Virus record (IMG/VR): IMGVR_UViG_3300028914_000084
Strand: one strand, 5' to 3'
Length of the DNA stretch: 64,000 nucleotides
Origin: an uncultured virus (IMG/VR IMGVR_UViG_3300028914_000084)
Lineage: Duplodnaviria; Heunggongvirae; Uroviricota; Caudoviricetes
In this document: positions 1 through 64,000 of the stretch, piece by piece
How positions within the stretch are numbered: the stretch's first letter is position 1
Layout: each line of letters starts with the position of its first letter
Program-made: the position numbers and the translations under genes
The notes under the pieces: model-generated
Told to the model about the DNA's origin: nothing
Databases searched by the model: none
The model's input: the letters and a program-made list of their open reading frames with translations, nothing else

Positions 1-15
1 TCTCCTTTTTATATT

Positions 16-462
16 TTATTTTTCATTTAATTTAGGAACTTCGATTCCTAATTCTTTTGCTGTTTCATTTAATTTAGCATCAGAAATATCTATACCTTTA
101 GGCATGATGCCTTTAATAAAGTCTGCAGCTGCTGTGTCACTTGTTGCTAACTCCATATATAATTCTGAAAATGCTTCAGTTTGTGCAAACCTATTTGCTA
201 AACTTATTCCATCATCAGTTGTTTTAATAAACATTTTACCATCGGCACTTTTTTCACCGTATGATTGAAGAATAATTTTCTTAAATAAGTCAATAATGGT
301 TTTAAGGTCTTGGGCTTTGATAATTTTCATAATATATTCTTCAAAACCTCCATCTACACCTAACTCCATTTGATATAGTTCAGCTTTTGTTAAATTGAAA
401 TAGAAATCTTCGTTTCTTTCAACTCCATTATAATCCTCATACTTAATTGTTTTTTTTAACAT
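16..462 (-). CDS. Tail assembly chaperone
   Basis: Immediately downstream of the major tail protein; size and position typical. Confidence 0.7.
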   Translation of the reverse strand: MLKKTIKYEDYNGVERNEDFYFNLTKAELYQMELGVDGGFEEYIMKIIKAQDLKTIIDLFKKIILQSYGEKSADGKMFIKTTDDGISLANRFAQTEAFSELYMELATSDTAAADFIKGIMPKGIDISDAKLNETAKELGIEVPKLNEK

Positions 463-490
463 ATTGATTCTCCTCTCCTAATAAAAAATC

Positions 491-1177
491 TTATCCTGAA
501 ACAACGCCAATCTTTTGAGCGATTTCATCAGGTAATGGTAATCTTGGATCTGTAGCTTCGTCGCCTCCACTAGCATTTGTTCCATATAAAATATCTTCTA
601 TTTCTTTTAATTTAGCTTGTAATGCTACAGTGTTAAAGTCTCTAGAATCTATTTCTAGATACGCAGTTGGTTTAGAACCTGTTACATTTACTGGTGTAGT
701 ATTAATTTCCCAAGATAATGTCATAGCTTCTGGACTATCATTTATAGTAGCATAAGATTTTTCACTTGGTGCTGCTTGACATCCATAAACGATGTGAATT
801 TTGTATCCTGCTTCTGGATTAGCGTCACTACCAACTTTAGTTTTGTAACAGAATCCAAATGGCATACGAGCTTGTTGTCCAATTGTTACACCTGTAGCAA
901 TAGATTTTTCACCGTTACAAGCTTTGAATTCATCTGGATACATATAAGCTTCAATTGTAGCTTTAAATGTTTCATTTGATAATAAGTTTAAATATTCTCT
1001 ATTATCAGCCCATAATTTAGTAGCTTCTGCACCTTCTGGTGATTGGCTTACGTTAGTTAAACCATTCCAAGCTACACCTGTTTGGTATGCATTGTCATTA
1101 TATGGATAAAGAACACCATCTTGCACACCTGTTTCATAAAATTTTTCACCTGTTTGATCCCATACAAGTTTTCCCAT
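491..1177 (-). CDS. Major tail protein
   Basis: Siphovirus MTP-like motifs (LWADNREY, YGCQAAPSEKSYATIND, LSWEINTTP); follows neck genes. Confidence 0.85.
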   Translation of the reverse strand: MGKLVWDQTGEKFYETGVQDGVLYPYNDNAYQTGVAWNGLTNVSQSPEGAEATKLWADNREYLNLLSNETFKATIEAYMYPDEFKACNGEKSIATGVTIGQQARMPFGFCYKTKVGSDANPEAGYKIHIVYGCQAAPSEKSYATINDSPEAMTLSWEINTTPVNVTGSKPTAYLEIDSRDFNTVALQAKLKEIEDILYGTNASGGDEATDPRLPLPDEIAQKIGVVSG

Positions 1178-1192
1178 AGTTTAAATTCCTCC

Positions 1193-1498
1193 TTAATAAT
1201 ATAATGTTATCACATCATGGTTTAGATTATCCGATGTATAATGTCTTTCGTATGACGATAATGGTAAATCTAATAATTTATCGATAACTGAATTATCAGG
1301 TAATTTATCTATTACTATTAATTCGTATCTTTTTCGTTTATTATATTTTGCATTATCAGCAAACATTAATTCTACGTCATCGGTAGTATATCTTATACAT
1401 GGATATTCCATTTTTAAATTTTCAGGAGGTTGATAATAAACATGTTTATTACCTAAAAGTTCTTCTAATAAACTTTGTAGTTCAAGTCGTCTATTCAT
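1193..1498 (-). CDS. Tail terminator/completion protein
   Basis: VYYQPP..YPCIRY motif; directly before MTP. Confidence 0.7.
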   Translation of the reverse strand: MNRRLELQSLLEELLGNKHVYYQPPENLKMEYPCIRYTTDDVELMFADNAKYNKRKRYELIVIDKLPDNSVIDKLLDLPLSSYERHYTSDNLNHDVITLYY

Positions 1499-1805
1499 TA
1501 TATAAACCTCCTAAACTTAATGTAATTCTAGGGAACTGAACTTCAGCAGTTTCTACTTTCCATTTAGTTCCCATATAAGTTACATAATAAATTTTTTGGA
1601 AATTTTGATTGGCATATGGGTCGGCTATTATACTTAAAACGTTAGAAATTGTTATATTATCATTAGTAGACTCTGAACGTTGATAACGTTTGGTATTTCT
1701 ACTCCATTCACCATAATACGGTCTTTCGATAATATCCTCTACCCATATACCTGGAGACGTTTCTTTCGTATCAAGAAAGCCTATTTTCCCATAATATTTA
1801 GCCAT
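1491..1805 (-). CDS. Head closure (stopper) protein
   Basis: About 100 aa, beta-rich, directly after the capsid gene. Confidence 0.65.
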   Translation of the reverse strand: MAKYYGKIGFLDTKETSPGIWVEDIIERPYYGEWSRNTKRYQRSESTNDNITISNVLSIIADPYANQNFQKIYYVTYMGTKWKVETAEVQFPRITLSLGGLYNE

Positions 1806-1830
1806 TTTGAATTTCTCCTTTTAATTTATT

Positions 1831-3687
1831 TTATCCTGATACAATAGGTTGATCTACTGGTTGTTCAAGAGCGATAGCTGAGAATGGTCTAATTAAAGCT
1901 CCTGATAAACGAGTTTCCATTAAATATTTATATTGGTTGAAGTCGATATCGAAATCTTCGAAGCTTGTGATTTCTCCACCTTTAGTTGAACCAAATTGAT
2001 AATCAGACATATTTACAAATAAACCTAATAGCTTCTTAGTAACTGTTTCATGAGTTGTAGCATCTTCATAAGAACGTGTCTTGTTTTCAAATTGTTCGAT
2101 TGTATAAATATCATTAACATTTAATGCTGCTGCTAAATCACTCTTAGAACTATAAATTCTACGACCATTTAAATCTCTAGCTAGTAACATTACATTTAAT
2201 AAATGTGGTGTACAATAGAAATCTAAAGAACCACTACCTTTATATTTTTCACGAGCATATAATGCTGATTGGATAATAGCTTCTGCGTAAATATAATTTT
2301 CACCGAAATGAGCTCCTGTTTCAGTTCCTTGAAGTGTTTCTGCTGCTGCATCAACATCTACATCTTGGTGAATAGTATATAATTCTGCATCATGCCAGAT
2401 ATCTTGAATATGAGCTGATTGGATTTTGTCTTCATCTTCAGGTTCACGACCATCACCAATTAGTGCAGCTCTAGCTATTTCTCTTTCAAGAGCATCTTTC
2501 ATAATTCCTTTTTGATATGCAACAACATCAAAGTCAGTAATATCGATTATATCATCTCTGTCTAATTTATCTTTAACATAAACAGTTTGAGGATCATGAG
2601 AACGTCCTTTTAATTTCCATTGACCAATTAATTTCTTTTCTTCAGCTTTTGTATATCCCATGGCTCTGATATCAGCTTCTTTAAGATCTGTATATCTAGT
2701 TTTTACACGAGAAATTGGTGATTTCTTAGCTCTAGATAATACTCTAGTTACCCATTCCCAATTTTCATCTAGTTTCTCAGGTGCTCCTGGATTTAATAAT
2801 TTATAATCTGGGAATAATTCTGTAATATCTTCGAAACTATGTTTTAAACTTTCATTATCATTCATATAAATTTCTAAAGCTTTCTTAAAGCTTCCGCAAT
2901 CTTTAGCTAACTTAATAATGTTCTCTTCATCACTGTGTTGTAGAGTTGTTTCTACTGGATTATCTTTTTCAAATATATTATGTTTCATACTATTTTCTTC
3001 TCCTTCTTCATTATTATCTTCTTCGTCGTCTTCATCATCACTGTGTTCTAGCGCTTCACCAACGATTGCATAAACGGCTTGTTTTTGTTCGTCAGTTAAT
3101 GTGTTGAAAACGTCTTCGATAGTTTTTTCGCTTGTTTCTTTTTTATCATCCATATTTTTACCTCCTTCATCTGAATGTGTTACTTCTTCTGATGGTGCTT
3201 CTTCATCATTATTAGTATCAATAACATTAATAACAGCATCAGTATAGATAGTTCCTTCTTCCTCTTCTTCACCAGATTCATCATTATGACATATAACAGA
3301 ATCTATGTAAGCTCCTGGATTGGCTCCGGCTAGAACAAGACTAACTTCTCTAATACATCCGTGTATTACATTATTGTTTTGTGATTTTAGTCGATTAGCA
3401 TAAATAGATAATTTATCGATATCGCCATTAACAACTAATTTTTTAGCATTCTCTCCATTTTCTGTCGTATTGAATTTGCAATATGCATACACACCTTCAT
3501 CGCGATTTTCTAATAGAGCGTGACCTAATACTTCATTAACATTATCATGATTATGGTTCCATACTAAAGGTACTTTTTGACCATCATTATCTTTGAATGC
3601 ATTTCTTTTGATTGTTCTACCATCAGAACATTGAATATCATTTCTAGTAGCCCATCCACTGAAATCGTATTGTTTACTCATATTCAT
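1831..3687 (-). CDS. HK97-type prohead protease-scaffold-major capsid fusion
   Basis: N-terminal protease motifs (FSGWAT, PLVWNH, LSI, EVSLVLAGANPGA); acidic linker; HK97-like C-terminus (FDIDFNQYKYLMETRLSGAL). Confidence 0.88.
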   Translation of the reverse strand: MNMSKQYDFSGWATRNDIQCSDGRTIKRNAFKDNDGQKVPLVWNHNHDNVNEVLGHALLENRDEGVYAYCKFNTTENGENAKKLVVNGDIDKLSIYANRLKSQNNNVIHGCIREVSLVLAGANPGAYIDSVICHNDESGEEEEEGTIYTDAVINVIDTNNDEEAPSEEVTHSDEGGKNMDDKKETSEKTIEDVFNTLTDEQKQAVYAIVGEALEHSDDEDDEEDNNEEGEENSMKHNIFEKDNPVETTLQHSDEENIIKLAKDCGSFKKALEIYMNDNESLKHSFEDITELFPDYKLLNPGAPEKLDENWEWVTRVLSRAKKSPISRVKTRYTDLKEADIRAMGYTKAEEKKLIGQWKLKGRSHDPQTVYVKDKLDRDDIIDITDFDVVAYQKGIMKDALEREIARAALIGDGREPEDEDKIQSAHIQDIWHDAELYTIHQDVDVDAAAETLQGTETGAHFGENYIYAEAIIQSALYAREKYKGSGSLDFYCTPHLLNVMLLARDLNGRRIYSSKSDLAAALNVNDIYTIEQFENKTRSYEDATTHETVTKKLLGLFVNMSDYQFGSTKGGEITSFEDFDIDFNQYKYLMETRLSGALIRPFSAIALEQPVDQPIVSG

Positions 3688-3695
3688 TCTCCTTT

Positions 3696-5066
3696 CTATG
3701 CTTCTTTTTCATCATTTAATATTTCACCAATGATAACATACATAGCTTGTTGTTGTGTTTCATCGAGTGATTCAAATATTGTTTGAGCTCTTTCTGGAGT
3801 CATTTCACCAGACGGTTGCTCATTTTCTTGATTAGTAACTGGCTCATTTTGATTATATGGCAACATATTAGATTGTTCCTCTGGGTGATTTAAATTACTA
3901 TTTATCAATTGGTCAGCTTTTGGGTCGTCAGATGGTTTACGACCTATTATTTGTCTAAATTCATTAGATGTCATAATTTCATTTCTAGTGAATTTATCTG
4001 CTATCTCTGCTAAATCTTTAGGTGGTATCAATCTAAATGGATCAATGAAATATTCTATACTTTGACCTTGAGTTCTTGCTGTCTTAGATAAGAATTTTCT
4101 TTTCATCTCATCTGTTATTGATGCAATTATAGGTTCTATGGTTCTAGCATAATAATTAGTCATTGTAGCTTCATCAGCAGTACCGTCTAATATCGCTTGT
4201 GTTATACTCAACTGGCTGAAAAGCATGCTCGTCCAGTACTCAACTTGCTTCATTAGATTGTTTTCTAGAGGTCTGTTTAATTGTGTTACTTTTTCGGTAC
4301 CATCAATATATGCTACTCCATACTTTGAATTTTTCAATTGGTCTTCAATATCTGATACTCTATCATTAGCTTGAGATTTTCTGGTAGCTGATTTAACACT
4401 GTATGGTAATTGTATTATCAAATCTAATTTACCAGAACAAGTTTGATCATCTACCATATCCAATAATGCCAATTTATTCAATAATCGTGATAGAGTTGAA
4501 TTTGGCTCGTTCATTACTGAATAAAATGGATTTTCGATTATAGCTATTTTAGATTTAGATATTATAACATTCTCTCTTTTCATAGTCTTCTGATTATACA
4601 CATTTACTTTTACATTATCAGGATACCATTCTACTATCTTTCCAGTTCGCATACTAAGAATATCAAAAGTTGTTGTATTTTTGGGGTTTATATCAGTATC
4701 TACTGGGACTATAGCAACGCAACCTTCGTCAAACATCGAAACTACTATATCTTGTATAAAAGCGCGTCCTGTTTGGTCCATGTTAGCATTAAGATTTAGA
4801 CATTCATTCAAACCAGAATTTATTTCTGATTCGAATTGTCCATCAACTGTTTTGCAATGTGATATATTTACAGAAGCTACATCCAATGCAATACGATTAA
4901 ATATAGTATTAACTATAGTTCGGTCTTTACCGCGCGTCAATCGTCTTCTATCGGGTCTATAGCCTCCATTACTATATGTTATAACATTAGTTCTATATTC
5001 GGTAGGGTCTCTATTTAAAAAAACATTTACTGCTTTTTTTAGTCTAGACCCGATTGTCATGTCCAT
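3696..5066 (-). CDS. Portal protein
   Basis: Between terL and protease; IFNRIALDVAS and IMTSNEFRQIIG portal-type motifs. Confidence 0.88.
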   Translation of the reverse strand: MDMTIGSRLKKAVNVFLNRDPTEYRTNVITYSNGGYRPDRRRLTRGKDRTIVNTIFNRIALDVASVNISHCKTVDGQFESEINSGLNECLNLNANMDQTGRAFIQDIVVSMFDEGCVAIVPVDTDINPKNTTTFDILSMRTGKIVEWYPDNVKVNVYNQKTMKRENVIISKSKIAIIENPFYSVMNEPNSTLSRLLNKLALLDMVDDQTCSGKLDLIIQLPYSVKSATRKSQANDRVSDIEDQLKNSKYGVAYIDGTEKVTQLNRPLENNLMKQVEYWTSMLFSQLSITQAILDGTADEATMTNYYARTIEPIIASITDEMKRKFLSKTARTQGQSIEYFIDPFRLIPPKDLAEIADKFTRNEIMTSNEFRQIIGRKPSDDPKADQLINSNLNHPEEQSNMLPYNQNEPVTNQENEQPSGEMTPERAQTIFESLDETQQQAMYVIIGEILNDEKEA

Positions 5067-5099
5067 TATACATCCTCCTTATTATTAGTAATTTTTCTA

Positions 5100-5306
5100 T
5101 TAACTAATATCTTGTAGTGTTATTTGTTTTACAGTAAATGTTCTATTAGCATCAATTTCGTGCAATATAGTGCTTTGAGCAGATGCGGATGATGAACTAG
5201 TAAATATAATAGATTTATGTATATCAGAGTCTGTAAAAATGCCATTGTAAGATAAATTAGAAAAATACTTTAGTTCGTTATTTTCAGTTATAGTTAGAAC
5301 ATACAT
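5100..5306 (-). CDS. Hypothetical protein
   Basis: ORF coupled to the upstream gene. Confidence 0.5.
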   Translation of the reverse strand: MYVLTITENNELKYFSNLSYNGIFTDSDIHKSIIFTSSSSASAQSTILHEIDANRTFTVKQITLQDIS

Positions 5307-5770
5307 TATTTAGACCCCCTTATTTTACTTATTTTACTTATTTTTTTATTTAAATAATTTTTACCAGAATTTATAGTTTTTGATATTTGATTAGATATTT
5401 TTTTACTAGCTATTTTACTTTTTAATATAAATCTAGATGCTCTATTTAGGGTATCAGCAGTTATTTGTATACCCTTCATGGTGGCATTAGTTTTTGCTAG
5501 GTCTAAATAATCATATTTTAAAGCTTTTTTATAATGCTTTGGTCCGTAGGTTTTTCCATCATATGGAGATTTATAATGTATATTATTTTTTATCATATAT
5601 TTATCAGTATTGATTGTTTTTTCTATAATATCTTTTTGTTTAATTAACTCTCTAGTATCGTAATAGTATACCCATCTACCATTTATTCGTTCTCTTTTTA
5701 TATATTTATAATGTTTTAGTCCATCTGAATAGTCAGCGCCTAAATATTTATCACTATGATATAATTCCAT
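5306..5770 (-). CDS. Basic hypothetical protein with N-terminal LxH motifs
   Basis: Strong SD; MELYHSD...LKHYKY; Lys-rich. Confidence 0.6.
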   Translation of the reverse strand: MELYHSDKYLGADYSDGLKHYKYIKRERINGRWVYYYDTRELIKQKDIIEKTINTDKYMIKNNIHYKSPYDGKTYGPKHYKKALKYDYLDLAKTNATMKGIQITADTLNRASRFILKSKIASKKISNQISKTINSGKNYLNKKISKISKIRGSK

Positions 5771-5782
5771 TTTATTTCCTCC

Positions 5783-7528
5783 TTATTCAAATGCCTCTCT
5801 ATTATTTTTATAAGCTACATAAGCATCCATCATAGCAGCTACTGAATCGATTTTCTGATCTGATCTTTTCTTATATAACTTTTTATTACCATTAGTGTCT
5901 TGTAATATTATACAGTTACCCATAGTAAATTTCATTATTAGCTCATCAAATAGTAATAATCTATCTTCTGCTAACATTTTTATTTCACCTAAAGGAACTG
6001 ATTCTGTTTTAGCTCCTTGTATTACTTTTTCTATTCCATATGATCCATTTTCTCTTTCCCATCTTTCTACAAAATCTTTTGCATTATATGGGTCGTAACC
6101 AAATGCTCTAACATCATACTGTATGCATTCTATATATTGAGTCAGGTCTTCGTATATTTCCATAGGGTCTAGTATAGTTCCGTCCATTATTATTAATGTG
6201 CCTTCATTTATAAATTCTTCATACTTTTGTCGCATAGCTCCTGGTAATTTATCTAGGGTTCTTTCTGTTATATAGTTTCTAGTTTTAATACCGAATGCTC
6301 CATCACGAAGCGGAAACAAGAAAGTAAATGAACAAAAGTCATCACCTTGAGATAAATCGGCTCCTAGAGCACATGGCATACCGAAATATTCAGATTTTCT
6401 ATGTGGTAATGTTTCTTCATATGTAAAGAAATAAGTATAACCTTCCATAGGTATTCCAAAACGTTTAGCTAAAATATCATTTCTATTAGATGGTGCTTTT
6501 TCAGCTCTTTCAACATCCAATTGATATGTTTCATAAGAAACTGTTTTACCAAGATTAGGGTTAGCTTTTAACCACTTATCCGGTTCTCCTACTTCGTCTA
6601 TATTATCCAATTTATACCACCATATAGACACATGCGGATTGTAATATTCACCTTTTAGAATATCCATAAGCTCCATTTTGATTGTGTCTCCTGGACCATT
6701 TCTTACAGTTCCCTCTGAACTAACTGCCACTATTAAATAATCGTCATTTTTAGAAGCCCCCTGTTCAAGTGCTCCTATAACATCTTCTCTTATGTCACCT
6801 GATAACCATTCATCGACAGTATTTATTCTACTATTTAAACCTTGGACTTTGTCTATTGACATTGGTTTTATTTCTACTAATGAATTAGTCAAGAAATTTT
6901 CAATACCTTTTTTAGTAGGTGTTAATTTAGGTCGTCTAGCTCTAGCACCAGTAGTGTTATTTATTGAACCTTCTGTTAAGAACTTAAATAAAGGTCCTTT
7001 AGCTCTGGCTATAGCAGTTCTCATAGGTGCTAATACTTGCTCAGCTTGATACATAGTTGGTGCTATATGCACCTGATGTGTAGTCGATGTGTCGACATTT
7101 AGAAAATACTCATGTATATAAGATTGGTATTGTGATTTAGCGGCTCCTCTGGCAATGATTAGATATTGTTTATTTATTAATCGTTTCTTTATCTTCTTTC
7201 GAACATAATATCCACCATATCCATCTTTAGATGGCATATAAACACTACGTTCTACAAAGTAATACCAGCAAAATATTTGCTCTCCCCATAATTTAAATGT
7301 ATCCAGCATCTTTAAATCGCTTCCATCAGTAAGCGTTAACTCACTTTCGCAGAAGTCAATCCAACCATCCATAGCTTTATCATCATAGTAAAAACCTGGA
7401 TTTTTTATAAGTGCATCGATTCGGTTCATTTCCATTTCGATGTTCTCATTAACTGGAATTTCGCCCCTCATTACAGCATCTCTAAACATACCATAATATT
7501 TAGGTGTAGCTGTATTAGATAATGCCAT
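5783..7528 (-). CDS. terL: Terminase large subunit
   Basis: Walker A-like IARGAAKS, Walker B VDE, nuclease motifs GADLSQGDD, YDPYNA, KIDSVAA. Confidence 0.93.
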   Translation of the reverse strand: MALSNTATPKYYGMFRDAVMRGEIPVNENIEMEMNRIDALIKNPGFYYDDKAMDGWIDFCESELTLTDGSDLKMLDTFKLWGEQIFCWYYFVERSVYMPSKDGYGGYYVRKKIKKRLINKQYLIIARGAAKSQYQSYIHEYFLNVDTSTTHQVHIAPTMYQAEQVLAPMRTAIARAKGPLFKFLTEGSINNTTGARARRPKLTPTKKGIENFLTNSLVEIKPMSIDKVQGLNSRINTVDEWLSGDIREDVIGALEQGASKNDDYLIVAVSSEGTVRNGPGDTIKMELMDILKGEYYNPHVSIWWYKLDNIDEVGEPDKWLKANPNLGKTVSYETYQLDVERAEKAPSNRNDILAKRFGIPMEGYTYFFTYEETLPHRKSEYFGMPCALGADLSQGDDFCSFTFLFPLRDGAFGIKTRNYITERTLDKLPGAMRQKYEEFINEGTLIIMDGTILDPMEIYEDLTQYIECIQYDVRAFGYDPYNAKDFVERWERENGSYGIEKVIQGAKTESVPLGEIKMLAEDRLLLFDELIMKFTMGNCIILQDTNGNKKLYKKRSDQKIDSVAAMMDAYVAYKNNREAFE

Positions 7529-8136
7529 TAACTATTCCTCTTTTTCTTTAATCCTTTATCAAAAGAATCCATACCCATTTCACCATATTTCTTTATAAAA
7601 TTTGTAACTAGATCTTTGCTAGCAGTTGTAGCAGCGGGTATCAATACATTCTTGGCTACAGCACTAACAAACTTTTGACCATTAGTAGCATGGTGATTTT
7701 GTAACTCTATTAATTTCTTCTCACTATCTAATCTATTAATTCTATCTTTTAAATCAGAATCTGATAGTTTTTTAATTTCGTTTTTTGTTAATGGGTCACT
7801 TTTTGATTTTGATTTTGTTTTTTCTTTATTAGGTATGTTGTCTTTACCATAATCGACATTGTATTTTTCTAATATATATCTTTTAGCTTTTTTTATTTTT
7901 TCATCTTGCTGTTTTTGCAATTTTCTTTTTCTTGCTTCTTCTTTAGCAATTTTCTTTAATTTCTTTATTTGTAGCTTGGTATTTTCTTTTATGTTTTTTT
8001 CTTTTGTTTTTCTTTTATGGTATTCTAAAGCTACTTTTTTTATATCACTGAATATATGTTTATACCATTTCATACCTAGTCTGCCCCAATGATATAATTC
8101 GTCTGAGCTATATTGTTCTTCATTCATATTACTCAT
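7528..8136 (-). CDS. Basic head-module protein with LxHxGxxGMKW motif
   Basis: ELYHWGRLGMKWY at the N-terminus; Lys-rich. Confidence 0.65.
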   Translation of the reverse strand: MSNMNEEQYSSDELYHWGRLGMKWYKHIFSDIKKVALEYHKRKTKEKNIKENTKLQIKKLKKIAKEEARKRKLQKQQDEKIKKAKRYILEKYNVDYGKDNIPNKEKTKSKSKSDPLTKNEIKKLSDSDLKDRINRLDSEKKLIELQNHHATNGQKFVSAVAKNVLIPAATTASKDLVTNFIKKYGEMGMDSFDKGLKKKRNS

Positions 8137-8473
8137 CTCCTTTTATCATTAATCGCCATTCTAGTTCTTGAATTTGTTGTTTATATGATTCTATAACAGA
8201 ACCGTTTATAGGTGGGTCAAATATCATTTTAACTTTTAAATAGATATAGTCTTTTACCGCATCTATATTATCTTCTTCTTTGAAATATTCTTTCCATTCA
8301 TTAGAATTATTTTTTATTCTATATCCTTTTTCAGGACCAATACCTAATTGATTTAATGTCATGAAAGCTGAATTGATATGGTTTATAATAGTTGAATCGA
8401 AATCATTGCATGATGGGTCTATACCTAAATCTTTTTTAATAGAATCTAATATGCTTTCATCAAACATAAGCAA
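8129..8473 (-). CDS. Probable head-tail adaptor
   Basis: SILDSIKKDLG...YIYLKVKMIFDPP...ELEWRL resembles gp6-type connectors. Confidence 0.6.
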   Translation of the reverse strand: MLMFDESILDSIKKDLGIDPSCNDFDSTIINHINSAFMTLNQLGIGPEKGYRIKNNSNEWKEYFKEEDNIDAVKDYIYLKVKMIFDPPINGSVIESYKQQIQELEWRLMIKGDE

Positions 8474-8478
8474 TCACC

Positions 8479-8895
8479 TTATCTAATTTCTATATAATCT
8501 TTTACACAATAACCCTCTATATCATTTACCTTTACTTTGTAAAATCCATTAGATGGTTTTGCATTTTCTATAATTACACTAGTTCCTTTGTCAATTATTG
8601 TTAAAACTTTCGCTAATTTGTTAGCAGTTCTTCTAACATTTAATTTAGAACAATTAACGACTACACCTATTATTATTTCGTCATCTTTAGCATCTTCTAC
8701 GATATCATCTTTAACTTCTTCATCTTTAACGTTTTCGATATTTTTTTCTTTTACTTCTTCTATGATATCATCTTTAACGTCTTCAATGATTTCTTCTTTT
8801 ACTTCTTCATCTTTAACGTCTTTAACGTCTTCAACGATTTCATCTTTTTCAACATCTTTGTCTTTGTAATATTTTCTGTAGCTATTTCTACTCAT
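8479..8895 (-). CDS. Acidic-repeat protein with C-terminal SH3b domain
   Basis: SD AAGGAGG before ATG at 8895; KLNVR...GFYKV...EGYC SH3b pattern. Confidence 0.7.
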   Translation of the reverse strand: MSRNSYRKYYKDKDVEKDEIVEDVKDVKDEEVKEEIIEDVKDDIIEEVKEKNIENVKDEEVKDDIVEDAKDDEIIIGVVVNCSKLNVRRTANKLAKVLTIIDKGTSVIIENAKPSNGFYKVKVNDIEGYCVKDYIEIR

Positions 8896-8908
8896 TTTTC
8901 GTTCCTCC

Positions 8909-9340
8909 TTAATGTATCCAAGGACACATATCATTTTTAAATCTTTCAACTGGTTCTGGATATAATTCACTCCTATCACCATAATGTATTGCATCGTGAG
9001 TTTTCTTTACGGTTGTTATAAGATATTCTGGATCTAATAAATATTTTGATTTATTAATTATATCATCTTGAGTTATTGGGTTCATATGATGTATTAGTAT
9101 TTTATCGTAATTTATTTCATACCCATCACAACCTAAATCACAACCTCTATCTCTAGCTATTACTTTATTTCTAATATTTCTCCATTCAGTTGAATTATAA
9201 AATTTTTGATTAAGGTATCGATCGAAACCGAATGTTTCTTCACATACAACACCATTCAAATTTAAATAATCAAATCGCTCTTCGAAGGTTTTTAGCTTAC
9301 TTAACTCTGAGTAGCTCTTTATGTTTCTACTATTTATCAT
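8909..9340 (-). CDS. HNH endonuclease (packaging-associated)
   Basis: WRNIRNKVIARDRGCD, IHHMNP, THDAIH; adjacent to terS. Confidence 0.85.
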   Translation of the reverse strand: MINSRNIKSYSELSKLKTFEERFDYLNLNGVVCEETFGFDRYLNQKFYNSTEWRNIRNKVIARDRGCDLGCDGYEINYDKILIHHMNPITQDDIINKSKYLLDPEYLITTVKKTHDAIHYGDRSELYPEPVERFKNDMCPWIH

Positions 9341-9689
9341 CTTCTGAAACGTCCTCCTCTTCGTAATCATGACCTTGATAATGTGTCATGGCTTTGATAG
9401 CTTCTTTGTACATTTCTTCAATTTCTTTAGCAGATTCTAATGATTGAATTTTAGCAGCAGCTAACTTTGCTTGCATTTCTAGTAACTCATTCTTCTTTTT
9501 CATTTCAGCGGTTGCTAATTTTAAATAATGAGTTATAACTTGTGAAGACGCGGTTCCATCTTTCAATTGTTTCTCAGCTAGTTCTGTTGCTAGGTAAATC
9601 ATTTGATTCTCTCGAGCTTCAGGAGTTAAAGCAGGTCTTATACTAGGGCCTTCTGAATTTTTGCTTGATACTTTTTTAATAGTTATCAC
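9330..9689 (-). CDS. Probable terminase small subunit
   Basis: Small helical protein, first gene of the packaging module; start codon uncertain. Confidence 0.6.
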   Translation of the reverse strand: MITIKKVSSKNSEGPSIRPALTPEARENQMIYLATELAEKQLKDGTASSQVITHYLKLATAEMKKKNELLEMQAKLAAAKIQSLESAKEIEEMYKEAIKAMTHYQGHDYEEEDVSEDDK

Positions 9690-9721
9690 TCCTTTCTAAC
9701 TATTTATTAAGCTTTTTATTA

Positions 9722-9894
9722 TAGTATAGATAATGCTTAGCGTGACTTATAAGGACTTTATGTATAGTTTTTTATAGTGGTTTACAAGGAAAGGAGCGAT
9801 ATAAATAGTGTCTTTTAGTACGTTTAAATAATTAGGAGTGAGCTGCAATAAAAAATGTTCAACTTATAAGCCACACTAAGCACTACCTATGCTA
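9722..9894 (-). ncRNA. Candidate hairpin RNA with antisense anti-RBS loop segments
   Basis: 32-bp inverted repeat (9722-9753 with 9863-9894); 4 of 5 mismatches are G-U on the minus strand; loop has 18/18 matches to two phage RBS regions. Confidence 0.7.
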
Positions 9895-9935
9895 AAATGT
9901 TTTTTCAAAAAATCCTTTCCGGAGAATTTTCAAAG

Positions 9936-9944
9936 AGGGGCGCG
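9936..9944 (-). other. Candidate cos site (CGCGCCCCT)
   Basis: GC-rich island just upstream of terS and HNH, flanked by G/C runs and TTTTCAAA repeats. Confidence 0.45.
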
Positions 9945-9966
9945 ATAAAGGACGGGGGGTATGTTT

Positions 9967-10245
9967 TTAGACCCCCTCCCCTATGTCTTTTTCGGTATTA
10001 TATACCTTTATGTACACATCAAAAGGATCAATTTCAATTAATCTATCAATAGCTTTTGCTGTTTCTTCATCTTTTTGTGCATTTGACATGTAATCTTTAA
10101 TGTTTGCAAGTCTTGCAATCTTTGAACAAGTTGAATAATTGTTATCGACATCAAACTGAAACCATTCATCGAACTGTGTAAACGGATTGTAAGGATTATC
10201 AATTGTTGTTAACATGAATTCTTTTGTTTCTTCTTCGTTATTCAT
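9967..10245 (-). CDS. Hypothetical protein, last gene of the RNAP operon
   Basis: MLTTIDNPYNPFTQFDEW; starts 3 nt after the RNAP stop. Confidence 0.7.
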   Translation of the reverse strand: MNNEEETKEFMLTTIDNPYNPFTQFDEWFQFDVDNNYSTCSKIARLANIKDYMSNAQKDEETAKAIDRLIEIDPFDVYIKVYNTEKDIGEGV

Positions 10246-10248
10246 AGA

Positions 10249-13200
10249 TTATTCAGCTCCTTTCAAATACTTATAAAGTGTAGACTTAGAAACACCCATC
10301 TTTTTAGCTATTTGTTCTATAGTAAAGTTAGAATCAGCCATTCGCTTAGCTCTTTCTATTTGTGCTGTTGAAAGAGAAGCTTGTTGTTTAGGCATTGCTC
10401 TTTGTCTCAATGAATCAGGGTCTGAATTGTCAAGTATTTGCTTTAATTTATTATTACTTATAGCACCAGCTTGTATAGCTTCCCATTCTTTGTCATCGAT
10501 AGTTATGTTACGCTTTCTTCTAGAAACCGAACCAATTTCCTCTCTATTCTTACTTAATGAACGTTGACCAAGTTTCTTTAGGTCTTCACCAGAAAGTGAT
10601 GGGTCCTCAGATATACGTTTACCTAGTTCTACATTAGACTTACGTAATGCTTCCCTCTCCCTCCATGCGTTCTTCTGAGCATCGTTTAGTTTAGCCTCTA
10701 GTGAGCTAACCTGTTGTGCATATTGTCTAGCAGCAGAGGGATTATATTGTAGGTCTTTGGTATTATGTATCTCTAATCTAGCGTTGTTAGCTAATGCTTT
10801 TAAACTGTTGGCATAGTTAGCATACTCTATCTCCTTAGGGTTACGTGGGTCTCCCATTAGGGTTCTAGCATCATCTGCTTCAGCCATTCTTGTGCTTGAT
10901 TCGGTTCTCTTAGCAGTTCTATAGACTATATCCCCTTTTTTATTTGTATAATATCCAGTACCATCTTTAGCTACATGTAGTACAGGAGCATATTTATCTT
11001 TAGCCTTAGGGTCTCTTGTATCATAGGATATCTTTTTACCATCTACAGTAGTCATAGTTCTTATACCAGTAGTTTGGTCGATACTTCCTACAGCAAAATA
11101 CAATTTACTAGGGTCTGCTTGAGTATATATTAAAGAACCTTCTGGTTTACTTGGGTCGTAATAAGATTTACCTTTAATATTTACTTTAGGTTGACCTTGT
11201 CTTTTGTCTATTCTTTCTTCACCTTTTGCTCTTGAAACAATTGTTCCAGCTCCACCATAACCGATAATGTTTCCATCAGCATCTCTTTTTATCTGATACT
11301 TTGCTTTTAGTCTAGATATTTCATTATCTATTTCACTTGCTTTATAGTCATACTTATGTTTTTCTGCATCAATAACAACCATTGAATGCTTAACAGCCAT
11401 TGCTAAATCTTTATCATTAGCACCTTGTAAAGTCATGTCAGTTATAAGATTAGATACAACACCCATTTCTCTTTGTTTAGTTCTGTTTGACATAGCTGTA
11501 AATTCATGACCATCATATTTATATATCTTATTTCCTTTACTATCAGTTTTTATTTTCCCATTTGAATCATAAACTGGTTCGCCTTCATACATTCCTGGGT
11601 CGAAACCTTTTAAATCTTGTAAATATGGTCTTCTAGAAACTTTAACTTTACCTTTAGGATCATCAGTAGGTATACACATTACTGTATCACCATCAAAATC
11701 AGCACCTGATAATTGGTCAGCTACTTTTTTATTAATACAAACAGCATCAATAGTATCCGATTTGCCAATTAGTTTTTGTCCTAATTTATTTTTATTATTA
11801 ACAGTACATACTGGAATTTCGAATGTTCCAGAATGCGGATATCTTACTAATGCTAATTTAGTTCCATCAGCATATCCAGGAGCATATATTTCATTTTCTT
11901 TTAATGTATTATTAGGTATAATAACATGATATTTTTGTCCTGGTAAAGCAGCAGCTTTTAAATCAACAGCGGCTTTATCACAACCATCAGCAAACTTTTG
12001 AAGATAGTATTTCTTTATAACTGGGTTCGTTAAGTTATTTATTTCCTCGAACTCTTCTGTTTTATTTGCTTTTGCTAAACCAAGTTGCTTTTTAATCATG
12101 GTAATGTTTTGTTTAGATAAGAATTGTGATGGTAATGCATCAGACCATTCAGTCCAATCACCTTCAGCAGATTTCTTGTTAATTAAACCTAGTTTCTTTT
12201 TACCTTTTTCATCAGTGTACCAATATTGTCCGCCTTGGTCAGCGTCTTTTATTGTGGAACCAAAAGGGTTTTCTGGATCTTTCTTAATATTTTTCAATAC
12301 TTGTTTTACATTTTTATCAGGGTCCATAACTGGAGTTCCTCTAGATTTGTTAGTATTGAATATAACATCTACACCTGGTGGAAAGTCTTTATCATCACCA
12401 TAAACAGCCATACCTTTTAAATAATGAGTTCCATCTACTAATATACGAACTTGAGAATAGTGGTCACCATTAAGGCTTAAATCTTTAACGCCTCTTCTTA
12501 ATTCAATAACACCATCTTTGTCAACACCTTTAATACCATCAGAATCTTTATCTTCTGCATATCTTATTTTCAATCTCTTAGAATCTAATGATTCTGGATA
12601 ATTAAACTTCTTTTCTAATGTTTTACCATTATCTCTTGAGATATATTTAGTTAGTGTTTCAATCTGGTCATAATTATATAATTCAGAAGGTGTATTTTTT
12701 CCTTTTGCTGGTTTTATTTCTGGTTTACATAATACTTTTTGAATAGTTTGATTATTTTTATTTGTTGGTTGTGGAATACGGTTACTATATGTTCCATAAC
12801 CTTCTTTTTCTAGTAAATATAAAGCAGCATCTAATTTTTCTCTAGATACATTTATTTCTTTTTCTACTCCTTTACCAACATCAATCATTCCATATTTAGA
12901 TTCATCTATTCTTTTCTTTAAAGAAGCAGCTAAATCTCTAGTTTGATTTTCTTTGGTTTTAGCCATTTGTAGTTTATAACCTCTAACTGTGGATTCACTG
13001 ACATTTCCTAATTCTCTACCAATTTGAGTATCACCCCAAGTTGGATGTTCTTCCATTATTTTTCTTACTCTAGAAAATATAACAGCTTGTCTATCTTCTT
13101 TACAGATTCTTTTTTCAGCTCTATAATCGTTTATAGATAATCCAAAAGTATTTTTAATATTTTCAGGAGTCTCTTTCCAACCACTTAATTTTAATTGTTC

Positions 13201-13386
13201 TACTTTTTGTAAGAAATCTTTAGGTCTCTGAATTGGTTTATCACCTGATCCATAATGATATCTTCCAGAACCTGGACCAACTTTAGATTCAATATGGTCT
13301 AATCCGACATGTTCTAGAAATTCCTCTTCAGACCATTTAGAAGAACCCAAATAACTAATTATTTCATCAGCTAATTTTTGACTCAT
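10249..13386 (-). CDS. Single-subunit two-barrel RNA polymerase (YonO-like) with HTH domains
   Basis: LVRYPH (RxP) and GADFDGD catalytic motif; HTH-like segments at the N- and C-termini. Confidence 0.82.
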   Translation of the reverse strand: MSQKLADEIISYLGSSKWSEEEFLEHVGLDHIESKVGPGSGRYHYGSGDKPIQRPKDFLQKVEQLKLSGWKETPENIKNTFGLSINDYRAEKRICKEDRQAVIFSRVRKIMEEHPTWGDTQIGRELGNVSESTVRGYKLQMAKTKENQTRDLAASLKKRIDESKYGMIDVGKGVEKEINVSREKLDAALYLLEKEGYGTYSNRIPQPTNKNNQTIQKVLCKPEIKPAKGKNTPSELYNYDQIETLTKYISRDNGKTLEKKFNYPESLDSKRLKIRYAEDKDSDGIKGVDKDGVIELRRGVKDLSLNGDHYSQVRILVDGTHYLKGMAVYGDDKDFPPGVDVIFNTNKSRGTPVMDPDKNVKQVLKNIKKDPENPFGSTIKDADQGGQYWYTDEKGKKKLGLINKKSAEGDWTEWSDALPSQFLSKQNITMIKKQLGLAKANKTEEFEEINNLTNPVIKKYYLQKFADGCDKAAVDLKAAALPGQKYHVIIPNNTLKENEIYAPGYADGTKLALVRYPHSGTFEIPVCTVNNKNKLGQKLIGKSDTIDAVCINKKVADQLSGADFDGDTVMCIPTDDPKGKVKVSRRPYLQDLKGFDPGMYEGEPVYDSNGKIKTDSKGNKIYKYDGHEFTAMSNRTKQREMGVVSNLITDMTLQGANDKDLAMAVKHSMVVIDAEKHKYDYKASEIDNEISRLKAKYQIKRDADGNIIGYGGAGTIVSRAKGEERIDKRQGQPKVNIKGKSYYDPSKPEGSLIYTQADPSKLYFAVGSIDQTTGIRTMTTVDGKKISYDTRDPKAKDKYAPVLHVAKDGTGYYTNKKGDIVYRTAKRTESSTRMAEADDARTLMGDPRNPKEIEYANYANSLKALANNARLEIHNTKDLQYNPSAARQYAQQVSSLEAKLNDAQKNAWREREALRKSNVELGKRISEDPSLSGEDLKKLGQRSLSKNREEIGSVSRRKRNITIDDKEWEAIQAGAISNNKLKQILDNSDPDSLRQRAMPKQQASLSTAQIERAKRMADSNFTIEQIAKKMGVSKSTLYKYLKGAE

Positions 13387-13944
13387 CTAATTATCACCCT
13401 CTCTTAATACATTATCAAAATGAACAATCATATTCATAACTTCAATTACTTCTTCAGCAGTTGGAGAATATTCTATAATATCATCACATTGATATAATCT
13501 TAATATTATTGATGTTAACTCCTTAGGGTCAACTTTATATTCCAAACAAAATAATGCAGCATACACAATCAATTGATCCATATGTGCTGGAATTTTACCA
13601 GTTTTTAAATCGTGTATTCTTAACACCTTTGTTTTTTCATTATAGTTTATAGTATCTGCTGTACCATAAAAATATATGGAATAAAATAAAACCACTTCTG
13701 GAGTCATATTAAAACCAATAGCATCATTAACATATGCGTTTATAGTTTTCTTTGTTCTAGGCATCTTAATACCTAGCTTTATAGTTTCTGCAGCCCATTC
13801 ATGCAAACGAGTTCCTAGCTCCTTTGCTTTCATATTATCTCTAACCTCTAATATTTTCTCATCAGTATATCTTAACCAACTTGATTTACTTGCTGAGAAT
13901 GGTGCATGAGTACCTTCGAGATTAGAATGATTTTTAAATACCAT
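13387..13944 (-). CDS. PD-(D/E)XK (Cas4-like/DUF2800-like) nuclease
   Basis: GTRLHE, YGTADTI, IHDLKTG, QLIVYA motifs. Confidence 0.75.
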   Translation of the reverse strand: MVFKNHSNLEGTHAPFSASKSSWLRYTDEKILEVRDNMKAKELGTRLHEWAAETIKLGIKMPRTKKTINAYVNDAIGFNMTPEVVLFYSIYFYGTADTINYNEKTKVLRIHDLKTGKIPAHMDQLIVYAALFCLEYKVDPKELTSIILRLYQCDDIIEYSPTAEEVIEVMNMIVHFDNVLREGDN

Positions 13945-13959
13945 TTATATCGCTCCTTT

Positions 13960-14253
13960 CTATTTATTGAAAAAGGAAGTGAGCTTCTCAACAACCTCTT
14001 CTTTGTTCTCTGGATATATAAATCTTGAGAAAGACATATTATCCATTTTTTCAACATAATAATCTTGATTAGGTTGATGTTTTGCTTTTGATGATTTTTT
14101 GTTTTCCAAAGTAGCCCATTTATTTTCATATAGAATTAATAAGTCTGGAATACCTTGAGTATCATTCGGGTCTAGTTTAAGTATCATACAACCCGGAAGC
14201 AATTCTTTCAACTCTTTTTTCAAATTATGTTGAAACTCACTTTCTAATTTCAT
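13960..14253 (-). CDS. VRR-NUC/Holliday-junction-resolvase-like nuclease
   Basis: ESEFQ, GIPDLLIL, LENK, QPNQ motifs. Confidence 0.75.
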   Translation of the reverse strand: MKLESEFQHNLKKELKELLPGCMILKLDPNDTQGIPDLLILYENKWATLENKKSSKAKHQPNQDYYVEKMDNMSFSRFIYPENKEEVVEKLTSFFNK

Positions 14254-14266
14254 TTTTTAATCACTC

Positions 14267-14334
14267 CTAAATAAAAAAGAAAAAGAGGAAGACGGAATAA
14301 ACTACAACAGGTAAGCGAAATTCCATCTCTCTCC
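14267..14334 (-). promoter_or_regulatory. Leader hairpin/attenuator with a 19-codon uORF
   Basis: Stem AGATGGAAT/ATTCCGTCT followed by a U-tract; uORF MEFRLPVVVYSVFLFFFFI at 14326-14267. Confidence 0.5.
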
Positions 14335-14361
14335 TATAAAAGGACGTGATTTTTACGCGAA
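14335..14361 (-). promoter_or_regulatory. CGCG promoter-like motif, variant copy
   Basis: 15 nt identical to the 26919 copy, but the -10-like hexamer is TTTTAT. Confidence 0.6.
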
Positions 14362-14363
14362 GA

Positions 14364-14498
14364 CTATTTTTGCGAGATTCTGTAAGTTAGTATGTCTATT
14401 GAAGAAGCTATTGAAAATAAACCACCGACTTTCAAAGCTTCTAAATTTTTCGATAACAGTCCAGCTACTGTAAAAACAATTGCTAATAATGTATTCAT
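14364..14498 (-). CDS. Small hydrophobic protein (44 aa)
   Basis: GGAGG SD; MNTLLAIVFTVAGLLSK..., translated by hand. Confidence 0.55.
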   Translation of the reverse strand: MNTLLAIVFTVAGLLSKNLEALKVGGLFSIASSIDILTYRISQK

Positions 14499-14515
14499 TT
14501 AATTTCCTCCTAATT

Positions 14516-14947
14516 TTAATAATATAAAAAGAATGCATCAACTGTTACATCCAATGCATTCGCTAACTTCGATAATGTTAATATGTCTGGCATACGTTTA
14601 TGATTAATGTATCTAGATAAACTGGCTTCTGTAATACCTAATCGTTTAGCTAACTGTTGTTGATTAATACAGCGACGTGCCATCCAATATCTAACCATAT
14701 GTTTAAACTCGTATAATATTTGTGCGTCACTATGAACTCCTTCAGGATCTCTAACATTTAGAAACTGATGTCCGAATCTACAAAATATAGTTCGACTTCC
14801 GTTTTTAAAATTAACTAATAAATGACGATCAGTTAATTCTTTAACACTTTTTACATTTTCATCTTTGTAGATAGGGTATGTAATTTTTAGCATCAGCTCA
14901 TACATATATAATTCGTTATCAGTAAGACCTTCTAATGTACTATACAC
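14516..14947 (-). CDS. XRE-family HTH regulator
   Basis: INQQQLAKRLGITEASLSRYIN..RMP...LSKLANALDV. Confidence 0.85.
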   Translation of the reverse strand: MYSTLEGLTDNELYMYELMLKITYPIYKDENVKSVKELTDRHLLVNFKNGSRTIFCRFGHQFLNVRDPEGVHSDAQILYEFKHMVRYWMARRCINQQQLAKRLGITEASLSRYINHKRMPDILTLSKLANALDVTVDAFFLYY

Positions 14948-14981
14948 ATTATCACTCCTTTCACCTTGTAAATATCCTTTG

Positions 14982-15290
14982 TGGCCACTTTTTGCAAAAA
15001 ATGTATATATTAATATAAAACCTCTAAATTACCATTTTGGTAATTTGCACTCATTTTTTGTCCGGTTTTAAAAAAAAAGTGGGTTTTTGACCATTTTGAG
15101 CTAAAATCCTTATATATCAACGGTTTCCGCTGGCCACTTTTGTAAAAATATTTGGCCATTTGCCCACTTTTTCTGGCCATTTCGGCTTCACTTACCATTT
15201 TGGCAATCGACTTTTGCAACTCGCCTTTCAATTTGCCCACTTTTTTTGACCATTTGCCCACTTTTAAAATCAAAAGTGTCCACTAATTTT
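14982..15290. repeat. Iteron-like repeat array, candidate replication origin
   Basis: About 10 copies of TG(G/C/A)CCA(C/T)TTT in an intergenic gap with A/T tracts. Confidence 0.6.
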
Positions 15291-15294
15291 GACC

Positions 15295-15531
15295 CTAAAT
15301 TGACTCTTCAACAGCCTCTTTTAGAGCATTTTTTAGGTCGTTTTTACCCTCTAAAATGATATAAAATTCATTAGTAATCTTGCCAATTGCTCTCATACAA
15401 CCTACTTTATACCCAATAAATCCAGCCATTCCAAGAGCTAAACCAGCTCCACAAGCCTTAATTTTCTTCTTATTTTCCTCTTTTTCAACCACATTCTTTA
15501 CCTTTTCAATATAATTTTTAATATTTTTCAT
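15295..15531 (-). CDS. Small membrane protein
   Basis: SD; one hydrophobic Gly-rich helix. Confidence 0.6.
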   Translation of the reverse strand: MKNIKNYIEKVKNVVEKEENKKKIKACGAGLALGMAGFIGYKVGCMRAIGKITNEFYIILEGKNDLKNALKEAVEESI

Positions 15532-15545
15532 AATTTCCTCTCCTT

Positions 15546-15929
15546 TTACTTAAAATCTCTCTTTAAAAATTCACTTTTTATCAATATTTTACCACTAGCA
15601 CGCTTCTCACCAGCATGTTTTTCTTCAAAATCACTCAATAATATGCCAATTAACTGCCAATCATACTCATCGATATATCCTCTTCTATGCATTATACGAA
15701 ACATATTATTAATTATTTTATATTTTTCAATATCTTTTACCTCTAATAGATGCAAATATTCATGACTGCATGGCATTAATACTGCCCCATTTTCTACAAT
15801 GGTCTCTCCACCATTCTCTTTTTTATCAATATGATGAAATGTAGCATTATTTTTATTCAAATGATACCCCATAAAATCATACCTAACTAATTTAAATTGT
15901 CGTATTAATAATCGTGTTTTGTTTTTCAT
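15546..15929 (-). CDS. HNH-like protein
   Basis: TFHHIDKKENGG...NGAVL...HEYLH. Confidence 0.65.
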   Translation of the reverse strand: MKNKTRLLIRQFKLVRYDFMGYHLNKNNATFHHIDKKENGGETIVENGAVLMPCSHEYLHLLEVKDIEKYKIINNMFRIMHRRGYIDEYDWQLIGILLSDFEEKHAGEKRASGKILIKSEFLKRDFK

Positions 15930-16996
15930 TAGCTACCCCTTATTTCGTCATTATCTTCTTCTTTTACTATTTCAACTAATTTTTTAGTAACTAAATCGTC
16001 AGCTCTTACTTTATTTATCTCATATTCATATCCTAATGGAATATCTTGATCTAATTCGATGTCCTTAAAATATGGTTTAATAATACCTCTAACTTTAACA
16101 ATAGTTTGTAGATCCTCCATATAAGTACTTTTTCCAGGTGCTAACATATTTTTCCAAGTATCCTTTGGTGGATTATACTTTATTTTTGGTAATTTTTTAT
16201 ATAATTTATTTACGTCAAAATTATCTATATCGTCTATTATCCATCCATGTACACCATCTTGTATATTTAATTCCCTCCATATAGGTAAATCCATTAATAA
16301 TACAGGTGTACCAACCAACAATGCCTCATTTGGTGTAAATCCGTATGATTCAGAATCAGACAATTGTGCAACGATATCCGCCTTTTTTAAATAACCAATA
16401 ATATCTAATGTTGGTTTCCTATAGATTATATTAGGATTGTCTATTGCATCGACATCATCAGTAAATATAAGCCATAGATAACGTAATTTTGCTCTATTCA
16501 ATTTGTTACCTATTTTTACAATATTCTTTTTACCTTTTTCTTCTGTCAATCTTGTAGCACTAACAATTAATAAAGTTTCTTCTGGTTCATCTATTTCTAT
16601 TGGATTATATATACATTCAGCCTCTATACCACTCAATTCTTTAAACGAAGCACATGCTTGTTTACTAACACCTATGTATTTTGTTATTTTAGGATTAATA
16701 ACAGGTCGTTTATTTTGAAGTTTATAATCCAAATGAATTACTTGAATATATTCGTCAGCGTCTACATAATCAATAATAACAGGTTGGTAATTAAAAAATG
16801 CTTTTTCGCATTTAATTCGTTCACCATGCCACTTCTTAACCCTTACATATTTCTTTAATCTATCTATTTGATTTTTATTTCCAATTGTGTAATAAATAGT
16901 AATGTCAAAATCACAATATTTTTTAGCAATATAATAAAAGAACGTCTCAACGCCACCGATTTCATTTAACATGTAAAAGTAAAATATGTTTTTCAT
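15929..16996 (-). CDS. Glycosyltransferase, GT-B (GT4-like)
   Basis: IGGVET, IGVS, IYNPI, SATRL..EKG, ESYGFTPNEAL..GTPV. Confidence 0.85.
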   Translation of the reverse strand: MKNIFYFYMLNEIGGVETFFYYIAKKYCDFDITIYYTIGNKNQIDRLKKYVRVKKWHGERIKCEKAFFNYQPVIIDYVDADEYIQVIHLDYKLQNKRPVINPKITKYIGVSKQACASFKELSGIEAECIYNPIEIDEPEETLLIVSATRLTEEKGKKNIVKIGNKLNRAKLRYLWLIFTDDVDAIDNPNIIYRKPTLDIIGYLKKADIVAQLSDSESYGFTPNEALLVGTPVLLMDLPIWRELNIQDGVHGWIIDDIDNFDVNKLYKKLPKIKYNPPKDTWKNMLAPGKSTYMEDLQTIVKVRGIIKPYFKDIELDQDIPLGYEYEINKVRADDLVTKKLVEIVKEEDNDEIRGS

Positions 16997-17826
16997 TGTA
17001 TGTATTTTCCCTCCGCTATATTATTTAAAACTACACTCAAACGCCAATCTCTATGATTTATACAACATTCAGAATTACAATTAAGATCCATTAAATCAGC
17101 AGCATATCTATACATACTGCTTTTCCATTTACCATTGTTCATATTTTGATTTTCAACTCTGCTACATGAATTAACATTATTTCTGTTCCATACTATAATA
17201 GGTTCTTCGCAACTTACCATTGTTTTTAGAACGTCACATTGTTTTATATGTTGTACAACATCTTCCATTAAAGTGTTTTCAGGAAAATCTACAACTAGGT
17301 CACTTTTGATACACTTTGTCCAACAAGCAACATATAAACTATCAACTAATTCTTTTTGTGTATTTCTTATCATTGGCTGATATGATAAACAATCACCAAT
17401 TAAACAATTATAAGACAAACTTACACAATCCGGTCTATTATTTTTCTCTATAATATCATGTATTGTTTCTAAACATTTATTATCATTTAACCAATCATCG
17501 TTATCTATAAATATAGTATATTCACTATTAATATTATAATGTATTCCAACGTTTCTTGTACCACCATTCCATAATTTCTTTCCCGGTTCGATTACAATTA
17601 TATTATTATATTGTTCAGATAGATCTTTAACTTTATTTAATGAACCGTCAGTACTTAAATCATCTATTACTAATATAATATAATTTTTAAATGTTTGATC
17701 TTCTACTGATTTAATACATTTTTCAATATATTCAACACAATTATAATTTGGTATTATAATTTTAAAAAAGTATTTATCCAAAACTATTTCCTCCTTACCT
17801 GTATCATAGTATCTTTTACAGCCCAA
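16993..17826 (-). CDS. Glycosyltransferase, GT-A (GT2)
   Basis: IIIPNYN, IDDLSTDGS, RNVGI, FIDNDD, MED; true start probably TTG near 17781. Confidence 0.88.
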   Translation of the reverse strand: MGCKRYYDTGKEEIVLDKYFFKIIIPNYNCVEYIEKCIKSVEDQTFKNYIILVIDDLSTDGSLNKVKDLSEQYNNIIVIEPGKKLWNGGTRNVGIHYNINSEYTIFIDNDDWLNDNKCLETIHDIIEKNNRPDCVSLSYNCLIGDCLSYQPMIRNTQKELVDSLYVACWTKCIKSDLVVDFPENTLMEDVVQHIKQCDVLKTMVSCEEPIIVWNRNNVNSCSRVENQNMNNGKWKSSMYRYAADLMDLNCNSECCINHRDWRLSVVLNNIAEGKYIQ

Positions 17827-18467
17827 CCCCCGCTAACAAATAAATCTACTCTATCTGTCTTCATTGAACTACCACAACTATCAAGAATAATAGCGTCGTA
17901 CTCAACACCATCTATAGTCAACACTAATTCTTCATAGTATTTATATAAATGTACACCGTCCGCAACAAACCATCCCTGATTTGCCAAATATGTCGTAGCT
18001 GTAGCAACCACTAACTTACCATTCCAAGTATACCAACCATGCTCATCTACACCAAAATCCCAACTACATAATCCACTACCAGTACACTCACCAGTACCAG
18101 ACCCATCAGCAGCCCAAAAGCTAGTCATTCGTGTTTCGTAAGTGCTACTATAGTTTATCGGTTCGTAACTATACTCATTATCTTCGCGTACGTTATCCAA
18201 AACCAATTGATTATCTTGTTCAATATCTTCTCCAACATACTCTTCCTCCTCTGGAATATCTACATTTTCAGTAATTTCCTCAGTTTCAACCCTTGTAAAA
18301 CACCCCATATAAGCCCTAAAAACGGCCTTCTCAGCGTTGTTTGTATAATGACGATAAATCAGACGGTTACTTATGAAAATAACCGCCAAACCTAACATAA
18401 ATACACAAAATAAAGCTAATATCACACCCCTAATTTTATTCTTTTTCGACCGACTCATTCCTATCAT
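17784..18467 (-). CDS. Membrane-anchored 3D/double-psi-barrel-like cell wall protein
   Basis: N-terminal TM helix, acidic linker, C-terminal LDSCG....RVDLFV. Confidence 0.55.
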   Translation of the reverse strand: MIGMSRSKKNKIRGVILALFCVFMLGLAVIFISNRLIYRHYTNNAEKAVFRAYMGCFTRVETEEITENVDIPEEEEYVGEDIEQDNQLVLDNVREDNEYSYEPINYSSTYETRMTSFWAADGSGTGECTGSGLCSWDFGVDEHGWYTWNGKLVVATATTYLANQGWFVADGVHLYKYYEELVLTIDGVEYDAIILDSCGSSMKTDRVDLFVSGGWAVKDTMIQVRRK

Positions 18468-18739
18468 CTCCTTTTAATAGATTCAATATAATCTTTCCTT
18501 TTATATACATATTCAATATAATCTTTGTAAGTTTGAATCTTATCAGTATCAACTCTATCTAATACTTTACTATCCCAATAGATAACGAATTCATTATCAT
18601 AAGGAATTACCCTGACATCACAATCTATTAGACAGTGACTACTAATTATGAAATCTACAATTAATTGTAATTCTTTATAATTCATGTTTATCCTTTTCCC
18701 TTTTTCTATAATTCTTATAAGCTTCGTCGTAAATCTCAT
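18464..18739 (-). CDS. Hypothetical protein
   Basis: ORF in a tightly packed operon. Confidence 0.55.
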   Translation of the reverse strand: MRFTTKLIRIIEKGKRINMNYKELQLIVDFIISSHCLIDCDVRVIPYDNEFVIYWDSKVLDRVDTDKIQTYKDYIEYVYKRKDYIESIKRR

Positions 18740-18835
18740 GTAGCTCTCTTTCTGAATACTTGTTACTAATATTTAAGCAACAATATATAAAGAATATCAA
18801 TATCCCCATCAAAATACAACCAATAATATACCCTA

Positions 18836-19081
18836 TCATTTAACCACCTCACAATATTTAGCATCATTACCTTTTGTTTCACATATATTATCTAATATAC
18901 AATAACTTATCCCGTAACTAATTCCTAATAATATACCTATCAAAAATATACACCATACAGTTTTGAAATAAATTTCACATATATCACTTATTATGCCATC
19001 TATATGATATAGCGCATATATAGCAAATATATTCAATAATATAATGCCCTCTATAATAATTGTCAATACCCAAATCATCAT
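18836..19081 (-). CDS. Small membrane protein
   Basis: Two hydrophobic segments. Confidence 0.55.
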   Translation of the reverse strand: MMIWVLTIIIEGIILLNIFAIYALYHIDGIISDICEIYFKTVWCIFLIGILLGISYGISYCILDNICETKGNDAKYCEVVK

Positions 19082-19225
19082 AATTAATACTCCACTATAA
19101 CTTCGTCTTTTACTAATTCTACTGATTTTATATCACTTTCGTCCGTATAATGTTTATTATGATAATTTAACCATATTTCTATAGCCTCTTGATAAGTATT
19201 AGCAGCAACATAATCATCATTTACT

Positions 19226-19561
19226 TTAAATAATTTCTTCATATGACTCTCCTTTTATTTCTTTACCAAAAAATCCTGTGTATGTTTCTATTATTTCTAA
19301 TATTTTATCTGGTGTAAGAATTTGAACATTATTTTTAATCATGTTTAATTTGTTATTTGCAATTTCTAATTTGTGGTTTAAACATTCTATTTCTTTATCT
19401 TTTTCTTCTAATAGCATTTTAATTCTATATTGCCAACTGTCTTCATCTAGCCATTCATGATATAAACCATCAGGGGAATCACAGCTTCTACAATAATCAT
19501 ATGGAATATTATTTTCTAAATCGCTTCTTGCTTGCATTTCTAAATTCTGCACAGCTCTCAC
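19226..19561 (-). CDS. Hypothetical protein
   Basis: ORF with a coiled-coil-like stretch. Confidence 0.55.
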   Translation of the reverse strand: MRAVQNLEMQARSDLENNIPYDYCRSCDSPDGLYHEWLDEDSWQYRIKMLLEEKDKEIECLNHKLEIANNKLNMIKNNVQILTPDKILEIIETYTGFFGKEIKGESYEEII

Positions 19562-19897
19562 CTACTTTCCAAAATATAATAACCATTTATAATCTTTACT
19601 ATGTATTTTATCTTCTTTTAATTGCATAAGTGTTTGATGATTTCTCGTATAATAATACGAATCAACACCATAAGTCTCTACTGACTCTTGTAAAGCATCT
19701 TCATACAACTTGATTTCTTCATCAATATGTTTAGTATCTAGATAAACAATAAGAATAAAAAACTCAAAAAAAGCAGCCACTACCCCTACAAACATACATG
19801 CAACTTGAACATTGTAAAATATATCATTCAACTTATCACCAAATAGTTCTATTAATACATAACCAACTATACAAATAACTAATATAAGAGTTAACAT
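19562..19897 (-). CDS. Membrane protein
   Basis: SD; two TM segments. Confidence 0.6.
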   Translation of the reverse strand: MLTLILVICIVGYVLIELFGDKLNDIFYNVQVACMFVGVVAAFFEFFILIVYLDTKHIDEEIKLYEDALQESVETYGVDSYYYTRNHQTLMQLKEDKIHSKDYKWLLYFGK

Positions 19898-20047
19898 CTT
19901 TATTTACACCTCCATTAAATAGACATAGTTCTATTAGCATTTATTAAAGTCCAACAAGCCGGACGACAACAACTAGAATACGTATAAGAAATATTACGGA
20001 CAAGATAATACATTTGTAATATATCAAAGCCTGTATGAATCATTATA

Positions 20048-20236
20048 TCATTTATCATTATTTACACCTCTTATACAAAAAGATTCTCTAAAACCTCTAA
20101 CATAAACACCACCTGACTTCTCACAATTGTTTTCTAAAATAGTATTAATAAACATAGCCCCAATTATAAATAAAATAATACCAATAACACAAATAGTGTT
20201 TTTATTTTTTAATAACTTATTCATTTTATTTATCAC
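20048..20236 (-). CDS. Small membrane protein
   Basis: One TM followed by a CxxxGG..C motif. Confidence 0.55.
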   Translation of the reverse strand: MINKMNKLLKNKNTICVIGIILFIIGAMFINTILENNCEKSGGVYVRGFRESFCIRGVNNDK

Positions 20237-20675
20237 TCCTTATTTCATTAGTTAATAAATTAATTCTTCTAATACAATTATTTAAACTGTTTTTCAATGT
20301 TCTTAAATCGTGATTAATTTGTATATATTCGGAACCAGTACCCGGTACTTGAAAAACATCAATATCTAGCGTACCAACCTCATCAATATCCTTCAATCTA
20401 TTTATTTCCCTAGACACACTAGACGATTTTTTAATATTTTCTTCAGCTTTTACCAATTTAATACTAGGTATCTTAATTTTATCATTCAATTCGCATAATA
20501 ACACATCGTTTAAAAAATATCTTGGTTCTCCATTATGTATATAACATGTATAATCTGTTTCTAAATCTTTTTCATAAATGCGCTCGTCCCAAATTATATA
20601 ATCAGGAACTTCTTTCCCATTTGCTATATCGATTAATAATTCTATTACAGTAATAGTATCTTTCGTATATATCAC
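20226..20675 (-). CDS. Hypothetical protein
   Basis: ORF with SD; start codon uncertain. Confidence 0.55.
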   Translation of the reverse strand: MIYTKDTITVIELLIDIANGKEVPDYIIWDERIYEKDLETDYTCYIHNGEPRYFLNDVLLCELNDKIKIPSIKLVKAEENIKKSSSVSREINRLKDIDEVGTLDIDVFQVPGTGSEYIQINHDLRTLKNSLNNCIRRINLLTNEIRSDK

Positions 20676-20763
20676 TCCTATTCCACATCATTTTTTTAAA
20701 AAGTCATTGCAGTTTTAACAGATTTTAATCCTAATATTTTTCTAATTTTATTAAGCATACGTA

Positions 20764-21045
20764 TCAAACCTCACAATCCATAATATCATCTTTTTCTTTC
20801 TTATTATCCAATATAGGTGCAAAATTACTATTAGCAATAATCTTTTCGTAAGCATAAACTTTAGCTTTTAGCTCGCCAACTTCATCATCGTGACACTCAT
20901 TAAATACTTTAAGAAGAGCTTGTTTAACTAACGGTTTAGAACTTTCACTTATCACTCTACTAGTCCATCCACCTGAACTACCGTGATATTCAGTCAAACC
21001 ACATAATGCATCAAATACTCTATCTACTATATCTTTCTTTTCCAT
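20764..21045 (-). CDS. Hypothetical protein
   Basis: SD; LKAKVYAYEKIIANSNFAP. Confidence 0.6.
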   Translation of the reverse strand: MEKKDIVDRVFDALCGLTEYHGSSGGWTSRVISESSKPLVKQALLKVFNECHDDEVGELKAKVYAYEKIIANSNFAPILDNKKEKDDIMDCEV

Positions 21046-21218
21046 TTTAACTCCTCATTACATTCTTTAATAAGAATTTTAGTATGTTTTTCATAATTTT
21101 CAGGATCTAAATATAACCATAAGTTATTAATTATCTCCAATTTATCCTGTGCAGACATATCAATATTATTTATATTTAATAAAAATTCCCTAGCTTTTAA
21201 TAACGATTCTTTATCCAT
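21027..21218 (-). CDS. Hypothetical protein
   Basis: Coupled ORF. Confidence 0.55.
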   Translation of the reverse strand: MDKESLLKAREFLLNINNIDMSAQDKLEIINNLWLYLDPENYEKHTKILIKECNEELKWKRKI

Positions 21219-21403
21219 TATTTACCCTCCAATTTTCTATAATAAATCATACATAATAAATATAAAATTATACTATTATATAAATCAAACTTTATTGCAA
21301 TAAAAGATAATACAAAATAAATAAATATTGCTGCTAATGAACTTTTCATATTATTTATCCTCCTTATAAGGGACCGCCATATATTTACTTTTATAATAAT
21401 CAT
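21218..21403 (-). CDS. Small membrane protein
   Basis: Hydrophobic; start probably at MKSS. Confidence 0.5.
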   Translation of the reverse strand: MIIIKVNIWRSLIRRINNMKSSLAAIFIYFVLSFIAIKFDLYNSIILYLLCMIYYRKLEGK

Positions 21404-21773
21404 GCCAGTCTAGCAAACTAAATAATCTTTCAAAACAATCGTTTTCAGTATGTCCATCCCATACAGGAGCATTTTCTAATTCTATAACATCAAAATAATA
21501 CCAATATTTTAAATCATAATGATATGTATATTGTCCTTCTGGGGTTTTTATACCTACTATAAAATAATTATCATACATGGTTCCATCTGAATGTTTTTTA
21601 GATTTCCAAGATATATTTTTATTCTGATTGCAAATAAAAGCAAATAGAACACATCGTTGATAATACAATGATTCAAATGTATGATATCCATCACTTATTA
21701 AATCTGTATAGATTAAATTAGATTTATCTAGACTTTTTATCAATTCATTTATATTATTTTCAATATTATTCAT
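21351..21773 (-). CDS. WDGH-motif phage protein
   Basis: SDGYHTF..LY, WKSKKHSDG, QYTYHY, APVWDGHT. Confidence 0.7.
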   Translation of the reverse strand: MNNIENNINELIKSLDKSNLIYTDLISDGYHTFESLYYQRCVLFAFICNQNKNISWKSKKHSDGTMYDNYFIVGIKTPEGQYTYHYDLKYWYYFDVIELENAPVWDGHTENDCFERLFSLLDWHDYYKSKYMAVPYKEDK

Positions 21774-21783
21774 ATTAATCCTC

Positions 21784-22053
21784 CTATTTTACATTCTCTA
21801 ATTCACTTAATTCTTTTTGTAATTTATTTAATTGTGCTCTCTTTTCAGCTATTTTCTTTTGTCTAAAAACTTCTGGTGTTAGTTGAACATCACCGCTATC
21901 AATAGCTTCATCGAGTTCCCATTCAGTTATATATTTTTTATTATTAATTCTACCATCTAAAACGTAACAAATATCCATTATCTCAATTGATTCACATTCA
22001 CCTTTTCTTTCTACAAATAATAATTGGTTAATATCATATTTTGTATTTGCCAT
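21784..22053 (-). CDS. Hypothetical protein
   Basis: SD plus ORF. Confidence 0.6.
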   Translation of the reverse strand: MANTKYDINQLLFVERKGECESIEIMDICYVLDGRINNKKYITEWELDEAIDSGDVQLTPEVFRQKKIAEKRAQLNKLQKELSELENVK

Positions 22054-22072
22054 AGCTAATCCTCCTTTATTA

Positions 22073-22390
22073 TTATCTAATAAATGGACCTATTCCATAA
22101 AAAGAATTAAATCCAAATGGTATTATGTCACAATCTCTAGCACTTAAAGATTTCCTTAATTCAACTTCTTGTTGTCTTTGTGCTATATCTAATTCAGCTT
22201 CTACACTTTGTTTTATTAAACCACCGTAGTAATCAAATAATGCATTACATTCTCTAATTCGTTTATTTAAATTTTTTGGAACATCTTTACCCTTTTTTGT
22301 ATATCTTTCTTTTATTTTGATTAATCTTTTACTCTCTTTAAAATATTCATCACATCTATCTTCAAGCCATTTCATATATTTTTCACCCAT
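22073..22390 (-). CDS. Hypothetical protein
   Basis: SD plus ORF. Confidence 0.6.
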   Translation of the reverse strand: MGEKYMKWLEDRCDEYFKESKRLIKIKERYTKKGKDVPKNLNKRIRECNALFDYYGGLIKQSVEAELDIAQRQQEVELRKSLSARDCDIIPFGFNSFYGIGPFIR

Positions 22391-22751
22391 CTATACCATC
22401 CTCTATATTATTTTTTCTTTTATACTTTTTATAATCTCTTTCGTGCAGCTTCCATAAAGGGTAATTATATTGCAAATATGTTTCTTCTTCCCACTCACCC
22501 CATCTACATACTTTTTGTGTTACCCATTCAGTATTTCTATTACTATTTTCTAAATATGTATTTATGCATAATATCGGGTCAACTATATATTTTAATTCCC
22601 AATATGGTATATTATTTTCATAACCCATCTTTCTTACATATAAAATTTCTAATCTATCATTGAAAAAATAATTAATATCATGATCCTCTAGATACTTTTC
22701 AATTTCTTCTTTTATGAATTTATCTTTTAGATTTTCATCCACATATATCAT
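22383..22751 (-). CDS. Hypothetical protein
   Basis: Overlapping operon ORF. Confidence 0.55.
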   Translation of the reverse strand: MIYVDENLKDKFIKEEIEKYLEDHDINYFFNDRLEILYVRKMGYENNIPYWELKYIVDPILCINTYLENSNRNTEWVTQKVCRWGEWEEETYLQYNYPLWKLHERDYKKYKRKNNIEDGIDG

Positions 22752-23031
22752 CTCCTAATATATTTAAAATATCTTTATAATAATTTAAATCATTATAACC
22801 ATGTTTTGATTTTATATATTCAATAACATTTGAACGCTGTTTTCTTAATTCCTTATTATCTTTCTCTAATAATTGATTTCTATAGAGAAGTTTTATACAA
22901 GTTCCTAATAATGGATCCTCTCCACATCCGTGCAGTGATGCAATATATTGTAATTCTAGTGTACCTAATTCAGACTCTGTTAATAATAAATCCAATTGAT
23001 CTTTTTTAGACAGATTATTAAAATTAATCAA
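22735..23031 (-). CDS. Hypothetical protein
   Basis: SD plus TTG start. Confidence 0.55.
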   Translation of the reverse strand: MINFNNLSKKDQLDLLLTESELGTLELQYIASLHGCGEDPLLGTCIKLLYRNQLLEKDNKELRKQRSNVIEYIKSKHGYNDLNYYKDILNILGDDICG

Positions 23032-23044
23032 TCAATATCACTCC

Positions 23045-23344
23045 TTATATATTATTTAAACCTACTACATTATTAAAAAAGTCATCGATATTAAACATCC
23101 AACCAGCTGAAATGTATTTCATGTCATTAATAATTTTTTCTTCACGATAATAAGCATAATCATATTTTTCAGTAGCATAATTTAAAAATACCTCATAACC
23201 AATATCAACTTTTCTACCACGCCCTTCAATATGCATACTATCTAAAGCATTATTCCAACAGAATGTATAACCGTTGTGCCCAAGCCATTCCTTACACTGA
23301 CTAATCAAGTCATCACATGCATCACTATGATATTTTTCAGTCAT
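23045..23344 (-). CDS. Hypothetical protein
   Basis: SD plus ORF. Confidence 0.55.
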   Translation of the reverse strand: MTEKYHSDACDDLISQCKEWLGHNGYTFCWNNALDSMHIEGRGRKVDIGYEVFLNYATEKYDYAYYREEKIINDMKYISAGWMFNIDDFFNNVVGLNNI

Positions 23345-23526
23345 CTATATCACTTCCTTTTCTTATCGTCTTTCCATGCTTCTATAACATCTTTAAATGA
23401 TAAGTCATATTCAGATAAAACCACAGCAGCATAAAATAACCACATCAAAAAACCAAATATAATAATACCTAATGTTGCACCAACAATACCTAATATTATC
23501 TCAACCATCTATATCATCTCCTAATA

Positions 23527-23745
23527 TCAATCCTTAATTAACGGTTCTAAAATAACACCTCTATCAAGTAATTTCATTATTGCTTGAGCTTCTTCTTTTA
23601 TAATCGGTATACCTTCATTAACATTATTTATTAATGTAACCTCTCTTCTAACTCTCCAATTATTACCTACATCTTTAAATGTATTTATCTTAAAATCTTT
23701 AACATACATATCCCCGATTTTAATTCTAACAAATTCTTCATCCAT
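23527..23745 (-). CDS. Hypothetical protein
   Basis: ORF in operon. Confidence 0.5.
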   Translation of the reverse strand: MDEEFVRIKIGDMYVKDFKINTFKDVGNNWRVRREVTLINNVNEGIPIIKEEAQAIMKLLDRGVILEPLIKD

Positions 23746-23831
23746 CTATATCATCTTCTTTTCTAATAGTTCTTTTATTTCTCTTAATAGAGTTCTAATT
23801 TCTTGCAAACAATTTAATACTCCACTATGCA

Positions 23832-24140
23832 TTATTTATGATCCTCCTTTTTATCCCAATTGTCAATTTCAACATCAAACCCGAATTTCTGTAATAATTC
23901 TGTGGAATATTTATACTGAGTTCCATAAAATGTATGAGTGCCTAAATACTCATGATTATCATAATAAGTATCAAATATATCCCCTTCGCAATTACAAATA
24001 AAATCATCGCTACCAGGTTCTACTCGCTCATCTGTTATTGGTATAACCCAACCACAACAAAATTCTTTATTTACAACAATCTGATATTTATCGTTTTTTA
24101 AACCATCTAATTCATCCCAGGTTTTAATTAATTTACTCAT
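23832..24140 (-). CDS. Hypothetical protein
   Basis: Strong SD plus ORF. Confidence 0.6.
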   Translation of the reverse strand: MSKLIKTWDELDGLKNDKYQIVVNKEFCCGWVIPITDERVEPGSDDFICNCEGDIFDTYYDNHEYLGTHTFYGTQYKYSTELLQKFGFDVEIDNWDKKEDHK

Positions 24141-24293
24141 CTATAATCCTCCTTATAATCCTTATTAACTACTTTTATCTTTTTAGAATATTTTAATTTC
24201 CTTACGAATTTATCACGTTCGTATTCTGTTTCAAAATATTTAAAAAATATATTGCCTGTAGTAATATCCATTAATTGTAAATATGGTTTCATA

Positions 24294-24527
24294 CTAAACA
24301 CTCTCCTTAGTCTGCATCTCTTTTAGCAACATCTTTTTGAAATAATTTTTATCTAATGTTACACCACATAAATGACATGTTCCGTATTTCTTAACATGGA
24401 CGTCGTGATTTTGATACTTACATCTAGGACATATAACGTTACCTAAAATTTTAGCTCTTTCTTCTTTACTAATATCTTTAAATTCATCTCTTTTTCTATT
24501 TTTATATTTAATTTTTAAATCTATCAT
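24294..24527 (-). CDS. Zinc-ribbon protein
   Basis: CPRC...CHLC. Confidence 0.6.
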   Translation of the reverse strand: MIDLKIKYKNRKRDEFKDISKEERAKILGNVICPRCKYQNHDVHVKKYGTCHLCGVTLDKNYFKKMLLKEMQTKESV

Positions 24528-24528
24528 T

Positions 24529-25194
24529 TTAAATCTCCTTATAATCTTTTAAATATCTTTTTAACTTTTTTATAGCTCTTATTTTAATTCTTGAAACTTG
24601 ACATTGACCACGGTACCTAACACCAAGTTTTTTATATATCATTTTTTTAATAGTTTTCTGTGTTAATACACTATACCCGTTCAAACCAAATGTGTGGTTT
24701 ATAACAAATTGTTCAATATCTGATAACTGATTAATAGCGTTATATAGTTCTTTATTAGTTTCTTTTTCTATAACACTGTTTTCTATATTTATATCGTCTG
24801 GTATTAGTTCTATAGTATCTACACCGCATCCAGTTGTATCAATATTTAAACTAAGCATATCAAACCATTGTTTATTTGATTTTTTCCTACCATAATTATA
24901 TAACTCATGTCTAATACAAGATATAGCATAAGTATTAAATTTCGTATTAGATTCGCTATCAAAACTTCTAGCAGCTTTACACAATCCAATCATACCAATA
25001 TCATAAAAATTATCTATGTCTTTATATATACCTAATTTTTTAATAACATAATAAATAAGATTCTTATTATCTAATACTAATTCATGATATCTTTTCATAA
25101 AATGTTCATATTCAATGCCTGCTTTATAAGTTGTTATAATATCATGATTACAATACCATTGTTCAAAATCAGTCATAATATGGCTCTCCTTCAT
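24529..25194 (-). CDS. Sigma-70 family sigma factor, sporulation-sigma-like
   Basis: Region 2 (GMIGLCKAARSFD...KFNTYA..CIRHEL) and region 4 (LTQKTI...QCQVSRIKIRAIKKLK). Confidence 0.85.
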   Translation of the reverse strand: MKESHIMTDFEQWYCNHDIITTYKAGIEYEHFMKRYHELVLDNKNLIYYVIKKLGIYKDIDNFYDIGMIGLCKAARSFDSESNTKFNTYAISCIRHELYNYGRKKSNKQWFDMLSLNIDTTGCGVDTIELIPDDINIENSVIEKETNKELYNAINQLSDIEQFVINHTFGLNGYSVLTQKTIKKMIYKKLGVRYRGQCQVSRIKIRAIKKLKRYLKDYKEI

Positions 25195-25474
25195 CTTCTC
25201 TATACCCTTTAACGTATTTTATTCTTTCATTATACTTTTCTTGTAAAATACGCCTTTTTTCTAAGATACTTTCTTGTTGTTTTGCTATTTTCTTAGCTCT
25301 ATAAGAATCTTTTCTACGTTGTTTGTTAATAAATTTTTTACATTCTGACTCATCATTACTATGAAATATACTTCTAGAACAACTACCATTTCCGGTGCTA
25401 CTTATTCGCCAAACAACATATTTGTACTCTTCTTTAGTACTTTCTTCTATTCTATAATCTATCATAAATATCAC
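25169..25474 (-). CDS. Hypothetical protein
   Basis: ORF in operon. Confidence 0.55.
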   Translation of the reverse strand: MIFMIDYRIEESTKEEYKYVVWRISSTGNGSCSRSIFHSNDESECKKFINKQRRKDSYRAKKIAKQQESILEKRRILQEKYNERIKYVKGYREDEGEPYYD

Positions 25475-25728
25475 CTATGTTTTCTAGAATTTTCACGTTG
25501 ATTAGCTAACTTATTCTGGTATTTTGATTCTTCTTTTGTTAATCCGGTATGATTATTAAATTCTAGTCTACCGCCATATTTCTTAATTTGATAATTGTTT
25601 ATTCTAACAAACATGTCATCAGCTTCCCAAGCATTAAATCCGTATTTCTCTTTCATTTCATCTTTAAACTTTTTACTAACTATAACATTATCTTTATATA
25701 AATTAAAAATCATTTCCTTTTTGTCCAT
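25471..25728 (-). CDS. Hypothetical protein
   Basis: SD plus ORF. Confidence 0.6.
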   Translation of the reverse strand: MDKKEMIFNLYKDNVIVSKKFKDEMKEKYGFNAWEADDMFVRINNYQIKKYGGRLEFNNHTGLTKEESKYQNKLANQRENSRKHR

Positions 25729-25881
25729 TATAAATCACCTCTTAAAATATTATTTAAAATTAAAACCAACCGCCTGAAATTTCACAATATCCAACAATAA
25801 ATGCCATAAACATTGTTAAAATCACAACAAAAGTAACTGTCAACCCCTCTATAACATGTTTTAAACCACTATCTATCATAT

Positions 25882-26091
25882 TTAACTCCTTAATATAGTA
25901 TTATTTTTTATCTTTTTTCCACAAATAGGACAATAATTTATTTTAACTGCTTCATGTATACCATTATAAATAATTAATAAATAATCTGAATCAATATTAA
26001 CTTTTATAGGTAAATCATCACTAAGTAATTGCTTCTTAAACAAATCATCTGATTTACAATATTTACATTCTATATTTTCTTTCTTTATCAT
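25882..26091 (-). CDS. Zinc-ribbon protein
   Basis: CKYC...INYCPICGKK. Confidence 0.65.
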   Translation of the reverse strand: MIKKENIECKYCKSDDLFKKQLLSDDLPIKVNIDSDYLLIIYNGIHEAVKINYCPICGKKIKNNTILRS

Positions 26092-26603
26092 AATTTATAA
26101 CCTCTTTTGAATATATTTTCAGTTGTTAATATCCTTATTATTTTTGGATTAATTTTAACAGGTCCTACTGTTATATATAAATCATCATTTTTTAATAAAT
26201 TTAATTTTCTAACATACTCTAATCTATTATCAGAATATCTAAATAATTGATCTCGAGCTGTGTCGAAATACAAGACAATGTTGTTTTCATCATCTTTTCG
26301 TTTAACAATAGCTGTATCATAAACCTTAGCAACTCCATCAAAATATTCAATAACTACAATATCACCAGTCATTAATAATTTAAATATATTGCTTGTTGGT
26401 CCATAACCTTTAACTATTTCATTATAACCATTCCATTTGATAGGATCTTTAACTACAGATATACAATGTTCATCTATAATATCCCCTTCATTACTATCTA
26501 AATGAAATTGAAATTGATTTTTTAATAACCTTTCGGCATCAACATTCCCTATATAACCTCGTGATGTTCTAATATATTTATTTTTAATATTTATCTCACT
26601 CAT
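26088..26603 (-). CDS. Hypothetical protein, first gene after the 26632 terminator
   Basis: SD TAGGAG; its RBS is matched by the 9722 hairpin loop. Confidence 0.65.
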   Translation of the reverse strand: MSEINIKNKYIRTSRGYIGNVDAERLLKNQFQFHLDSNEGDIIDEHCISVVKDPIKWNGYNEIVKGYGPTSNIFKLLMTGDIVVIEYFDGVAKVYDTAIVKRKDDENNIVLYFDTARDQLFRYSDNRLEYVRKLNLLKNDDLYITVGPVKINPKIIRILTTENIFKRGYKL

Positions 26604-26624
26604 TACAATCCACTCCTAATTATT

Positions 26625-26660
26625 TAAAAATAAGAGTCTAGGTCATTCGCCTAAACTCTT
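26625..26660 (-). terminator. Rho-independent terminator
   Basis: AAGAGTTTAGG/CCTAGACTCTT stem plus ATTTTT. Confidence 0.7.
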
Positions 26661-26910
26661 AAAATTTCAAATTTTCGATTATTGATATTAAAAACATTAA
26701 TCCTAACATAGCTCCCGAAGCTAAGATTCCAAAAATTGTGTAAATCATCGCATTTTCAAATCTATCCCATTTAGCTTTTAATTTATTCTTTCTATTTCTT
26801 TCATTAATACGCTTTCTAGTTTCGATTTGATTCTTTTTGATGATTTCATTCATCTTTAAATCCTCCTCAGTACTACCAATCATTTCATATTTTTTCATCA
26901 TATAATTCAT
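26659..26910 (-). CDS. Membrane protein in a promoter-terminator cassette
   Basis: C-terminal TM; flanked by the motif and a terminator. Confidence 0.65.
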   Translation of the reverse strand: MNYMMKKYEMIGSTEEDLKMNEIIKKNQIETRKRINERNRKNKLKAKWDRFENAMIYTIFGILASGAMLGLMFLISIIENLKF

Positions 26911-26918
26911 CTCCTTCT

Positions 26919-26945
26919 CATTATAAGAAGTGATTTTTACGCGAA
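26919..26945 (-). promoter_or_regulatory. CGCG-N14-TATAAT promoter-like motif
   Basis: TTCGCGTAAAAATCACTTCTTATAATG. Confidence 0.75.
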
Positions 26946-26946
26946 A

Positions 26947-27147
26947 TTATTGTTCTTCTTTATAGTTGTTAATAGCAAATTTATTTTGTTGAATTATTAA
27001 CTGTCTATATAATTTATCATCTAATGTTATTTTATCCATAATACCAGATGGCGCTACAATTATGTTATTGAATAGCTTAAATCGATTCTTTTTAATGTAT
27101 TCAACATCTTTGTCATTACTAGCATAAGTTATTTTTGTCGCTCGCAT
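26947..27147 (-). CDS. Hypothetical protein
   Basis: ORF in operon. Confidence 0.5.
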   Translation of the reverse strand: MRATKITYASNDKDVEYIKKNRFKLFNNIIVAPSGIMDKITLDDKLYRQLIIQQNKFAINNYKEEQ

Positions 27148-27382
27148 CTTTCATCTTCCCTTCATTTACTTTAGAGTAATTTTTAATAACCGTCTTCGCT
27201 ATCCTTATTTCTTCAGGATTTAAATATCTTTTATTTGTAAAATATCTAATTATTAAATCAATATCTAATCGTAATTGTTTAGCTTGATCTACTAATTTTA
27301 TATTACTATTTAAAACACGCTCGTAATCGGATTTTGTCCAGCAATTACCTCGTCTTTTTTCATCAAATAATTCATTTCCCAT
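27119..27382 (-). CDS. Hypothetical protein
   Basis: ORF in operon. Confidence 0.55.
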   Translation of the reverse strand: MGNELFDEKRRGNCWTKSDYERVLNSNIKLVDQAKQLRLDIDLIIRYFTNKRYLNPEEIRIAKTVIKNYSKVNEGKMKDASDKNNLC

Positions 27383-27383
27383 A

Positions 27384-27554
27384 TTATTTACCTTTCTTGT
27401 CTTTAGCCTCTTCGAACTTTACAGGCTTTCGACTATTAATATTTACAGGATTATCTAAACAATTATTGCATGGTTCTTGCACAGCATCTACATCGCGATG
27501 TTTACATATTGGGCAATACTTATAAAATTGTACTTCTTTTTCTTCATTCTCCAT
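27384..27554 (-). CDS. Small Cys-rich protein (56 aa)
   Basis: AAGGAGG SD; YCPICKH...PCNNCL, translated by hand. Confidence 0.65.
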   Translation of the reverse strand: MENEEKEVQFYKYCPICKHRDVDAVQEPCNNCLDNPVNINSRKPVKFEEAKDKKGK

Positions 27555-27566
27555 AATTAAACCTCC

Positions 27567-28805
27567 TTACCAAACTATATAATTATTTTCATTAAAATTT
27601 TTCTTTTGTGATAACGCTCTCGATATAGCTAAATCTATTCCAGATTTACTCTTCAAATGATAATAGTATAAATCTTTATATGGTGTATTTAACCTATCAA
27701 TTCGTCCAGATGCTTGTTCCATTATTTTATAACTATAGTTTTGACTATAAAATATAATAGTATTGCAATATATACAGTTCCAACCTTCTGCTCCAGCTGA
27801 ATACTGTACCAAATACACCCAATTATCACCAGATGGTAATGGTTCATGTTTGTGACCATTCCATTCAGCTATTTCATAATGTCCTTCTAAACCAGCAATA
27901 TAAGCCATTCCTCGTAATATCTCAAGTTCATAATCAAAATTGTAAAATATAATAGCTTTTGGATGTTCTTCTAATATTTCTGCTAGTGCTATTTGTCTAG
28001 AATCGTCTTCGTTTACAATTCTTCTTAAAACATAACACAACTCACTAATTTGTTTAACTGGTTCGTCCGTAAATGGATTCCACTTCTTTTTCATAGTGAC
28101 ATTATATAATTCCTTATTATATTCAGTATATATACTTTCATGATGTCTGACAGTATCTCTTTTAAAATCCATATTTATTAATATCTTATTTTTATATTCT
28201 ATCAAAGGTTGAATATTTATATACTTTTCTATTTTAGGATACTTTGCAAATCTAGAAAATACAACATGTTCTGCTACAAATTCTGTTTTATTTTTATAGA
28301 AACCATTTGCAACAAAAACAGGAATATAATCAGACCAGCAATCACCTGGAGTAGCTGATAATATAATCCACTTATTTTTCTTAGCTATTTTATAAAAAGC
28401 TTTTACCCAAGCACCCGAACCAACAAGTCTTTGTTCGTCAAAAATAAAAAAGGACCCGTACACATTCTGATACTTCTTAATATTATTCCAACTATCAACA
28501 TATATATGATTGCCATATCTTTTATATTGTTCATTATCAGTTGATAATAGAAAATGAGTAAGTTCGCCCTCCCATTCAAGAGTATCTCTCTTTCTAGCAG
28601 TTGTTATAATATATAAATCTCGTACAGGTACTTTCATCGGAACATAATCCGGATTAATACTACCACCATGCTCTTTAAAATAATAGTAAAGGGCGGTTCT
28701 AGATTTACCAGAACCAACCCCACCATTAAGTATACAACCGTTACACATTTTATTTACTGCGTCCATTTGATAAGGATATAAAAATTGTTTATTGTTTGAA
28801 TTCAT
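27567..28805 (-). CDS. Superfamily 2 helicase
   Basis: GGVGSGKS, FIFDE, LSATPG, AEGWN, QASGRIDR. Confidence 0.88.
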   Translation of the reverse strand: MNSNNKQFLYPYQMDAVNKMCNGCILNGGVGSGKSRTALYYYFKEHGGSINPDYVPMKVPVRDLYIITTARKRDTLEWEGELTHFLLSTDNEQYKRYGNHIYVDSWNNIKKYQNVYGSFFIFDEQRLVGSGAWVKAFYKIAKKNKWIILSATPGDCWSDYIPVFVANGFYKNKTEFVAEHVVFSRFAKYPKIEKYINIQPLIEYKNKILINMDFKRDTVRHHESIYTEYNKELYNVTMKKKWNPFTDEPVKQISELCYVLRRIVNEDDSRQIALAEILEEHPKAIIFYNFDYELEILRGMAYIAGLEGHYEIAEWNGHKHEPLPSGDNWVYLVQYSAGAEGWNCIYCNTIIFYSQNYSYKIMEQASGRIDRLNTPYKDLYYYHLKSKSGIDLAISRALSQKKNFNENNYIVW

Positions 28806-29076
28806 TTATATCATCTTTCCTAATCCTTCCGATTGTTTTATATTCATAAGAAGTTATTTCTTTTGTATAATAATTATACTTAACTCTAAATTTTCTTATT
28901 TTCTTACCGTCTTTAACGGCTAATTTGATAATTCTAATATTCCAATTTCTAGAACATTTTGTTATCTCTATATCATCAGTTGTGATCTTTTTAAAACCTT
29001 TAAAATAGTTATCATTGCAGTATTTAACTACCATATTCTTTGATAAATTTATTAAATTATTTTTACTTAATATCAT
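28789..29076 (-). CDS. Hypothetical protein
   Basis: SD plus ORF. Confidence 0.6.
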   Translation of the reverse strand: MILSKNNLINLSKNMVVKYCNDNYFKGFKKITTDDIEITKCSRNWNIRIIKLAVKDGKKIRKFRVKYNYYTKEITSYEYKTIGRIRKDDINEFKQ

Positions 29077-29090
29077 ATTTATTTCTCCTT

Positions 29091-29591
29091 TTATTCTTCT
29101 ACATTATTCATTCTAGCAGCAAATCTATCAGGCATAAATTTAACGCACATTGATTGTAAATATGCTGTAGTACCACTATTATTACCCATAGTCCAATTAT
29201 ATGGTCTAATATCCATATCTACACTACTGATATTCAAATCATCAATCATATCTATTATATCTTCTCCGATTTGTCTTATACTAGTACCATCATCAAGATA
29301 TACTGCTGGATTTCTACCAGCTCCAAATTTTACTTTAACAGGTAAAGTGTTAAATGGTTCTTCGCCTTCTTCTACAGGAGGTTTTCTTTTAATATGCCAT
29401 CCATCTGCTTCTAATACATCACATATTTCATCAGAACTCATTTCTTTTCCATCAAGAAATCCATTACCAATAACTATTGAGAAACTTCTTTCTCCGTTTT
29501 GATTAAATTTACTTGGTGCTCCTGAAAAGTTTCTATAAACTATTCTTGCATCATTAAACTCCAAAATATTTCCTCTTTTATTAATTTCCAT
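29091..29591 (-). CDS. Probable single-stranded DNA-binding protein
   Basis: Next to the polymerase; YRNFSG, RPYNW, TAYLQSM resemble phage OB-fold SSBs. Confidence 0.65.
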   Translation of the reverse strand: MEINKRGNILEFNDARIVYRNFSGAPSKFNQNGERSFSIVIGNGFLDGKEMSSDEICDVLEADGWHIKRKPPVEEGEEPFNTLPVKVKFGAGRNPAVYLDDGTSIRQIGEDIIDMIDDLNISSVDMDIRPYNWTMGNNSGTTAYLQSMCVKFMPDRFAARMNNVEE

Positions 29592-29626
29592 TATTCATCT
29601 CTCCTTTTCTTTCCTTGAAAATTATT

Positions 29627-29747
29627 AAAAAAATAAAAAAGAATAGTAAATTATATATCGATTTATACTTTTCTAACTTACCACTATGAATCTTCTAAAT
29701 CGTTCTCATTCTATATATAATTTGGACTGGTATGTCCATCTATTCTT
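29627..29747 (-). ncRNA. Candidate structured small RNA (three-way junction)
   Basis: Nested 8-, 11- and 7-bp stems plus a side hairpin, between a motif copy and a U-tract; no SD-led ORF. Confidence 0.65.
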
Positions 29748-29749
29748 CT

Positions 29750-29776
29750 CATTATAACAAATGTTTTTTACGCGAA
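29750..29776 (-). promoter_or_regulatory. CGCG-N14-TATAAT promoter-like motif
   Basis: TTCGCGTAAAAAACATTTGTTATAATG. Confidence 0.75.
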
Positions 29777-32700
29777 TTAATCAGCTGTAAACATTTCGAA
29801 ATCTCCATATTGAGATATAGATTCTACAGCACTGTCGACTAATTCATTATAATATCTTCTATCAATAAAATCATTTCCATTATTAAATTCATCTCGTATC
29901 ATTTCAGATTCGACCCAACGATATCCTTTACTGCCACCAACAGAATTATATTTACCATCTTGATCTCTCATTAATAATCCACCACCTTTTCCAGGTAATA
30001 CTGGACAAAAGTTACCAACCTTCCCAACAAATTTATAATCATGACCACTATTGATTTCGTCTAACAAATCTCTACTTACCGTTTCAAATTCACCATCAGA
30101 TATTTTACCATCTTTATAAGATTTCTTTAATTTGTCTAATTCTTTTTCTGCATTTGTAACATCTGGTAAACTTTCATTTAAATCTAAATATAATGCAGAC
30201 TTAACAGATTTAGTTTCACACATATCCTCAAATTCAATAGGTTCTTTACTAAATAATTTCTTGAATACATAAGGAACTTGGAATTGTGTACCTGTAGCAG
30301 TCCATTCGCCACTATGCTTAGTACAGTCTCCTGGAGAATAACCATATTCTTTTTCACAACTTTCTGCTGTAGCATATTTAGCAATATAAACTGCATCATT
30401 TACTAAACACATTCTTTCGTATGTAGCCTCATGTTCAAATGTATAACCATATTTCTCACCAAATTCCATAACAAATTTAATTATTTCATTATCTGCATTA
30501 GGTATCTTTATAGAATCTGTTTTAATATGTGCAACTGTATATCCACGTTTTTGAACCTCTTCTTTTAGATCTATCATAAATAACGCTCCACGTTTTGCTA
30601 CAAGATTGTCTTTGTTTCTGACATCTCTAAATGGATTATCAAAATTAGCAGCTGTTAAACCGTATACAGAATTTATAGCAGTCTTTAATGCGTTAGCCAA
30701 AGATTTAGATGTCATTTCACCATCAATAACTTTTTGAATATATGGTGTTAATTTGCCACCTAACATCTTATTAACTTCATCCCAAGCTTCGTGCTTGATA
30801 CTAACACGACCCTCAACAATTTCTCTGAATACTCTAGTGAATCTAGGTCCAAATACACATTCTGCTATACTACTATGTGGATGCATTGAAACTATATCGA
30901 GTAAAGCTACCCTATTATACATACCTGGTTCAGAATATACATGACCGCCTTCACCAACTTCTTCACCTTTATAAGTTGATACGCCATTCTTATATTGATA
31001 TCCAGGAAAATATGGTAATAATGATTTCTCAGACCCATGTTTTTGAGACATCATGATAGGACAAGCTTCTTTTAAGAATTTAAGAACCTCGTCAGGTAAT
31101 TCTTTAACAGGTTGAGATAGATTTCTATAACAGAATTCACTTTGTGGTTTCTTTTCATTACCAAATATGATTTTTGTTGTTAATGCGTTTGTAGTATCAT
31201 TAACAGTCATTCCTGCTAAATCTGCTAGGATTTGTCTAGCTGTCCAATCAGGTTCAAGATGATCAAATACTGCTTCTGTAGCTATAACATCATTATCACA
31301 ATATTCTGCAACTTTAGCCCATAATTCCTCTGGTACTGGCTCGTCCCAAGGTAATCCAAGTTCTTGATGATGTATACCTAATTCAATCTCAAATTTCTTT
31401 AATGATTTCTTATTTCCAGCAGAAGCAAAATCATATACATCAGTATAAGATAAATTATAAGCTTCTCCAAAAAAAGCATTCTTATCACCACTTACTATCC
31501 TTTGAGATAAATTATATAATTGATCGTTCGAATATCCTAATAATCTAGCATATATAATATGATTATCGTATCGTCTATTATTAAAACCTATTAAACGATA
31601 TTTTATAAGTTCCTCGATATCCTCTGGTGAAGGGTTTATCATTCTTATAACTGGATTTTCTTTACCTTTTAATTTCCAATTAACAAGAAATAAATTTGGG
31701 AACACTTCAATATCATAAAATGCTATTTCTTTTTCTTTACTATCTACAGGTGTTGATACATCTTCAGATTTAAAATGCATTTTATTAACAAGTTTTAAAC
31801 AATAATCAGCATGATTTGTACTATTCATTGCGAATGAAATAATATCATTTTTCATATTACTAACATCATATTTTAAACCCTGTTCATATGAATCCTCTAG
31901 CAACTTATATATAAAATCTACACTAGGTTTTGTTCCAGGATGTATTTCTTTATTTAAATTCCTTTCTATTAATTGTCGTAAACTTTTTTCACTCTTTATA
32001 GTATTATCACTTACCACTCGTTTGACCTCCTTAATAGGTAATCCTGAATTTATTGTAGAAATCGGTACGTTATTACATTTAGTTAATTTTCTTCTTAGTG
32101 AACTTTTACCAGTAAATACTTTTATTTCAATACTATCTGCGTATACTCTACTTAATTTAGTTACATCGCCAGTATAAATATAATGTAAGTGTATACCAGC
32201 ACCACTTTTAGACAATTCAGCATATGTCTTAGGCCACTTACTAGCCTCTTCTAAATTTTTCTCATATGATTTATTACCATTTTCATCCTTTATATCAAAA
32301 TCTATAACAATATGATTTTCTGGAATCTTTACATAATGAATCTTATGAGAATCCAAATCTTTTAATGTAGTAGTTACATCGTCCCATTTTTTATTTGGTG
32401 TTTCATTTGTATTGGCGTATTGTGCTAAACAATCACCACATTCTTTATCAAATATAGATTTCTGCTCCTTAAAATCTATAGTATATGAATTATTCTTTTC
32501 AACAGGTTTAGATTCTTTCTCATCAGAATCAAATATCTCTTTTCTAAACCCGCTATAATAACTTCTAACACGTTCGCCTTCGATATTAAATCTATCATTA
32601 TATTCTTTAAAGTAGTTTTTTAATTCTTCTTTAAATGCTCTCTGTGAGAATGGATAACCTACTTTTGCCTCGTCACAATATGTTTTATACATTTCCCAAG

Positions 32701-33829
32701 CAGATTTCAAAGTAACTCCATCTTCTCTTTTGAATATATGATATGAGTCGAGTACAAAGTTATAGAAATCATTTGATGCACTCATCATTGATGTTGGAAT
32801 ATAGTGGTCATAAGCCCCAGGATTTTCTTTATAAACCTCCATACAATGATAAGCTATAGCACCTAATTCAAATTTTATCTGATTAGTTAAAGTTTTGTAT
32901 TCTTTAGAGCTTACTTTATTACCAGTAGGATGTACATCTATTAAACGTCTTATTAAACCGGATTTACCGTCTGTAATCTTTACTGGTTTATTAGTACCCA
33001 TAAATAAGAAACATTTAAACCTATTAGCATATGTTGATTTAAATTTTTCATTAACTGTCATCAATTCATGAGATACTAAACTATTCAATCTAGTGTTATC
33101 TTCAATTCTTGATAAATCACCATCGTGTTGGATAGCTACTAATGGATTTGTTTTAAAAGATTCTAATGCAAATGAATTGTTTGCAGAACCTAAAGCCTTG
33201 GCATCAAATACTGAATAATAACCTTCAAATAATTGTTGTATAATATTTAATATAGTAGATTTACCAGTACCTGCTGCCCCATACAATACTAAAAACTTTT
33301 GTATATTTTTAGAATCACCAGTAACTATAGCACCTATAGCCCATTCTAATTTTCTTCTTTCTTCTTGCGAATATAAAGTAGATATAAGTTTTTCATAAGC
33401 ATCTATATTACCAGGTTCTAGTGGATATGATAATTTCTTACTAGCATAGTCTTCTTTCTTAACATCTGTGTTAGAGAATATAATATTTTCATCTAACATC
33501 TCGAAAGAATCACGCTTTTGTTTTTGACAATATTTATGCCAGGAGTCGATGGCTCCACTTGTAGAATCCCAAGTATACTTAGGAATAACAGTATACTCAG
33601 GATTTTCTTTCTTTGCTTTTTCTGCAACTCTATATATTTCACTATCAATTATAGCTAATGCGTCATCTTCGTTTGTAGACCATATTTTCTTATCTTCTAA
33701 CCATACTGCATAAAAATCGCCACCTCGTATCATCAAATCAGTAGACTTTGGATATACTTTAAACTTAGGAACTATTTCTATAATATTATTTTTACAACTA
33801 TGTTCAGATACGATTAAAAAATCAGCCAT
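29777..33829 (-). CDS. SF3 helicase-primase-family B DNA polymerase fusion
   Basis: GAAGTGKST; IVIDFD and SKSGAGIHLHY (prim-pol); FYDIEVF and YCDNDV (exonuclease); LDIVSMHP, KTAINSVYG, KTDS (PolB). Confidence 0.88.
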   Translation of the reverse strand: MADFLIVSEHSCKNNIIEIVPKFKVYPKSTDLMIRGGDFYAVWLEDKKIWSTNEDDALAIIDSEIYRVAEKAKKENPEYTVIPKYTWDSTSGAIDSWHKYCQKQKRDSFEMLDENIIFSNTDVKKEDYASKKLSYPLEPGNIDAYEKLISTLYSQEERRKLEWAIGAIVTGDSKNIQKFLVLYGAAGTGKSTILNIIQQLFEGYYSVFDAKALGSANNSFALESFKTNPLVAIQHDGDLSRIEDNTRLNSLVSHELMTVNEKFKSTYANRFKCFLFMGTNKPVKITDGKSGLIRRLIDVHPTGNKVSSKEYKTLTNQIKFELGAIAYHCMEVYKENPGAYDHYIPTSMMSASNDFYNFVLDSYHIFKREDGVTLKSAWEMYKTYCDEAKVGYPFSQRAFKEELKNYFKEYNDRFNIEGERVRSYYSGFRKEIFDSDEKESKPVEKNNSYTIDFKEQKSIFDKECGDCLAQYANTNETPNKKWDDVTTTLKDLDSHKIHYVKIPENHIVIDFDIKDENGNKSYEKNLEEASKWPKTYAELSKSGAGIHLHYIYTGDVTKLSRVYADSIEIKVFTGKSSLRRKLTKCNNVPISTINSGLPIKEVKRVVSDNTIKSEKSLRQLIERNLNKEIHPGTKPSVDFIYKLLEDSYEQGLKYDVSNMKNDIISFAMNSTNHADYCLKLVNKMHFKSEDVSTPVDSKEKEIAFYDIEVFPNLFLVNWKLKGKENPVIRMINPSPEDIEELIKYRLIGFNNRRYDNHIIYARLLGYSNDQLYNLSQRIVSGDKNAFFGEAYNLSYTDVYDFASAGNKKSLKKFEIELGIHHQELGLPWDEPVPEELWAKVAEYCDNDVIATEAVFDHLEPDWTARQILADLAGMTVNDTTNALTTKIIFGNEKKPQSEFCYRNLSQPVKELPDEVLKFLKEACPIMMSQKHGSEKSLLPYFPGYQYKNGVSTYKGEEVGEGGHVYSEPGMYNRVALLDIVSMHPHSSIAECVFGPRFTRVFREIVEGRVSIKHEAWDEVNKMLGGKLTPYIQKVIDGEMTSKSLANALKTAINSVYGLTAANFDNPFRDVRNKDNLVAKRGALFMIDLKEEVQKRGYTVAHIKTDSIKIPNADNEIIKFVMEFGEKYGYTFEHEATYERMCLVNDAVYIAKYATAESCEKEYGYSPGDCTKHSGEWTATGTQFQVPYVFKKLFSKEPIEFEDMCETKSVKSALYLDLNESLPDVTNAEKELDKLKKSYKDGKISDGEFETVSRDLLDEINSGHDYKFVGKVGNFCPVLPGKGGGLLMRDQDGKYNSVGGSKGYRWVESEMIRDEFNNGNDFIDRRYYNELVDSAVESISQYGDFEMFTAD

Positions 33830-33856
33830 TCATATCACTCCTTTACTTAATATATT

Positions 33857-34402
33857 TTAAATCATATTAGCTAAATAACATTCTGCTTGAATCCATATTT
33901 CCAAATCTCTCTGATCTTCATATGAATCTCGGACATAAAATATATTACCTTTTCCATCGTGATCATAATCTCTGTTTAGAAATCTATCAATTATATCATT
34001 AGCTATATGTTCATCATAGTTATCATCAGTCATCATACTTAATCCTAGATTTTTCATCATTTCCCAGAACCATTGAGCAGTTCTGTCTCCATATCTAGGG
34101 TCGTCCATATACTCATATTCTATTTTTATAGCTAACGCGTACATCATTTCTAAGATATTACATGTGTTTACAATAGTATTAGTGGCTAATAAAGTATCAG
34201 GATTTGTTTCCATATCAAATCGATATCTCAAACCAATTCCATCTACACCTCTGTTCGCGTCCATTTTAATTGTATAGTAAAAATCTCTATTATATAATAA
34301 ATTTAATATTTTATAATATGAAATATCATCGTGAGCTCTTTTAGAACATATATTATCGTATAACCAATTAAAATAACGTTCTTCTATGCTGTCGTTTCCC
34401 AT
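33857..34402 (-). CDS. Hypothetical protein
   Basis: SD plus ORF (MDANRGVDGIGLR). Confidence 0.7.
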   Translation of the reverse strand: MGNDSIEERYFNWLYDNICSKRAHDDISYYKILNLLYNRDFYYTIKMDANRGVDGIGLRYRFDMETNPDTLLATNTIVNTCNILEMMYALAIKIEYEYMDDPRYGDRTAQWFWEMMKNLGLSMMTDDNYDEHIANDIIDRFLNRDYDHDGKGNIFYVRDSYEDQRDLEIWIQAECYLANMI

Positions 34403-34414
34403 TAACTACACCTC

Positions 34415-35032
34415 CTACTTATCTTCGGAATCTGTTAATTTAGTAAAGTCTTCAAATGATATTGTTTCTTTTATGATTTCATAATCTACTTTTTCATTAT
34501 CATCTCTTACAAATATCGATGTGTCTATATTTTTCTTAGCATATAACTCTTTAATAATATCTTTTTCAAAATAATTAATATCGAATAAACAATTATCTTC
34601 GTCTAAAATAACTTTATCAGTGAATGCAGTTAACATCTTAGTAGTATATTCATCGTCATCACCGTATTCATCTGGTGTAATTATATATGGTGCTATTTGC
34701 TCATCTTCATCTTCCTCTTCTTCTTGACCCTTGTATTCTTTGACAATTTCAACATATTTGTCTTCATCATTGCCTATATCAATACCTGATACATATCCTC
34801 TACTTGGTATATCAGAAATAATCTGAATATCTTTATCACCATGAGAATATCCTACATCAATTTTATCAGCATTTTTTACTGATAAATCGAAATCCTCGAT
34901 ATATTTATTAATTTCATCGTTAGTGATTCTTTGATAGTCTTCTTCTAATATTACCATTTTTCTTTTAAAATATAGAGTAGCTGCTAAACCCCCAACAGCA
35001 GCACCTCCTAAAAATATTAATACATTTTTCAT
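34415..35032 (-). CDS. Acidic protein with N-terminal membrane anchor
   Basis: FLGGAAVGGLAA; PYIITPDEY. Confidence 0.7.
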   Translation of the reverse strand: MKNVLIFLGGAAVGGLAATLYFKRKMVILEEDYQRITNDEINKYIEDFDLSVKNADKIDVGYSHGDKDIQIISDIPSRGYVSGIDIGNDEDKYVEIVKEYKGQEEEEDEDEQIAPYIITPDEYGDDDEYTTKMLTAFTDKVILDEDNCLFDINYFEKDIIKELYAKKNIDTSIFVRDDNEKVDYEIIKETISFEDFTKLTDSEDK

Positions 35033-35041
35033 TTTATCCTC

Positions 35042-35956
35042 CTAAATTTTATCGTACATAACCCCGTCAACATTGAAGTCTAATAATATAGCTTTCTCTA
35101 GTCCGTTAACAAAGCGTCTCTTACTTTCATCTTTTCCATCATATATTCCAAAATCAACGTAACTATCAATTGTCTTATCTTCTGGATTATAAATCCAACC
35201 TACAAATTGACCATCTGGTGTTTTAGGGATACCTAATGATTCATATACATCATTTAAGAATAAATACCCTTGAGCTCTTAATCTATCATTAGCCCAATTT
35301 TGTTGTTTCTTTAAGAATAATAAATTGTAGTTAGGGTCTTTTCTATAATAATCACTTAATTCATCAAAGAATTTAGCATAAACACTTGGCGAATTATCGT
35401 CTATTTTTGTAACTGTTTCTTTTTTCTTTTTACCCTTTTCATCAGTAGTTTCAACTTCTTCTGTTTTGATACCTAAACGAAATTCATCGTCTGCATCCTT
35501 ACCTAATTTATCTATAACATTTTTACGATACTTTTTATAACTATTTTCTAATACTGTATAAGCAGTCATTAAAGCTACATTACGTTTCTTAAGAATTGTA
35601 TGACTACCTATTAAACATGAAATTGATATAGCTTCTAACGCAATTGCCGGAGCATATAATCTTATTAATTTTCCAGCAGTTATAGCATAAGCCTTAGTTA
35701 AATCTTTTTTAGCATCGTTTTCGTTATATACATCTTTTAATTCTTCATTATTTAAACTATTATTTATTTTTTCAATATTTTCTTTGTGTTCTTTAATTAC
35801 AGTATCTACTTTTAAAGTTGCTTTACATGCAACTACAGTTCCTGCAACACTTGCTACAATACCAGTAGCTAATAATATTTCAGGACTATGTTTTTTTATT
35901 TTGAAGCTAGCTTTAGCAATTAAACGACTAGCTTTTTCTTTAATATTATCTTTCAT
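35042..35956 (-). CDS. DUF6353-like protein, paralogue 1
   Basis: KHSPEILL..G..ACKAT; LNDVYESLG...GW...LDFNVDG. Confidence 0.7.
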   Translation of the reverse strand: MKDNIKEKASRLIAKASFKIKKHSPEILLATGIVASVAGTVVACKATLKVDTVIKEHKENIEKINNSLNNEELKDVYNENDAKKDLTKAYAITAGKLIRLYAPAIALEAISISCLIGSHTILKKRNVALMTAYTVLENSYKKYRKNVIDKLGKDADDEFRLGIKTEEVETTDEKGKKKKETVTKIDDNSPSVYAKFFDELSDYYRKDPNYNLLFLKKQQNWANDRLRAQGYLFLNDVYESLGIPKTPDGQFVGWIYNPEDKTIDSYVDFGIYDGKDESKRRFVNGLEKAILLDFNVDGVMYDKI

Positions 35957-35976
35957 TTTAATTCTCCTTTTCTTTT

Positions 35977-36576
35977 TTATTCTAATGGGATTGCTTTTGG
36001 TAATTTAATTATCCAACCATCCCTAGTTCTTAAGACTTCTGCAGTATTTATACTGTTCCATCCATAATAATTATCTGTGTAATTTCCTGTTACACCAGCC
36101 ATATCCATTAAATCTGCAACTCTAACAAATCCGTATGAATTTATTACATCATACATTTGATTTAATACATTTTGAGCATCTTGTCTATTATTAAATACTA
36201 TATCATCGTACGAAAACATAGGTGCTCTTTGAACGGGTCTAGGGGCTGGTGTTGCTCTTCTACTATCGTCACCATAATAACTTCTATAAGATACTCTATC
36301 AGCTGATGTACGAGTTCTATTACCTCTAGATTCTCCATATAATATAATATCAATACCGTTTGTAACGATATCAGATACCGCCTTTTTGAATGCTGGTATT
36401 AGTACATCAAAAAATACATAATCTTTTATATTTTTAGCATCTTCTGACACAAAATTTCCAGCAAATTTTTGTAAACCATTTTTCTTTTTAATATTAACTG
36501 GTTCTGATACAACTTTTCCAATATGTTTTTCTTCTTTAGATGCATGTGAATTTGATTTGTAATCGTTAATATCCAT
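35977..36576 (-). CDS. Hypothetical protein sharing the C-terminal ...GW motif with the paralogues
   Basis: VRVADLMDMAG....DNYYGW. Confidence 0.7.
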   Translation of the reverse strand: MDINDYKSNSHASKEEKHIGKVVSEPVNIKKKNGLQKFAGNFVSEDAKNIKDYVFFDVLIPAFKKAVSDIVTNGIDIILYGESRGNRTRTSADRVSYRSYYGDDSRRATPAPRPVQRAPMFSYDDIVFNNRQDAQNVLNQMYDVINSYGFVRVADLMDMAGVTGNYTDNYYGWNSINTAEVLRTRDGWIIKLPKAIPLE

Positions 36577-36600
36577 TTATTAATCCTCCTAATTCTTTAA

Positions 36601-36634
36601 AAATAAAAAGAAGAGTATTCGTAAATACTCCTCT
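36601..36634 (-). terminator. Rho-independent terminator
   Basis: GAGTATT/AATACTC stem plus TTCTTTT. Confidence 0.65.
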
Positions 36635-36650
36635 ATAGAGATATCCATAA

Positions 36651-36851
36651 CTATTTAGTTTTAGATTTTTTATTATCTTCAACAACTTCTTCTTGAATAT
36701 CTGCTTCTTGAACTCTTCTATCAATAAGTTTCTTAGTTACAAATGCTCCAACTGCAGCTACTCCAGCTACACCTAAACCAATTGCAATTCCTAAACCTTT
36801 GTTAGTTTTTGCTCCTTCAGCAACAATTTCATTCATTTTAGTATTTTCCAT
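36651..36851 (-). CDS. Small membrane protein (cassette)
   Basis: GLGIAIGLGVAGVAAVGAF TM segment. Confidence 0.7.
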   Translation of the reverse strand: MENTKMNEIVAEGAKTNKGLGIAIGLGVAGVAAVGAFVTKKLIDRRVQEADIQEEVVEDNKKSKTK

Positions 36852-36894
36852 ATAATATTCCTCCTAATCTTACTAAAATTTATGAGATCTCTCT

Positions 36895-36921
36895 CATTAT
36901 ATCGTATGTTTTTTACGCGAA
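36895..36921 (-). promoter_or_regulatory. CGCG-N14-TATAAT promoter-like motif
   Basis: TTCGCGTAAAAAACATACGATATAATG. Confidence 0.75.
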
Positions 36922-37686
36922 TTATCCCCATCTATCAAAATTATGAGTTGGCGATTTTTCATAGTCTAATACTATACATGGTTCAGTATCGTCTACTAAA
37001 CAAGTTGACATATTTAATTTTATTATGCCGTTTGTAATATTCCATCCTATCAAATCACCTTCTTTCAATGGATCTAATCCATACCCAGAATATAATTCAT
37101 TTAATGATACATAATCTTGATGGTTTATTTTTTCATTAAGTTCGTTTATCACTTTATTTATAGTGTTCATGTCAGACCTAAAATACCTTCCAGATATTTC
37201 ATCTCTAAATAAAGTATTACCACTAGATGTGACAATTATTGTATTATTCTTTGGCGGATCGTTTTTAATATCGTCTTCGTGTATTTTATCTCTTATTTTT
37301 TGCTCTTCTTTTTCACCAATAGTCTCAATAACTTTCTCCTTATATTTTAATAATGTTTTCTCAGATAATGCACAAGCTGCACCTAATGCTGCATTTCTCT
37401 TTAAATTTATGCTATTACCACCTATTATACAGCTAATTGAGATAATTTCTAAAGCTACTATTGGAGCATAATCTTTCCAGCATATTTTAATAATTTCTTT
37501 ACTAGACAAACTAGATTCTCTTTCTTTTTCAATATCTTGAATTTTCATCGTAACTCTTGATGTTGTAGTCATAGTCCAAAATGTCGCTCCTACAGTTCCG
37601 ACTATACCTACACCTGTTAAAATTTCAGGACCATGTTTTACCAAAGCCCTTTTAACATTATTAGTAATATCCTCAAATTTACCCAT
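36922..37686 (-). CDS. DUF6353-like protein, paralogue 2
   Basis: KHGPEILTGVG; SGRYF; VSLNELY...IGW. Confidence 0.7.
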   Translation of the reverse strand: MGKFEDITNNVKRALVKHGPEILTGVGIVGTVGATFWTMTTTSRVTMKIQDIEKERESSLSSKEIIKICWKDYAPIVALEIISISCIIGGNSINLKRNAALGAACALSEKTLLKYKEKVIETIGEKEEQKIRDKIHEDDIKNDPPKNNTIIVTSSGNTLFRDEISGRYFRSDMNTINKVINELNEKINHQDYVSLNELYSGYGLDPLKEGDLIGWNITNGIIKLNMSTCLVDDTEPCIVLDYEKSPTHNFDRWG

Positions 37687-37717
37687 ATTTCCTCCTAACT
37701 AAAAAGATAAAAGCAGA

Positions 37718-37867
37718 TTATTTTCCGCTTTCATTCATTTTTTCTTCTACAAATTTCTTGATATTTTTCTCGTTTTCTTTTGTTGAAACAAATGCACTAA
37801 TAATCATTCCAATTATTGATGCAATTACTCCTCCAATTTTTACGATTAATAATTTTTTATCTTTCAT
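37718..37867 (-). CDS. Small membrane protein (49 aa, cassette)
   Basis: AAGGAG SD; MKDKKLLIVKIGGVIASIIGMIISAF..., translated by hand. Confidence 0.65.
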   Translation of the reverse strand: MKDKKLLIVKIGGVIASIIGMIISAFVSTKENEKNIKKFVEEKMNESGK

Positions 37868-37882
37868 TTATATCTCTCCTTT

Positions 37883-37909
37883 CATTATATGGTATGATTT
37901 CAACGCGAA
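37883..37909 (-). promoter_or_regulatory. CGCG-N14-TATAAT promoter-like motif
   Basis: TTCGCGTTGAAATCATACCATATAATG; overlaps the upstream stop codon. Confidence 0.75.
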
Positions 37910-38649
37910 ATAGGATTAGAAACAAACCAATCTAATTCTGGTTCCATTGTGAAAAATATCATGTTTACTTTCATACCATTTGATAATGTATCAGGTACAA
38001 GTTCTATTTGAACGTCCGGATAAGCTTGGACATCGTGATAATCATTACTATACCACACTAATTCATCACCTATAATAGTTGATTCATTACCCAAAATATG
38101 TGCCCATTGGTTTAACGTTACTCTACCTCTAGTATGTAATAATTCCAAAAATTCTGCTTCATATCGTAACATTTCATCCATAGTACATTCTACATATTGA
38201 CCAGTTAACACATCATAAAATAAATTATCATTGTCGTCATAAACCATACCTTTTTCATTATATTTTTTTTCACATATTTTAACCTGTATTTTACTATCGG
38301 CATTCTCATATAGTTCATTTGCAGCATTTTTATACTCTATATAAGAATTTTGTAGTAGACAATAAGCTGATGCGAGAGTTGTTTTAGTCTTTTGATTGAT
38401 ATAATTAGCACCGAATATGCAACCGATTGTCGTACCGGCACTTAATATAGATGGAATATATTCTTTCCAATATAATTTAATAATATCTTTTTTAGTTAAT
38501 AATTCTTTATCTTCCCTAGAATTATATAAATTATTAGCTTTTATTGTTGCCTTTATTGTTAATCCAGAAGTTACAATAACTCCTGCAGCACCTATTACCG
38601 ATAAAATAACAGGTGAGTTTCTACTTATAAAATTTTCAAATTTACCCAT
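37900..38649 (-). CDS. DUF6353-like protein, paralogue 3
   Basis: RNSPVILSVIG..TIKAT; YWKEYIP; VTLNQW. Confidence 0.7.
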   Translation of the reverse strand: MGKFENFISRNSPVILSVIGAAGVIVTSGLTIKATIKANNLYNSREDKELLTKKDIIKLYWKEYIPSILSAGTTIGCIFGANYINQKTKTTLASAYCLLQNSYIEYKNAANELYENADSKIQVKICEKKYNEKGMVYDDNDNLFYDVLTGQYVECTMDEMLRYEAEFLELLHTRGRVTLNQWAHILGNESTIIGDELVWYSNDYHDVQAYPDVQIELVPDTLSNGMKVNMIFFTMEPELDWFVSNPISR

Positions 38650-38687
38650 ATTTCCTCCTAACTAAAAAATTAAATAGGATGTTACTC

Positions 38688-38849
38688 CTATCTAAAAAAT
38701 ATCTTTTTGATTAAAAACGCTATAAATATTATACATACTATTACGTCTCCAAATATAATAATTGCTCCAGCTCCAATCAAGCTAGTTACAGCTACTACAG
38801 CTACAACCAATAGTATAATAATTAATAATAAAATTGCGAATAAAATCAT
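38688..38849 (-). CDS. Very hydrophobic small protein (53 aa, cassette)
   Basis: GAGGTG SD; MILFAILLLIIILLVV..., translated by hand. Confidence 0.65.
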   Translation of the reverse strand: MILFAILLLIIILLVVAVVAVTSLIGAGAIIIFGDVIVCIIFIAFLIKKIFFR

Positions 38850-38860
38850 TCATATCACCT

Positions 38861-38887
38861 CATTATATGAGATGTTTTCAACGCGAA
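38861..38887 (-). promoter_or_regulatory. CGCG-N14-TATAAT promoter-like motif
   Basis: TTCGCGTTGAAAACATCTCATATAATG. Confidence 0.75.
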
Positions 38888-38905
38888 AAAAGAAAAGAAG
38901 ATTTA

Positions 38906-39013
38906 TTAATCTTCAATTTCATCATCGTGTTTTCTGCAGAATATTGTTCCTACAATTGATAAAATTATACCAATAATTCCTCCTAGAATAACTCCTCCGA
39001 ATACTTTTTTCAT
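38906..39013 (-). CDS. Membrane micropeptide (35 aa, cassette)
   Basis: AAGGAG SD; MKKVFGGVILGGIIGIILSIVGTIF... Confidence 0.65.
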   Translation of the reverse strand: MKKVFGGVILGGIIGIILSIVGTIFCRKHDDEIED

Positions 39014-39028
39014 TTATATCTCTCCTTT

Positions 39029-39055
39029 CATTATAAGAGACGTTTTTAACGCGAA
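39029..39055 (-). promoter_or_regulatory. CGCG-N14-TATAAT promoter-like motif
   Basis: TTCGCGTTAAAAACGTCTCTTATAATG. Confidence 0.75.
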
Positions 39056-39084
39056 AAAGAAGAAGCCTAAGCTTCCAATTTGAG

Positions 39085-39414
39085 TTACTTCTTGAACATC
39101 TTAAGTACTACATCTGATACTATTCCTCGTCCAGCTGTGCTAGTTATTGTGGCACTCTCATCAAATCTCAATGTTCTTAAAAGTCCCCAAACACTTAATG
39201 TACTGGTTACTGTAAATGTACCCACAGTAATAATATTACGAATTTTGTCTCTTTTATTTTCGGAATTTATTTCCTCCATTTTAACTAATTCGTCTCTTAT
39301 TGACTTACGGTCATTTAATAACGTTACATAAGCGTTATCGTCCTTATTAATACATTTTAATTTTTCTGATATGTCATTATAATCAGCAAGCAAGATTTCT
39401 TTAGTTCCTTTCAT
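39085..39414 (-). CDS. Hypothetical protein (cassette)
   Basis: AAGGAGG SD before ATG at 39414. Confidence 0.65.
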   Translation of the reverse strand: MKGTKEILLADYNDISEKLKCINKDDNAYVTLLNDRKSIRDELVKMEEINSENKRDKIRNIITVGTFTVTSTLSVWGLLRTLRFDESATITSTAGRGIVSDVVLKMFKK

Positions 39415-39447
39415 ATAATCCTCCTTAAAAATATTTTTGAGTTTCCT

Positions 39448-39474
39448 CATTATAAGGTATGTTCATCACGCGAA
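39448..39474 (-). promoter_or_regulatory. CGCG-N14-TATAAT promoter-like motif
   Basis: TTCGCGTGATGAACATACCTTATAATG; lies in the 3' end of the upstream gene. Confidence 0.7.
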
Positions 39475-39674
39475 ATTACTGCATTGTGGTCTATAGTAAA
39501 TATGGCTCTTTTTTTATACATTTTTTTTAATTCGTCTCTATCTGCAAATATGCTTATTAATTCTGAATAATGGTCTACATTTATTTTACCATACATTGTT
39601 TGACGTTTGTAGTTAACTATCATTATAACTATGCCAATAATTAAACCAATTACAAAAAACAAAAAATATAACAT
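39450..39674 (-). CDS. Small membrane protein
   Basis: N-terminal TM; strong SD. Confidence 0.65.
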   Translation of the reverse strand: MLYFLFFVIGLIIGIVIMIVNYKRQTMYGKINVDHYSELISIFADRDELKKMYKKRAIFTIDHNAVISRDEHTL

Positions 39675-39715
39675 ATACTCACCTCCTTTAAAAATAAAAA
39701 AGAAAAAGGAAAAGG

Positions 39716-39811
39716 CTATTTATTAGCTTTCTTTTCAATAAAGTCAGCTAAATAAGCACATCCATTTCCTAAAATTGTTCCAGCTACTAAAGCTACTATT
39801 AAATATAACAT
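39716..39811 (-). CDS. Membrane micropeptide (31 aa, cassette)
   Basis: MLYLIVALVAGTILGNGCAYLADFIEKKANK, with SD. Confidence 0.55.
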   Translation of the reverse strand: MLYLIVALVAGTILGNGCAYLADFIEKKANK

Positions 39812-39832
39812 AAATTCATCTCTCCTTTTTCT

Positions 39833-39859
39833 CATTATATCATATGTTTTTTACGCGAA
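39833..39859 (-). promoter_or_regulatory. CGCG-N14-TATAAT promoter-like motif
   Basis: TTCGCGTAAAAAACATATGATATAATG. Confidence 0.75.
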
Positions 39860-39875
39860 AAAATATAAAGGGTGT

Positions 39876-40067
39876 TTAACCCTCTACATTAATTTGACAT
39901 ATTCCTTTTTCGTCAGAATTCTTAAGTAATAATTCTTTTACGTCGTCGATTGCACTTCTTCTACCGTGTTTAATTCCAATACTATACATTATCATAAACC
40001 CAGAAGCTACAAGACACAATACTCCAACCTCCATTAATACATTACTTAATACATATCCGATTTCCAT
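39876..40067 (-). CDS. Small membrane protein (cassette)
   Basis: One TM; SD. Confidence 0.65.
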   Translation of the reverse strand: MEIGYVLSNVLMEVGVLCLVASGFMIMYSIGIKHGRRSAIDDVKELLLKNSDEKGICQINVEG

Positions 40068-40082
40068 TTATATCTCTCCTCT

Positions 40083-40109
40083 CATTATAAGAGATGTTTC
40101 CAACGCGAA
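40083..40109 (-). promoter_or_regulatory. CGCG-N14-TATAAT promoter-like motif
   Basis: TTCGCGTTGGAAACATCTCTTATAATG. Confidence 0.75.
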
Positions 40110-40129
40110 AAAAAGAAGAGCATAAGCTC

Positions 40130-40357
40130 TTACAATCCATTAACTATGAAATCAATATTCATGTTTATACCTTTTTCGATTAATTCCAACCATATTATTA
40201 CACCATCTATTATTTTTTTATTATTGTAATCAGTTTCAACTATTATCATATAATAAATTAAACTCATTAATAATACTAATAATATTAATGGCATAAAAAC
40301 CACAGTTAGCATAACCTCCAAACATAATCTAAATAACATTTGTAAACATTTTTTCAT
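40130..40357 (-). CDS. Small membrane protein (cassette)
   Basis: Long hydrophobic segment; SD. Confidence 0.65.
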   Translation of the reverse strand: MKKCLQMLFRLCLEVMLTVVFMPLILLVLLMSLIYYMIIVETDYNNKKIIDGVIIWLELIEKGINMNIDFIVNGL

Positions 40358-40371
40358 AATTTATATCACCT

Positions 40372-40398
40372 CATTATAAGAGACGTTTTCAACGCGAA
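40372..40398 (-). promoter_or_regulatory. CGCG-N14-TATAAT promoter-like motif
   Basis: TTCGCGTTGAAAACGTCTCTTATAATG. Confidence 0.75.
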
Positions 40399-40419
40399 AA
40401 ATAAAAGGGTATGTTAATA

Positions 40420-40454
40420 ATATAAAGAGAGTGATATATTTCTATACCACCCTC
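40420..40454 (-). terminator. Terminator at the end of the late/lysis transcript
   Basis: GAGGGTGGTATA-GAAA-TATATCACTCTC stem (two G-U pairs) followed by TTTATATT. Confidence 0.7.
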
Positions 40455-40461
40455 AATATTA

Positions 40462-40821
40462 TCATTCAACTATCCAGACAAATTCAGCTTCCCTATCTCT
40501 AGGGTCAAAAGTATCATAAATTATACCATATTTAGAACAAGTTATATGACCATTCATAGTTATAAGAATAACATTCTTTCGAAATTCTTTTGATACTTCT
40601 CCAACTGTACCATAAATATCAGGAATTCGTTCGTATCGTGAATCTAAGAAGTCTATAATAAATTCCCTATTATCCATCATAGTACCATCTGCTTGTGCAG
40701 CATCGCTAAGATATTCATAAACATAATCCCAACTTCTATTAGTTGCACAAGAAATAGCTCTAACAGTACAGTCCTCTTCAAATCTGCCTAGGACATTTTT
40801 GTTTAAATATCGGTATCCCAT
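40462..40821 (-). CDS. Possible papain-like (Cys-His-Asp) small protein
   Basis: DCTVRAIS...GHITC...IYDTFD. Confidence 0.55.
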   Translation of the reverse strand: MGYRYLNKNVLGRFEEDCTVRAISCATNRSWDYVYEYLSDAAQADGTMMDNREFIIDFLDSRYERIPDIYGTVGEVSKEFRKNVILITMNGHITCSKYGIIYDTFDPRDREAEFVWIVE

Positions 40822-40823
40822 AA

Positions 40824-41333
40824 TTACATTTCAGATATTTCTCTTGCTGTTTCTTTAATCATTTCAGCTTCTTCTTGACTCTTAGCATTACGCATAAGAT
40901 GTTTGAAGAAGTCTTTTGCTGATTCTAACATAGCATCAAGACTGTCTAATGTTTTTGAACTATCGTGTCCATATTTTTCACGTCCGTAAGAATAATCACC
41001 ATATTGGTCTTGCATATCCATTAGATATTCTTCACCACGGTATTGACGTCCGTATCCGCTTGATTCCATGTATCGTCCTCTACTGTCTCTGCTTCGTCTT
41101 CCATAACCGTCGTTATAGCGACTTCCGCTACTGAAATTCATATATCTCATATTATCCATTTTCTCCTTCCAATAAAATTCGTTAACTATATCTTTGTGAA
41201 TGTCTTCTAATTTATACAAATAGTCGACATTTTCTCTACTTATTGTCTGTTCTTGTATGCCTGCCATTATTTTTTCAAGGTCACAAGATATTGTTTCAAG
41301 TATGTTCTTTTCTTCTTTATTATCTTCTTGCAT
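40824..41333 (-). CDS. Hypothetical protein with an R/G/Y-rich RSRDSRGRY segment
   Basis: GGAG SD before ATG at 41333. Confidence 0.65.
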   Translation of the reverse strand: MQEDNKEEKNILETISCDLEKIMAGIQEQTISRENVDYLYKLEDIHKDIVNEFYWKEKMDNMRYMNFSSGSRYNDGYGRRSRDSRGRYMESSGYGRQYRGEEYLMDMQDQYGDYSYGREKYGHDSSKTLDSLDAMLESAKDFFKHLMRNAKSQEEAEMIKETAREISEM

Positions 41334-41823
41334 TGTTGTACTCCAAAATAACAAAGTTTGCGTTTAATAATGTTGGAGCTTGTGTTACAATGCCAGCAGC
41401 TGTAGGATCAGCTAAATTCGGTATAGAATCAACACTTCCAACACTTATTGTTGTATTTGTTCTTGGACATACTGAAATAACTTTATTAAAAGAAACATTG
41501 TAGATATCGTTTGCAGCAGTTATAGTAGCTATGCAAGTTGTTCCTGGTACTACTACACCGTCTTCATATAATGCGATAGCAACTGGTGTTCCGGCTGTAG
41601 CTCCACTAACATTTGCATTAAAGCTCACTTCAAATTTCTTTACATTATTATTGTTGCAAGGACATCCACCATTCCCTAATAATTGATATAAAGGGCTACC
41701 TACTTGATGACATAGCCATCCGCAGGGAGAAGCACTCTCACTACGCTCATCGACTTCGTCAAAGACAATTTTAGCAGTATTACTAGCTAAAGTAATAGGC
41801 GCTTCTTGTATTGATTGAATCAT
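41320..41823 (-). CDS. Beta-rich protein, possibly C1q/BclA-CTD-like
   Basis: FEVSFNANV, VAIALYEDGVVVPGT strand pattern. Confidence 0.5.
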   Translation of the reverse strand: MIQSIQEAPITLASNTAKIVFDEVDERSESASPCGWLCHQVGSPLYQLLGNGGCPCNNNNVKKFEVSFNANVSGATAGTPVAIALYEDGVVVPGTTCIATITAANDIYNVSFNKVISVCPRTNTTISVGSVDSIPNLADPTAAGIVTQAPTLLNANFVILEYNNARR

Positions 41824-41892
41824 GTATCTTCGTCCTTTCTATTAAAATATAAAAAGAGGTAAAATTAATTACTTCTACATATTTTGGTTATA

Positions 41893-42768
41893 TTATTGGA
41901 TAAATCCGTTATAACCGTTGTTGCATCCACAACCACCATTGCATGTAAAGATTGGTGTTCTACCATACACTGGAGTTGTTGGAACAGGACAATTGTTCAA
42001 TCTATTATATAATGCATCTACTTCATTTGCGAAACCTTGTGCAATATATGCATTTTGAGCATTTTGAGATGCTTGGAAATCTTTCATAGATATTTCTCGT
42101 TGTAGTTCTGCAATCTTCTCATTTTTAGAATCGATTTTGTCAGAGCACATTTGATCTAATATGCGTTGTACTGAAGCTGTTTGATTTGCTAATATATCTC
42201 TAACACCTTCGTTTAATGCTTGTCTATCAGCACAATTTTCACTGATTATTGTTGCTTTTAAATCAGCGATAGATTGTTTTGTATCACAGCAACATTGTTG
42301 TCTAGCCATTTCGTTAGCCATCATAGTATTATTTAGAGCGTATCCTGTGTTTGTTATAGCCATGACAGTATCGAACTTGTCATTGTTAATTGCTCCTAAT
42401 AATTCTGTTGTTTGATTACATTGTGATACAGCTTGGTTGTTAAAACCTGTAGTAATAGCATTACCTAAATTTGTAATACCGCTAGTAATAGCTAATTGGT
42501 CGAAACCTCTTTGACAAGCGTTTCCACCTCCGTAACTATTTGTGTCGGAATTATTGATGTAAAGTGGTGTTGGGTATCCACTACCTCCATTTCCATTAAA
42601 GAATCCGCCGTTTCCGTTACGGCCAAAGCCCATGGCAAATATTAAGAATAATATGATTAACCATGCACCGTCTCCATTACCGAAGCCGTTATTATTTCCG
42701 TTATTTCCTGTTGCGGCTGCGATATCACTTAATGAGTATCCTTCCATTCTCATGTTGACTCCCTTCAA
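41893..42768 (-). CDS. Gly/Asn-rich TM and coiled-coil protein with Cys clusters
   Basis: WLIILFLIFAMGFG; QQCCCDTK; C-terminal CNGGCGC. Confidence 0.75.
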   Translation of the reverse strand: MKGVNMRMEGYSLSDIAAATGNNGNNNGFGNGDGAWLIILFLIFAMGFGRNGNGGFFNGNGGSGYPTPLYINNSDTNSYGGGNACQRGFDQLAITSGITNLGNAITTGFNNQAVSQCNQTTELLGAINNDKFDTVMAITNTGYALNNTMMANEMARQQCCCDTKQSIADLKATIISENCADRQALNEGVRDILANQTASVQRILDQMCSDKIDSKNEKIAELQREISMKDFQASQNAQNAYIAQGFANEVDALYNRLNNCPVPTTPVYGRTPIFTCNGGCGCNNGYNGFIQ

Positions 42769-42821
42769 AAAATATATATTTTTCTTTGGAATCGCGAATT
42801 ACATTAAAAACCAAATATTTT

Positions 42822-43049
42822 TTATTTGAAGTTATTCATGAAATTAGAAAACTCGCTATCATAATCCTTACCATTTTCTTTTAAATAATTTCTAGCAAAA
42901 TTTTCTACTCCAGCGATATTACCTTGCTGAGCCATAGATATTAAATTTGCTACAATCGGATTAGAATTATTTTTTATCATATTCATTACAATTTGTTGTG
43001 GGTTCATCTTACCAAGCATACCCTTGATAAAGTCCATCATGTTGTTCAA
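42822..43049 (-). CDS. Small Met/Asn/Gln-rich helical protein
   Basis: MNPQQIVMNM...NPIVANLI. Confidence 0.65.
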   Translation of the reverse strand: MNNMMDFIKGMLGKMNPQQIVMNMIKNNSNPIVANLISMAQQGNIAGVENFARNYLKENGKDYDSEFSNFMNNFK

Positions 43050-43051
43050 AA

Positions 43052-43567
43052 TTAATCACCCTTTTTCTTAAGTTGCTTTTTGATATCTTTTAGTTCGTCT
43101 TCAATATCATTCAAATGCAATCCTTTTAAAGCGTCTTTTAAATCATCATGAGTTATATATTCTGCATCGTTTCTAAGATTGTCTGATAATATATTTCTTA
43201 ACTCTTCTTGAGTTACATATTTTAAATCTTCTTTTGTATCTTTCGATAATTTATAAATTTGTATTTTTGAAGTACCGTCTGTTTGTAATTGTTTAGAAAC
43301 AATGGCAGACCCATCAGCTACTGGAAAATAACTGATAGATCCGTCCATAGGTATTTCAATATTTTTTACAATATCAATACTCTCAACTTGTTTACCTTGT
43401 AATATTTGAGGTTGTTGAAAAGTATTTATAGATTGTTGACCTAGTTGATTATCTGTTGGTTTAGTTGTTCCATAGGACTGAGGTCCGTATGAAGGTTGTA
43501 TGTTATAATTGGGGTTATAGTATGGATTGTTATAATTAGGGTTGTAACCATTATACATACACATCAA
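43052..43567 (-). CDS. Protein with a Y/N/P/Q low-complexity N-terminus
   Basis: YNPNYNNPYYNP; IPMDGSISYFP; YVTQEEL. Confidence 0.7.
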   Translation of the reverse strand: MMCMYNGYNPNYNNPYYNPNYNIQPSYGPQSYGTTKPTDNQLGQQSINTFQQPQILQGKQVESIDIVKNIEIPMDGSISYFPVADGSAIVSKQLQTDGTSKIQIYKLSKDTKEDLKYVTQEELRNILSDNLRNDAEYITHDDLKDALKGLHLNDIEDELKDIKKQLKKKGD

Positions 43568-43579
43568 CTCCTTTCGTTG

Positions 43580-44458
43580 TTAAATTTCGTATAAAGGTCC
43601 GCAATCAATTCTAAATTCTACACCGTCGTTTTCAATTATTGCTACTCCATTTGGTGTAAATTTAGTAGGAGCTTCAACTGCTTTAACAGTAAATATTTTA
43701 TCACACATAAATTTATCATTTACTTTAATAACAGCATCGTAGTCAGCTCTATCTTTATTTCTATCTAATTTAGCAATAAAGTCAAGAGGAACCCAATCGT
43801 TATCACCAACTGGACTTCCGTAGCATAATGCATGACATCCTAATGCCCCGTTCTTATATTTATTATTTGGTGTAAGTATTTCATCGACGTTGAATATACC
43901 GTTCAATACACATTTTGAACCAGCTTCAAGAACTTGGTCAATTGTAATAACAGATTCACCATTAAGTTTTCTTTGAACACTGTCTACAAATGTATTCCAA
44001 TCGTATGGATTATTTCTTCTAACATCCCAAGGACAATCTTTTCCTGTCCAATTATTATGTTGGAATAAGTATTTTGAAGCATTTGTAATTCCTCTTCTTT
44101 TTAGAATGTCTGCACATAATTGAGCAGCATTTTCAGTAGCTCTAAAAATATCACCGTCTGCATTATCACAGATTTCGATGTTTATAGTCTTTCTATTACC
44201 ATCACCGTTACCATCTCCAGCACACCAAGCTGTTTCATTTTCTGGTACACATCGTATAGCATAATTTTCATCTATTACATAATGCCAAGAAATGTATTTG
44301 TATTTCCATCCATTTCTTAATAGATTAGCGTGAGCCATAGCATCTGCGCCCTTACTCCAATTTGATGTATTATGGACAGTAATACCTCGGAATCCCCATA
44401 AAGGTCCTCCAGTTCTTCCATATCCATCCGTAGGGGCTAATCTTTCTATAACTTTCAT
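43580..44458 (-). CDS. Endolysin, N-acetylmuramoyl-L-alanine amidase (Amidase_2)
   Basis: ITVHNT, SWHYVID, AWCAGDG, INIEIC, QHNNWTGKDCP; start reassigned to MKVIER. Confidence 0.9.
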   Translation of the reverse strand: MKVIERLAPTDGYGRTGGPLWGFRGITVHNTSNWSKGADAMAHANLLRNGWKYKYISWHYVIDENYAIRCVPENETAWCAGDGNGDGNRKTINIEICDNADGDIFRATENAAQLCADILKRRGITNASKYLFQHNNWTGKDCPWDVRRNNPYDWNTFVDSVQRKLNGESVITIDQVLEAGSKCVLNGIFNVDEILTPNNKYKNGALGCHALCYGSPVGDNDWVPLDFIAKLDRNKDRADYDAVIKVNDKFMCDKIFTVKAVEAPTKFTPNGVAIIENDGVEFRIDCGPLYEI

Positions 44459-44459
44459 A

Positions 44460-44594
44460 TTATTCAGCCTCTTCTTCAGTTTTGTCTTCTTCAATGATGC
44501 CTCTGCCATCAATTTCTTCTGGGTCAAATCCAATGTCAACCATAGGGCATTCTTTTTCTAATTGTTCTATTTCTTCTTTAGTTAATGTAGTCAT
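44460..44594 (-). CDS. Small acidic protein (44 aa)
   Basis: GAAGGAG SD; MTTLTKEEIEQLEKEC...EEEAE; fills the holin-endolysin gap exactly. Confidence 0.55.
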   Translation of the reverse strand: MTTLTKEEIEQLEKECPMVDIGFDPEEIDGRGIIEEDKTEEEAE

Positions 44595-44595
44595 A

Positions 44596-44850
44596 TTATT
44601 TTTCTCCTTCCTTAATTTTTCTTAAATTATGAACTACGTCATAAGTTCCACCTGCTAATAATCCACTAGCAGCTATTGATATTTTAAAATCTTTTGTTAT
44701 TAAATATTCAATAGTTGCGATAATAACACCTATTAGCAAGTTTTGTATAGGTATTAATTCATTGCTGATTTTTGGGATTTTTTTAGTAACGTGTCCCATT
44801 ATGATTTCAACAATAACTGTAACTAGAGCAACTAAATATTCAGTTGTCAT
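44596..44850 (-). CDS. Holin
   Basis: 84 aa with 2-3 TM segments (NELIPIQNLLIG, GLLAGGTYD); upstream of the endolysin. Confidence 0.75.
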   Translation of the reverse strand: MTTEYLVALVTVIVEIIMGHVTKKIPKISNELIPIQNLLIGVIIATIEYLITKDFKISIAASGLLAGGTYDVVHNLRKIKEGEK

Positions 44851-44864
44851 TTAATCATCCTCCT

Positions 44865-45146
44865 TTAAGGTTTTAAGCCTATTTTCCATAGACAGTATGC
44901 AAGAATGACATAGAAAAGGTAATCTATGAGTTTATCCCATTTCATACCTTTCTTTTGTTCTTGATTATCTAATTTAGATTCTATTTTTTCTATTCTATCT
45001 TTCAAATCTTTTATATCTTCTTTATTTTGTCTTGATAAGGTTAATGCTACACTAGCGTCATCTTTTACTCTACCGTAATCTTTAATCATTTCTTTGATAC
45101 TAGCTAGTTCAGTTAATACTTTTATTTCAAAATCTTTAGTCTCCAT
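44865..45146 (-). CDS. XhlA-like coiled-coil protein with C-terminal TM (lysis module)
   Basis: Coiled coil then TM; position before the holin. Confidence 0.6.
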   Translation of the reverse strand: METKDFEIKVLTELASIKEMIKDYGRVKDDASVALTLSRQNKEDIKDLKDRIEKIESKLDNQEQKKGMKWDKLIDYLFYVILAYCLWKIGLKP

Positions 45147-45161
45147 ATTCTATCACCACCT

Positions 45162-48100
45162 TTATTCAAACACATCTTTTAAACTTCTAATAACTTCTGC
45201 ATATATAATAAATGTCTTGTCAGTATTAGTTTGAGATATGTTAGTTTGTGTGTCATAAGAATATGTTTTTTTAATGTTGTTAAGTTGAGTAATAAGAGTA
45301 GTATCAGTTATTTGTGTGTCAGTTGGTGTTGCTAATTGATAGTAAACTGAAACATTATTATCTTCTAACCAGTCAGTATATTCTTGTTTAGTAGTGAAAC
45401 CATCGATTTTAAATGTCATTTTTTTACCACTATTCCATCCGAATTCTCCACTTTGAATGTTTGTAGTTATACTTGTTGCATAATAATGATATTCAAAATG
45501 GCTAGAATAAGCACTCATTGTTGCTCCAATTGCTCTAATGTCATTTGGCATTTCATTTGTACTTTGTAAAACATTATTTGTTAATGTCCAATCTTCAGTA
45601 CCATTTAATACTACTTTACCAATTTCACTATGTTTGTACCAATTACCATTACTTTCATATATGTAATCTTGATATGTTCCTATTTTACATAATTCCATAC
45701 TACCTAAATTGATAGGGAATACTTGACTTTCAGTATTATCACTATTTGATATTGTTATTGTGTTGTTTCCACTTACTACATTTACTTGACTAGGTCTACT
45801 TGGACTTGGACTTGGTGTTACAAAGTTGTAATGTAAATCTATATAAGGTAGTAAATTACTTGTATCAGTGTTTATATTTGTTATAGGGTAGATAGTTGCA
45901 TTATATAAAGCATTTAATTGATTTACTAGTGTTGTATCAGTTATTTCAGTTGTTGTTGGTGTAGCATAAGGGTAATATACTATTACATTATTTTGAGATA
46001 ACCAAGTTTGGAATTGTTGTGTTGTCATTTCTTTTGTAGCATTGTAATAAAAACCAAATGAGTTATATGAAAATATTGCATTTGTAGGATATATACAATC
46101 TTGTAAATACCAAGCTTTGCTTCGACTACCACTTACAAATTTATTGCAGTAAAAAGGTGCATTTTCTTGTGTTGCATCAGTTGAATATATATTTGTACCA
46201 ATATCTATTGAAAAACTATAATAACCAGTAGCGCTTGTTGCTTTTCTTGCTATTGGCTCAGTACCATTTAAAACAACCTTACCAATTGTTTTATATAAAT
46301 ACCATTTATTATTTTGTTTGTATATTCTGTCTTGATATGTACTTATTTTGCATAATTCCATATTACCTAGATTTATTGGATATGTTGTACTTTGAGTATC
46401 ATCACCGTTTGTAATAGTTATATTTTGTGTTCCTGTTACTATATCAATGTTACTAGGTCTTTTAGGTGATGGCGAAGGTGTTACCACATTATAATGTAAA
46501 TCTATATAAGGTAGTAGGTTAGTTGTATCAGTGTTTATATTTGTTATAGGGTAGATAGTTGCATTATATAAAGCATTTAATTGATTTACTAGTGTTGTAT
46601 CAGTTATTTCAGTTGTTGAAGTCTGCTGAGGATAATATACATTAGTATTATGTGTTCCTAACCAAGTTGTCCAATTCCCTACACTTGTTTCACTAGAATT
46701 AAACATTATTGAATTTCCACCATCACGAATGGCAAATAATCCTGCCCTATTACTAGGGTATGATTTGGCATTTATAAAATAATTTGACAAAGCATCTATA
46801 TAATTTGAAATAGAATGTATTATATTAGTATTAATATAATAATTACCTGATGTATCACTGCCTTTATACCACCCTGTTTCACTACCATTTAAAGTGATTT
46901 TACCAATATTTTTTTCTAAATACCACTTATCATTTCTCTTGTAGATTCTATCTTGATAAGTTGATATTTTGCATAATTCTATATTGCCTAAATTTACTTG
47001 ATATGTTGTTCCTTGAAATGTTTCGTATGTTGTAGCTATGTTATTTTTTTCAACTTGAATTGTTCCAGCTATTTCTTGTAATGTTTTTGCTGGGTTTGTA
47101 TCATTAGCTTTTATAAACATATATAAATATTTTGCATTAGGGCTTGTTGTCAAAGTTAATGAAGTAGCACTATTATAACCACTTCGTTGTCCTGCATAAC
47201 TTAAAGCATAATCTCCAATAACAGCAATATCTTCAGTATCGAATATACAAAATCTATCATTACCAAATAGTTCAGTCTTTGATACAGTGTAAGTCGTATT
47301 AGGTTGACAAGGTATATAAATACAACCCCTACCTACGTTTGTTTCGGTTATTTTATTTGAATTTGATAAATAAATATTTTGGGTATTTATATTATTCTTA
47401 TCTAATAAGTTTTTACCACATACTTTAACATTTTGTGTTCCTGTTACTACCTCTATATTTTGTGGATAACTTGGGTTAGGTATACTTGCTACACTATCGT
47501 AAATGAATGCTCCAGTCCCTTGATTAATGTAGAACACATTGTTTACCAAATCATATAGACCAATTTCATTATCACTATTTCGATAGCAAGGTATAAAATC
47601 TCTTACTAATGTTCCATTATAATACATTTTACAAGCCCATAATTTGAATGTTCCTTTATATTGTGTAGCATTTGAATTTCTACCAAACAACCAAAAATTA
47701 AGTTCTACATTATCAATATTTGTTGGTATTGTTGTAGTAGTTGTATTATCTAAAACTACTTTCCCTTCTGGTACATTTAAGTCCCATAAATGTCTATCTG
47801 TGCTTGCTGAGTTTATTATACCGTAATTTGCATCATTTACCCAAAATGCTATTGAATTTGAACCACTTAAAAGGTGATATCTTTTATTAGGTGTACCTAT
47901 ATTTATTGCACCCATTGTTTGATTAGCATTTGTTGGGTTAATAAAAGAAATATCTAAAATAGTTCTTAATTTAGTATCTGCATTTATTCCAGTATCAATA
48001 TATTGACCACCTGTACTTCGAATATAATCAACTTGAGTGTATTCACTTGGTAATATTGCATTTGCTTGATAAGTATTACCACTTATTTCAATAGTATTTT

Positions 48101-49943
48101 CTTTATTAGTGTTTACATCACTTACATATATGCTTGTGTTTGATACACTTGTTCCTTGTTCTTCTGAAATTGTTTCTTGATAAGTATTACCACTCATTTC
48201 AATAGTATTTTCTTTATCAGTGTTTACATCACTTATATATATACTAGTATTTGATACACTTGTTCCTTGATCTTCAGGAATTACTACTTGACTTGTATTT
48301 CCTTTTAGGTCTATTTCTCTAAATTTTACTTTTGCGGTATTATTTAACTCTATTGTTGTATCTTCATCACTGACCGTTGGAAAAGCATTATACAACATTT
48401 CTAATTCAGCAAGTTGTTCATTTTGAATCTCTTGTTCATCTTTAATGTCAGAGATGTCATTTTCATTAGTTGTTATTTGTGTTTTTTCTTCTGCCGTAAC
48501 AAATTTATTAGTGTTATTAGTATCATCAACTAAATCACTAGCTAATTTATTATTTTCAGTTATTTCAGATTGTAAACCACTTACTAAATCAGCTACACTA
48601 AATCTTACTTCTTGCCCATTTTTTAATGTTAATACTATTTCTTTTGTTGCACTATCATAAGCTGCGCCTACTACCATTGTTTCAAGTGGTAGGTCTATTG
48701 ACTGCGTACTTAAAACTTGATTATTTCTTGTTTTTAATACAGCTGTCATTATATAAGTTAATGGGTCTATTGTTAAAGTAAGGTTTGAACCTGTCTCAGT
48801 TACTAATGAAAATCTAGTATCAGCTGCTGTTTTATTATAATAATGTGATAATCCATTAGTATCATTTGTAATAAAACCACTATCGTTTATCAAATCATTA
48901 GTTGTAGTTGGTACAGATATATTAACATTTTTATTAGCATCAATAGGAAGATTAACTCCGTTTTTAGATATACTTCCTACTTTATTAGTCCATGATGTTT
49001 TATCAGAAGATGTTACAAATTTATGTGAGGATTCAGTATCATCAACTAAATCACTAGCTAATTTATTATTTTCAGTTATTTCAGATTGTAAACCACTTAT
49101 TAAATCGCCTAATGGTATTTCTATAGTATTACCGTTTTCAAGAGTTAATATAATTTTTTTAGTTTCTGTATCATATGTACCACTAACTACAACACTTTCT
49201 AATGGTAAATCTATAACGTTGGATTCTGATAATAATATATTATTTTTATCGTAAATCATTGCTTTAACTTGATATGTTTGATTGTTTATATCAAGTTTTA
49301 TTTTATTAGCAGTTTCATCTATTGTTGAATATATAGTTAAATCTGGTTTATTTACTAATTCATTATAATCTGTAGTACCTTTATCACCTTTAGGAATACC
49401 AAAGTTAAATATTGGATTTCTTTCAGTACCAACATTTTCTACAGTTGCTTGAGAACCTTCTGGTAAAGTTGTAGTGCTACCAATTTCTATTGTAGGTAGA
49501 TTATTATCTATATAATCTATTAATTCTGGTTTAGCATTGGCTATTAAAGTCTGCATAGATTGATAATATTGTTCAAACTCATCTGGAGTGGGTTGTGTTG
49601 GACTTATGCTATTTTCTATATAACTACCTTTATTAACATAGAAATGAGTTGGTTCTGGAGAATATCTTAATTTTAATTCATTATCTTCTAATTCATAAGC
49701 ATAAACTCCAAATGTATAAGTCCCTGGATTCTTTAATATATCATATGGTATATTGCATTCATCATTTGCGATAACCATTTCGTAAACAGTTCCATCATTT
49801 CCAACAAACAAAGCTTTCTTAACATAATTATCTATATATTCTTCAGAGAAATCGAAGTAAAACTTATTGATATTATATTCTCCGGAGTTTAATATTACGT
49901 CATTTTGAATCTCACATATATTAGCTGTTACTTTTACTCTCAT
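45162..49943 (-). CDS. Large tail fibre/receptor-binding protein with internal repeats
   Basis: BppU-like N-terminus, FNFGIPKGDKG, repeated modules, YTQVDYIRSTG...DFIPC lectin-like insert. Confidence 0.75.
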   Translation of the reverse strand: MRVKVTANICEIQNDVILNSGEYNINKFYFDFSEEYIDNYVKKALFVGNDGTVYEMVIANDECNIPYDILKNPGTYTFGVYAYELEDNELKLRYSPEPTHFYVNKGSYIENSISPTQPTPDEFEQYYQSMQTLIANAKPELIDYIDNNLPTIEIGSTTTLPEGSQATVENVGTERNPIFNFGIPKGDKGTTDYNELVNKPDLTIYSTIDETANKIKLDINNQTYQVKAMIYDKNNILLSESNVIDLPLESVVVSGTYDTETKKIILTLENGNTIEIPLGDLISGLQSEITENNKLASDLVDDTESSHKFVTSSDKTSWTNKVGSISKNGVNLPIDANKNVNISVPTTTNDLINDSGFITNDTNGLSHYYNKTAADTRFSLVTETGSNLTLTIDPLTYIMTAVLKTRNNQVLSTQSIDLPLETMVVGAAYDSATKEIVLTLKNGQEVRFSVADLVSGLQSEITENNKLASDLVDDTNNTNKFVTAEEKTQITTNENDISDIKDEQEIQNEQLAELEMLYNAFPTVSDEDTTIELNNTAKVKFREIDLKGNTSQVVIPEDQGTSVSNTSIYISDVNTDKENTIEMSGNTYQETISEEQGTSVSNTSIYVSDVNTNKENTIEISGNTYQANAILPSEYTQVDYIRSTGGQYIDTGINADTKLRTILDISFINPTNANQTMGAINIGTPNKRYHLLSGSNSIAFWVNDANYGIINSASTDRHLWDLNVPEGKVVLDNTTTTTIPTNIDNVELNFWLFGRNSNATQYKGTFKLWACKMYYNGTLVRDFIPCYRNSDNEIGLYDLVNNVFYINQGTGAFIYDSVASIPNPSYPQNIEVVTGTQNVKVCGKNLLDKNNINTQNIYLSNSNKITETNVGRGCIYIPCQPNTTYTVSKTELFGNDRFCIFDTEDIAVIGDYALSYAGQRSGYNSATSLTLTTSPNAKYLYMFIKANDTNPAKTLQEIAGTIQVEKNNIATTYETFQGTTYQVNLGNIELCKISTYQDRIYKRNDKWYLEKNIGKITLNGSETGWYKGSDTSGNYYINTNIIHSISNYIDALSNYFINAKSYPSNRAGLFAIRDGGNSIMFNSSETSVGNWTTWLGTHNTNVYYPQQTSTTEITDTTLVNQLNALYNATIYPITNINTDTTNLLPYIDLHYNVVTPSPSPKRPSNIDIVTGTQNITITNGDDTQSTTYPINLGNMELCKISTYQDRIYKQNNKWYLYKTIGKVVLNGTEPIARKATSATGYYSFSIDIGTNIYSTDATQENAPFYCNKFVSGSRSKAWYLQDCIYPTNAIFSYNSFGFYYNATKEMTTQQFQTWLSQNNVIVYYPYATPTTTEITDTTLVNQLNALYNATIYPITNINTDTSNLLPYIDLHYNFVTPSPSPSRPSQVNVVSGNNTITISNSDNTESQVFPINLGSMELCKIGTYQDYIYESNGNWYKHSEIGKVVLNGTEDWTLTNNVLQSTNEMPNDIRAIGATMSAYSSHFEYHYYATSITTNIQSGEFGWNSGKKMTFKIDGFTTKQEYTDWLEDNNVSVYYQLATPTDTQITDTTLITQLNNIKKTYSYDTQTNISQTNTDKTFIIYAEVIRSLKDVFE
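45860..46618. repeat. 96-bp perfect direct repeat (45860-45955 and 46523-46618)
   Basis: Direct comparison of the two copies. Confidence 0.85.
48065..48269. repeat. Tandem repeat with 111-bp period
   Basis: Encodes QGTSVSNTSIY..D.NT.KENTIE.SGNTYQ twice. Confidence 0.85.
48519..49099. repeat. 65-bp perfect direct repeat (48519-48583 and 49035-49099)
   Basis: Encodes SGLQSEITENNKLASDLVDDT twice. Confidence 0.85.
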
Positions 49944-49956
49944 TTAATCACCTCCT

Positions 49957-50760
49957 CTATTTATATCCTAATATTTTCATAGGTATACATGTATTATTTT
50001 GTGTTTCTGTAGTCCAACTTTGATCGTTACACCATCTACCAACAGCATCATGTATTAAAAGATGAGTTGAATCTGTAAATACAACAGCTCTCATCGCAAT
50101 ATATACATAATTTTGATTTACAAATAATGCTTGTAGCATTGTTGATTTATTTTTTTCAACTTTACAGCATAACTCTCCTCTAAAATTGGTATCATTATAA
50201 TTTATATAATATATTTCTAAAAAAGAATAATCGTCAGACGATAAAGCTATTGTTTGTCGCGCAAACGTTGAATAAGAATCATTGGTCCATAAAACAACAG
50301 GTGCTAAATCATCAATTCTTTCATTTGTATCTACGATATCAGAATTTATTTCATCGATAGCATCATTTACCGCTTTAACACTTGGCGCATTTGTTTCTGA
50401 ATCACTTGTTAAATCTTGTAATATTATTCTACCACAATCTAATAATTTTGTTTCTGTTTCACTATAATAATATAAATTAAAATTACTCATATCCAAATAT
50501 AAGTGGATAGTATCTGGTGCATCACCAACACTACTCCAAGTATCAGTACCAGTAGCTGTATATATTAAATTTGTTAATGTGTTATAATATAAATCTCCTT
50601 CAGAACATTCTTCAGGTTCTGTGTCGGTTACTATTAACAATTTTACTAATCCTATTTTATCGTCAACTACTATTTCTATATTATCTTGCATTGCATTAAG
50701 ATTAGTAGCATCAATAGGCGTTTGAGTACTAGGTAAATCTTGAAAAGGTATTTTATTCAT
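49957..50760 (-). CDS. Minor tail/fibre protein
   Basis: TPIDATNLNAMQ, APSVKAV, IPMKILGYK fibre-like motifs. Confidence 0.65.
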   Translation of the reverse strand: MNKIPFQDLPSTQTPIDATNLNAMQDNIEIVVDDKIGLVKLLIVTDTEPEECSEGDLYYNTLTNLIYTATGTDTWSSVGDAPDTIHLYLDMSNFNLYYYSETETKLLDCGRIILQDLTSDSETNAPSVKAVNDAIDEINSDIVDTNERIDDLAPVVLWTNDSYSTFARQTIALSSDDYSFLEIYYINYNDTNFRGELCCKVEKNKSTMLQALFVNQNYVYIAMRAVVFTDSTHLLIHDAVGRWCNDQSWTTETQNNTCIPMKILGYK

Positions 50761-50764
50761 ATAT

Positions 50765-53365
50765 TCACACTCCTTTATCCATATTCATATAACCGAATAT
50801 ATTTAATGTTAATCGTCCAGCTCCGCTATACACATTTCCATATGGTTTATCAGCTGGTGTAGCCATAGATGTTTTTACAAATAATTGTCCACGTCCTACT
50901 GTTTCTATATTTTCTAAATCTACTGGCACTTCAATTGTATCTATATGTCCTGCTTCACTATTTTCAGGTGTATAAGTAAGTTTCTTTCTCTTTGGGTCCA
51001 ATCCTTTGACGATTTCAGTACCGCTATATTCCGAATAACTACCCATTAAATCACTGTCCATAACATAAAATAATGAAAAAGTATTATTCTTATCGCCTTT
51101 GTACAATTTTAAATCTTGACATTTGCCTATTATATCGGAACCATTTAAACCGGAATGAACCGGAGTCGTCTGTAGTACTAAATAAGCGCTAGTTGGTGTA
51201 AAATTATCTGGTATATAATAATCAACTGCTAAAGATTTCTTAATCAATACGGATGGTCCACTACCCATAGTTGTTGTAAAACCTATAGTATCCCATCCAG
51301 AGAAAACACCACCACTAGTATATTGTAAATTTGTGAATAATCCTTGACCACCGATTACTTTTTTACCTTCCCCTAAATATATGTCTCCCATAAATTTACC
51401 ATTATTAGCTTCTATAGATCCGTCCGGTAGTATTTTAAAATTACCATTAGCCGTAACAGTACCTTCTAATAATATTTGACCCGGTATCAGATTTATTTTA
51501 GATATGATATTTTTACTAGAAGTGGCATCCATAACATTATTATTAACACTTAATTCTATTTCGCTAGCCGTTTGTTTAATTTTACTAGTTAAATCTAATT
51601 GTGTCGCAAACATGTCTGTGAATTCATTACTTATAGCATAAGTTATGTCCATTGATGAATTATATGGTGAACAACTTAATGTATTGTTACCTTTGTGTAA
51701 TGGTATAGCTAATAAACCACAATCTATAACTTCCTCATTTTGAAGTATGTATTGTTGTCCATCAGAATCTAAACCTATACGTCTAGTAAGAGTTGCTTCA
51801 CCTAAATTATTTAAATCAAATTCATCATATACATTTCCTACTTTACCTAAATAATCAAATGGTAAACGTATTTTATCTTGTTTTTGTATATTATTAACTG
51901 TGTAATTTACAGTAATATGTGGATAACCAGATGGATATAATGTACTGCTAGGATATACACTTCTTCCAGGAAATGTAGGTATCATTTCCCCAGTTAAATG
52001 TAAAGTTTGTAATGGTCCCTCTGCACAATTAGATAAAGTTACTGAATTTGTACCAGATGTAGACCTAATTAAATCTATAAATCTATCAGCATTTATGTCT
52101 AATTTCCAAGTATCATCATTTGTATCAAGGTAATATTTTATATAATTGTTATTATCACCTATAGCTAACTGACCTGTTGAATCCATAAATATTCCTCTAG
52201 AATTAGCAGATACAGAATTTTTAACACCTGAATAAATAGAGTTAGCAGTTATATGAAATCCACCAATAGTTGCTCCGAAAGCTACTAAATCTGTAACATT
52301 TACTTTATCTGCTGTTATAGTATGAGCAGTTATAACGCTACCATTTATACTATTATATTGGGTTTGCTCAGATGTTACTGATTCACCATCTGTATTAAGT
52401 TTATAATATAATCCGTCAGAACCTAATACAACTAATTTATCAGCTTTAATAGTATTACCCTCTATTAAATCACCTTTAATAGTAACACCAACTAATTCAC
52501 CTGTTATATGACCAGACTGAACCACTAGATCATTTATTATACCTGAATCAGCAAATATCTTTTCAACAGCGGCTGTACCTATGTTAGCAAAATCTATTTG
52601 TGCATAATCGGTTTCTAAAGTATTTGTTTTTAAATCGTTTACAACAATAGAACTCAAACCAGTTAACACTCCATCTTGAATAGTAAAACCAGTATTTAAA
52701 ATTCGTATATCAGAGTCGAATACTTCCAAAGTATTACCCTGTGCATTGATAACATTACCTTGAGCATTTACTGTATTGTCAATAAGACTCATATTATTAT
52801 TAATAGCTGTTATGCTATTATTTTGCGAAACAATTGTATCATTCAAAGAAGATATTTGACTTCCTTGTACTGATATTGAACTATTTATTGATGTTATATC
52901 AGAATTTATAGAGCGTATTTCAGAATCATGAACCTGTATTTTGTTATTCTGCGCATCAATAACATTATTATATGAATTTATTATATTATTCTGTTCTTGT
53001 ATCGAGTTATTTATTTGAATAATAGAATTTCCTTGCTGAGTTATTGAATTATCCAATTGTCTAATACTATTGCCATTTTGATCAACTGTTTGTGATAGGT
53101 CTGTAACAGTGGCTGTTCTAGCCATTGGTGAGGAAATGTTATCAGTAACAGTAGCAGTATGGTCTTTTATAAGAACTTCTACACGTTCATCATTCTTTAT
53201 TTCAACAGTAGTAGAAACAGGAGTCAATATGTCAGAACCGTCAAGTTGAACATATTCTGTATTATTTACTATTTTTACAGTACCTTTTAATGTTGTTTCT
53301 TTTTTAGGTTCTTTAGGTGTTGCTAATTTAGCAAATTGTTTTATTAAAGAACTCGATAATGCCAT
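50765..53365 (-). CDS. Minor tail (tip/central fibre) protein
   Basis: Long coiled coil, ITAHTITADK repeats, GATIGGF; start reassigned to MALSS. Confidence 0.7.
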   Translation of the reverse strand: MALSSSLIKQFAKLATPKEPKKETTLKGTVKIVNNTEYVQLDGSDILTPVSTTVEIKNDERVEVLIKDHTATVTDNISSPMARTATVTDLSQTVDQNGNSIRQLDNSITQQGNSIIQINNSIQEQNNIINSYNNVIDAQNNKIQVHDSEIRSINSDITSINSSISVQGSQISSLNDTIVSQNNSITAINNNMSLIDNTVNAQGNVINAQGNTLEVFDSDIRILNTGFTIQDGVLTGLSSIVVNDLKTNTLETDYAQIDFANIGTAAVEKIFADSGIINDLVVQSGHITGELVGVTIKGDLIEGNTIKADKLVVLGSDGLYYKLNTDGESVTSEQTQYNSINGSVITAHTITADKVNVTDLVAFGATIGGFHITANSIYSGVKNSVSANSRGIFMDSTGQLAIGDNNNYIKYYLDTNDDTWKLDINADRFIDLIRSTSGTNSVTLSNCAEGPLQTLHLTGEMIPTFPGRSVYPSSTLYPSGYPHITVNYTVNNIQKQDKIRLPFDYLGKVGNVYDEFDLNNLGEATLTRRIGLDSDGQQYILQNEEVIDCGLLAIPLHKGNNTLSCSPYNSSMDITYAISNEFTDMFATQLDLTSKIKQTASEIELSVNNNVMDATSSKNIISKINLIPGQILLEGTVTANGNFKILPDGSIEANNGKFMGDIYLGEGKKVIGGQGLFTNLQYTSGGVFSGWDTIGFTTTMGSGPSVLIKKSLAVDYYIPDNFTPTSAYLVLQTTPVHSGLNGSDIIGKCQDLKLYKGDKNNTFSLFYVMDSDLMGSYSEYSGTEIVKGLDPKRKKLTYTPENSEAGHIDTIEVPVDLENIETVGRGQLFVKTSMATPADKPYGNVYSGAGRLTLNIFGYMNMDKGV

Positions 53366-53376
53366 ATTGACACCTC

Positions 53377-54435
53377 CTATTTCCAAAGTTTTTTAGTAAA
53401 TGTAACAGTAGTACTTACTGTACATTCTTTATCACATCTTATAGATTGTGAAATTATTTTAGCTTTTATATTATTTAATTCTGCTTTTTTATAGTTCAAT
53501 CGTACGCAATCTCCTAATCGTAATGGGTAATATCCATGAGAAATATTCGCCGTATATTCGACAGACGATAGAGATGATAATAATTGTTCAGCATATTCAT
53601 CAACTTGTGCTCTTGTTGGTATACCATGTAAATCAGGATTCGTTACTCTATGAGTTATTTTACGACCTCTATTCTGTATAGACGTTGGACTATTAGGGTC
53701 TTCGTTCTTAACTATAGAAGTATATATCTCATTATTAATAGTTGTAATTACTTCGACTACATTAGGTATTCCAAATATATCATGTTTTAGTGATACATCT
53801 GGTAATAATATAGAGTTATCGTCGTCATTAAAAGTATACACCGGTTGTAAAGACTCAAACTTTTGTATAGGTGAGAATAAAATTTGACCCAATTCGTCTA
53901 AACCAAATTTATATTTAGCCTGGGATATCAAATCTGATGTAAAATCTAGATAAGTATCTTCTGTATTAGCTACGAAATTCTCAGTTAAAGTTTTATCTGA
54001 ACTTGTCTTGACAACCGGTGCTCTACAATTATCTCTTACTATTTGGTAAGCGTTTTCCATTATATCTTCGTTTTTTAATAAAGTATAACCCAAAGGAACT
54101 GGATTTTCTTTTAGTTCAATTAATGGTGAATAAGCAGTCATTGATACTGTTTTTATTTTACCATCAAAGTTAGAAGACGGAGTTTGAACCAAGAAGGTTC
54201 CTAAGGGTAATTTTAAAGTTTCTGTACCTTGAGTTACTATCATATAAATTCTTATATAACATTCACCAAGAGTATTTACTATTTCTATATTAGCCGTTTC
54301 TATTGTGGCTGATTCGTAATCTCTATTTATATCTGAAGAAATTATTCCTTCAATAAGTCGTTTATCTTTCCAAGTGTTTGGGTCTACCTCATAATATTCA
54401 AATTTTCGGACCATACCTTTAGTCCAATCTATCAT
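53377..54435 (-). CDS. Baseplate hub (Tal-like) protein
   Basis: Second gene after TMP; PNVVEV, LRLGDCVRL. Confidence 0.65.
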   Translation of the reverse strand: MIDWTKGMVRKFEYYEVDPNTWKDKRLIEGIISSDINRDYESATIETANIEIVNTLGECYIRIYMIVTQGTETLKLPLGTFLVQTPSSNFDGKIKTVSMTAYSPLIELKENPVPLGYTLLKNEDIMENAYQIVRDNCRAPVVKTSSDKTLTENFVANTEDTYLDFTSDLISQAKYKFGLDELGQILFSPIQKFESLQPVYTFNDDDNSILLPDVSLKHDIFGIPNVVEVITTINNEIYTSIVKNEDPNSPTSIQNRGRKITHRVTNPDLHGIPTRAQVDEYAEQLLSSLSSVEYTANISHGYYPLRLGDCVRLNYKKAELNNIKAKIISQSIRCDKECTVSTTVTFTKKLWK

Positions 54436-54436
54436 A

Positions 54437-57046
54437 TTAGATTCCTCCTTCAACTCTTGTTACATTCATTGTTACTGGTATTATTAAACTATCATAATTA
54501 ATATTATAATTTACACTGATATTAGCCCAGTAACCAGTACCAGATGGTTCTCGAACATATACATCACCTGTCCATTTTGATAATCGTCTTATAGCATATA
54601 ATGTTTCTTTATCATCCTTTGGTATTGCAGTTGTCCAAGTAGATGATTCACCTAATTGTGTACCATAATAACTAACTGGATGCGACCTACCAACATATTC
54701 TACAAGACTCATGTCTATTGAATTATTATCGCTTATAGTTATATTATAAGGTAATCTTAAAAGAGAACCAGACCATGGTTTCTCAACAGCGGCATCTTCA
54801 CCACTCTCATCGAAATTAATCCACTTTTCAGCCCATTGAATTATTATAGCAAATTCTCCAAACTTAACAGGTTCTATATCAGCATATGACATAGCGCCAG
54901 TTTCAGATTCTTTAGCTACAATTCTATAGCGAGCATAATCTAATGTTGGATGAGGGTCTGTTATATATAAACCTTCTTGATTATTTATATCCTTTGCTAT
55001 CTCTGTAAAGCTTCCATCATAATTTATTCGATATACAGACATTAAACAATCTGTAACTAATTCTTCAATTATTTCACCATCTATATTAGAAAATTCGTAA
55101 CATAAAGGATTGATAGTTGCTTCATATGTTTCAGTATTTAGGTTTATAATGGCTCTAACATCGTAATATTTTTCATCAAAGAAAGCGGAGAATGTTTTAC
55201 TATTAGAACCATTTAAACCTGAGTTCATTGCAACTGTACAATTTATTGTATAACTTATTCCTGATTGTAAGTCGATATTACCTGGGGTAAATTCTAAAAG
55301 GAAACGCCAGGCATTCGAAGTAGGGTCGTATGTTTTAGCATATATTATATCACCAGCGTTTATAACTTTTTGATTACCGGTATTGTCTAGTGTAATATAA
55401 CCTTCGTTAGCTACAACTTCTACGTAATAACTTATAGGAGTTTGTGCTGGTGGAGTTGCTAACACTGATAAATAAAAAGGAAAACTAGATACTTCATCAA
55501 TTGATTCATCAGCATTATTCTTTAAATCCAATGTAACAGTTGGTTGTGCATAGAAATTTATTTCTCTTTCAGTAGAATATTCACTATATTCACTTGTTAC
55601 TCCAGCTGTTTGAACTCTCCATTTAATTTTAAACCCTTGTTGTATGAATGTCCATTCAGGGTCTGTACTGTCAATTGTATATGAACTTGTACGATTATTT
55701 GCTTCATTTTCGACTATTTGATGGTGTATTACTTTTTCAATAACCATAGGAACTGACGATGGGTCTGTTGTATCTATTGCTTCCATATGAAGTCTAGCTA
55801 CAGTTTCCACAGAACCATCAGTAGAGTTGTGTGTCCAGTATAAATTTACACTGTTTCCGATTATGACAGAAGTTATAGTAGTCCAAGTAGTAGGAGCAGC
55901 AGGTCTTGTACCTATATTAGTAGACCTAATATCCGTCCATTTTGATTGTCCTTTTTCATTAACTGCATTCACACGGAAAAAGTATTCATGACCTAATTCT
56001 ATATCAGTCAATAATGTATGTTCACCACTACTTTTATCAACAGTTACTGATGTTACTCCAGAACCACTGTCAAAATATTCAGGATTTGTAGTGTACTCTA
56101 TTGTGTAACTATCAGCTGTATCAACTGGTGACCATTCAATATATATACCGTATGTTCTAGTACCTTGTTCGACTATTGCTTTTGATTCTAGGTTTGTTAT
56201 TTCTTCTGGCGCTACAGGAGTGGATTTTTGATTTGTTGTAAAATTAGTCCATCCACCATATATATTACCTCTTATGGCTCTACATCTTATTCTGTATGTA
56301 TGTCCAGGGTCTACATCACAAGTATATGATAAAGATAATGTCTCAAAATTTATAGGAACTATAGGTGAATTAAATTTAATAGTATCGTCTTGATATATAG
56401 CGATTTCTATATCAGTTCCATTGATATGCTCGTCTATATTATCCATTGTGACTGTTAATTTATTATACGCGTCTATTTCAAAATATGGATCTGGTGGTAA
56501 TAATGGTGGATTATTTCTAAAGTCATATTCCAAATAACCCCAATCAGTATTAGGTAAAGGGTTTCCATCGTTATCAACAGGTCTTACACTGAATCTACAT
56601 ACATTCCATCCTTCTGTAGAATCTAATGTAAATACAGAAGCTTTATTGTTGACTGATGTGTTGTAATTAGTATTCTGTTCTTTTATCCATAAATGACCTG
56701 CGTTATCCCATTGTTCCCATCTGTACCAATAATGATTAGAATAATCATAAGCCCAAATAGCTTCCATAGTTCTATCAGAACCTGCTTGTAATTTAAGCCA
56801 TTCTATTCTTGGTCTATCTGGCGATGGAGCTGAAGGGGAAGCATTCGGATTGCTCCCTCCCCCATATCCAGGTGTAATACCAGGAAGTGCTAATAATTGA
56901 TTTGGATAAATTATACCACTGCTTTGTGGAATCCCGTTAGCATCTGCTATTTCTCTCCATCTGTATGGATTATTATAGACTGATTGAGCTATATCCCAAA
57001 GACAGTCTCCGGCATATACATGCCATCTATTATTTTCTAAACCCAT
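54437..57046 (-). CDS. Distal tail protein with LysM and FN3-like domains
   Basis: VYAGDCLWDIA...IADANGI (LysM); YFFRVNAVN (FN3); first gene after TMP. Confidence 0.7.
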   Translation of the reverse strand: MGLENNRWHVYAGDCLWDIAQSVYNNPYRWREIADANGIPQSSGIIYPNQLLALPGITPGYGGGSNPNASPSAPSPDRPRIEWLKLQAGSDRTMEAIWAYDYSNHYWYRWEQWDNAGHLWIKEQNTNYNTSVNNKASVFTLDSTEGWNVCRFSVRPVDNDGNPLPNTDWGYLEYDFRNNPPLLPPDPYFEIDAYNKLTVTMDNIDEHINGTDIEIAIYQDDTIKFNSPIVPINFETLSLSYTCDVDPGHTYRIRCRAIRGNIYGGWTNFTTNQKSTPVAPEEITNLESKAIVEQGTRTYGIYIEWSPVDTADSYTIEYTTNPEYFDSGSGVTSVTVDKSSGEHTLLTDIELGHEYFFRVNAVNEKGQSKWTDIRSTNIGTRPAAPTTWTTITSVIIGNSVNLYWTHNSTDGSVETVARLHMEAIDTTDPSSVPMVIEKVIHHQIVENEANNRTSSYTIDSTDPEWTFIQQGFKIKWRVQTAGVTSEYSEYSTEREINFYAQPTVTLDLKNNADESIDEVSSFPFYLSVLATPPAQTPISYYVEVVANEGYITLDNTGNQKVINAGDIIYAKTYDPTSNAWRFLLEFTPGNIDLQSGISYTINCTVAMNSGLNGSNSKTFSAFFDEKYYDVRAIINLNTETYEATINPLCYEFSNIDGEIIEELVTDCLMSVYRINYDGSFTEIAKDINNQEGLYITDPHPTLDYARYRIVAKESETGAMSYADIEPVKFGEFAIIIQWAEKWINFDESGEDAAVEKPWSGSLLRLPYNITISDNNSIDMSLVEYVGRSHPVSYYGTQLGESSTWTTAIPKDDKETLYAIRRLSKWTGDVYVREPSGTGYWANISVNYNINYDSLIIPVTMNVTRVEGGI

Positions 57047-57049
57047 ATA

Positions 57050-60000
57050 TTACACTCTCCCTTCAATTTCTATTGCTTTAATTAAATCGCTAACTGCTTG
57101 TGCAATAGGTGTACCATCGTTATATGAAATACCTCCGAAATTATATGTATTACCAGGTGTTTGTTCAGACATTGATGTTTTAAGTTTATCAATAGCGCTA
57201 ACAATGTCACTATTAGTTGCCGCATTTTGATTTTGTAATTTCAATCCAGAACTTATAGCATTAATATTAGCACCTATACCGATGTTTTGTCCATCAAATA
57301 TAGAACCTATTCTAGTAGCGCCAGATTCTATATTACTTAAATCTAGAACTGGTGTTATAGTAGGACTCATATCTGATTCAGAATTTATAATATCAGTTAT
57401 TTTTCCTAATGCATCTGACATTCCTAATTTAGCAGTTTCGCCAACATCATTGGATGCACTATATACATTTCTAGCATATTCAATTATACCGTTTACTAAA
57501 CCTAAATCAAAGAATTTACCCATTTCATGAGTTGCTTTAGAAGGTGATTTTTCCTTTAATGCATCTTTAGCGGCTTGTAATGCTCCTTTACCTAGTTCAG
57601 TACTGGCATTTATTACTAAATATTGGTTATCAGCTATTCCGTTTGCTAAACCTCTAACAAAGTTTTCACCTAATTTATTAGCTGAATCCTTCCCCATTTT
57701 AGCCTTTACACCTTCTATAGCTGATTTAGCCATTGCTTTAGAAGCATTATTTAATTTAGTTTTAGTATCTTGATTTTCAAAACTAGATAATAAACCCTTA
57801 ATGCCTTTATCACCTAAATCTTTTAAGGCTGTAGATAATCCAGTTATAGATTTTACATCAACTGTTTCGAAACTTTTAACAAATTTAACCACATCAGTTA
57901 CATTTCCTAACGCTGCTAAAATAGTAGAACTATCTATCACTGCTATACTATTCATGAAATCTGCTATAGATGATCCTAAACTTTTTAAATTTATAGATTG
58001 AGATATGATTTCTTTTAGTCCTTTTCCTTTTAAAGATTTTAACAAATTAATAACACTATTTATAATAGTAGATACAGTTGTTATTCTTTCATCCTCTATA
58101 TCACCAAAACCAGTTACAAATCCGGCAATACCTACTGCTAATTCTGGTAAACTTCTGCCAAATGATGTAAAATCATTTTCTCCAACTAATTTACTTAGTA
58201 ATCCTCCAGCATTAGGTATGTCTTGCGCTACTTTTGTAAGTTGTTTTATAACTGAACAAGCTACTTTAACACCGCCAACACTATCTTCTGTTATGCCATT
58301 TTGATCAAGTATGTGTATAAAAGACGCTAATCCGTTTGCTACAGATGGTAAATTTACAGAAAATGAATACATATCATTATCGCCAACTAATGCACTTAGT
58401 AATCCGCCAGCGTTAGGTATCTCTTGTGATACTTTGGCTAATCGTTTTATAGCTTCACATGCAACTTTAACAGGAGCAAGGCTATCTTTTGTTATGCTTG
58501 CTTGGTTTAGGTTATCGATAAATCCTACTAATCCACTGGCTACAACTGGTAATGTTGATGCAAATTCATCTGGGTCATTGTTGCCTAATAGAGCTCCAGC
58601 AATACCTCCTGAATTTGGTATAGTTGCAGCTGCTTCTGAAATTAACTTTAATGCTTCACAAGCTACTTTAACTTTTTCAACATCTTTTATAGGTTTTATA
58701 TTTTTATTAAAATTTGCCAACCCGGTACCCAATTGTGCTAAATTAGTGCCAAACTCTTCGAATGATGTTTTACTAAATATAGATATTGAATCTATAAATT
58801 TAGCACTAGTTAATGCTAATATCGCTTTTGATAGATTTAACATAGAAGTTGCTACTTCTGGTTTTATATTAGCAGCACCTTTTATAAATGGATCAATAGA
58901 TATCATAAATAATGATAATTCTAATCCGAATTTCGTAAGACTTGTTTTACCAGACATGAGTGACATTATTCCAGAAACTAGCTCAGCTGCTGATAAAATT
59001 AATATAGATGCAGATAATGTTCCTATTCTTTTTATAAGATCACCGTCTATCATTTTAGAACCAGCGAAGAATGGAGTTAGTGATGTCATAAATAATGATA
59101 ATGATTGTCCTAAAGCTGGTAATAAAGTTAATAATTCTTTTCCGAAACCAGCAACTATACTACCTGCAAAAGCTCCTATAGCAGTACCGATGGCTGTTAA
59201 TATAGGTATTCCTGATTCTAAGAATTTTGCTGCATTTGGGAATAATTTATTCAATCCTCCAAAAGCTAACAATAATACTCCAAATGCACCTATCAAAGCT
59301 ATTAAAGAACCAATTCCAACTAATGCTGCTGGACCAGCTAATCCTATTAAAGCTAAGGCACCTAATACAGCAGTCATACTTAATAACATTATGGACACTG
59401 AGGTAACCATTTTTATAGATTTGTCGGGGTCTAATTTTACTAACGCTGATATTATAAGTACTAACAATGGCAATACTGTAGAAGACATTATTACTAATAA
59501 AGCTATTCCAGCATATGCATTTTTACCGCCTAATTTAGAAACTAAAGTCATAGCTGCTAAAGTACCAGATAAAGCTATTAGTAACATAGATAATGAACTT
59601 GCTGATGCTAATGCTCTTTCTGGATCTAATTTAGATAATGAATGTATTAATATTGTCATTATAGCTAAAGTACCCATTAACACTAATGATACTGCTGCTA
59701 ATGACTTTATATCTTTACTATTCATTTTCTTAGATGATTGTATTAACAATGATAACGATAATATTATAGCGGTTACAGCAGACGTAGCTGCTAATAGATT
59801 TTGTGGTTTTATTAAACTTAATACTATAACAAAACCTAATAATACGGACATTGCTGCTATTAAACTAGTTAATGTCTTAGTAGCATTGTGTGATTTTGAA
59901 GTTGCTGCTATAAGACCTGAGAATAACACCGCTATTACTGCTATTACTGTTGTACCTTTAACCAAATCTTTTGTTTCCATAGTTGATAATATATACATTA

Positions 60001-63000
60001 TAGCAGCTAATATAGCTATTGCACCAGCAACTTCTAGTAACATAACACCTGCTTTTTTAGCATTTTTTCCAGCAAAATGAGATATACCAATTAACATTGA
60101 TACTATTACTCCCATCGCTGCCATTGCTATAGCACCTCTAGTTAAGCCTTCTTTTGGTATTGTGGATAGTAATTTTATAGATGCTACTATTCCAAGCATA
60201 GCTAAACTGAAGCCACCTATTAATAAAGCAGCCTTGTTTGCATTTTTTCCGGATTTAGATGAGAATGCCATTAATATTCCCATCATTCCCACGACACTAG
60301 CTACTACTAGTTCGCCTTTAACAACGTCTCTTGGTTTCATCATTGATGCTATTTTTATAACACCTAATAATAACATCATAGAACCAGTTAATGATAATAT
60401 AAGCCAAGCGGCTTTATCAGCATTTTTTCCAGCGAATCTAGATAATGCTATAAATGCAGCGAATATGCCACCTGCTAAACTTAGTGAACCAATGGCTTTG
60501 TTAACTTCGTCTTTTGTTATCTTAGATGCTAATTTTATAACTAATAGCATCAACAATAAAGATACTGATATTTTCTTAAGTGACTTTGTTACACTTACTA
60601 ATTGATCTCCAGTTATATTGAGCAACTTAGTTAATCCGCCAATAGCTCCTAATAATACAGTCATAGCCACTATAACAGTTACTAATCCGTTAATTGCGTT
60701 TAATAACGAATATGTATCTATTCCAGATAACTTCTTTAGAGCTATAGTCATTGCCAATAAAGCTAACGATAAACCAATAATAGGTCCAATATTAAAAGTC
60801 GCTTTTTTAGCTTTTGCATTGATGCTTCCGCCAGCTGTTCCACCTGCACCTGCTAATTTATCAACTACAACAAATAATGCAGTTAATACGGTAAGCATTA
60901 CGCCACATACTATAACAGCGGATGTTAATCTATCTGGTTCGATTTTAGATATTATATACATAGAAGCAGCAATCATTAATAAACTTAATGCTATACCTTT
61001 TATAACACCTTTTATAGCTTCTAATTTCTTAGCAGTTCCCAAATCAACAAGGAAATTCTGTACTCCGGTACCTACCTGTTTCATCATATCACCAAAAGAT
61101 TTCAATGGTGATACTACTGAATTAACTATTCCTACTATTTTATCTGCTGTATCGTTCATTCTTTTTGCTAGATACATCAAACCGCCAGCTAATCCAACAG
61201 CGAACATTTTTCTATAATCAACACTACTTAATATTTCTGACACATTACTGAAAGAATTGATTATATTATTTTTCATTGTTTTTCCGAAATTTAATATATT
61301 ATTCCAGATTGTAGTTTCGACTTTTTGAAGTGGTTTCATTTGCGAAGCCATACCTAATAATAAACCAAGTATTATAAACTTACCTATTTTGAAGAATTCT
61401 TTAGAAGGTGAATGAATATCAAGTACTTTACATACTGTTTCTATTAAACTAGCTGCAAAACCACCCATAAAACTTGTAACTTTAGATGTTCCGCTAACTA
61501 ATCCATTTAGCAATCCACTTATTATATACATTGGTATATTCTTTGTTTTAGCTAATCCGTTTATCCATCCGCTTAAACCACCAAATAAATTACCAAATAC
61601 TCTTCTTATTATACCGTCTGAACTGGTTAATTGTTTAACGAAGTTAGATAAACTTACTTTTAAATAGTCTAATATTTTCTTTATATTACCAAGTACTTTT
61701 TGTACTGTTTCATTTGTTGTTATGAATTCTTTAGTTCTTTTAACAACATTTACAATAGCTGGTATAATGGTCTCTGTAACTCTTTTAAAAGTTACATGCT
61801 CTTTTATCCATTTTCTAGCAGCATTAGTAGCTTCATATAAAATATTACCCCAATGACCTAATACTTCTAGGAATGTTGCACTAGGATCTATGATTAAACC
61901 TAATGCAGTGCCGAGTCCTTTTAATACTATAGTTAAAACACTTTTTATAGAATCTGATACTAAACCAATTACTCCGAATAAACCTTTAAATATACTTACT
62001 AAATGCTCGGCATTAGATACAACGCCATCATGATCATTTATTTCTCCTAAATAATCTTTTAATATTCTTGTTAATTTATAAAAACCAGTTGTAAGATTAA
62101 ATAACACAGTACCAGCCTCTTTTGGAGGAAATACTTCAACCCATGCTTTACCTATTGCATGGAATATTGTTATAATAGTTTTTCCTATATTTCCAAAAGA
62201 CTCCATTAATAGCCAACGACCGTTTATATCATCCATATTATGAAGTAATTCTTTAACAGGCATTGCTAGTCTTTTTGATAATTTAACAATTTGATTAATA
62301 GCATCTTGTTGCTTTTCGGATAATCCGTTATATTCTTCTAAAAATATAAGTTCATCTTGATTTAGTTCTTTTCCTTCTTCTCGCTTCTTGACCGCTTCTG
62401 CTATATTAGCTATCCAATCTTTAGTAGATTCATTTAATTTATCAGTCGCATCCGCTACAGATTCTGTAGATTCAACATAACTAGTTTCTCTTCGTAAACT
62501 AAAACCCAATCTCTCATTAACGAGATTTTGTGCATGTGCCCAATCATAACCAGCTTCTGATAGCTTATCCCATCTAGCTTGACCGTTACCCCATATACCA
62601 TTAATTATTTCATCTACAACATTAGCATAATCAGCAACTGTTTTTACAGCATCTTTTAAACCTTCAGTAGATTCTTTAACAGAAGAAAATGCTTCTGACA
62701 TGGCGTCAAACGTTTTAGTAAATGTTTTGCCTAAGAAACTATTTAAATATTTATTTCTTATAGTAGCGACACTGTCTATTACGGCACCTAATGCATTACT
62801 AGCTCCAGTCCATAATTTTTTAGCCTGGTTAAAATCACCGAATATTATTTGAAAAGATTGTGCCCAACCAGATTGAACTGCTTCTGTTAACGTATCAATT
62901 AGCATCGAAAAAGTTTTTACATCTTGAGCCGCTGCCTTGGCTTTTTGTCCTACTATTGTTTCTTCTGATGAATATTTTTTTAAAGTTGTTATCAATACAT

Positions 63001-63823
63001 CAGAAGTCATCCATTGGTCTTTTAATGAATCATTAAAATTAGATATAGCATTTAACGTTTCACCCTCCAATGTTTCATACATATCATCGCCAGTTTTTAT
63101 AAGCGTGCCCATTTCGACAGCGGTTTGAATTAATTCATTTTTGAAATCTTTAGTAGCCATATTAGCATTTTCGATAGATTTCCAATCAATTAATTTTACA
63201 TAACCAGCTGATAAAGCTTGAGCAAAGTTATACATAGCTCTAGACGCTTCATTAGCATTTGCTCCAGAAAGAGCAGCTTCATTACTTACACCCTTAATAG
63301 CTGCTACCGCGTCTTCTAACTTAACACCCATATTAGTAAATTTACCAATATTGGTTGTCATGTCTTGAAATGAGTAAATAGTTTGGTCTGAATATTTATT
63401 TAACTCTTCTAAATATTCATTTACTTTTTCTAGACTTTCTCCTGTACCAGACATAATTGTTTGAATTGAGCTCATTTTGAGTTCGTATTCATCAAATCCG
63501 GCTTTTTTAGGATCTATTACTAATTTCTTTCCTAAATTTAGACCAAAATCCATAACTGTATTAGTTATTCGTCTCATAGTTTGGTCTGCTATCGAATACA
63601 AAGAATTAAATTGTAATCCGACTTGTTCTATTCCTTTTGTTAATGGGTTAAAATTAACACGGTTTGCTGAGGCTGATAGTTCATCGAGTCCTTTTGTCAT
63701 TCCTGAGAAATTTAAACTAGATTTTAATTTGTCTATGGTAGATAATGATGTTTTAACATTTTTTTCAAAATTTCTATTATCAAAACTCATCTCGACGACT
63801 TTTTTGTCGACTGTTTTACTCAT
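57050..63823 (-). CDS. Tape measure protein
   Basis: 2257 aa; TMP N-terminal domain; long amphipathic repeats; IHSPSK and KSPSK motifs. Confidence 0.92.
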   Translation of the reverse strand: MSKTVDKKVVEMSFDNRNFEKNVKTSLSTIDKLKSSLNFSGMTKGLDELSASANRVNFNPLTKGIEQVGLQFNSLYSIADQTMRRITNTVMDFGLNLGKKLVIDPKKAGFDEYELKMSSIQTIMSGTGESLEKVNEYLEELNKYSDQTIYSFQDMTTNIGKFTNMGVKLEDAVAAIKGVSNEAALSGANANEASRAMYNFAQALSAGYVKLIDWKSIENANMATKDFKNELIQTAVEMGTLIKTGDDMYETLEGETLNAISNFNDSLKDQWMTSDVLITTLKKYSSEETIVGQKAKAAAQDVKTFSMLIDTLTEAVQSGWAQSFQIIFGDFNQAKKLWTGASNALGAVIDSVATIRNKYLNSFLGKTFTKTFDAMSEAFSSVKESTEGLKDAVKTVADYANVVDEIINGIWGNGQARWDKLSEAGYDWAHAQNLVNERLGFSLRRETSYVESTESVADATDKLNESTKDWIANIAEAVKKREEGKELNQDELIFLEEYNGLSEKQQDAINQIVKLSKRLAMPVKELLHNMDDINGRWLLMESFGNIGKTIITIFHAIGKAWVEVFPPKEAGTVLFNLTTGFYKLTRILKDYLGEINDHDGVVSNAEHLVSIFKGLFGVIGLVSDSIKSVLTIVLKGLGTALGLIIDPSATFLEVLGHWGNILYEATNAARKWIKEHVTFKRVTETIIPAIVNVVKRTKEFITTNETVQKVLGNIKKILDYLKVSLSNFVKQLTSSDGIIRRVFGNLFGGLSGWINGLAKTKNIPMYIISGLLNGLVSGTSKVTSFMGGFAASLIETVCKVLDIHSPSKEFFKIGKFIILGLLLGMASQMKPLQKVETTIWNNILNFGKTMKNNIINSFSNVSEILSSVDYRKMFAVGLAGGLMYLAKRMNDTADKIVGIVNSVVSPLKSFGDMMKQVGTGVQNFLVDLGTAKKLEAIKGVIKGIALSLLMIAASMYIISKIEPDRLTSAVIVCGVMLTVLTALFVVVDKLAGAGGTAGGSINAKAKKATFNIGPIIGLSLALLAMTIALKKLSGIDTYSLLNAINGLVTVIVAMTVLLGAIGGLTKLLNITGDQLVSVTKSLKKISVSLLLMLLVIKLASKITKDEVNKAIGSLSLAGGIFAAFIALSRFAGKNADKAAWLILSLTGSMMLLLGVIKIASMMKPRDVVKGELVVASVVGMMGILMAFSSKSGKNANKAALLIGGFSLAMLGIVASIKLLSTIPKEGLTRGAIAMAAMGVIVSMLIGISHFAGKNAKKAGVMLLEVAGAIAILAAIMYILSTMETKDLVKGTTVIAVIAVLFSGLIAATSKSHNATKTLTSLIAAMSVLLGFVIVLSLIKPQNLLAATSAVTAIILSLSLLIQSSKKMNSKDIKSLAAVSLVLMGTLAIMTILIHSLSKLDPERALASASSLSMLLIALSGTLAAMTLVSKLGGKNAYAGIALLVIMSSTVLPLLVLIISALVKLDPDKSIKMVTSVSIMLLSMTAVLGALALIGLAGPAALVGIGSLIALIGAFGVLLLAFGGLNKLFPNAAKFLESGIPILTAIGTAIGAFAGSIVAGFGKELLTLLPALGQSLSLFMTSLTPFFAGSKMIDGDLIKRIGTLSASILILSAAELVSGIMSLMSGKTSLTKFGLELSLFMISIDPFIKGAANIKPEVATSMLNLSKAILALTSAKFIDSISIFSKTSFEEFGTNLAQLGTGLANFNKNIKPIKDVEKVKVACEALKLISEAAATIPNSGGIAGALLGNNDPDEFASTLPVVASGLVGFIDNLNQASITKDSLAPVKVACEAIKRLAKVSQEIPNAGGLLSALVGDNDMYSFSVNLPSVANGLASFIHILDQNGITEDSVGGVKVACSVIKQLTKVAQDIPNAGGLLSKLVGENDFTSFGRSLPELAVGIAGFVTGFGDIEDERITTVSTIINSVINLLKSLKGKGLKEIISQSINLKSLGSSIADFMNSIAVIDSSTILAALGNVTDVVKFVKSFETVDVKSITGLSTALKDLGDKGIKGLLSSFENQDTKTKLNNASKAMAKSAIEGVKAKMGKDSANKLGENFVRGLANGIADNQYLVINASTELGKGALQAAKDALKEKSPSKATHEMGKFFDLGLVNGIIEYARNVYSASNDVGETAKLGMSDALGKITDIINSESDMSPTITPVLDLSNIESGATRIGSIFDGQNIGIGANINAISSGLKLQNQNAATNSDIVSAIDKLKTSMSEQTPGNTYNFGGISYNDGTPIAQAVSDLIKAIEIEGRV

Positions 63824-63841
63824 ATAAATCTCTCCTTTATT

Positions 63842-64000
63842 TTATTGTCTTTTTGTATTAATTATATAATCCCACGAATCGTCCGCTATCTTCTCAAAAA
63901 TTGGTCTAATAGCCGGGTTTATATAATCAATACCTTCTACCCAACCACCGTTCTTAGTAGCATGTCCGAATTGTAGTATAACGGCTATAGGGACTCCTTT
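63842..64000 (-). CDS. HK97 gp10-like tail completion protein (partial)
   Basis: Hand translation ...ILQFGHATKNGGWVEGIDYINPAIRPIF...; truncated by the window edge. Confidence 0.65.
   Translation of the reverse strand, partial: KGVPIAVILQFGHATKNGGWVEGIDYINPAIRPIFEKIADDSWDYIINTKRQ

What the first reader, a model, noticed from the sequence alone, without database searches (positions are those of the whole stretch)
9722..9894. Hairpin RNA whose loop carries two 18-nt segments antisense to the RBS and start codons of distant phage genes
Seen: arms 9722-9753 and 9863-9894 form a 32-bp stem. All 5 mismatches are transitions and 4 are G-U pairs on the minus (gene-coding) strand, a pattern typical of RNA structure. 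Loop segment 1 (9789-9806, GAAAGGAGCGATATAAAT) is the exact reverse complement of 13943-13960, the RBS/start of the nuclease gene whose stop abuts the RNAP start; pairing extends over the AUG. Loop segment 2 (9823-9840, TTTAAATAATTAGGAGTG) is the exact reverse complement of 26611-26628, the RBS of the first gene of the long small-gene block; 9 of the next 10 nt also pair (several G-U), again across the AUG. Segment 1 also fits the polymerase RBS (about 33826-33844, 3 G-U) and the XRE RBS (14950-14972, 2-nt bulge). Inference: a multi-target trans-acting antisense RNA made with the late genes that shuts off translation of RNAP-operon, replication and accessory genes. I do not recognise it as a named family. 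Alternatives are a plus-strand GGA-rich sponge or a DNA cruciform near cos.
Basis: partly seen in the sequence, partly recalled or inferred. Interest (0 to 1): 0.92.

Follow-up and report, generated by a model that had tools for sequence, protein, structure and literature searches.

The report
Phage leader hairpin carrying anti-Shine-Dalgarno loop
A conserved RNA hairpin at the very start of a rumen phage's packaging operon displays sequences complementary to ribosome-binding sites, here matching several of the phage's own early genes, so it may let late transcription turn down early protein synthesis.

Summary
Arms 9722-9753 and 9863-9894 pair 27 WC + 4 G-U + 1 C-A on the minus strand. The two 18-nt loop segments are the only long-range inverted exact repeats of 16 nt or more in the 64-kb window.

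The hairpin starts 41 nt inside the physical left end (cos) of a siphophage that encodes an RdRP-like RNA polymerase. It is one member of a widespread family that is not in Rfam. The family has a 23-41 bp stem, with compensatory changes at 24 of 25 pairs. Its mismatches are 106 G-U against 27 A-C on the coding strand, while flanking DNA shows no such bias. The loop almost always carries CUCCUUUC, the anti-Shine-Dalgarno sequence, in 43 of 44 elements.

Long complementarity to specific start sites exists only in the window's own clade. There, segment 1 and the nuclease start site changed together at two positions in a third lineage.

No transcript data were obtained. A trans-acting anti-RBS role is the best reading for this clade (about 0.4). 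A cis-acting leader or RNase III site is the main rival. It is a new variant of a known kind.

The parts
9863..9894 (-). 5' arm of the long stem, on the coding-strand RNA
   Evidence: 27 WC + 4 G-U + 1 C-A of 32. Covariance model R1, built without this sequence, matches 9725-9891 on the minus strand at 41.9 bits, E 2.6e-7.
9754..9862 (-). 109-nt loop domain carrying the two anti-RBS segments
9722..9753 (-). 3' arm of the long stem
9789..9806 (-). Anti-RBS segment 1. On the minus strand it reads AUUUAUAUCGCUCCUUUC and contains the family-invariant CUCCUUUC at 9796->9789.
   Evidence: The motif's predicted unpaired probability is 0.91.
9823..9840 (-). Anti-RBS segment 2. On the minus strand it reads CACUCCUAAUUAUUUAAA.
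13935..13961 (-). Start site of the exonuclease gene, first of the nuclease-RNAP pair. It is complementary to segment 1.
   Evidence: -32.7 kcal/mol. Covariation with the loop in G002 and L157.
26592..26633 (-). Start site of the 171-aa gene, complementary to segment 2
   Evidence: -33.5. One co-varying position against G002.
14936..14977 (-). Start site of the XRE-family regulator gene, complementary to segment 1 and its flanks
   Evidence: -35.1. The fit is not conserved in L157.
33822..33850 (-). Start site of the primase-polymerase gene, complementary to segment 1
   Evidence: 3 mismatches; -29.3.
40063..40091 (-). Start site of a 63-aa gene, a member of the repeated start-site family, complementary to segment 1
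   Evidence: -29.3.
9895..9935 (-). Conserved left-end block, CUUUGAAAAUUCUCCGG..., between the cos end and the stem
9936..9944 (.). cos cohesive-end stretch. On the coding strand it reads CGCGCCCCT.
   Evidence: DNA contigs of two independent runs stop at 9935 and one restarts at 9945. The same junction and the same ends are seen in relatives.
9683..9713 (-). RBS region of the first gene (phrog_4259 protein, ORF 9330-9689). It is a possible cis partner of segment 1.
   Evidence: -21.7 kcal/mol; the SD lies in a local hairpin loop.

Best explanation
The region encodes a structured RNA on the minus (coding) strand. It forms the first about 170 nt of the leader of the packaging/structural operon and begins 41 nt after the cos end.

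The structure is a 32-bp stem of the kind RNase III cuts. It encloses a loop that exposes anti-Shine-Dalgarno sequence. The element acts by base-pairing with ribosome-binding sites.

In this phage clade the anti-SD has grown into 18-21 nt complementarity with the start site of the nuclease-RNAP gene pair. It has also grown complementary to other early/middle genes: XRE, the 171-aa gene, the DNA polymerase and a small gene. The leader, or a loop RNA released from it, would therefore repress their translation in trans once transcription runs across cos into the late operon.

Shown: the structure, its strand, its conservation, the complementarity, and loop-target covariation for one target. Inferred: that it is transcribed, that it is processed, and that pairing represses translation.
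For: Structure and strand:
- 42 distinct upstream inverted repeats were found among 78 relatives' loci.
- Their mismatches are 106 G-U, 27 A-C and 22 transversions on the coding strand.
- In 2.4 kb of flanking genes, substitutions that would create G-U (685) and A-C (707) are equal over 11 triplets.
- A sequence-only alignment of 18 lineages gives 25 pairs, 24 with compensatory changes. 93.1% of cells are paired, 0 of 500 shuffles reach this, and slid partners give 34-51%.
- That alignment has 45 G-U against 6 A-C. Read as the opposite strand it would be only 83.8% paired.
- Model R1 finds the window's element as its only hit in the window.

Anti-SD:
- CTCCTT is in the loop of 43 of 44 elements; the reverse complement is in 0 of 44.
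- The motif is predicted unpaired at 0.78, against a loop mean of 0.54.
- The full 8-mer CTCCTTTC is present at 43 of 47 sites.

Specific pairing in this clade:
- Searches give the matches and energies.
- Own loop against foreign genomes gives z -6.5 for the window and -7.1 for G002.
- G002 keeps a 21-nt match, and one position co-varies at each of the two targets.
- In L157 both the loop and the nuclease start site read GGAGTGACATA, where the window has GGAGCGATATA in both.
- Duplex preference is reciprocal: -28.3 against -20.7, and -32.7 against -27.3.
- Beyond the exact 18-mers, mismatches are mostly G-U type. For target 2 in the window there are 5 G-U and 1 A-C (read).

Conservation: a 97%-identical variant in run X5 has 27 differences in 9000-9654 but only 3 in 9690-9935.
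Against: - No sigma-70-type promoter or intrinsic terminator frames the element on the minus strand. It is not an independent sRNA gene as far as these scans go.
- In 13 other complete genomes the own loop pairs no better with its own start sites than foreign loops do.
- The nuclease start site is not a preferred partner in those genomes; its median rank fraction is 0.41.
- The XRE fit is absent in L157, at -14.7.
- Strong partners are not significantly concentrated in the non-structural half. Mann-Whitney p exceeds 0.1 in 15 of 15 genomes.
- The targets belong to one repeated start-site family, which also includes the first gene's own RBS at -21.7.
- Covariation at 2+1+1 positions could also come from gene conversion, or from a shared DNA-binding site.
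Confidence: 0.4

Rival explanations
1. Cis-acting leader. The same RNA regulates only the operon it heads. The anti-SD masks the first gene's Shine-Dalgarno sequence through a loop-to-downstream pairing. The long stem serves as an RNase III processing site or 5' stabiliser that sets the mRNA's 5' end. The long matches to distant genes would then be by-products of a shared start-site family.
For: - The element always sits at the head of the first operon, 24-90 nt before the first RBS.
- It stays at the cos end even when other genes come before the phrog_4259 gene, as in L004 and Lactococcus phage CHPC971.
- The conserved part is only the generic 8-mer.
- Segment 1 can pair 13 nt with the first gene's RBS, at -21.7.
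- 13 of 15 genomes show no phage-specific trans complementarity.
Against: - The first gene's start site is not a preferred partner in relatives. Its ranks run from 5 to 73 among 70-104 sites.
- In this clade the longest complementarity is to distant genes, and it co-varies with them.
Confidence: 0.27
2. DNA-level site. The inverted repeat and loop motifs would be binding sites beside cos for terminase, HNH or a regulator, in the manner of cosB. Alternatively they would be operators shared with early promoters. They would not be an RNA.
For: - The position between cos and the first gene matches that of cosB in lambda (recalled). An HNH gene and the terminase genes lie just downstream.
- Spacing from the physical end is tight, 36-52 nt.
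- The arms share a loose sequence consensus.
- Covariation of the arms, and of loop with targets, is also expected for sites read by one protein.
Against: - Double-stranded DNA sites give no reason for a 4:1 to 7:1 excess of G-U over A-C on one strand.
- They give no reason for the motif to equal the anti-SD, or for local hairpins to present it.
Confidence: 0.1
3. RNA acting on a protein or on RNA polymerase rather than on RBSs. It could be a put-like antitermination element for the long late operon. It could also be a mimic of the 16S rRNA 3' end that binds or decoys factors recognising CCUCCUUUC.
For: - The 8-mer is invariant regardless of each phage's own RBS flavour.
- The motif lies 14-25 nt before the 3' strand of a long stalk in most elements. 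This is the layout of pre-16S rRNA (recalled).
- The element heads an operon of more than 20 kb.
Against: - No further similarity to 16S rRNA or to known antiterminator RNAs was found.
- Loop-target covariation points to RNA-RNA pairing.
Confidence: 0.12
4. Chance palindrome and chance matches in AT-rich DNA.
For: The genome is about 30% G+C, and its RBSs are stereotyped.
Confidence: 0.01

Closest known systems
Firmicute base-pairing sRNAs with C/U-rich loops that bind Shine-Dalgarno sequences (RsaE/RoxS type; recalled, not tested by any search)
   Same: A pyrimidine-rich anti-SD is exposed in loops, and it is complementary to the start sites of several mRNAs.
   Different: It is not an independent gene with its own promoter and terminator as far as the scans show. 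It lies inside a 32-bp stem at the head of an operon. It is phage-encoded and aimed at the phage's own genes. It gives no Rfam match.
RNase III processing hairpins of phage polycistronic mRNAs (T7 R sites, SP82) and the rRNA processing stalk (recalled)
   Same: A long, imperfect double-stranded stem formed by distant flanks, at an operon boundary, with G-U pairs tolerated.
   Different: Here the enclosed loop carries a conserved anti-SD. Cleavage has not been tested.
Lambda cosB / terminase-binding region (recalled)
   Same: It lies between the cos cut site and the first packaging-operon gene.
   Different: The strand-biased G-U pattern and the anti-SD motif point to RNA rather than to a double-stranded DNA site.
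Start-associated sequences of Cluster K mycobacteriophages (recalled)
   Same: A repeated, extended RBS-plus-spacer sequence sits in front of a subset of phage genes.
   Different: Here an antisense copy of that repeat sits in a structured leader. I do not recall this being described for SAS.
Candidate structured RNAs catalogued from IMG/VR (PMC10690425; passages read)
   Same: The same data source and the same kind of object: conserved phage intergenic structures, some of them upstream of genes.
   Different: I could not tell whether this motif is among the 10,006 candidates. The searchable supplements did not hold six of the contig names, and two large files and a third supplement file were not searched.

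Membership tests
Any Rfam 15 family | A covariance-model match at or near the gathering score | tested here: not met
   The window region at E up to 10 gives only sub-threshold noise, 20 bits or less against cut-offs of 35-428. 20 relatives' loci at gathering threshold give 0 matches.
Trans-acting base-pairing sRNA | A discrete transcript with its own promoter and terminator | tested here: not met
   No sigma-70-like promoter or intrinsic terminator frames it on the minus strand. Promoters of the phage's own RNAP type cannot be scanned for.
Trans-acting base-pairing sRNA | An accessible seed complementary to the start sites of its targets | tested here: met
Trans-acting base-pairing sRNA | Regulator and target co-vary across relatives | tested here: met
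   The nuclease start site co-varies at two positions in L157 and one in G002. The 171-aa gene's start site co-varies at one position in G002. This holds in this clade only, not in 13 other genomes.
Trans-acting base-pairing sRNA | It is expressed and it represses its targets | not testable with these tools
   No usable RNA data.
RNase III processing site | About 20 bp or more of near-continuous double-stranded RNA | tested here: met
   32 bp with one non-pair. Stems are 23-41 bp in relatives.
RNase III processing site | Cleavage by RNase III | not testable with these tools
   -
cosB-type terminase site | It lies next to the cos cut, before the packaging genes | tested here: met
cosB-type terminase site | The constraint acts on duplex DNA, with no strand bias | tested here: not met
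   106 G-U against 27 A-C, while flanks give 685 against 707. In the 18-lineage alignment the counts are 45 against 6.
MITE or invertible DNA segment | Several copies in the genome, or both orientations seen among relatives | tested here: not met
   There is one model hit in the window. Arm-like sequence occurs only here. The motif has the same orientation in 43 of 43 motif-bearing elements. No inverted form was seen in the DNA contigs laid on it.
phi29-type packaging RNA | A left-end RNA with a 5'/3' helix, together with a phi29-like packaging system | tested here: not met
   The left-end position and terminal helix are present. However, packaging here is cos/HNH/TerL, and Rfam gives no pRNA match.

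The most novel reading that the evidence does not exclude
The element is a miniature mimic of pre-16S rRNA. It has a processing stalk, and the 16S 3'-tail sequence CUCCUUUC sits about 20 nt before the stalk's 3' strand, often just after a small hairpin. Host rRNA-maturation enzymes would cut it out to give a free anti-SD RNA. That RNA would compete with ribosomes for Shine-Dalgarno sites, or it would decoy factors or toxins that recognise the 16S tail. The phage would thereby gain a general handle on translation, which some clades have retargeted to their own early genes.
Probability: 0.08. Interest if true: 0.9.

Novelty: new variant of a known kind. Interest (0 to 1): 0.7.

Why it matters
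The phage supergroup concerned is very common. It comprises the RdRP-like-RNAP siphophages of Firmicutes and Actinobacteria. The first-gene family alone has at least 7,964 cluster representatives (90% identity) with E <= 1e-5.

A conserved leader RNA that presents the anti-Shine-Dalgarno sequence at the head of the late operon would be a simple, portable way to couple late transcription to translational control. The window's clade offers a natural test case, with defined targets and natural compensatory variants. One target is the gene pair that contains the phage's own RNA polymerase, which would give a feedback loop.

The analysis also pins down the cos site and the genome ends of this uncultured rumen phage.

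Tried and rejected
- RNA evidence. One metatranscriptome run (X23) held a small share of the stretch. Its contigs lie only on the RNAP gene (10061-10301, 10416-10650, 10935-11000) and not on the hairpin. Contigs show neither strand nor ends, so this says nothing either way.
- The window's own assembly is not held. The nearest record, G001, lacks the region.
- DNA search of named phages with 9300-10300 gave only weak hits inside the first gene.
- Opposite-strand small ORFs after the SD-like loop sequences. The tiny frames (7-14 codons) are not conserved between the window, L001 and L002, and they are absent in L007 and L012 (read). Rejected.
- Mutational strand bias as the cause of the G-U excess. 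Rejected.
- A general 'late RNA against early genes' pattern. Not significant in any of 15 genomes.
- The nuclease start site as a conserved target outside the clade. Not found.
- First-gene protein as a clue. AlphaFold gives two helices at pLDDT 70.5. There is no PDB fold match at E <= 0.001, no Pfam or NCBIfam family, and the protein atlas returns only unnamed viral clusters.
- Model R1 found nothing at E <= 1 in eight named phages: six actinophages, Rhodococcus phage ReqiPepy6 and Lactococcus phage CHPC971.
  - By eye, Arthrobacter phage Gordon has a 35-bp inverted repeat with CACUCCUUUC in its loop, and CHPC971 has a weaker one (13 on the scoring scale) with two CUCCUU motifs.
  - Gordonia DJ phages have only a weak left-end repeat without the motif, and ReqiPepy6 has none.
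- Literature. Searches found no description of this element. The supercluster preprint 10.1101/842583 (passages read) does not mention an inverted repeat. One search failed on a term's syntax.
- A scan for more members of the window's clade found only L001 and L002 in viral contigs, and L157 and L158 in metagenome contigs.

Full report
**What is there.** The window is almost all of a ~65-kb, ~30% G+C siphophage genome with every gene on the minus strand.

- Downstream of the finding, in the direction of transcription, lie a 119-aa protein of PHROG 4259 (9330-9689), an HNH endonuclease, a connector protein, the large terminase, the portal and a protease-capsid fusion.
- Upstream lie a 92-aa protein, a 1045-aa RdRP-like RNA polymerase with a C-terminal HTH (10249-13386), a Cas4-like exonuclease (13387-13944) and an XRE regulator.
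- This is the supercluster described in bioRxiv 10.1101/842583 (passages read). It joins actinophage clusters AM, AU, AW, DJ, CC, EL and BI with Lactococcus 1706-like phages and Faecalibacterium phage FP_oengus. That text has no occurrence of 'inverted repeat'.
- The DNA occurs in ruminant gut metagenomes.

On the minus strand the two arms pair 27 WC + 4 G-U + 1 C-A of 32. Both 18-nt segments are exact. Among all inverted exact repeats of 16 nt or more in the window there are four: two self-palindromes and these two segments. Direct repeats of that length number 44. Several of them are a stereotyped start site, GAAAGGAGnGATATAAATG.

**It sits at cos.**
- In many of the 80 related IMG/VR loci, the PHROG 4259 gene starts 200-370 nt from a contig end.
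- DNA contigs of two independent runs stop exactly at 9935, and one restarts at 9945.
- Relatives' linear contigs begin CCTTGAAAA/CTTTGAAAA. Two carry what I recall as Illumina adapter remnants directly in front of that sequence.
- Those contigs end ...CAT, after a G5-7/C5-7 hairpin. One wrap-around contig shows the junction CAT-CGCGGCCCT-CTTTGAAAA.
- Named actinophage genomes start with the same block.
- So 9936-9944 (CGCGCCCCT on the coding strand) is the cohesive end. Because it is missing from both contig ends, it is probably a 3' overhang (inference). The stem starts 41 nt inside the left end.

**It is a family, and it behaves as RNA on the coding strand.**
- A strand-symmetric scan of the 450 nt upstream of the gene was run on 78 loci; 2 of 80 were dropped for having fewer than 60 nt upstream. 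It found 42 distinct long inverted repeats, with arms of 16-41 nt (mostly 23-41) and spacers of 36-164 nt.
- Their mismatches are 106 G-U, 27 A-C and 22 transversions on the coding strand.
- Polarised substitutions in 2.4 kb of downstream genes, over 11 triplets, give 685 G-U-creating changes, 707 A-C-creating changes and 761 transversions. Mutation bias therefore does not explain the excess.
- A MAFFT alignment of 18 lineages aligns the arms by sequence alone. RNAalifold gives 25 pairs, 24 with compensatory changes.
- On that alignment 93.1% of cells are paired, 0 of 500 shuffles reach any measure, and slid partners give 34-51%. It has 45 G-U against 6 A-C, and would be 83.8% paired if read as the other strand.
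- A covariance model built from those 18 sequences, without the window, finds 9725-9891 (minus) at 41.9 bits, E 2.6e-7. That is its only hit in the window.
- The same model finds a coding-strand hit at E <= 0.01 in 64 of 80 loci. Seeds and their near-copies match by construction. Seven of the 16 misses have under 110 nt upstream.
- In L004 the element is 40 nt from the contig end and 2 kb upstream of the PHROG 4259 gene. In Lactococcus phage CHPC971 a weaker repeat with two CUCCUU motifs is likewise at the end, with three genes inserted before that gene. The element goes with the left end, not with that gene.
- Rfam has nothing.
- Both strands of the window region fold better than shuffles, z -3.8 for minus and -3.1 for plus. 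Folding alone does not choose the strand.

**The loop carries the anti-SD.**
- CTCCTT occurs in the loop of 43 of 44 elements on the coding strand. Its reverse complement occurs in 0 of 44. A fixed orientation by itself would also fit a DNA site.
- The full CTCCTTTC is present at 43 of 47 sites. It is preceded by T-rich sequence, followed by a purine, and usually lies 14-25 nt before the 3' arm.
- It is predicted unpaired more than the rest of the loop, 0.78 against 0.54. It is often in, or just after, a small local hairpin.
- The sequence equals the 3' tail of 16S rRNA (recalled).

**How specific is the pairing?**
- In the window the loop's best partners are the XRE, 171-aa, nuclease, 63-aa and DNA-polymerase start sites, at -35.1 to -29.3 against a median of -18.0 over 81 sites. 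TerL gives -11.7, the portal -18.0, and the first gene's own RBS -21.7.
- Fifteen complete genomes were compared all against all. The own loop stands out only in the window (z -6.5) and its near relative G002 (z -7.1).
- The other 13 genomes give z from +1.4 to -2.3. Their longest own matches are 11-18 nt, against 10-18 nt for foreign loops.
- The strongest partners are not significantly enriched among non-structural genes in any genome.
- The nuclease start site is not favoured outside the clade.

**Co-variation within the clade.**
- G002 (80% DNA identity in the flanking genes) keeps a 21-nt match to the nuclease start site. It shows one matched double change at each of the two targets.
- L157, a third lineage that crosses cos, has GGAGTGACATA in both the loop and the nuclease start site, where the window has GGAGCGATATA in both.
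- Each loop prefers its own nuclease start site: -28.3 against -20.7, and -32.7 against -27.3. The XRE fit is not kept, at -14.7.
- By my rough count, the chance of the two L157 coincidences is below 0.01 (inference, not a formal test).

**Reading.**
- The conserved core is a leader RNA with an RNase III-type stalk and an exposed anti-SD at the head of the late operon.
- In the window's clade the anti-SD has been extended against particular early/middle start sites, above all that of the nuclease-RNAP pair. This makes trans repression the most economical reading there (about 0.4).
- It would form a feedback loop if late transcription depends on that polymerase (inference).
- A purely cis role (masking the first RBS, processing, stabilising) is the main rival (about 0.27). 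A duplex-DNA terminase or operator site (about 0.1) is disfavoured by the strand bias.
- No promoter or terminator of its own was found. The RNA probably arises by transcription across the joined cos, or from an unrecognised phage-RNAP promoter (inference).
- Transcription, processing and repression are all untested.

**Prior description.** Six literature searches found none. The IMG/VR catalogue of 10,006 candidate structured RNAs (PMC10690425, passages read) may contain it. Its large supplements could not be searched.

Noticed in passing
window 9936-9975: The cos site is defined. There is a 9-nt cohesive stretch at 9936-9944. Just upstream of it on the coding strand, at the stop of the 92-aa gene, lies a G/C hairpin (GGGGGU...ACCCCC). 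The same hairpin ends the linear contigs of relatives G007, G009, G010 and G011.
   Followed up: partly
window 14346-14361, 26930-26945, 29761-29779, 36905-36924, 38874-38890, 39843-39859, 40385-40401: A motif repeated in intergenic spots of the early/middle region. On the coding strand it reads about TTCGCGTAAAAA(A)CAT. It could be a promoter, operator or terminator element, perhaps for the phage RNA polymerase.
   Followed up: no
window 37673-37705/38636-38668 and 37862-37889/39008-39035; also 40065-40080: Direct repeats of 28-33 nt that include the stereotyped start site ...AATGAAAGGAGAGATATAAATG in front of small genes. This resembles the start-associated sequences of Cluster K mycobacteriophages (recalled).
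   Followed up: partly
window 9680-9700: The first gene's start codon is unclear. The listed GTG (9689) lies inside the SD (GGAGTG). An ATT 8 nt after GGAG is conserved in the window, L001 and L002.
   Followed up: no
window 45860-45955/46523-46618 and 48519-48583/49035-49099: Exact direct repeats of 96 nt and 65 nt inside the 1593-aa ORF (45162-49943), probably a repeat-bearing tail or fibre protein.
   Followed up: no
L040 78-98 (loop of that relative's element): The loop contains GCTCAGTTGGTAGAG, which reads like a tRNA D-arm.
   Followed up: no
alignment A3, columns 25/161: One stem pair is most often G-U (9 of 18 sequences, against G-C in 5). The 5' arm's consensus there is SD-like (AAAGGAGC), opposite UUCC in the 3' arm. 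The stem itself therefore pairs an SD-like word with a weakened anti-SD.
   Followed up: no
G006 and G010 contig starts: Remnants of what I recall as sequencing adapter sit directly in front of CTTTGAAAA/CCTTGAAAA. This marks true physical DNA ends in those metagenome assemblies.
   Followed up: no

Follow-up and report, generated by a model that had tools for sequence, protein, structure and literature searches.

A candidate stand-alone small RNA between the polymerase and ssDNA-binding protein genes of a rumen siphophage

Few structured non-coding RNAs are, to our knowledge, known from virulent phages. Among those examined so far are packaging RNAs, RNA anti-CRISPRs, and others that set off or dampen defence systems. 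In phi29-type phages the packaging RNA (pRNA) carries two loops with 4-5 nt of Watson-Crick complementarity, and its setting is a small packaging ATPase, protein-primed replication, and an RNA gene at the genome end. The purine riboswitch is a three-way-junction leader with a loop-loop contact, and riboswitches are recognized by a ligand pocket conserved across many taxa and by alternative folds of an expression platform. The phi29-type pRNA is described as a phage-encoded RNA of ~120 nt (PMC3753930, PMC5340915), and the gene 32 operator of T4 and RB69 as a pseudoknot of ~28 nt, after which come UUAAA/UAAA repeats, with a less structured stretch of >40 nt (PMC535899).

We analyzed an element in the genome of an uncultured phage (IMG/VR record IMGVR_UViG_3300028914_000084); the whole 64,000-nt stretch of DNA that was analyzed is called the window below. 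The element resembles terminator-ended sRNA genes in having a promoter-like motif, no ORF, 5′ and 3′ ends that pair in a stem followed by a U run, a length of ~115 nt, and a single intergenic copy. It differs from them in that its terminator stem encloses the whole RNA with no separate 3′ hairpin, and in that neither a seed or target nor an Rfam family was found for an element known from sequence alone. With pRNA it shares a length of ~120 nt, paired 5′ and 3′ ends, and a three-way junction (PMC3753930, PMC5340915), and in both RNAs two loops are complementary. However, the phage is not phi29-like, having an ordinary large terminase, a portal, and a primase/PolA-type polymerase rather than the equipment of a phi29-type phage; the element's complementary loops could pair inside one molecule, and the Rfam pRNA model gave no match to the element even at E-value <=10. 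As in the gene 32 operator, to the extent that this source describes it, a folded RNA lies 5′ of the unstructured A/U-rich ribosome binding site (RBS) stretch of an ssDNA-binding protein (SSB) gene (PMC535899). This likeness is one of layout only: the element forms a three-way junction of 115 nt, with its own promoter-like motif ahead and a U run behind, the ssDNA-binding protein here is from another family (PF24083), and close relatives lack the element. Riboswitch and attenuator leaders offer the same succession of promoter, P1-closed junction, two arms with complementary loops, U tract, and gene. In contrast to riboswitch leaders, the element has very unequal arms, almost pure A/U helices, no separate expression platform, no Rfam match, and no significant alternative fold with the RBS, and its homologs are confined to one narrow phage clade. 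We class the element as a new family of RNAs within a known kind.

The slot between the polymerase and SSB genes

The phage is a siphophage of the rumen with a genome of ~65 kb and belongs to the Lactococcus-1706 / Faecalibacterium-FP_oengus / actinophage group. The transcription machinery of this group comprises a YonO-like polymerase and a sigma-like protein, encoded in the window at 10249-13386 and 24529-25194, respectively. The minus strand carries every gene of the window. An initial annotation had placed the element between the polymerase and SSB genes, and it does lie in the 185-nt gap (29592-29776) from the polymerase stop to the SSB start. The insert is ~153 bases long (29624-29776) and consists of the promoter-like motif, the ~115-nt three-way-junction RNA, and the U tract; the A+T content of the element is 76%. 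The features of the locus are listed below.

29777..33829, minus strand: primase/DNA polymerase fusion gene, 1350 aa (phrog_4210, E-value 0; primase phrogs; DUF5906)
29743..29776, minus strand: promoter-like motif, with a TTCGCGT box (29770-29776), a 14-nt spacer, TATAAT (29751-29756), then GAGAAG
29740..29750, minus strand: 5′ strand of P1, GAGAAGAAUAG, paired to 29636-29646 in both the MFE and the centroid fold
29724..29737, minus strand: P2 side hairpin, GGAC / GUCC with loop AUACCA (29728-29733), confirming the hairpin of the initial annotation
29713..29723, minus strand: 5′ strand of P3, an 11-bp all-A/U stem with 29648-29658 in the predicted fold
29703..29712, minus strand: purine-rich 10-nt bulge, AGAAUGAGAA, unpaired in all folds
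29696..29702, minus strand: 5′ strand of P3b, 7 bp with 29659-29665, invariant in 5/5 sequences
29666..29695, minus strand: apical domain with helix P4 (29693:29675, 29692:29676, 29690:29678) and loop 29679-29689
29679..29683, minus strand: UGGUA in the apical loop, candidate loop-loop contact with UACCA (29728-29732) of the P2 loop
29636..29658, minus strand: 3′ strands of P3 (29648-29658) and P1 (29636-29646) in the predicted fold
29627..29640, minus strand: U6AU7 tract, a terminator-like tail directly after and overlapping P1
29592..29626, minus strand: A/U-rich spacer and SSB SD (AAAAGGAGAG), unstructured (local fold not significant, z +0.45)
29091..29591, minus strand: SSB gene, 166 aa (PF24083, 9.3e-32; phrog_4787)

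The motif, which probably acts as a promoter, occurs 11 times in the window when up to 3 mismatches to the 16-mer are allowed, where 0.95 copies would be expected; it is always on the gene strand (11/11) and is also kept in distant relatives. Read from the flanks, 4 of the 11 copies directly follow a hairpin and T run. The proposal of a cassette that holds a structured RNA instead of a protein is borne out by the spacing behind the motif: an SD and start codon lie 8-44 nt past the -10-like box in 46 of 48 distinct motif instances, and the distance to the SD and start reaches 159 nt only in this copy and its homolog. Compared with a miniprotein cassette at 39.7-39.9 kb, the RNA cassette has identical first 16 and last 15 bases, the tail 15-mer TTCTTTTTTATTTTT recurring exactly at the end of that cassette (39690-39704), and we found no similarity between the two payloads beyond these common ends.

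Relatives fill the same slot in different ways. The close relatives L006/G003 and L170 have an empty site, with 34 nt from the polymerase stop to the SSB start, and the spacer at 29592..29626 is homologous to this 34-nt spacer; by this comparison, the RNA element probably entered as one unit between the polymerase and SSB genes. Five other relatives (L046, L047, L084, L125, and L160) carry the motif, an SD, and a gene for a membrane miniprotein, which is followed by a hairpin and T run in L047, L084, and L160 and by a T-rich tail only in L046 and L125. In L083, the motif is followed by just a hairpin and U tract before SSB. The sister miniprotein cassettes are thus like the element in their motif, their polymerase-SSB slot, and their T-rich end, whereas they carry a 24-43-aa membrane peptide and the element carries a folded RNA without an ORF. 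The miniprotein cassette type is also present in L032, and non-coding structures of different form precede SSB in L140, L149, and L162.

Fold and conservation of the element

The initial annotation described a closed three-way junction behind the motif and ahead of the U tract, and we recovered every helix that it named, in place and on the minus strand. The 124 nt at 29627-29750 fold with -23.8 kcal/mol versus -14.9 +/- 2.65 for shuffled sequences (z -3.34; 0/200 as good), and the entire 185-nt gap folds less convincingly (z -1.61; 11/200 shuffles as good). Because the plus-strand fold (z -4.10; 1/200 shuffles) and the DNA fold of the element (z -4.33) are just as good, energy alone fixes neither the strand nor the molecule.

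The closing stem P1 pairs 29740-29747 with 29639-29646 and can be extended to 11 bp (29740-29750 with 29636-29646, including two G.U pairs). Its 5′ strand overlaps the conserved 3′ part of the promoter-like motif and is invariant in the window, in the IMG/VR phage that has the element (L001/G002), and in the rumen-run contigs X7 and X5; it is unchanged over the covered part of a third such contig, X24. As a terminator, the element has a U run and an A/U-rich stem of 9-11 bp that encloses 93 nt, on which the terminator scan made no call; P1 would be a weak intrinsic terminator because its base is A/U- and G.U-rich. The U-richness of the tract is retained in L001, X7, and X12 despite small changes, and transcripts may terminate there.

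Within the junction, the P2 loop is invariant apart from A29728 to G in X24, and the 10 pairs of P3 besides the end pair 29723:29648 are invariant. The bulge AGAAUGAGAA, a single change in L001 (A29706 to G) apart, is constant, and we propose that it may act as a hinge. What had been described as a 30-nt loop does comprise 30 nt at the tip (29666-29695), but it is not open, since it holds the covarying pair 29690:29678; P4 was defined only after this covariation had been seen. The sequences UACCA and UGGUA can form 5 Watson-Crick pairs (duplex -4.3 kcal/mol), with a chance probability of 0.045 for shuffled loops or 0.028 for the composition of the element, and the change at 29728 in X24 leaves a G.U. 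Together, the complementarity is suggestive only of a loop-loop contact. Three other pairings were rejected: a pseudoknot between the bulge and the tip AUUC, which the L001 change disrupts; the MFE pairing of the tip (U61-A80 etc.), unsupported because columns 61 and 73 covary instead; and the pair 29738:29723 chosen by RNAalifold, which is A.G in X24 and X5, with 29723 pairing with 29648 instead.

We found the element in the window, in one IMG/VR phage (L001/G002), and in three rumen-run contigs (X7, X24, and X5), and bovine and sheep gut runs of several studies contain it with the same sequence. Compared with L001/G002, the element is identical at 116/124 positions (93.5%), the 3′ end of the polymerase gene at 233/300 (77.7%), and SSB at 421/504 (83.5%); neighboring coding DNA at 28789-29076 equals the element in conservation (97.2%). 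The 115-nt RNA has 7 substitutions between the window and L001, 5 at paired and 2 at unpaired positions, with 0 pairs broken. Two pairs are changed on both sides: 29734:29727 is C-G in the window, X7, and X24, U-A in L001, and U.G in X5, and 29690:29678 is U-A in the window, C-G in L001, X24, and X7, and U.G in X5. The pair 29723:29648 is A-U in the window and X7 and G.U in L001, X24, and X5. Altogether, single changes affect 4 pairs, including the proposed loop-loop contact, and leave a G.U wobble on the minus strand only (29734 and 29678 in X5; 29723 in X24, X5, and L001; 29728 in X24), where the plus strand would give A.C, and no helix is broken by any change in L001, X7, X24, or X5. A simulation of 7 random substitutions gave P = 0.019 with the 33 pairs of the a-priori model and 0.0036 with all 41 pairs of the full one, and a shuffle control on 2 sequences, which has little power, gave 62/500. 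The alignment is shallow, with 2 full sequences and 3 contig variant lists that are closely related, and the X24 variants may be errors because its depth is <5. Covariation in relatives had been named as a check of the structure, and the structure is indeed retained through compensatory and wobble changes, a pattern indicating that the helices are maintained above chance on the minus strand of this shallow alignment.

Coding capacity, known families, and transcripts

The gap contains no sense-strand ORF of at least 20 aa, and the ORFs that overlap it measure 23, 24, and 36 aa, all antisense and all without an SD, as the initial annotation had reported. The ATG of a 14-aa ORF is changed to ACG in L001 and to AAG in X24 and X5. 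A 13-aa ORF from the ATG in TATAATG was rejected because it lacks an SD and would precede every transcription start that this promoter could give; that ATG belongs to the motif in all copies. The element has no conserved ORF.

Rfam 15 at gathering thresholds yielded 0 matches in the whole window, so the suggested family check returned nothing; the best scores in 29400-30000 were 9-19 bits versus thresholds of 37-208, and L001 and four other loci had 0 matches at E-value <=0.1. The ARAGORN search found 0 tRNA or tmRNA genes in the window. Three exact-pattern scans of IMG/VR returned G002 only, a pattern scan of bacterial genomes returned nothing, and blastn against GenBank phages gave A/T-rich chance matches only (best E-value 0.05, <=30% cover). 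The model R1 found the window and L001 only in 98 and 84 sources, and matched 1 of the 3 nearest virus records; it gave three 41-48-nt hairpin-plus-U matches only in the whole records of 50 relatives (E-value 0.04-0.09), and nothing in 5 low-GC Bacilli/Tenericutes MAGs carrying related phage contigs. Since R1 was built from two near-identical sequences, it may miss distant homologs. In the sources searched, homologs thus appear to be limited to the narrow clade of the window, and more copies of the element probably exist because Logan contigs hold SSB clusters at 65-89% identity (P0001-P0007). Targets among the phage's own transcripts were low-complexity U-tract matches only, and the suggestion of a decoy, anti-defence, or host-targeting RNA gained nothing from our searches, in which no target, mimicry, or host of the RNA was identified.

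Two RNA-library contigs touch the element, X24 (29588-29763) and X12 (29459-29673), at a depth of about 2.4-2.5. Both run across the U tract towards or into SSB, and X24 begins upstream of the -10 box. These contigs may be DNA carry-over and give neither transcription nor strand, and library contigs cannot show transcript ends. The proposed stand-alone sRNA of ~115 nt is upheld as non-coding, structured, and motif-led, but both library contigs pass the U tract at which it should end. A sigma-70-like site in the U tract (TTTACT-18-AATAAT; TATAAT in L001), possibly an SSB promoter, was set aside, such sites numbering 85 versus 88.5 in shuffles.

Possible roles of the element

The explanation that we favor, while giving it somewhat less than an even chance, is an early small RNA that stands alone and whose end is leaky. 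It is supported by the fold, the selective maintenance of that fold on the minus strand, the absence of coding capacity, and the cassette context; the start site, termination, action in trans, and partner of the RNA we infer as follows. Transcription would begin at the TATAAT in the phage's promoter-like motif or directly behind it. The first bases of the RNA, GAGAAGAAUAG, would pair with CUAUUCUUUUU ~95 nt downstream, closing the three-way junction, and the closing stem and U run would stop most transcripts to yield an RNA of ~110-120 nt. This RNA would combine a short hairpin on its side with a long arm that is interrupted by the bulge; bending at these 10 purine-rich nt, the conserved tip of the arm may reach back to the loop of the side hairpin (UACCA:UGGUA). 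The RNA itself would be the active product, in the slot that relatives use for a membrane miniprotein gene, and would most likely bind a protein or nucleic acid via its invariant loops early in infection, and part of transcription would continue into the SSB-helicase operon.

Context does not separate action in trans from action in cis, because the element occurs in one context only, always 29 nt from the SSB SD. This fixed position in every copy speaks for the main alternative, a serious one though less probable, that the element serves the SSB-helicase operon in cis as a 5′ leader, with the motif as the operon promoter and the RNA as an attenuator, operator, or stabilizer. P1 and the U tract might then terminate transcription conditionally, depending on a protein or ligand bound to the compact fold; in another version, the fold might nucleate SSB on the adjacent unstructured A/U-rich RBS (cf. 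T4 gene 32) or guard the 5′ end from decay. With no motif copy until 26943, SSB, the 95-aa gene, the helicase, and three small genes have no other recognizable promoter of this class. The order of promoter, structure, U tract, and gene is that of an attenuator or riboswitch, the unstructured downstream RBS agrees with the T4 gp32 operator layout as outlined in that source (PMC535899), and other non-coding structures stand before SSB in L083 and, differently, in L140, L149, and L162; the library contigs that bridge the U tract into SSB add weakly to this. However, the empty-site close relatives express SSB without such a leader, and other relatives have in this slot an independent gene for a miniprotein that ends in a terminator of its own, so that a terminator before SSB is normal in the group and no special leader logic is needed. 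A leader would also be at odds with several results: there is no alternative (antiterminator) fold of note, sequestration of the SD by the U tract scores z +0.45 (125/200 shuffles), the UUAAA/UAAA repeats of T4 type are absent, no Rfam riboswitch matches, and for a riboswitch the element is very narrowly distributed.

Two bolder forms, quite unlikely even when taken together, are a compact tertiary-folded effector that neutralizes a host protein and a new class of P1-gated attenuator. The effector, made early, may bind a host protein such as a defence component that senses RNA or ssDNA, and by analogy with pRNA its invariant loops may lock the fold-back shape or join copies into multimers. In the attenuator, the aptamer's own P1 may be the terminator, gating the phage replication operon as a protein or ligand is sensed.

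It is improbable that the element is transcription punctuation, in which the inserted promoter boosts the replication genes, P1 and the U tract form a large terminator or insulator, and the interior is functionless. The stem and U tract do resemble the A/U-rich hairpin and T-run ends of other cassettes, including the identical 15-mer tail at 39690-39704, and L083 has only the motif followed by a hairpin and U tract. Promoter then terminator is nevertheless the wrong order for an insulator plus promoter, and the ~95 nt inside P1 are the best conserved, with compensatory changes in P2 and P4 and invariant loops, which argues against a plain terminator because a terminator does not need such conservation.

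A DNA element is decidedly improbable, whether a replication origin or priming site with promoter-primed A/T-rich unwinding as in the T4/T7 origins or a folded single-strand initiation site. Its location between the primase/polymerase and SSB genes, its A/T-richness, the good folds as DNA and on either strand, and five occurrences of TAGA/TAGT, partly at 10-11-nt spacing (~1.1 TAGA expected by a rough composition estimate), would fit such a site. Against it, the element is missing from close relatives whose replication genes are the same, GC skew has no inflection or turning point there, the element is flanked exactly by the promoter motif and U tract, and the single-sided changes keep G.U (G.T) on the gene strand and give A.C on the other, which fits a transcript better. 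Least probable of all is a functionless chance fold or decaying remnant of a miniprotein cassette, for although A/T-rich inverted repeats arise easily and the clade is narrow and the comparison shallow, the element is 93.5% identical where its flanks are 78-84%, substitutions break none of its pairs, the same sequence recurs in bovine and sheep gut runs of several studies, and the miniprotein payload is dissimilar.

For the stand-alone small RNA that we favor, should its effector form be true, the element would be the equivalent, in RNA, of the small host-takeover proteins that the sister cassettes encode. A further outcome is a promoter-like motif conserved throughout the 1706 / FP_oengus / actinophage group. 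Depending on the relative, the slot holds a membrane miniprotein, a folded RNA, or nothing, and this natural experiment provides, in the empty site and the protein payload, ready-made controls for asking what the phage gains from an RNA payload.

Gene order and the promoter-like motif

All 87 retained ORFs of the window lie on the minus strand. By PHROG and Pfam scans the phage is a siphophage of ~65 kb with genes for terminase, portal, head protease/major head protein, major tail protein, tape measure, holin and endolysin, together with a helicase and an exonuclease. The window stretch is present in metagenome runs from bovine and sheep gut, and related phage contigs bin with small low-GC Bacilli/Tenericutes MAGs, which is weak evidence on the host. 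The element is housed in the 185-nt gap between the polymerase stop and the start of the ssDNA-binding protein (SSB) gene. Read on the minus strand, this gap consists of TTCGCGTAAAAAACATTTGT-TATAAT-GAGAAG, a fold of ~115 nt, U6AU7, a 29-nt A/U-rich spacer, AAAAGGAGAG and the SSB ATG.

Genes flanking the element or bearing on transcription
29777-33829, minus: primase/DNA-polymerase fusion, 1350 aa (phrog_4210, DUF5906)
29091-29591, minus: SSB, 166 aa (PF24083, E-value 9.3e-32)
24529-25194, minus: sigma-like protein (phrog_351)
10249-13386, minus: YonO/RdRP-like single-chain RNA polymerase candidate, 1045 aa (phrog_4291, E-value 3e-297)

Relatives of phrog_4291 occur in Lactococcus phage 1706, Faecalibacterium phage FP_oengus, Rhodococcus ReqiPepy6 and many Arthrobacter, Gordonia and Streptomyces phages; a preprint (10.1101/842583) treats the protein as a YonO/crAss-like RNA polymerase candidate with flanking HTH domains. 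With this candidate and a sigma-like protein in one phage, transcription could be redirected in two ways or more. On the gene strand downstream of the polymerase-like gene and a 92-aa ORF that follows it lies a 277-nt non-coding stretch (9690-9966) with a C-rich start, whose fold beats mononucleotide shuffles (z about -3.4, with just 25 of these) and which may be a genome end or regulatory region. Two gaps in the ORF set, 8995-9329 (by eye seemingly HNH-endonuclease-like on the minus strand) and 17827-18206 (40% G+C), are probably coding rather than intergenic. There are 24-nt tandem repeats within a 171-aa ORF (8681-8870) and 663-nt repeats within a putative tail-fibre gene of 1593 aa (45595-47016).

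At ≤3 mismatches the 16-mer TTCGCGTAAAAAACAT occurs 11 times where 0.95 matches are expected, and every copy is on the gene strand.

Motif copies in the window, all minus
14346-14361, 26930-26945, 29761-29776 (focal copy), 36906-36921, 37894-37909, 38872-38887, 39040-39055, 39459-39474, 39844-39859, 40094-40109, 40383-40398

The full motif reads TTCGCGT, 14 nt, TATAAT, GA(G/A)(A/G). By eye, 4 of the 11 copies directly follow a hairpin and T run, and 10 reach an SD and start codon within a few bases. Among 48 distinct instances in the window and all related loci, 46 have an SD-preceded start 8-44 nt past the -10-like box; the focal copy and the homologous one in the related record G002 are the exceptions, both at 159 nt. 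Relatives with SSB identity as low as 44-51% also have the motif. Because the box is kept across phages with probably differing hosts, we infer a phage-encoded reader; the motif is likely the signal of a transcription factor or polymerase encoded by phages of the 1706/FP_oengus group. Three phrog_2152 paralogs (35042-35956, 36922-37686 and 37900-38649, minus) lie in or next to the early cassette cluster.

Contents of the polymerase-SSB slot in relatives

Two relatives (L006 in record G003 and MAG contig L170, SSB 65% identical) have only 34 nt between the polymerase stop and the SSB start, and this spacer is homologous to window 29592-29623. The window therefore carries a single block of ~153 extra bases (29624-29776) made up of motif, RNA and U tract. 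Five other related loci (L046, L047, L084, L125 and L160) fill this slot with the motif and an SD-led gene for a peptide of 24-43 aa that bears a membrane helix at its N-terminus, followed by a hairpin and T run in L047, L084 and L160 and by only a T-rich tail in L046 and L125. The same type of motif-plus-peptide cassette is found in locus L032, where its position in the slot is unconfirmed.

Membrane peptide genes, each directly behind the motif
Window 39716-39811, minus, early cluster
L046 1318-1449
L047 1309-1404
L084 1301-1375
L125 1317-1448
L160 1172-1273
L032 1025-1129

The peptides share a tail like IEKKAN, and their cassettes seem to relocate from one motif site to another. The 39716-39811 cassette and the focal cassette are identical in their first 16 bases and in the final 15-mer TTCTTTTTTATTTTT, and their payloads gave no alignment. 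The initial annotation had spoken of a cassette with a structured RNA in place of a protein, a phrase that is literally apt, as this peptide cassette has the same ends and another payload.

Other non-coding sequences were seen at this position. At L083 (1288-1380) the polymerase gene is followed by the motif and then only a strong hairpin and U tract with no ORF, a layout that would act upstream of SSB as a promoter-terminator pair and yield a product of ~45 nt. Directly upstream of SSB in L140 (about 1405-1500), L149 (1399-1500) and L162 (1395-1500) is an unrelated, nearly invariant non-coding stretch of ~65 nt beginning TTTCGGTGACATGTAGCGG, for which Rfam gave no match. In L140 a copy of the RBS stretch TTTGAAAGGAGATTATATTT stands on either side of it, as if it had been inserted with target duplication.

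Fold and covariation of the RNA

Every helix of the three-way junction proposed by the initial annotation was recovered at its coordinates, and the 124 nt of 29627-29750 fold at -23.8 kcal/mol versus -14.9 +/- 2.65 for shuffles (z -3.34, 0 of 200 as good). The proposed 30-nt loop stands as to position and fails as a single open loop, since a covarying pair, 29690:29678, lies inside it; with 29692:29676 and 29693:29675 this pair forms a short apical helix, P4, capped by an 11-nt loop. UGGUA in the apical loop (29679-29683) is the exact complement of UACCA in the side-hairpin loop (29728-29732; -4.3 kcal/mol). Loops of this kind would share five complementary bases by chance with probability 0.045 under one null and 0.028 under the other, so the contact is suggestive only. 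P4 and the contact were both defined after viewing the data. Save for one wobble-compatible change in X24, neither loop varies among the five sequences.

The only full-length homolog compared was L001, the element's locus in G002 (a complete 65.5-kb record; SSB 76% identical).

Nucleotide identity between the window and L001
Element, 29627-29750: 116/124 (93.5%)
Polymerase, last 300 nt: 233/300 (77.7%)
SSB gene: 421/504 (83.5%)
Helicase gene: 1117/1249 (89.4%)
Small gene, 28789-29076: 280/288 (97.2%)

Because the genome is mosaic, identity alone is only moderate evidence. Within the 115-nt RNA, the seven substitutions counted break no pair. Seven random substitutions break none, with at least as many in pairs, at P = 0.019 for the 33 a-priori pairs and P = 0.0036 for a 41-pair model including the parts defined afterwards. 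The covariation tool's shuffle control gave 62/500, powerless with two rows only, and slid pairing partners gave no compensatory pairs. Contigs of four rumen runs aligned to the window added three variant lists (X7, X24 and X5).

Variable positions of the RNA
29690:29678: U-A in window; C-G in L001, X7, X24; U.G in X5
29734:29727: C-G in window, X7, X24; U-A in L001; U.G in X5
29723:29648: A-U in window, X7; G.U in L001, X24, X5
29728:29683 (loop-loop): A-U in window, L001, X7, X5; G.U in X24
29738 (junction): U in window, X7; C in L001; A in X24, X5
29706 (purine bulge): one unpaired change, window to L001

The covariation that the initial annotation had proposed to seek in relatives was found: two pairs are doubly changed, single changes keep wobble and none is broken among five closely related sequences, three of them from contigs (X24 at depth 2.4). 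In X5 the U.G states resemble steps on the way to the double changes. The closing stem P1, the 11-bp A/U stem P3 beyond its end pair 29723:29648, and the 7-bp stem P3b do not vary among the sequences compared.

The gap contains no sense-strand ORF of ≥20 aa; the ATG of a 14-aa sense ORF is missing from L001, X24 and X5. The three antisense ORFs (23-36 aa) lack an SD, in agreement with the short ORFs without SD initially reported, and the 36-aa one loses its ATG in L001 and X5. The Rfam search proposed in the initial annotation matched no family to the element, and ARAGORN found no tRNA or tmRNA gene. Covariance-model, exact-pattern and blastn searches found no copy beyond the window's clade, with a model built from two near-identical sequences and closer relatives in Logan contigs outside the sources searched.

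Readings of the element

We tentatively favor a stand-alone early RNA, whose start site, termination and trans action we infer, because the block has the grammar of the phage's small transcription units, because it arrived as a unit and because in other relatives the slot is taken by a separate gene that has a terminator of its own. Many transcripts would stop at the closing stem and U run. With a stem base rich in A/U and G.U pairs, a fraction of polymerases should pass through, as the SSB-helicase operon perhaps needs. Low-depth contigs of two RNA libraries reach into the element (X24, 29588-29763; X12, 29459-29673) and run past the U tract, and X24 starts upstream of the -10 box. Such contigs give neither transcript ends, strand nor level, come from runs chosen because words of the window stretch occur in them and are possibly DNA carry-over; they establish neither transcription nor a discrete RNA, and if anything hint at read-through.

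This bridging of the U tract, the fixed spacing of 29 nt to the SSB SD and a next motif copy only at 26943 would fit a cis leader, that is, an attenuator, a 5′ stabilizer or an SSB operator like that of T4 gene 32 (PMC535899). However, relatives have an empty site, other lineages have terminators ahead of SSB and an alternative fold search gave nothing significant, and we consider a cis leader the main rival, somewhat less likely than the stand-alone RNA. Plain promoter-terminator punctuation is improbable, as the inner part is under selection beyond a mere terminator's needs. Slightly more improbable is a DNA-level origin or priming site. The plus-strand fold (z -4.10) and the DNA-parameter fold (z -4.33) are as good as the minus-strand RNA fold, and therefore energy alone decides neither strand nor molecule. 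The single-sided changes are all transitions that keep wobble on the minus strand, where the plus strand would give A.C, which together with gene orientation argues for a minus-strand transcript. A chance fold or remnant is very improbable.

Of the known systems compared, a terminator-ended sRNA gene would be the closest to the element in its working. The phi29 pRNA resembles it in having a three-way junction, ends that pair with each other and loops that are complementary; however, the element has no Rfam match and the terminase of this phage is ordinary. With the T4 gene 32 operator it shares layout but not sequence features. Some riboswitches likewise have a P1-closed junction with a loop-loop contact (a candidate in the element), whereas the element lacks their wide distribution and showed no second fold. 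In a possible geometry, P3 would extend away from the junction for 11 bp and the purine bulge of 10 nt could serve as a hinge, with P3b and P4 (~11 bp) returning the arm tip to the junction, so a contact within one molecule would be allowed; pairing between separate molecules is equally possible. We file the element as a new RNA family, yet of a known kind, whose invariant loops are likely a contact surface for a partner.
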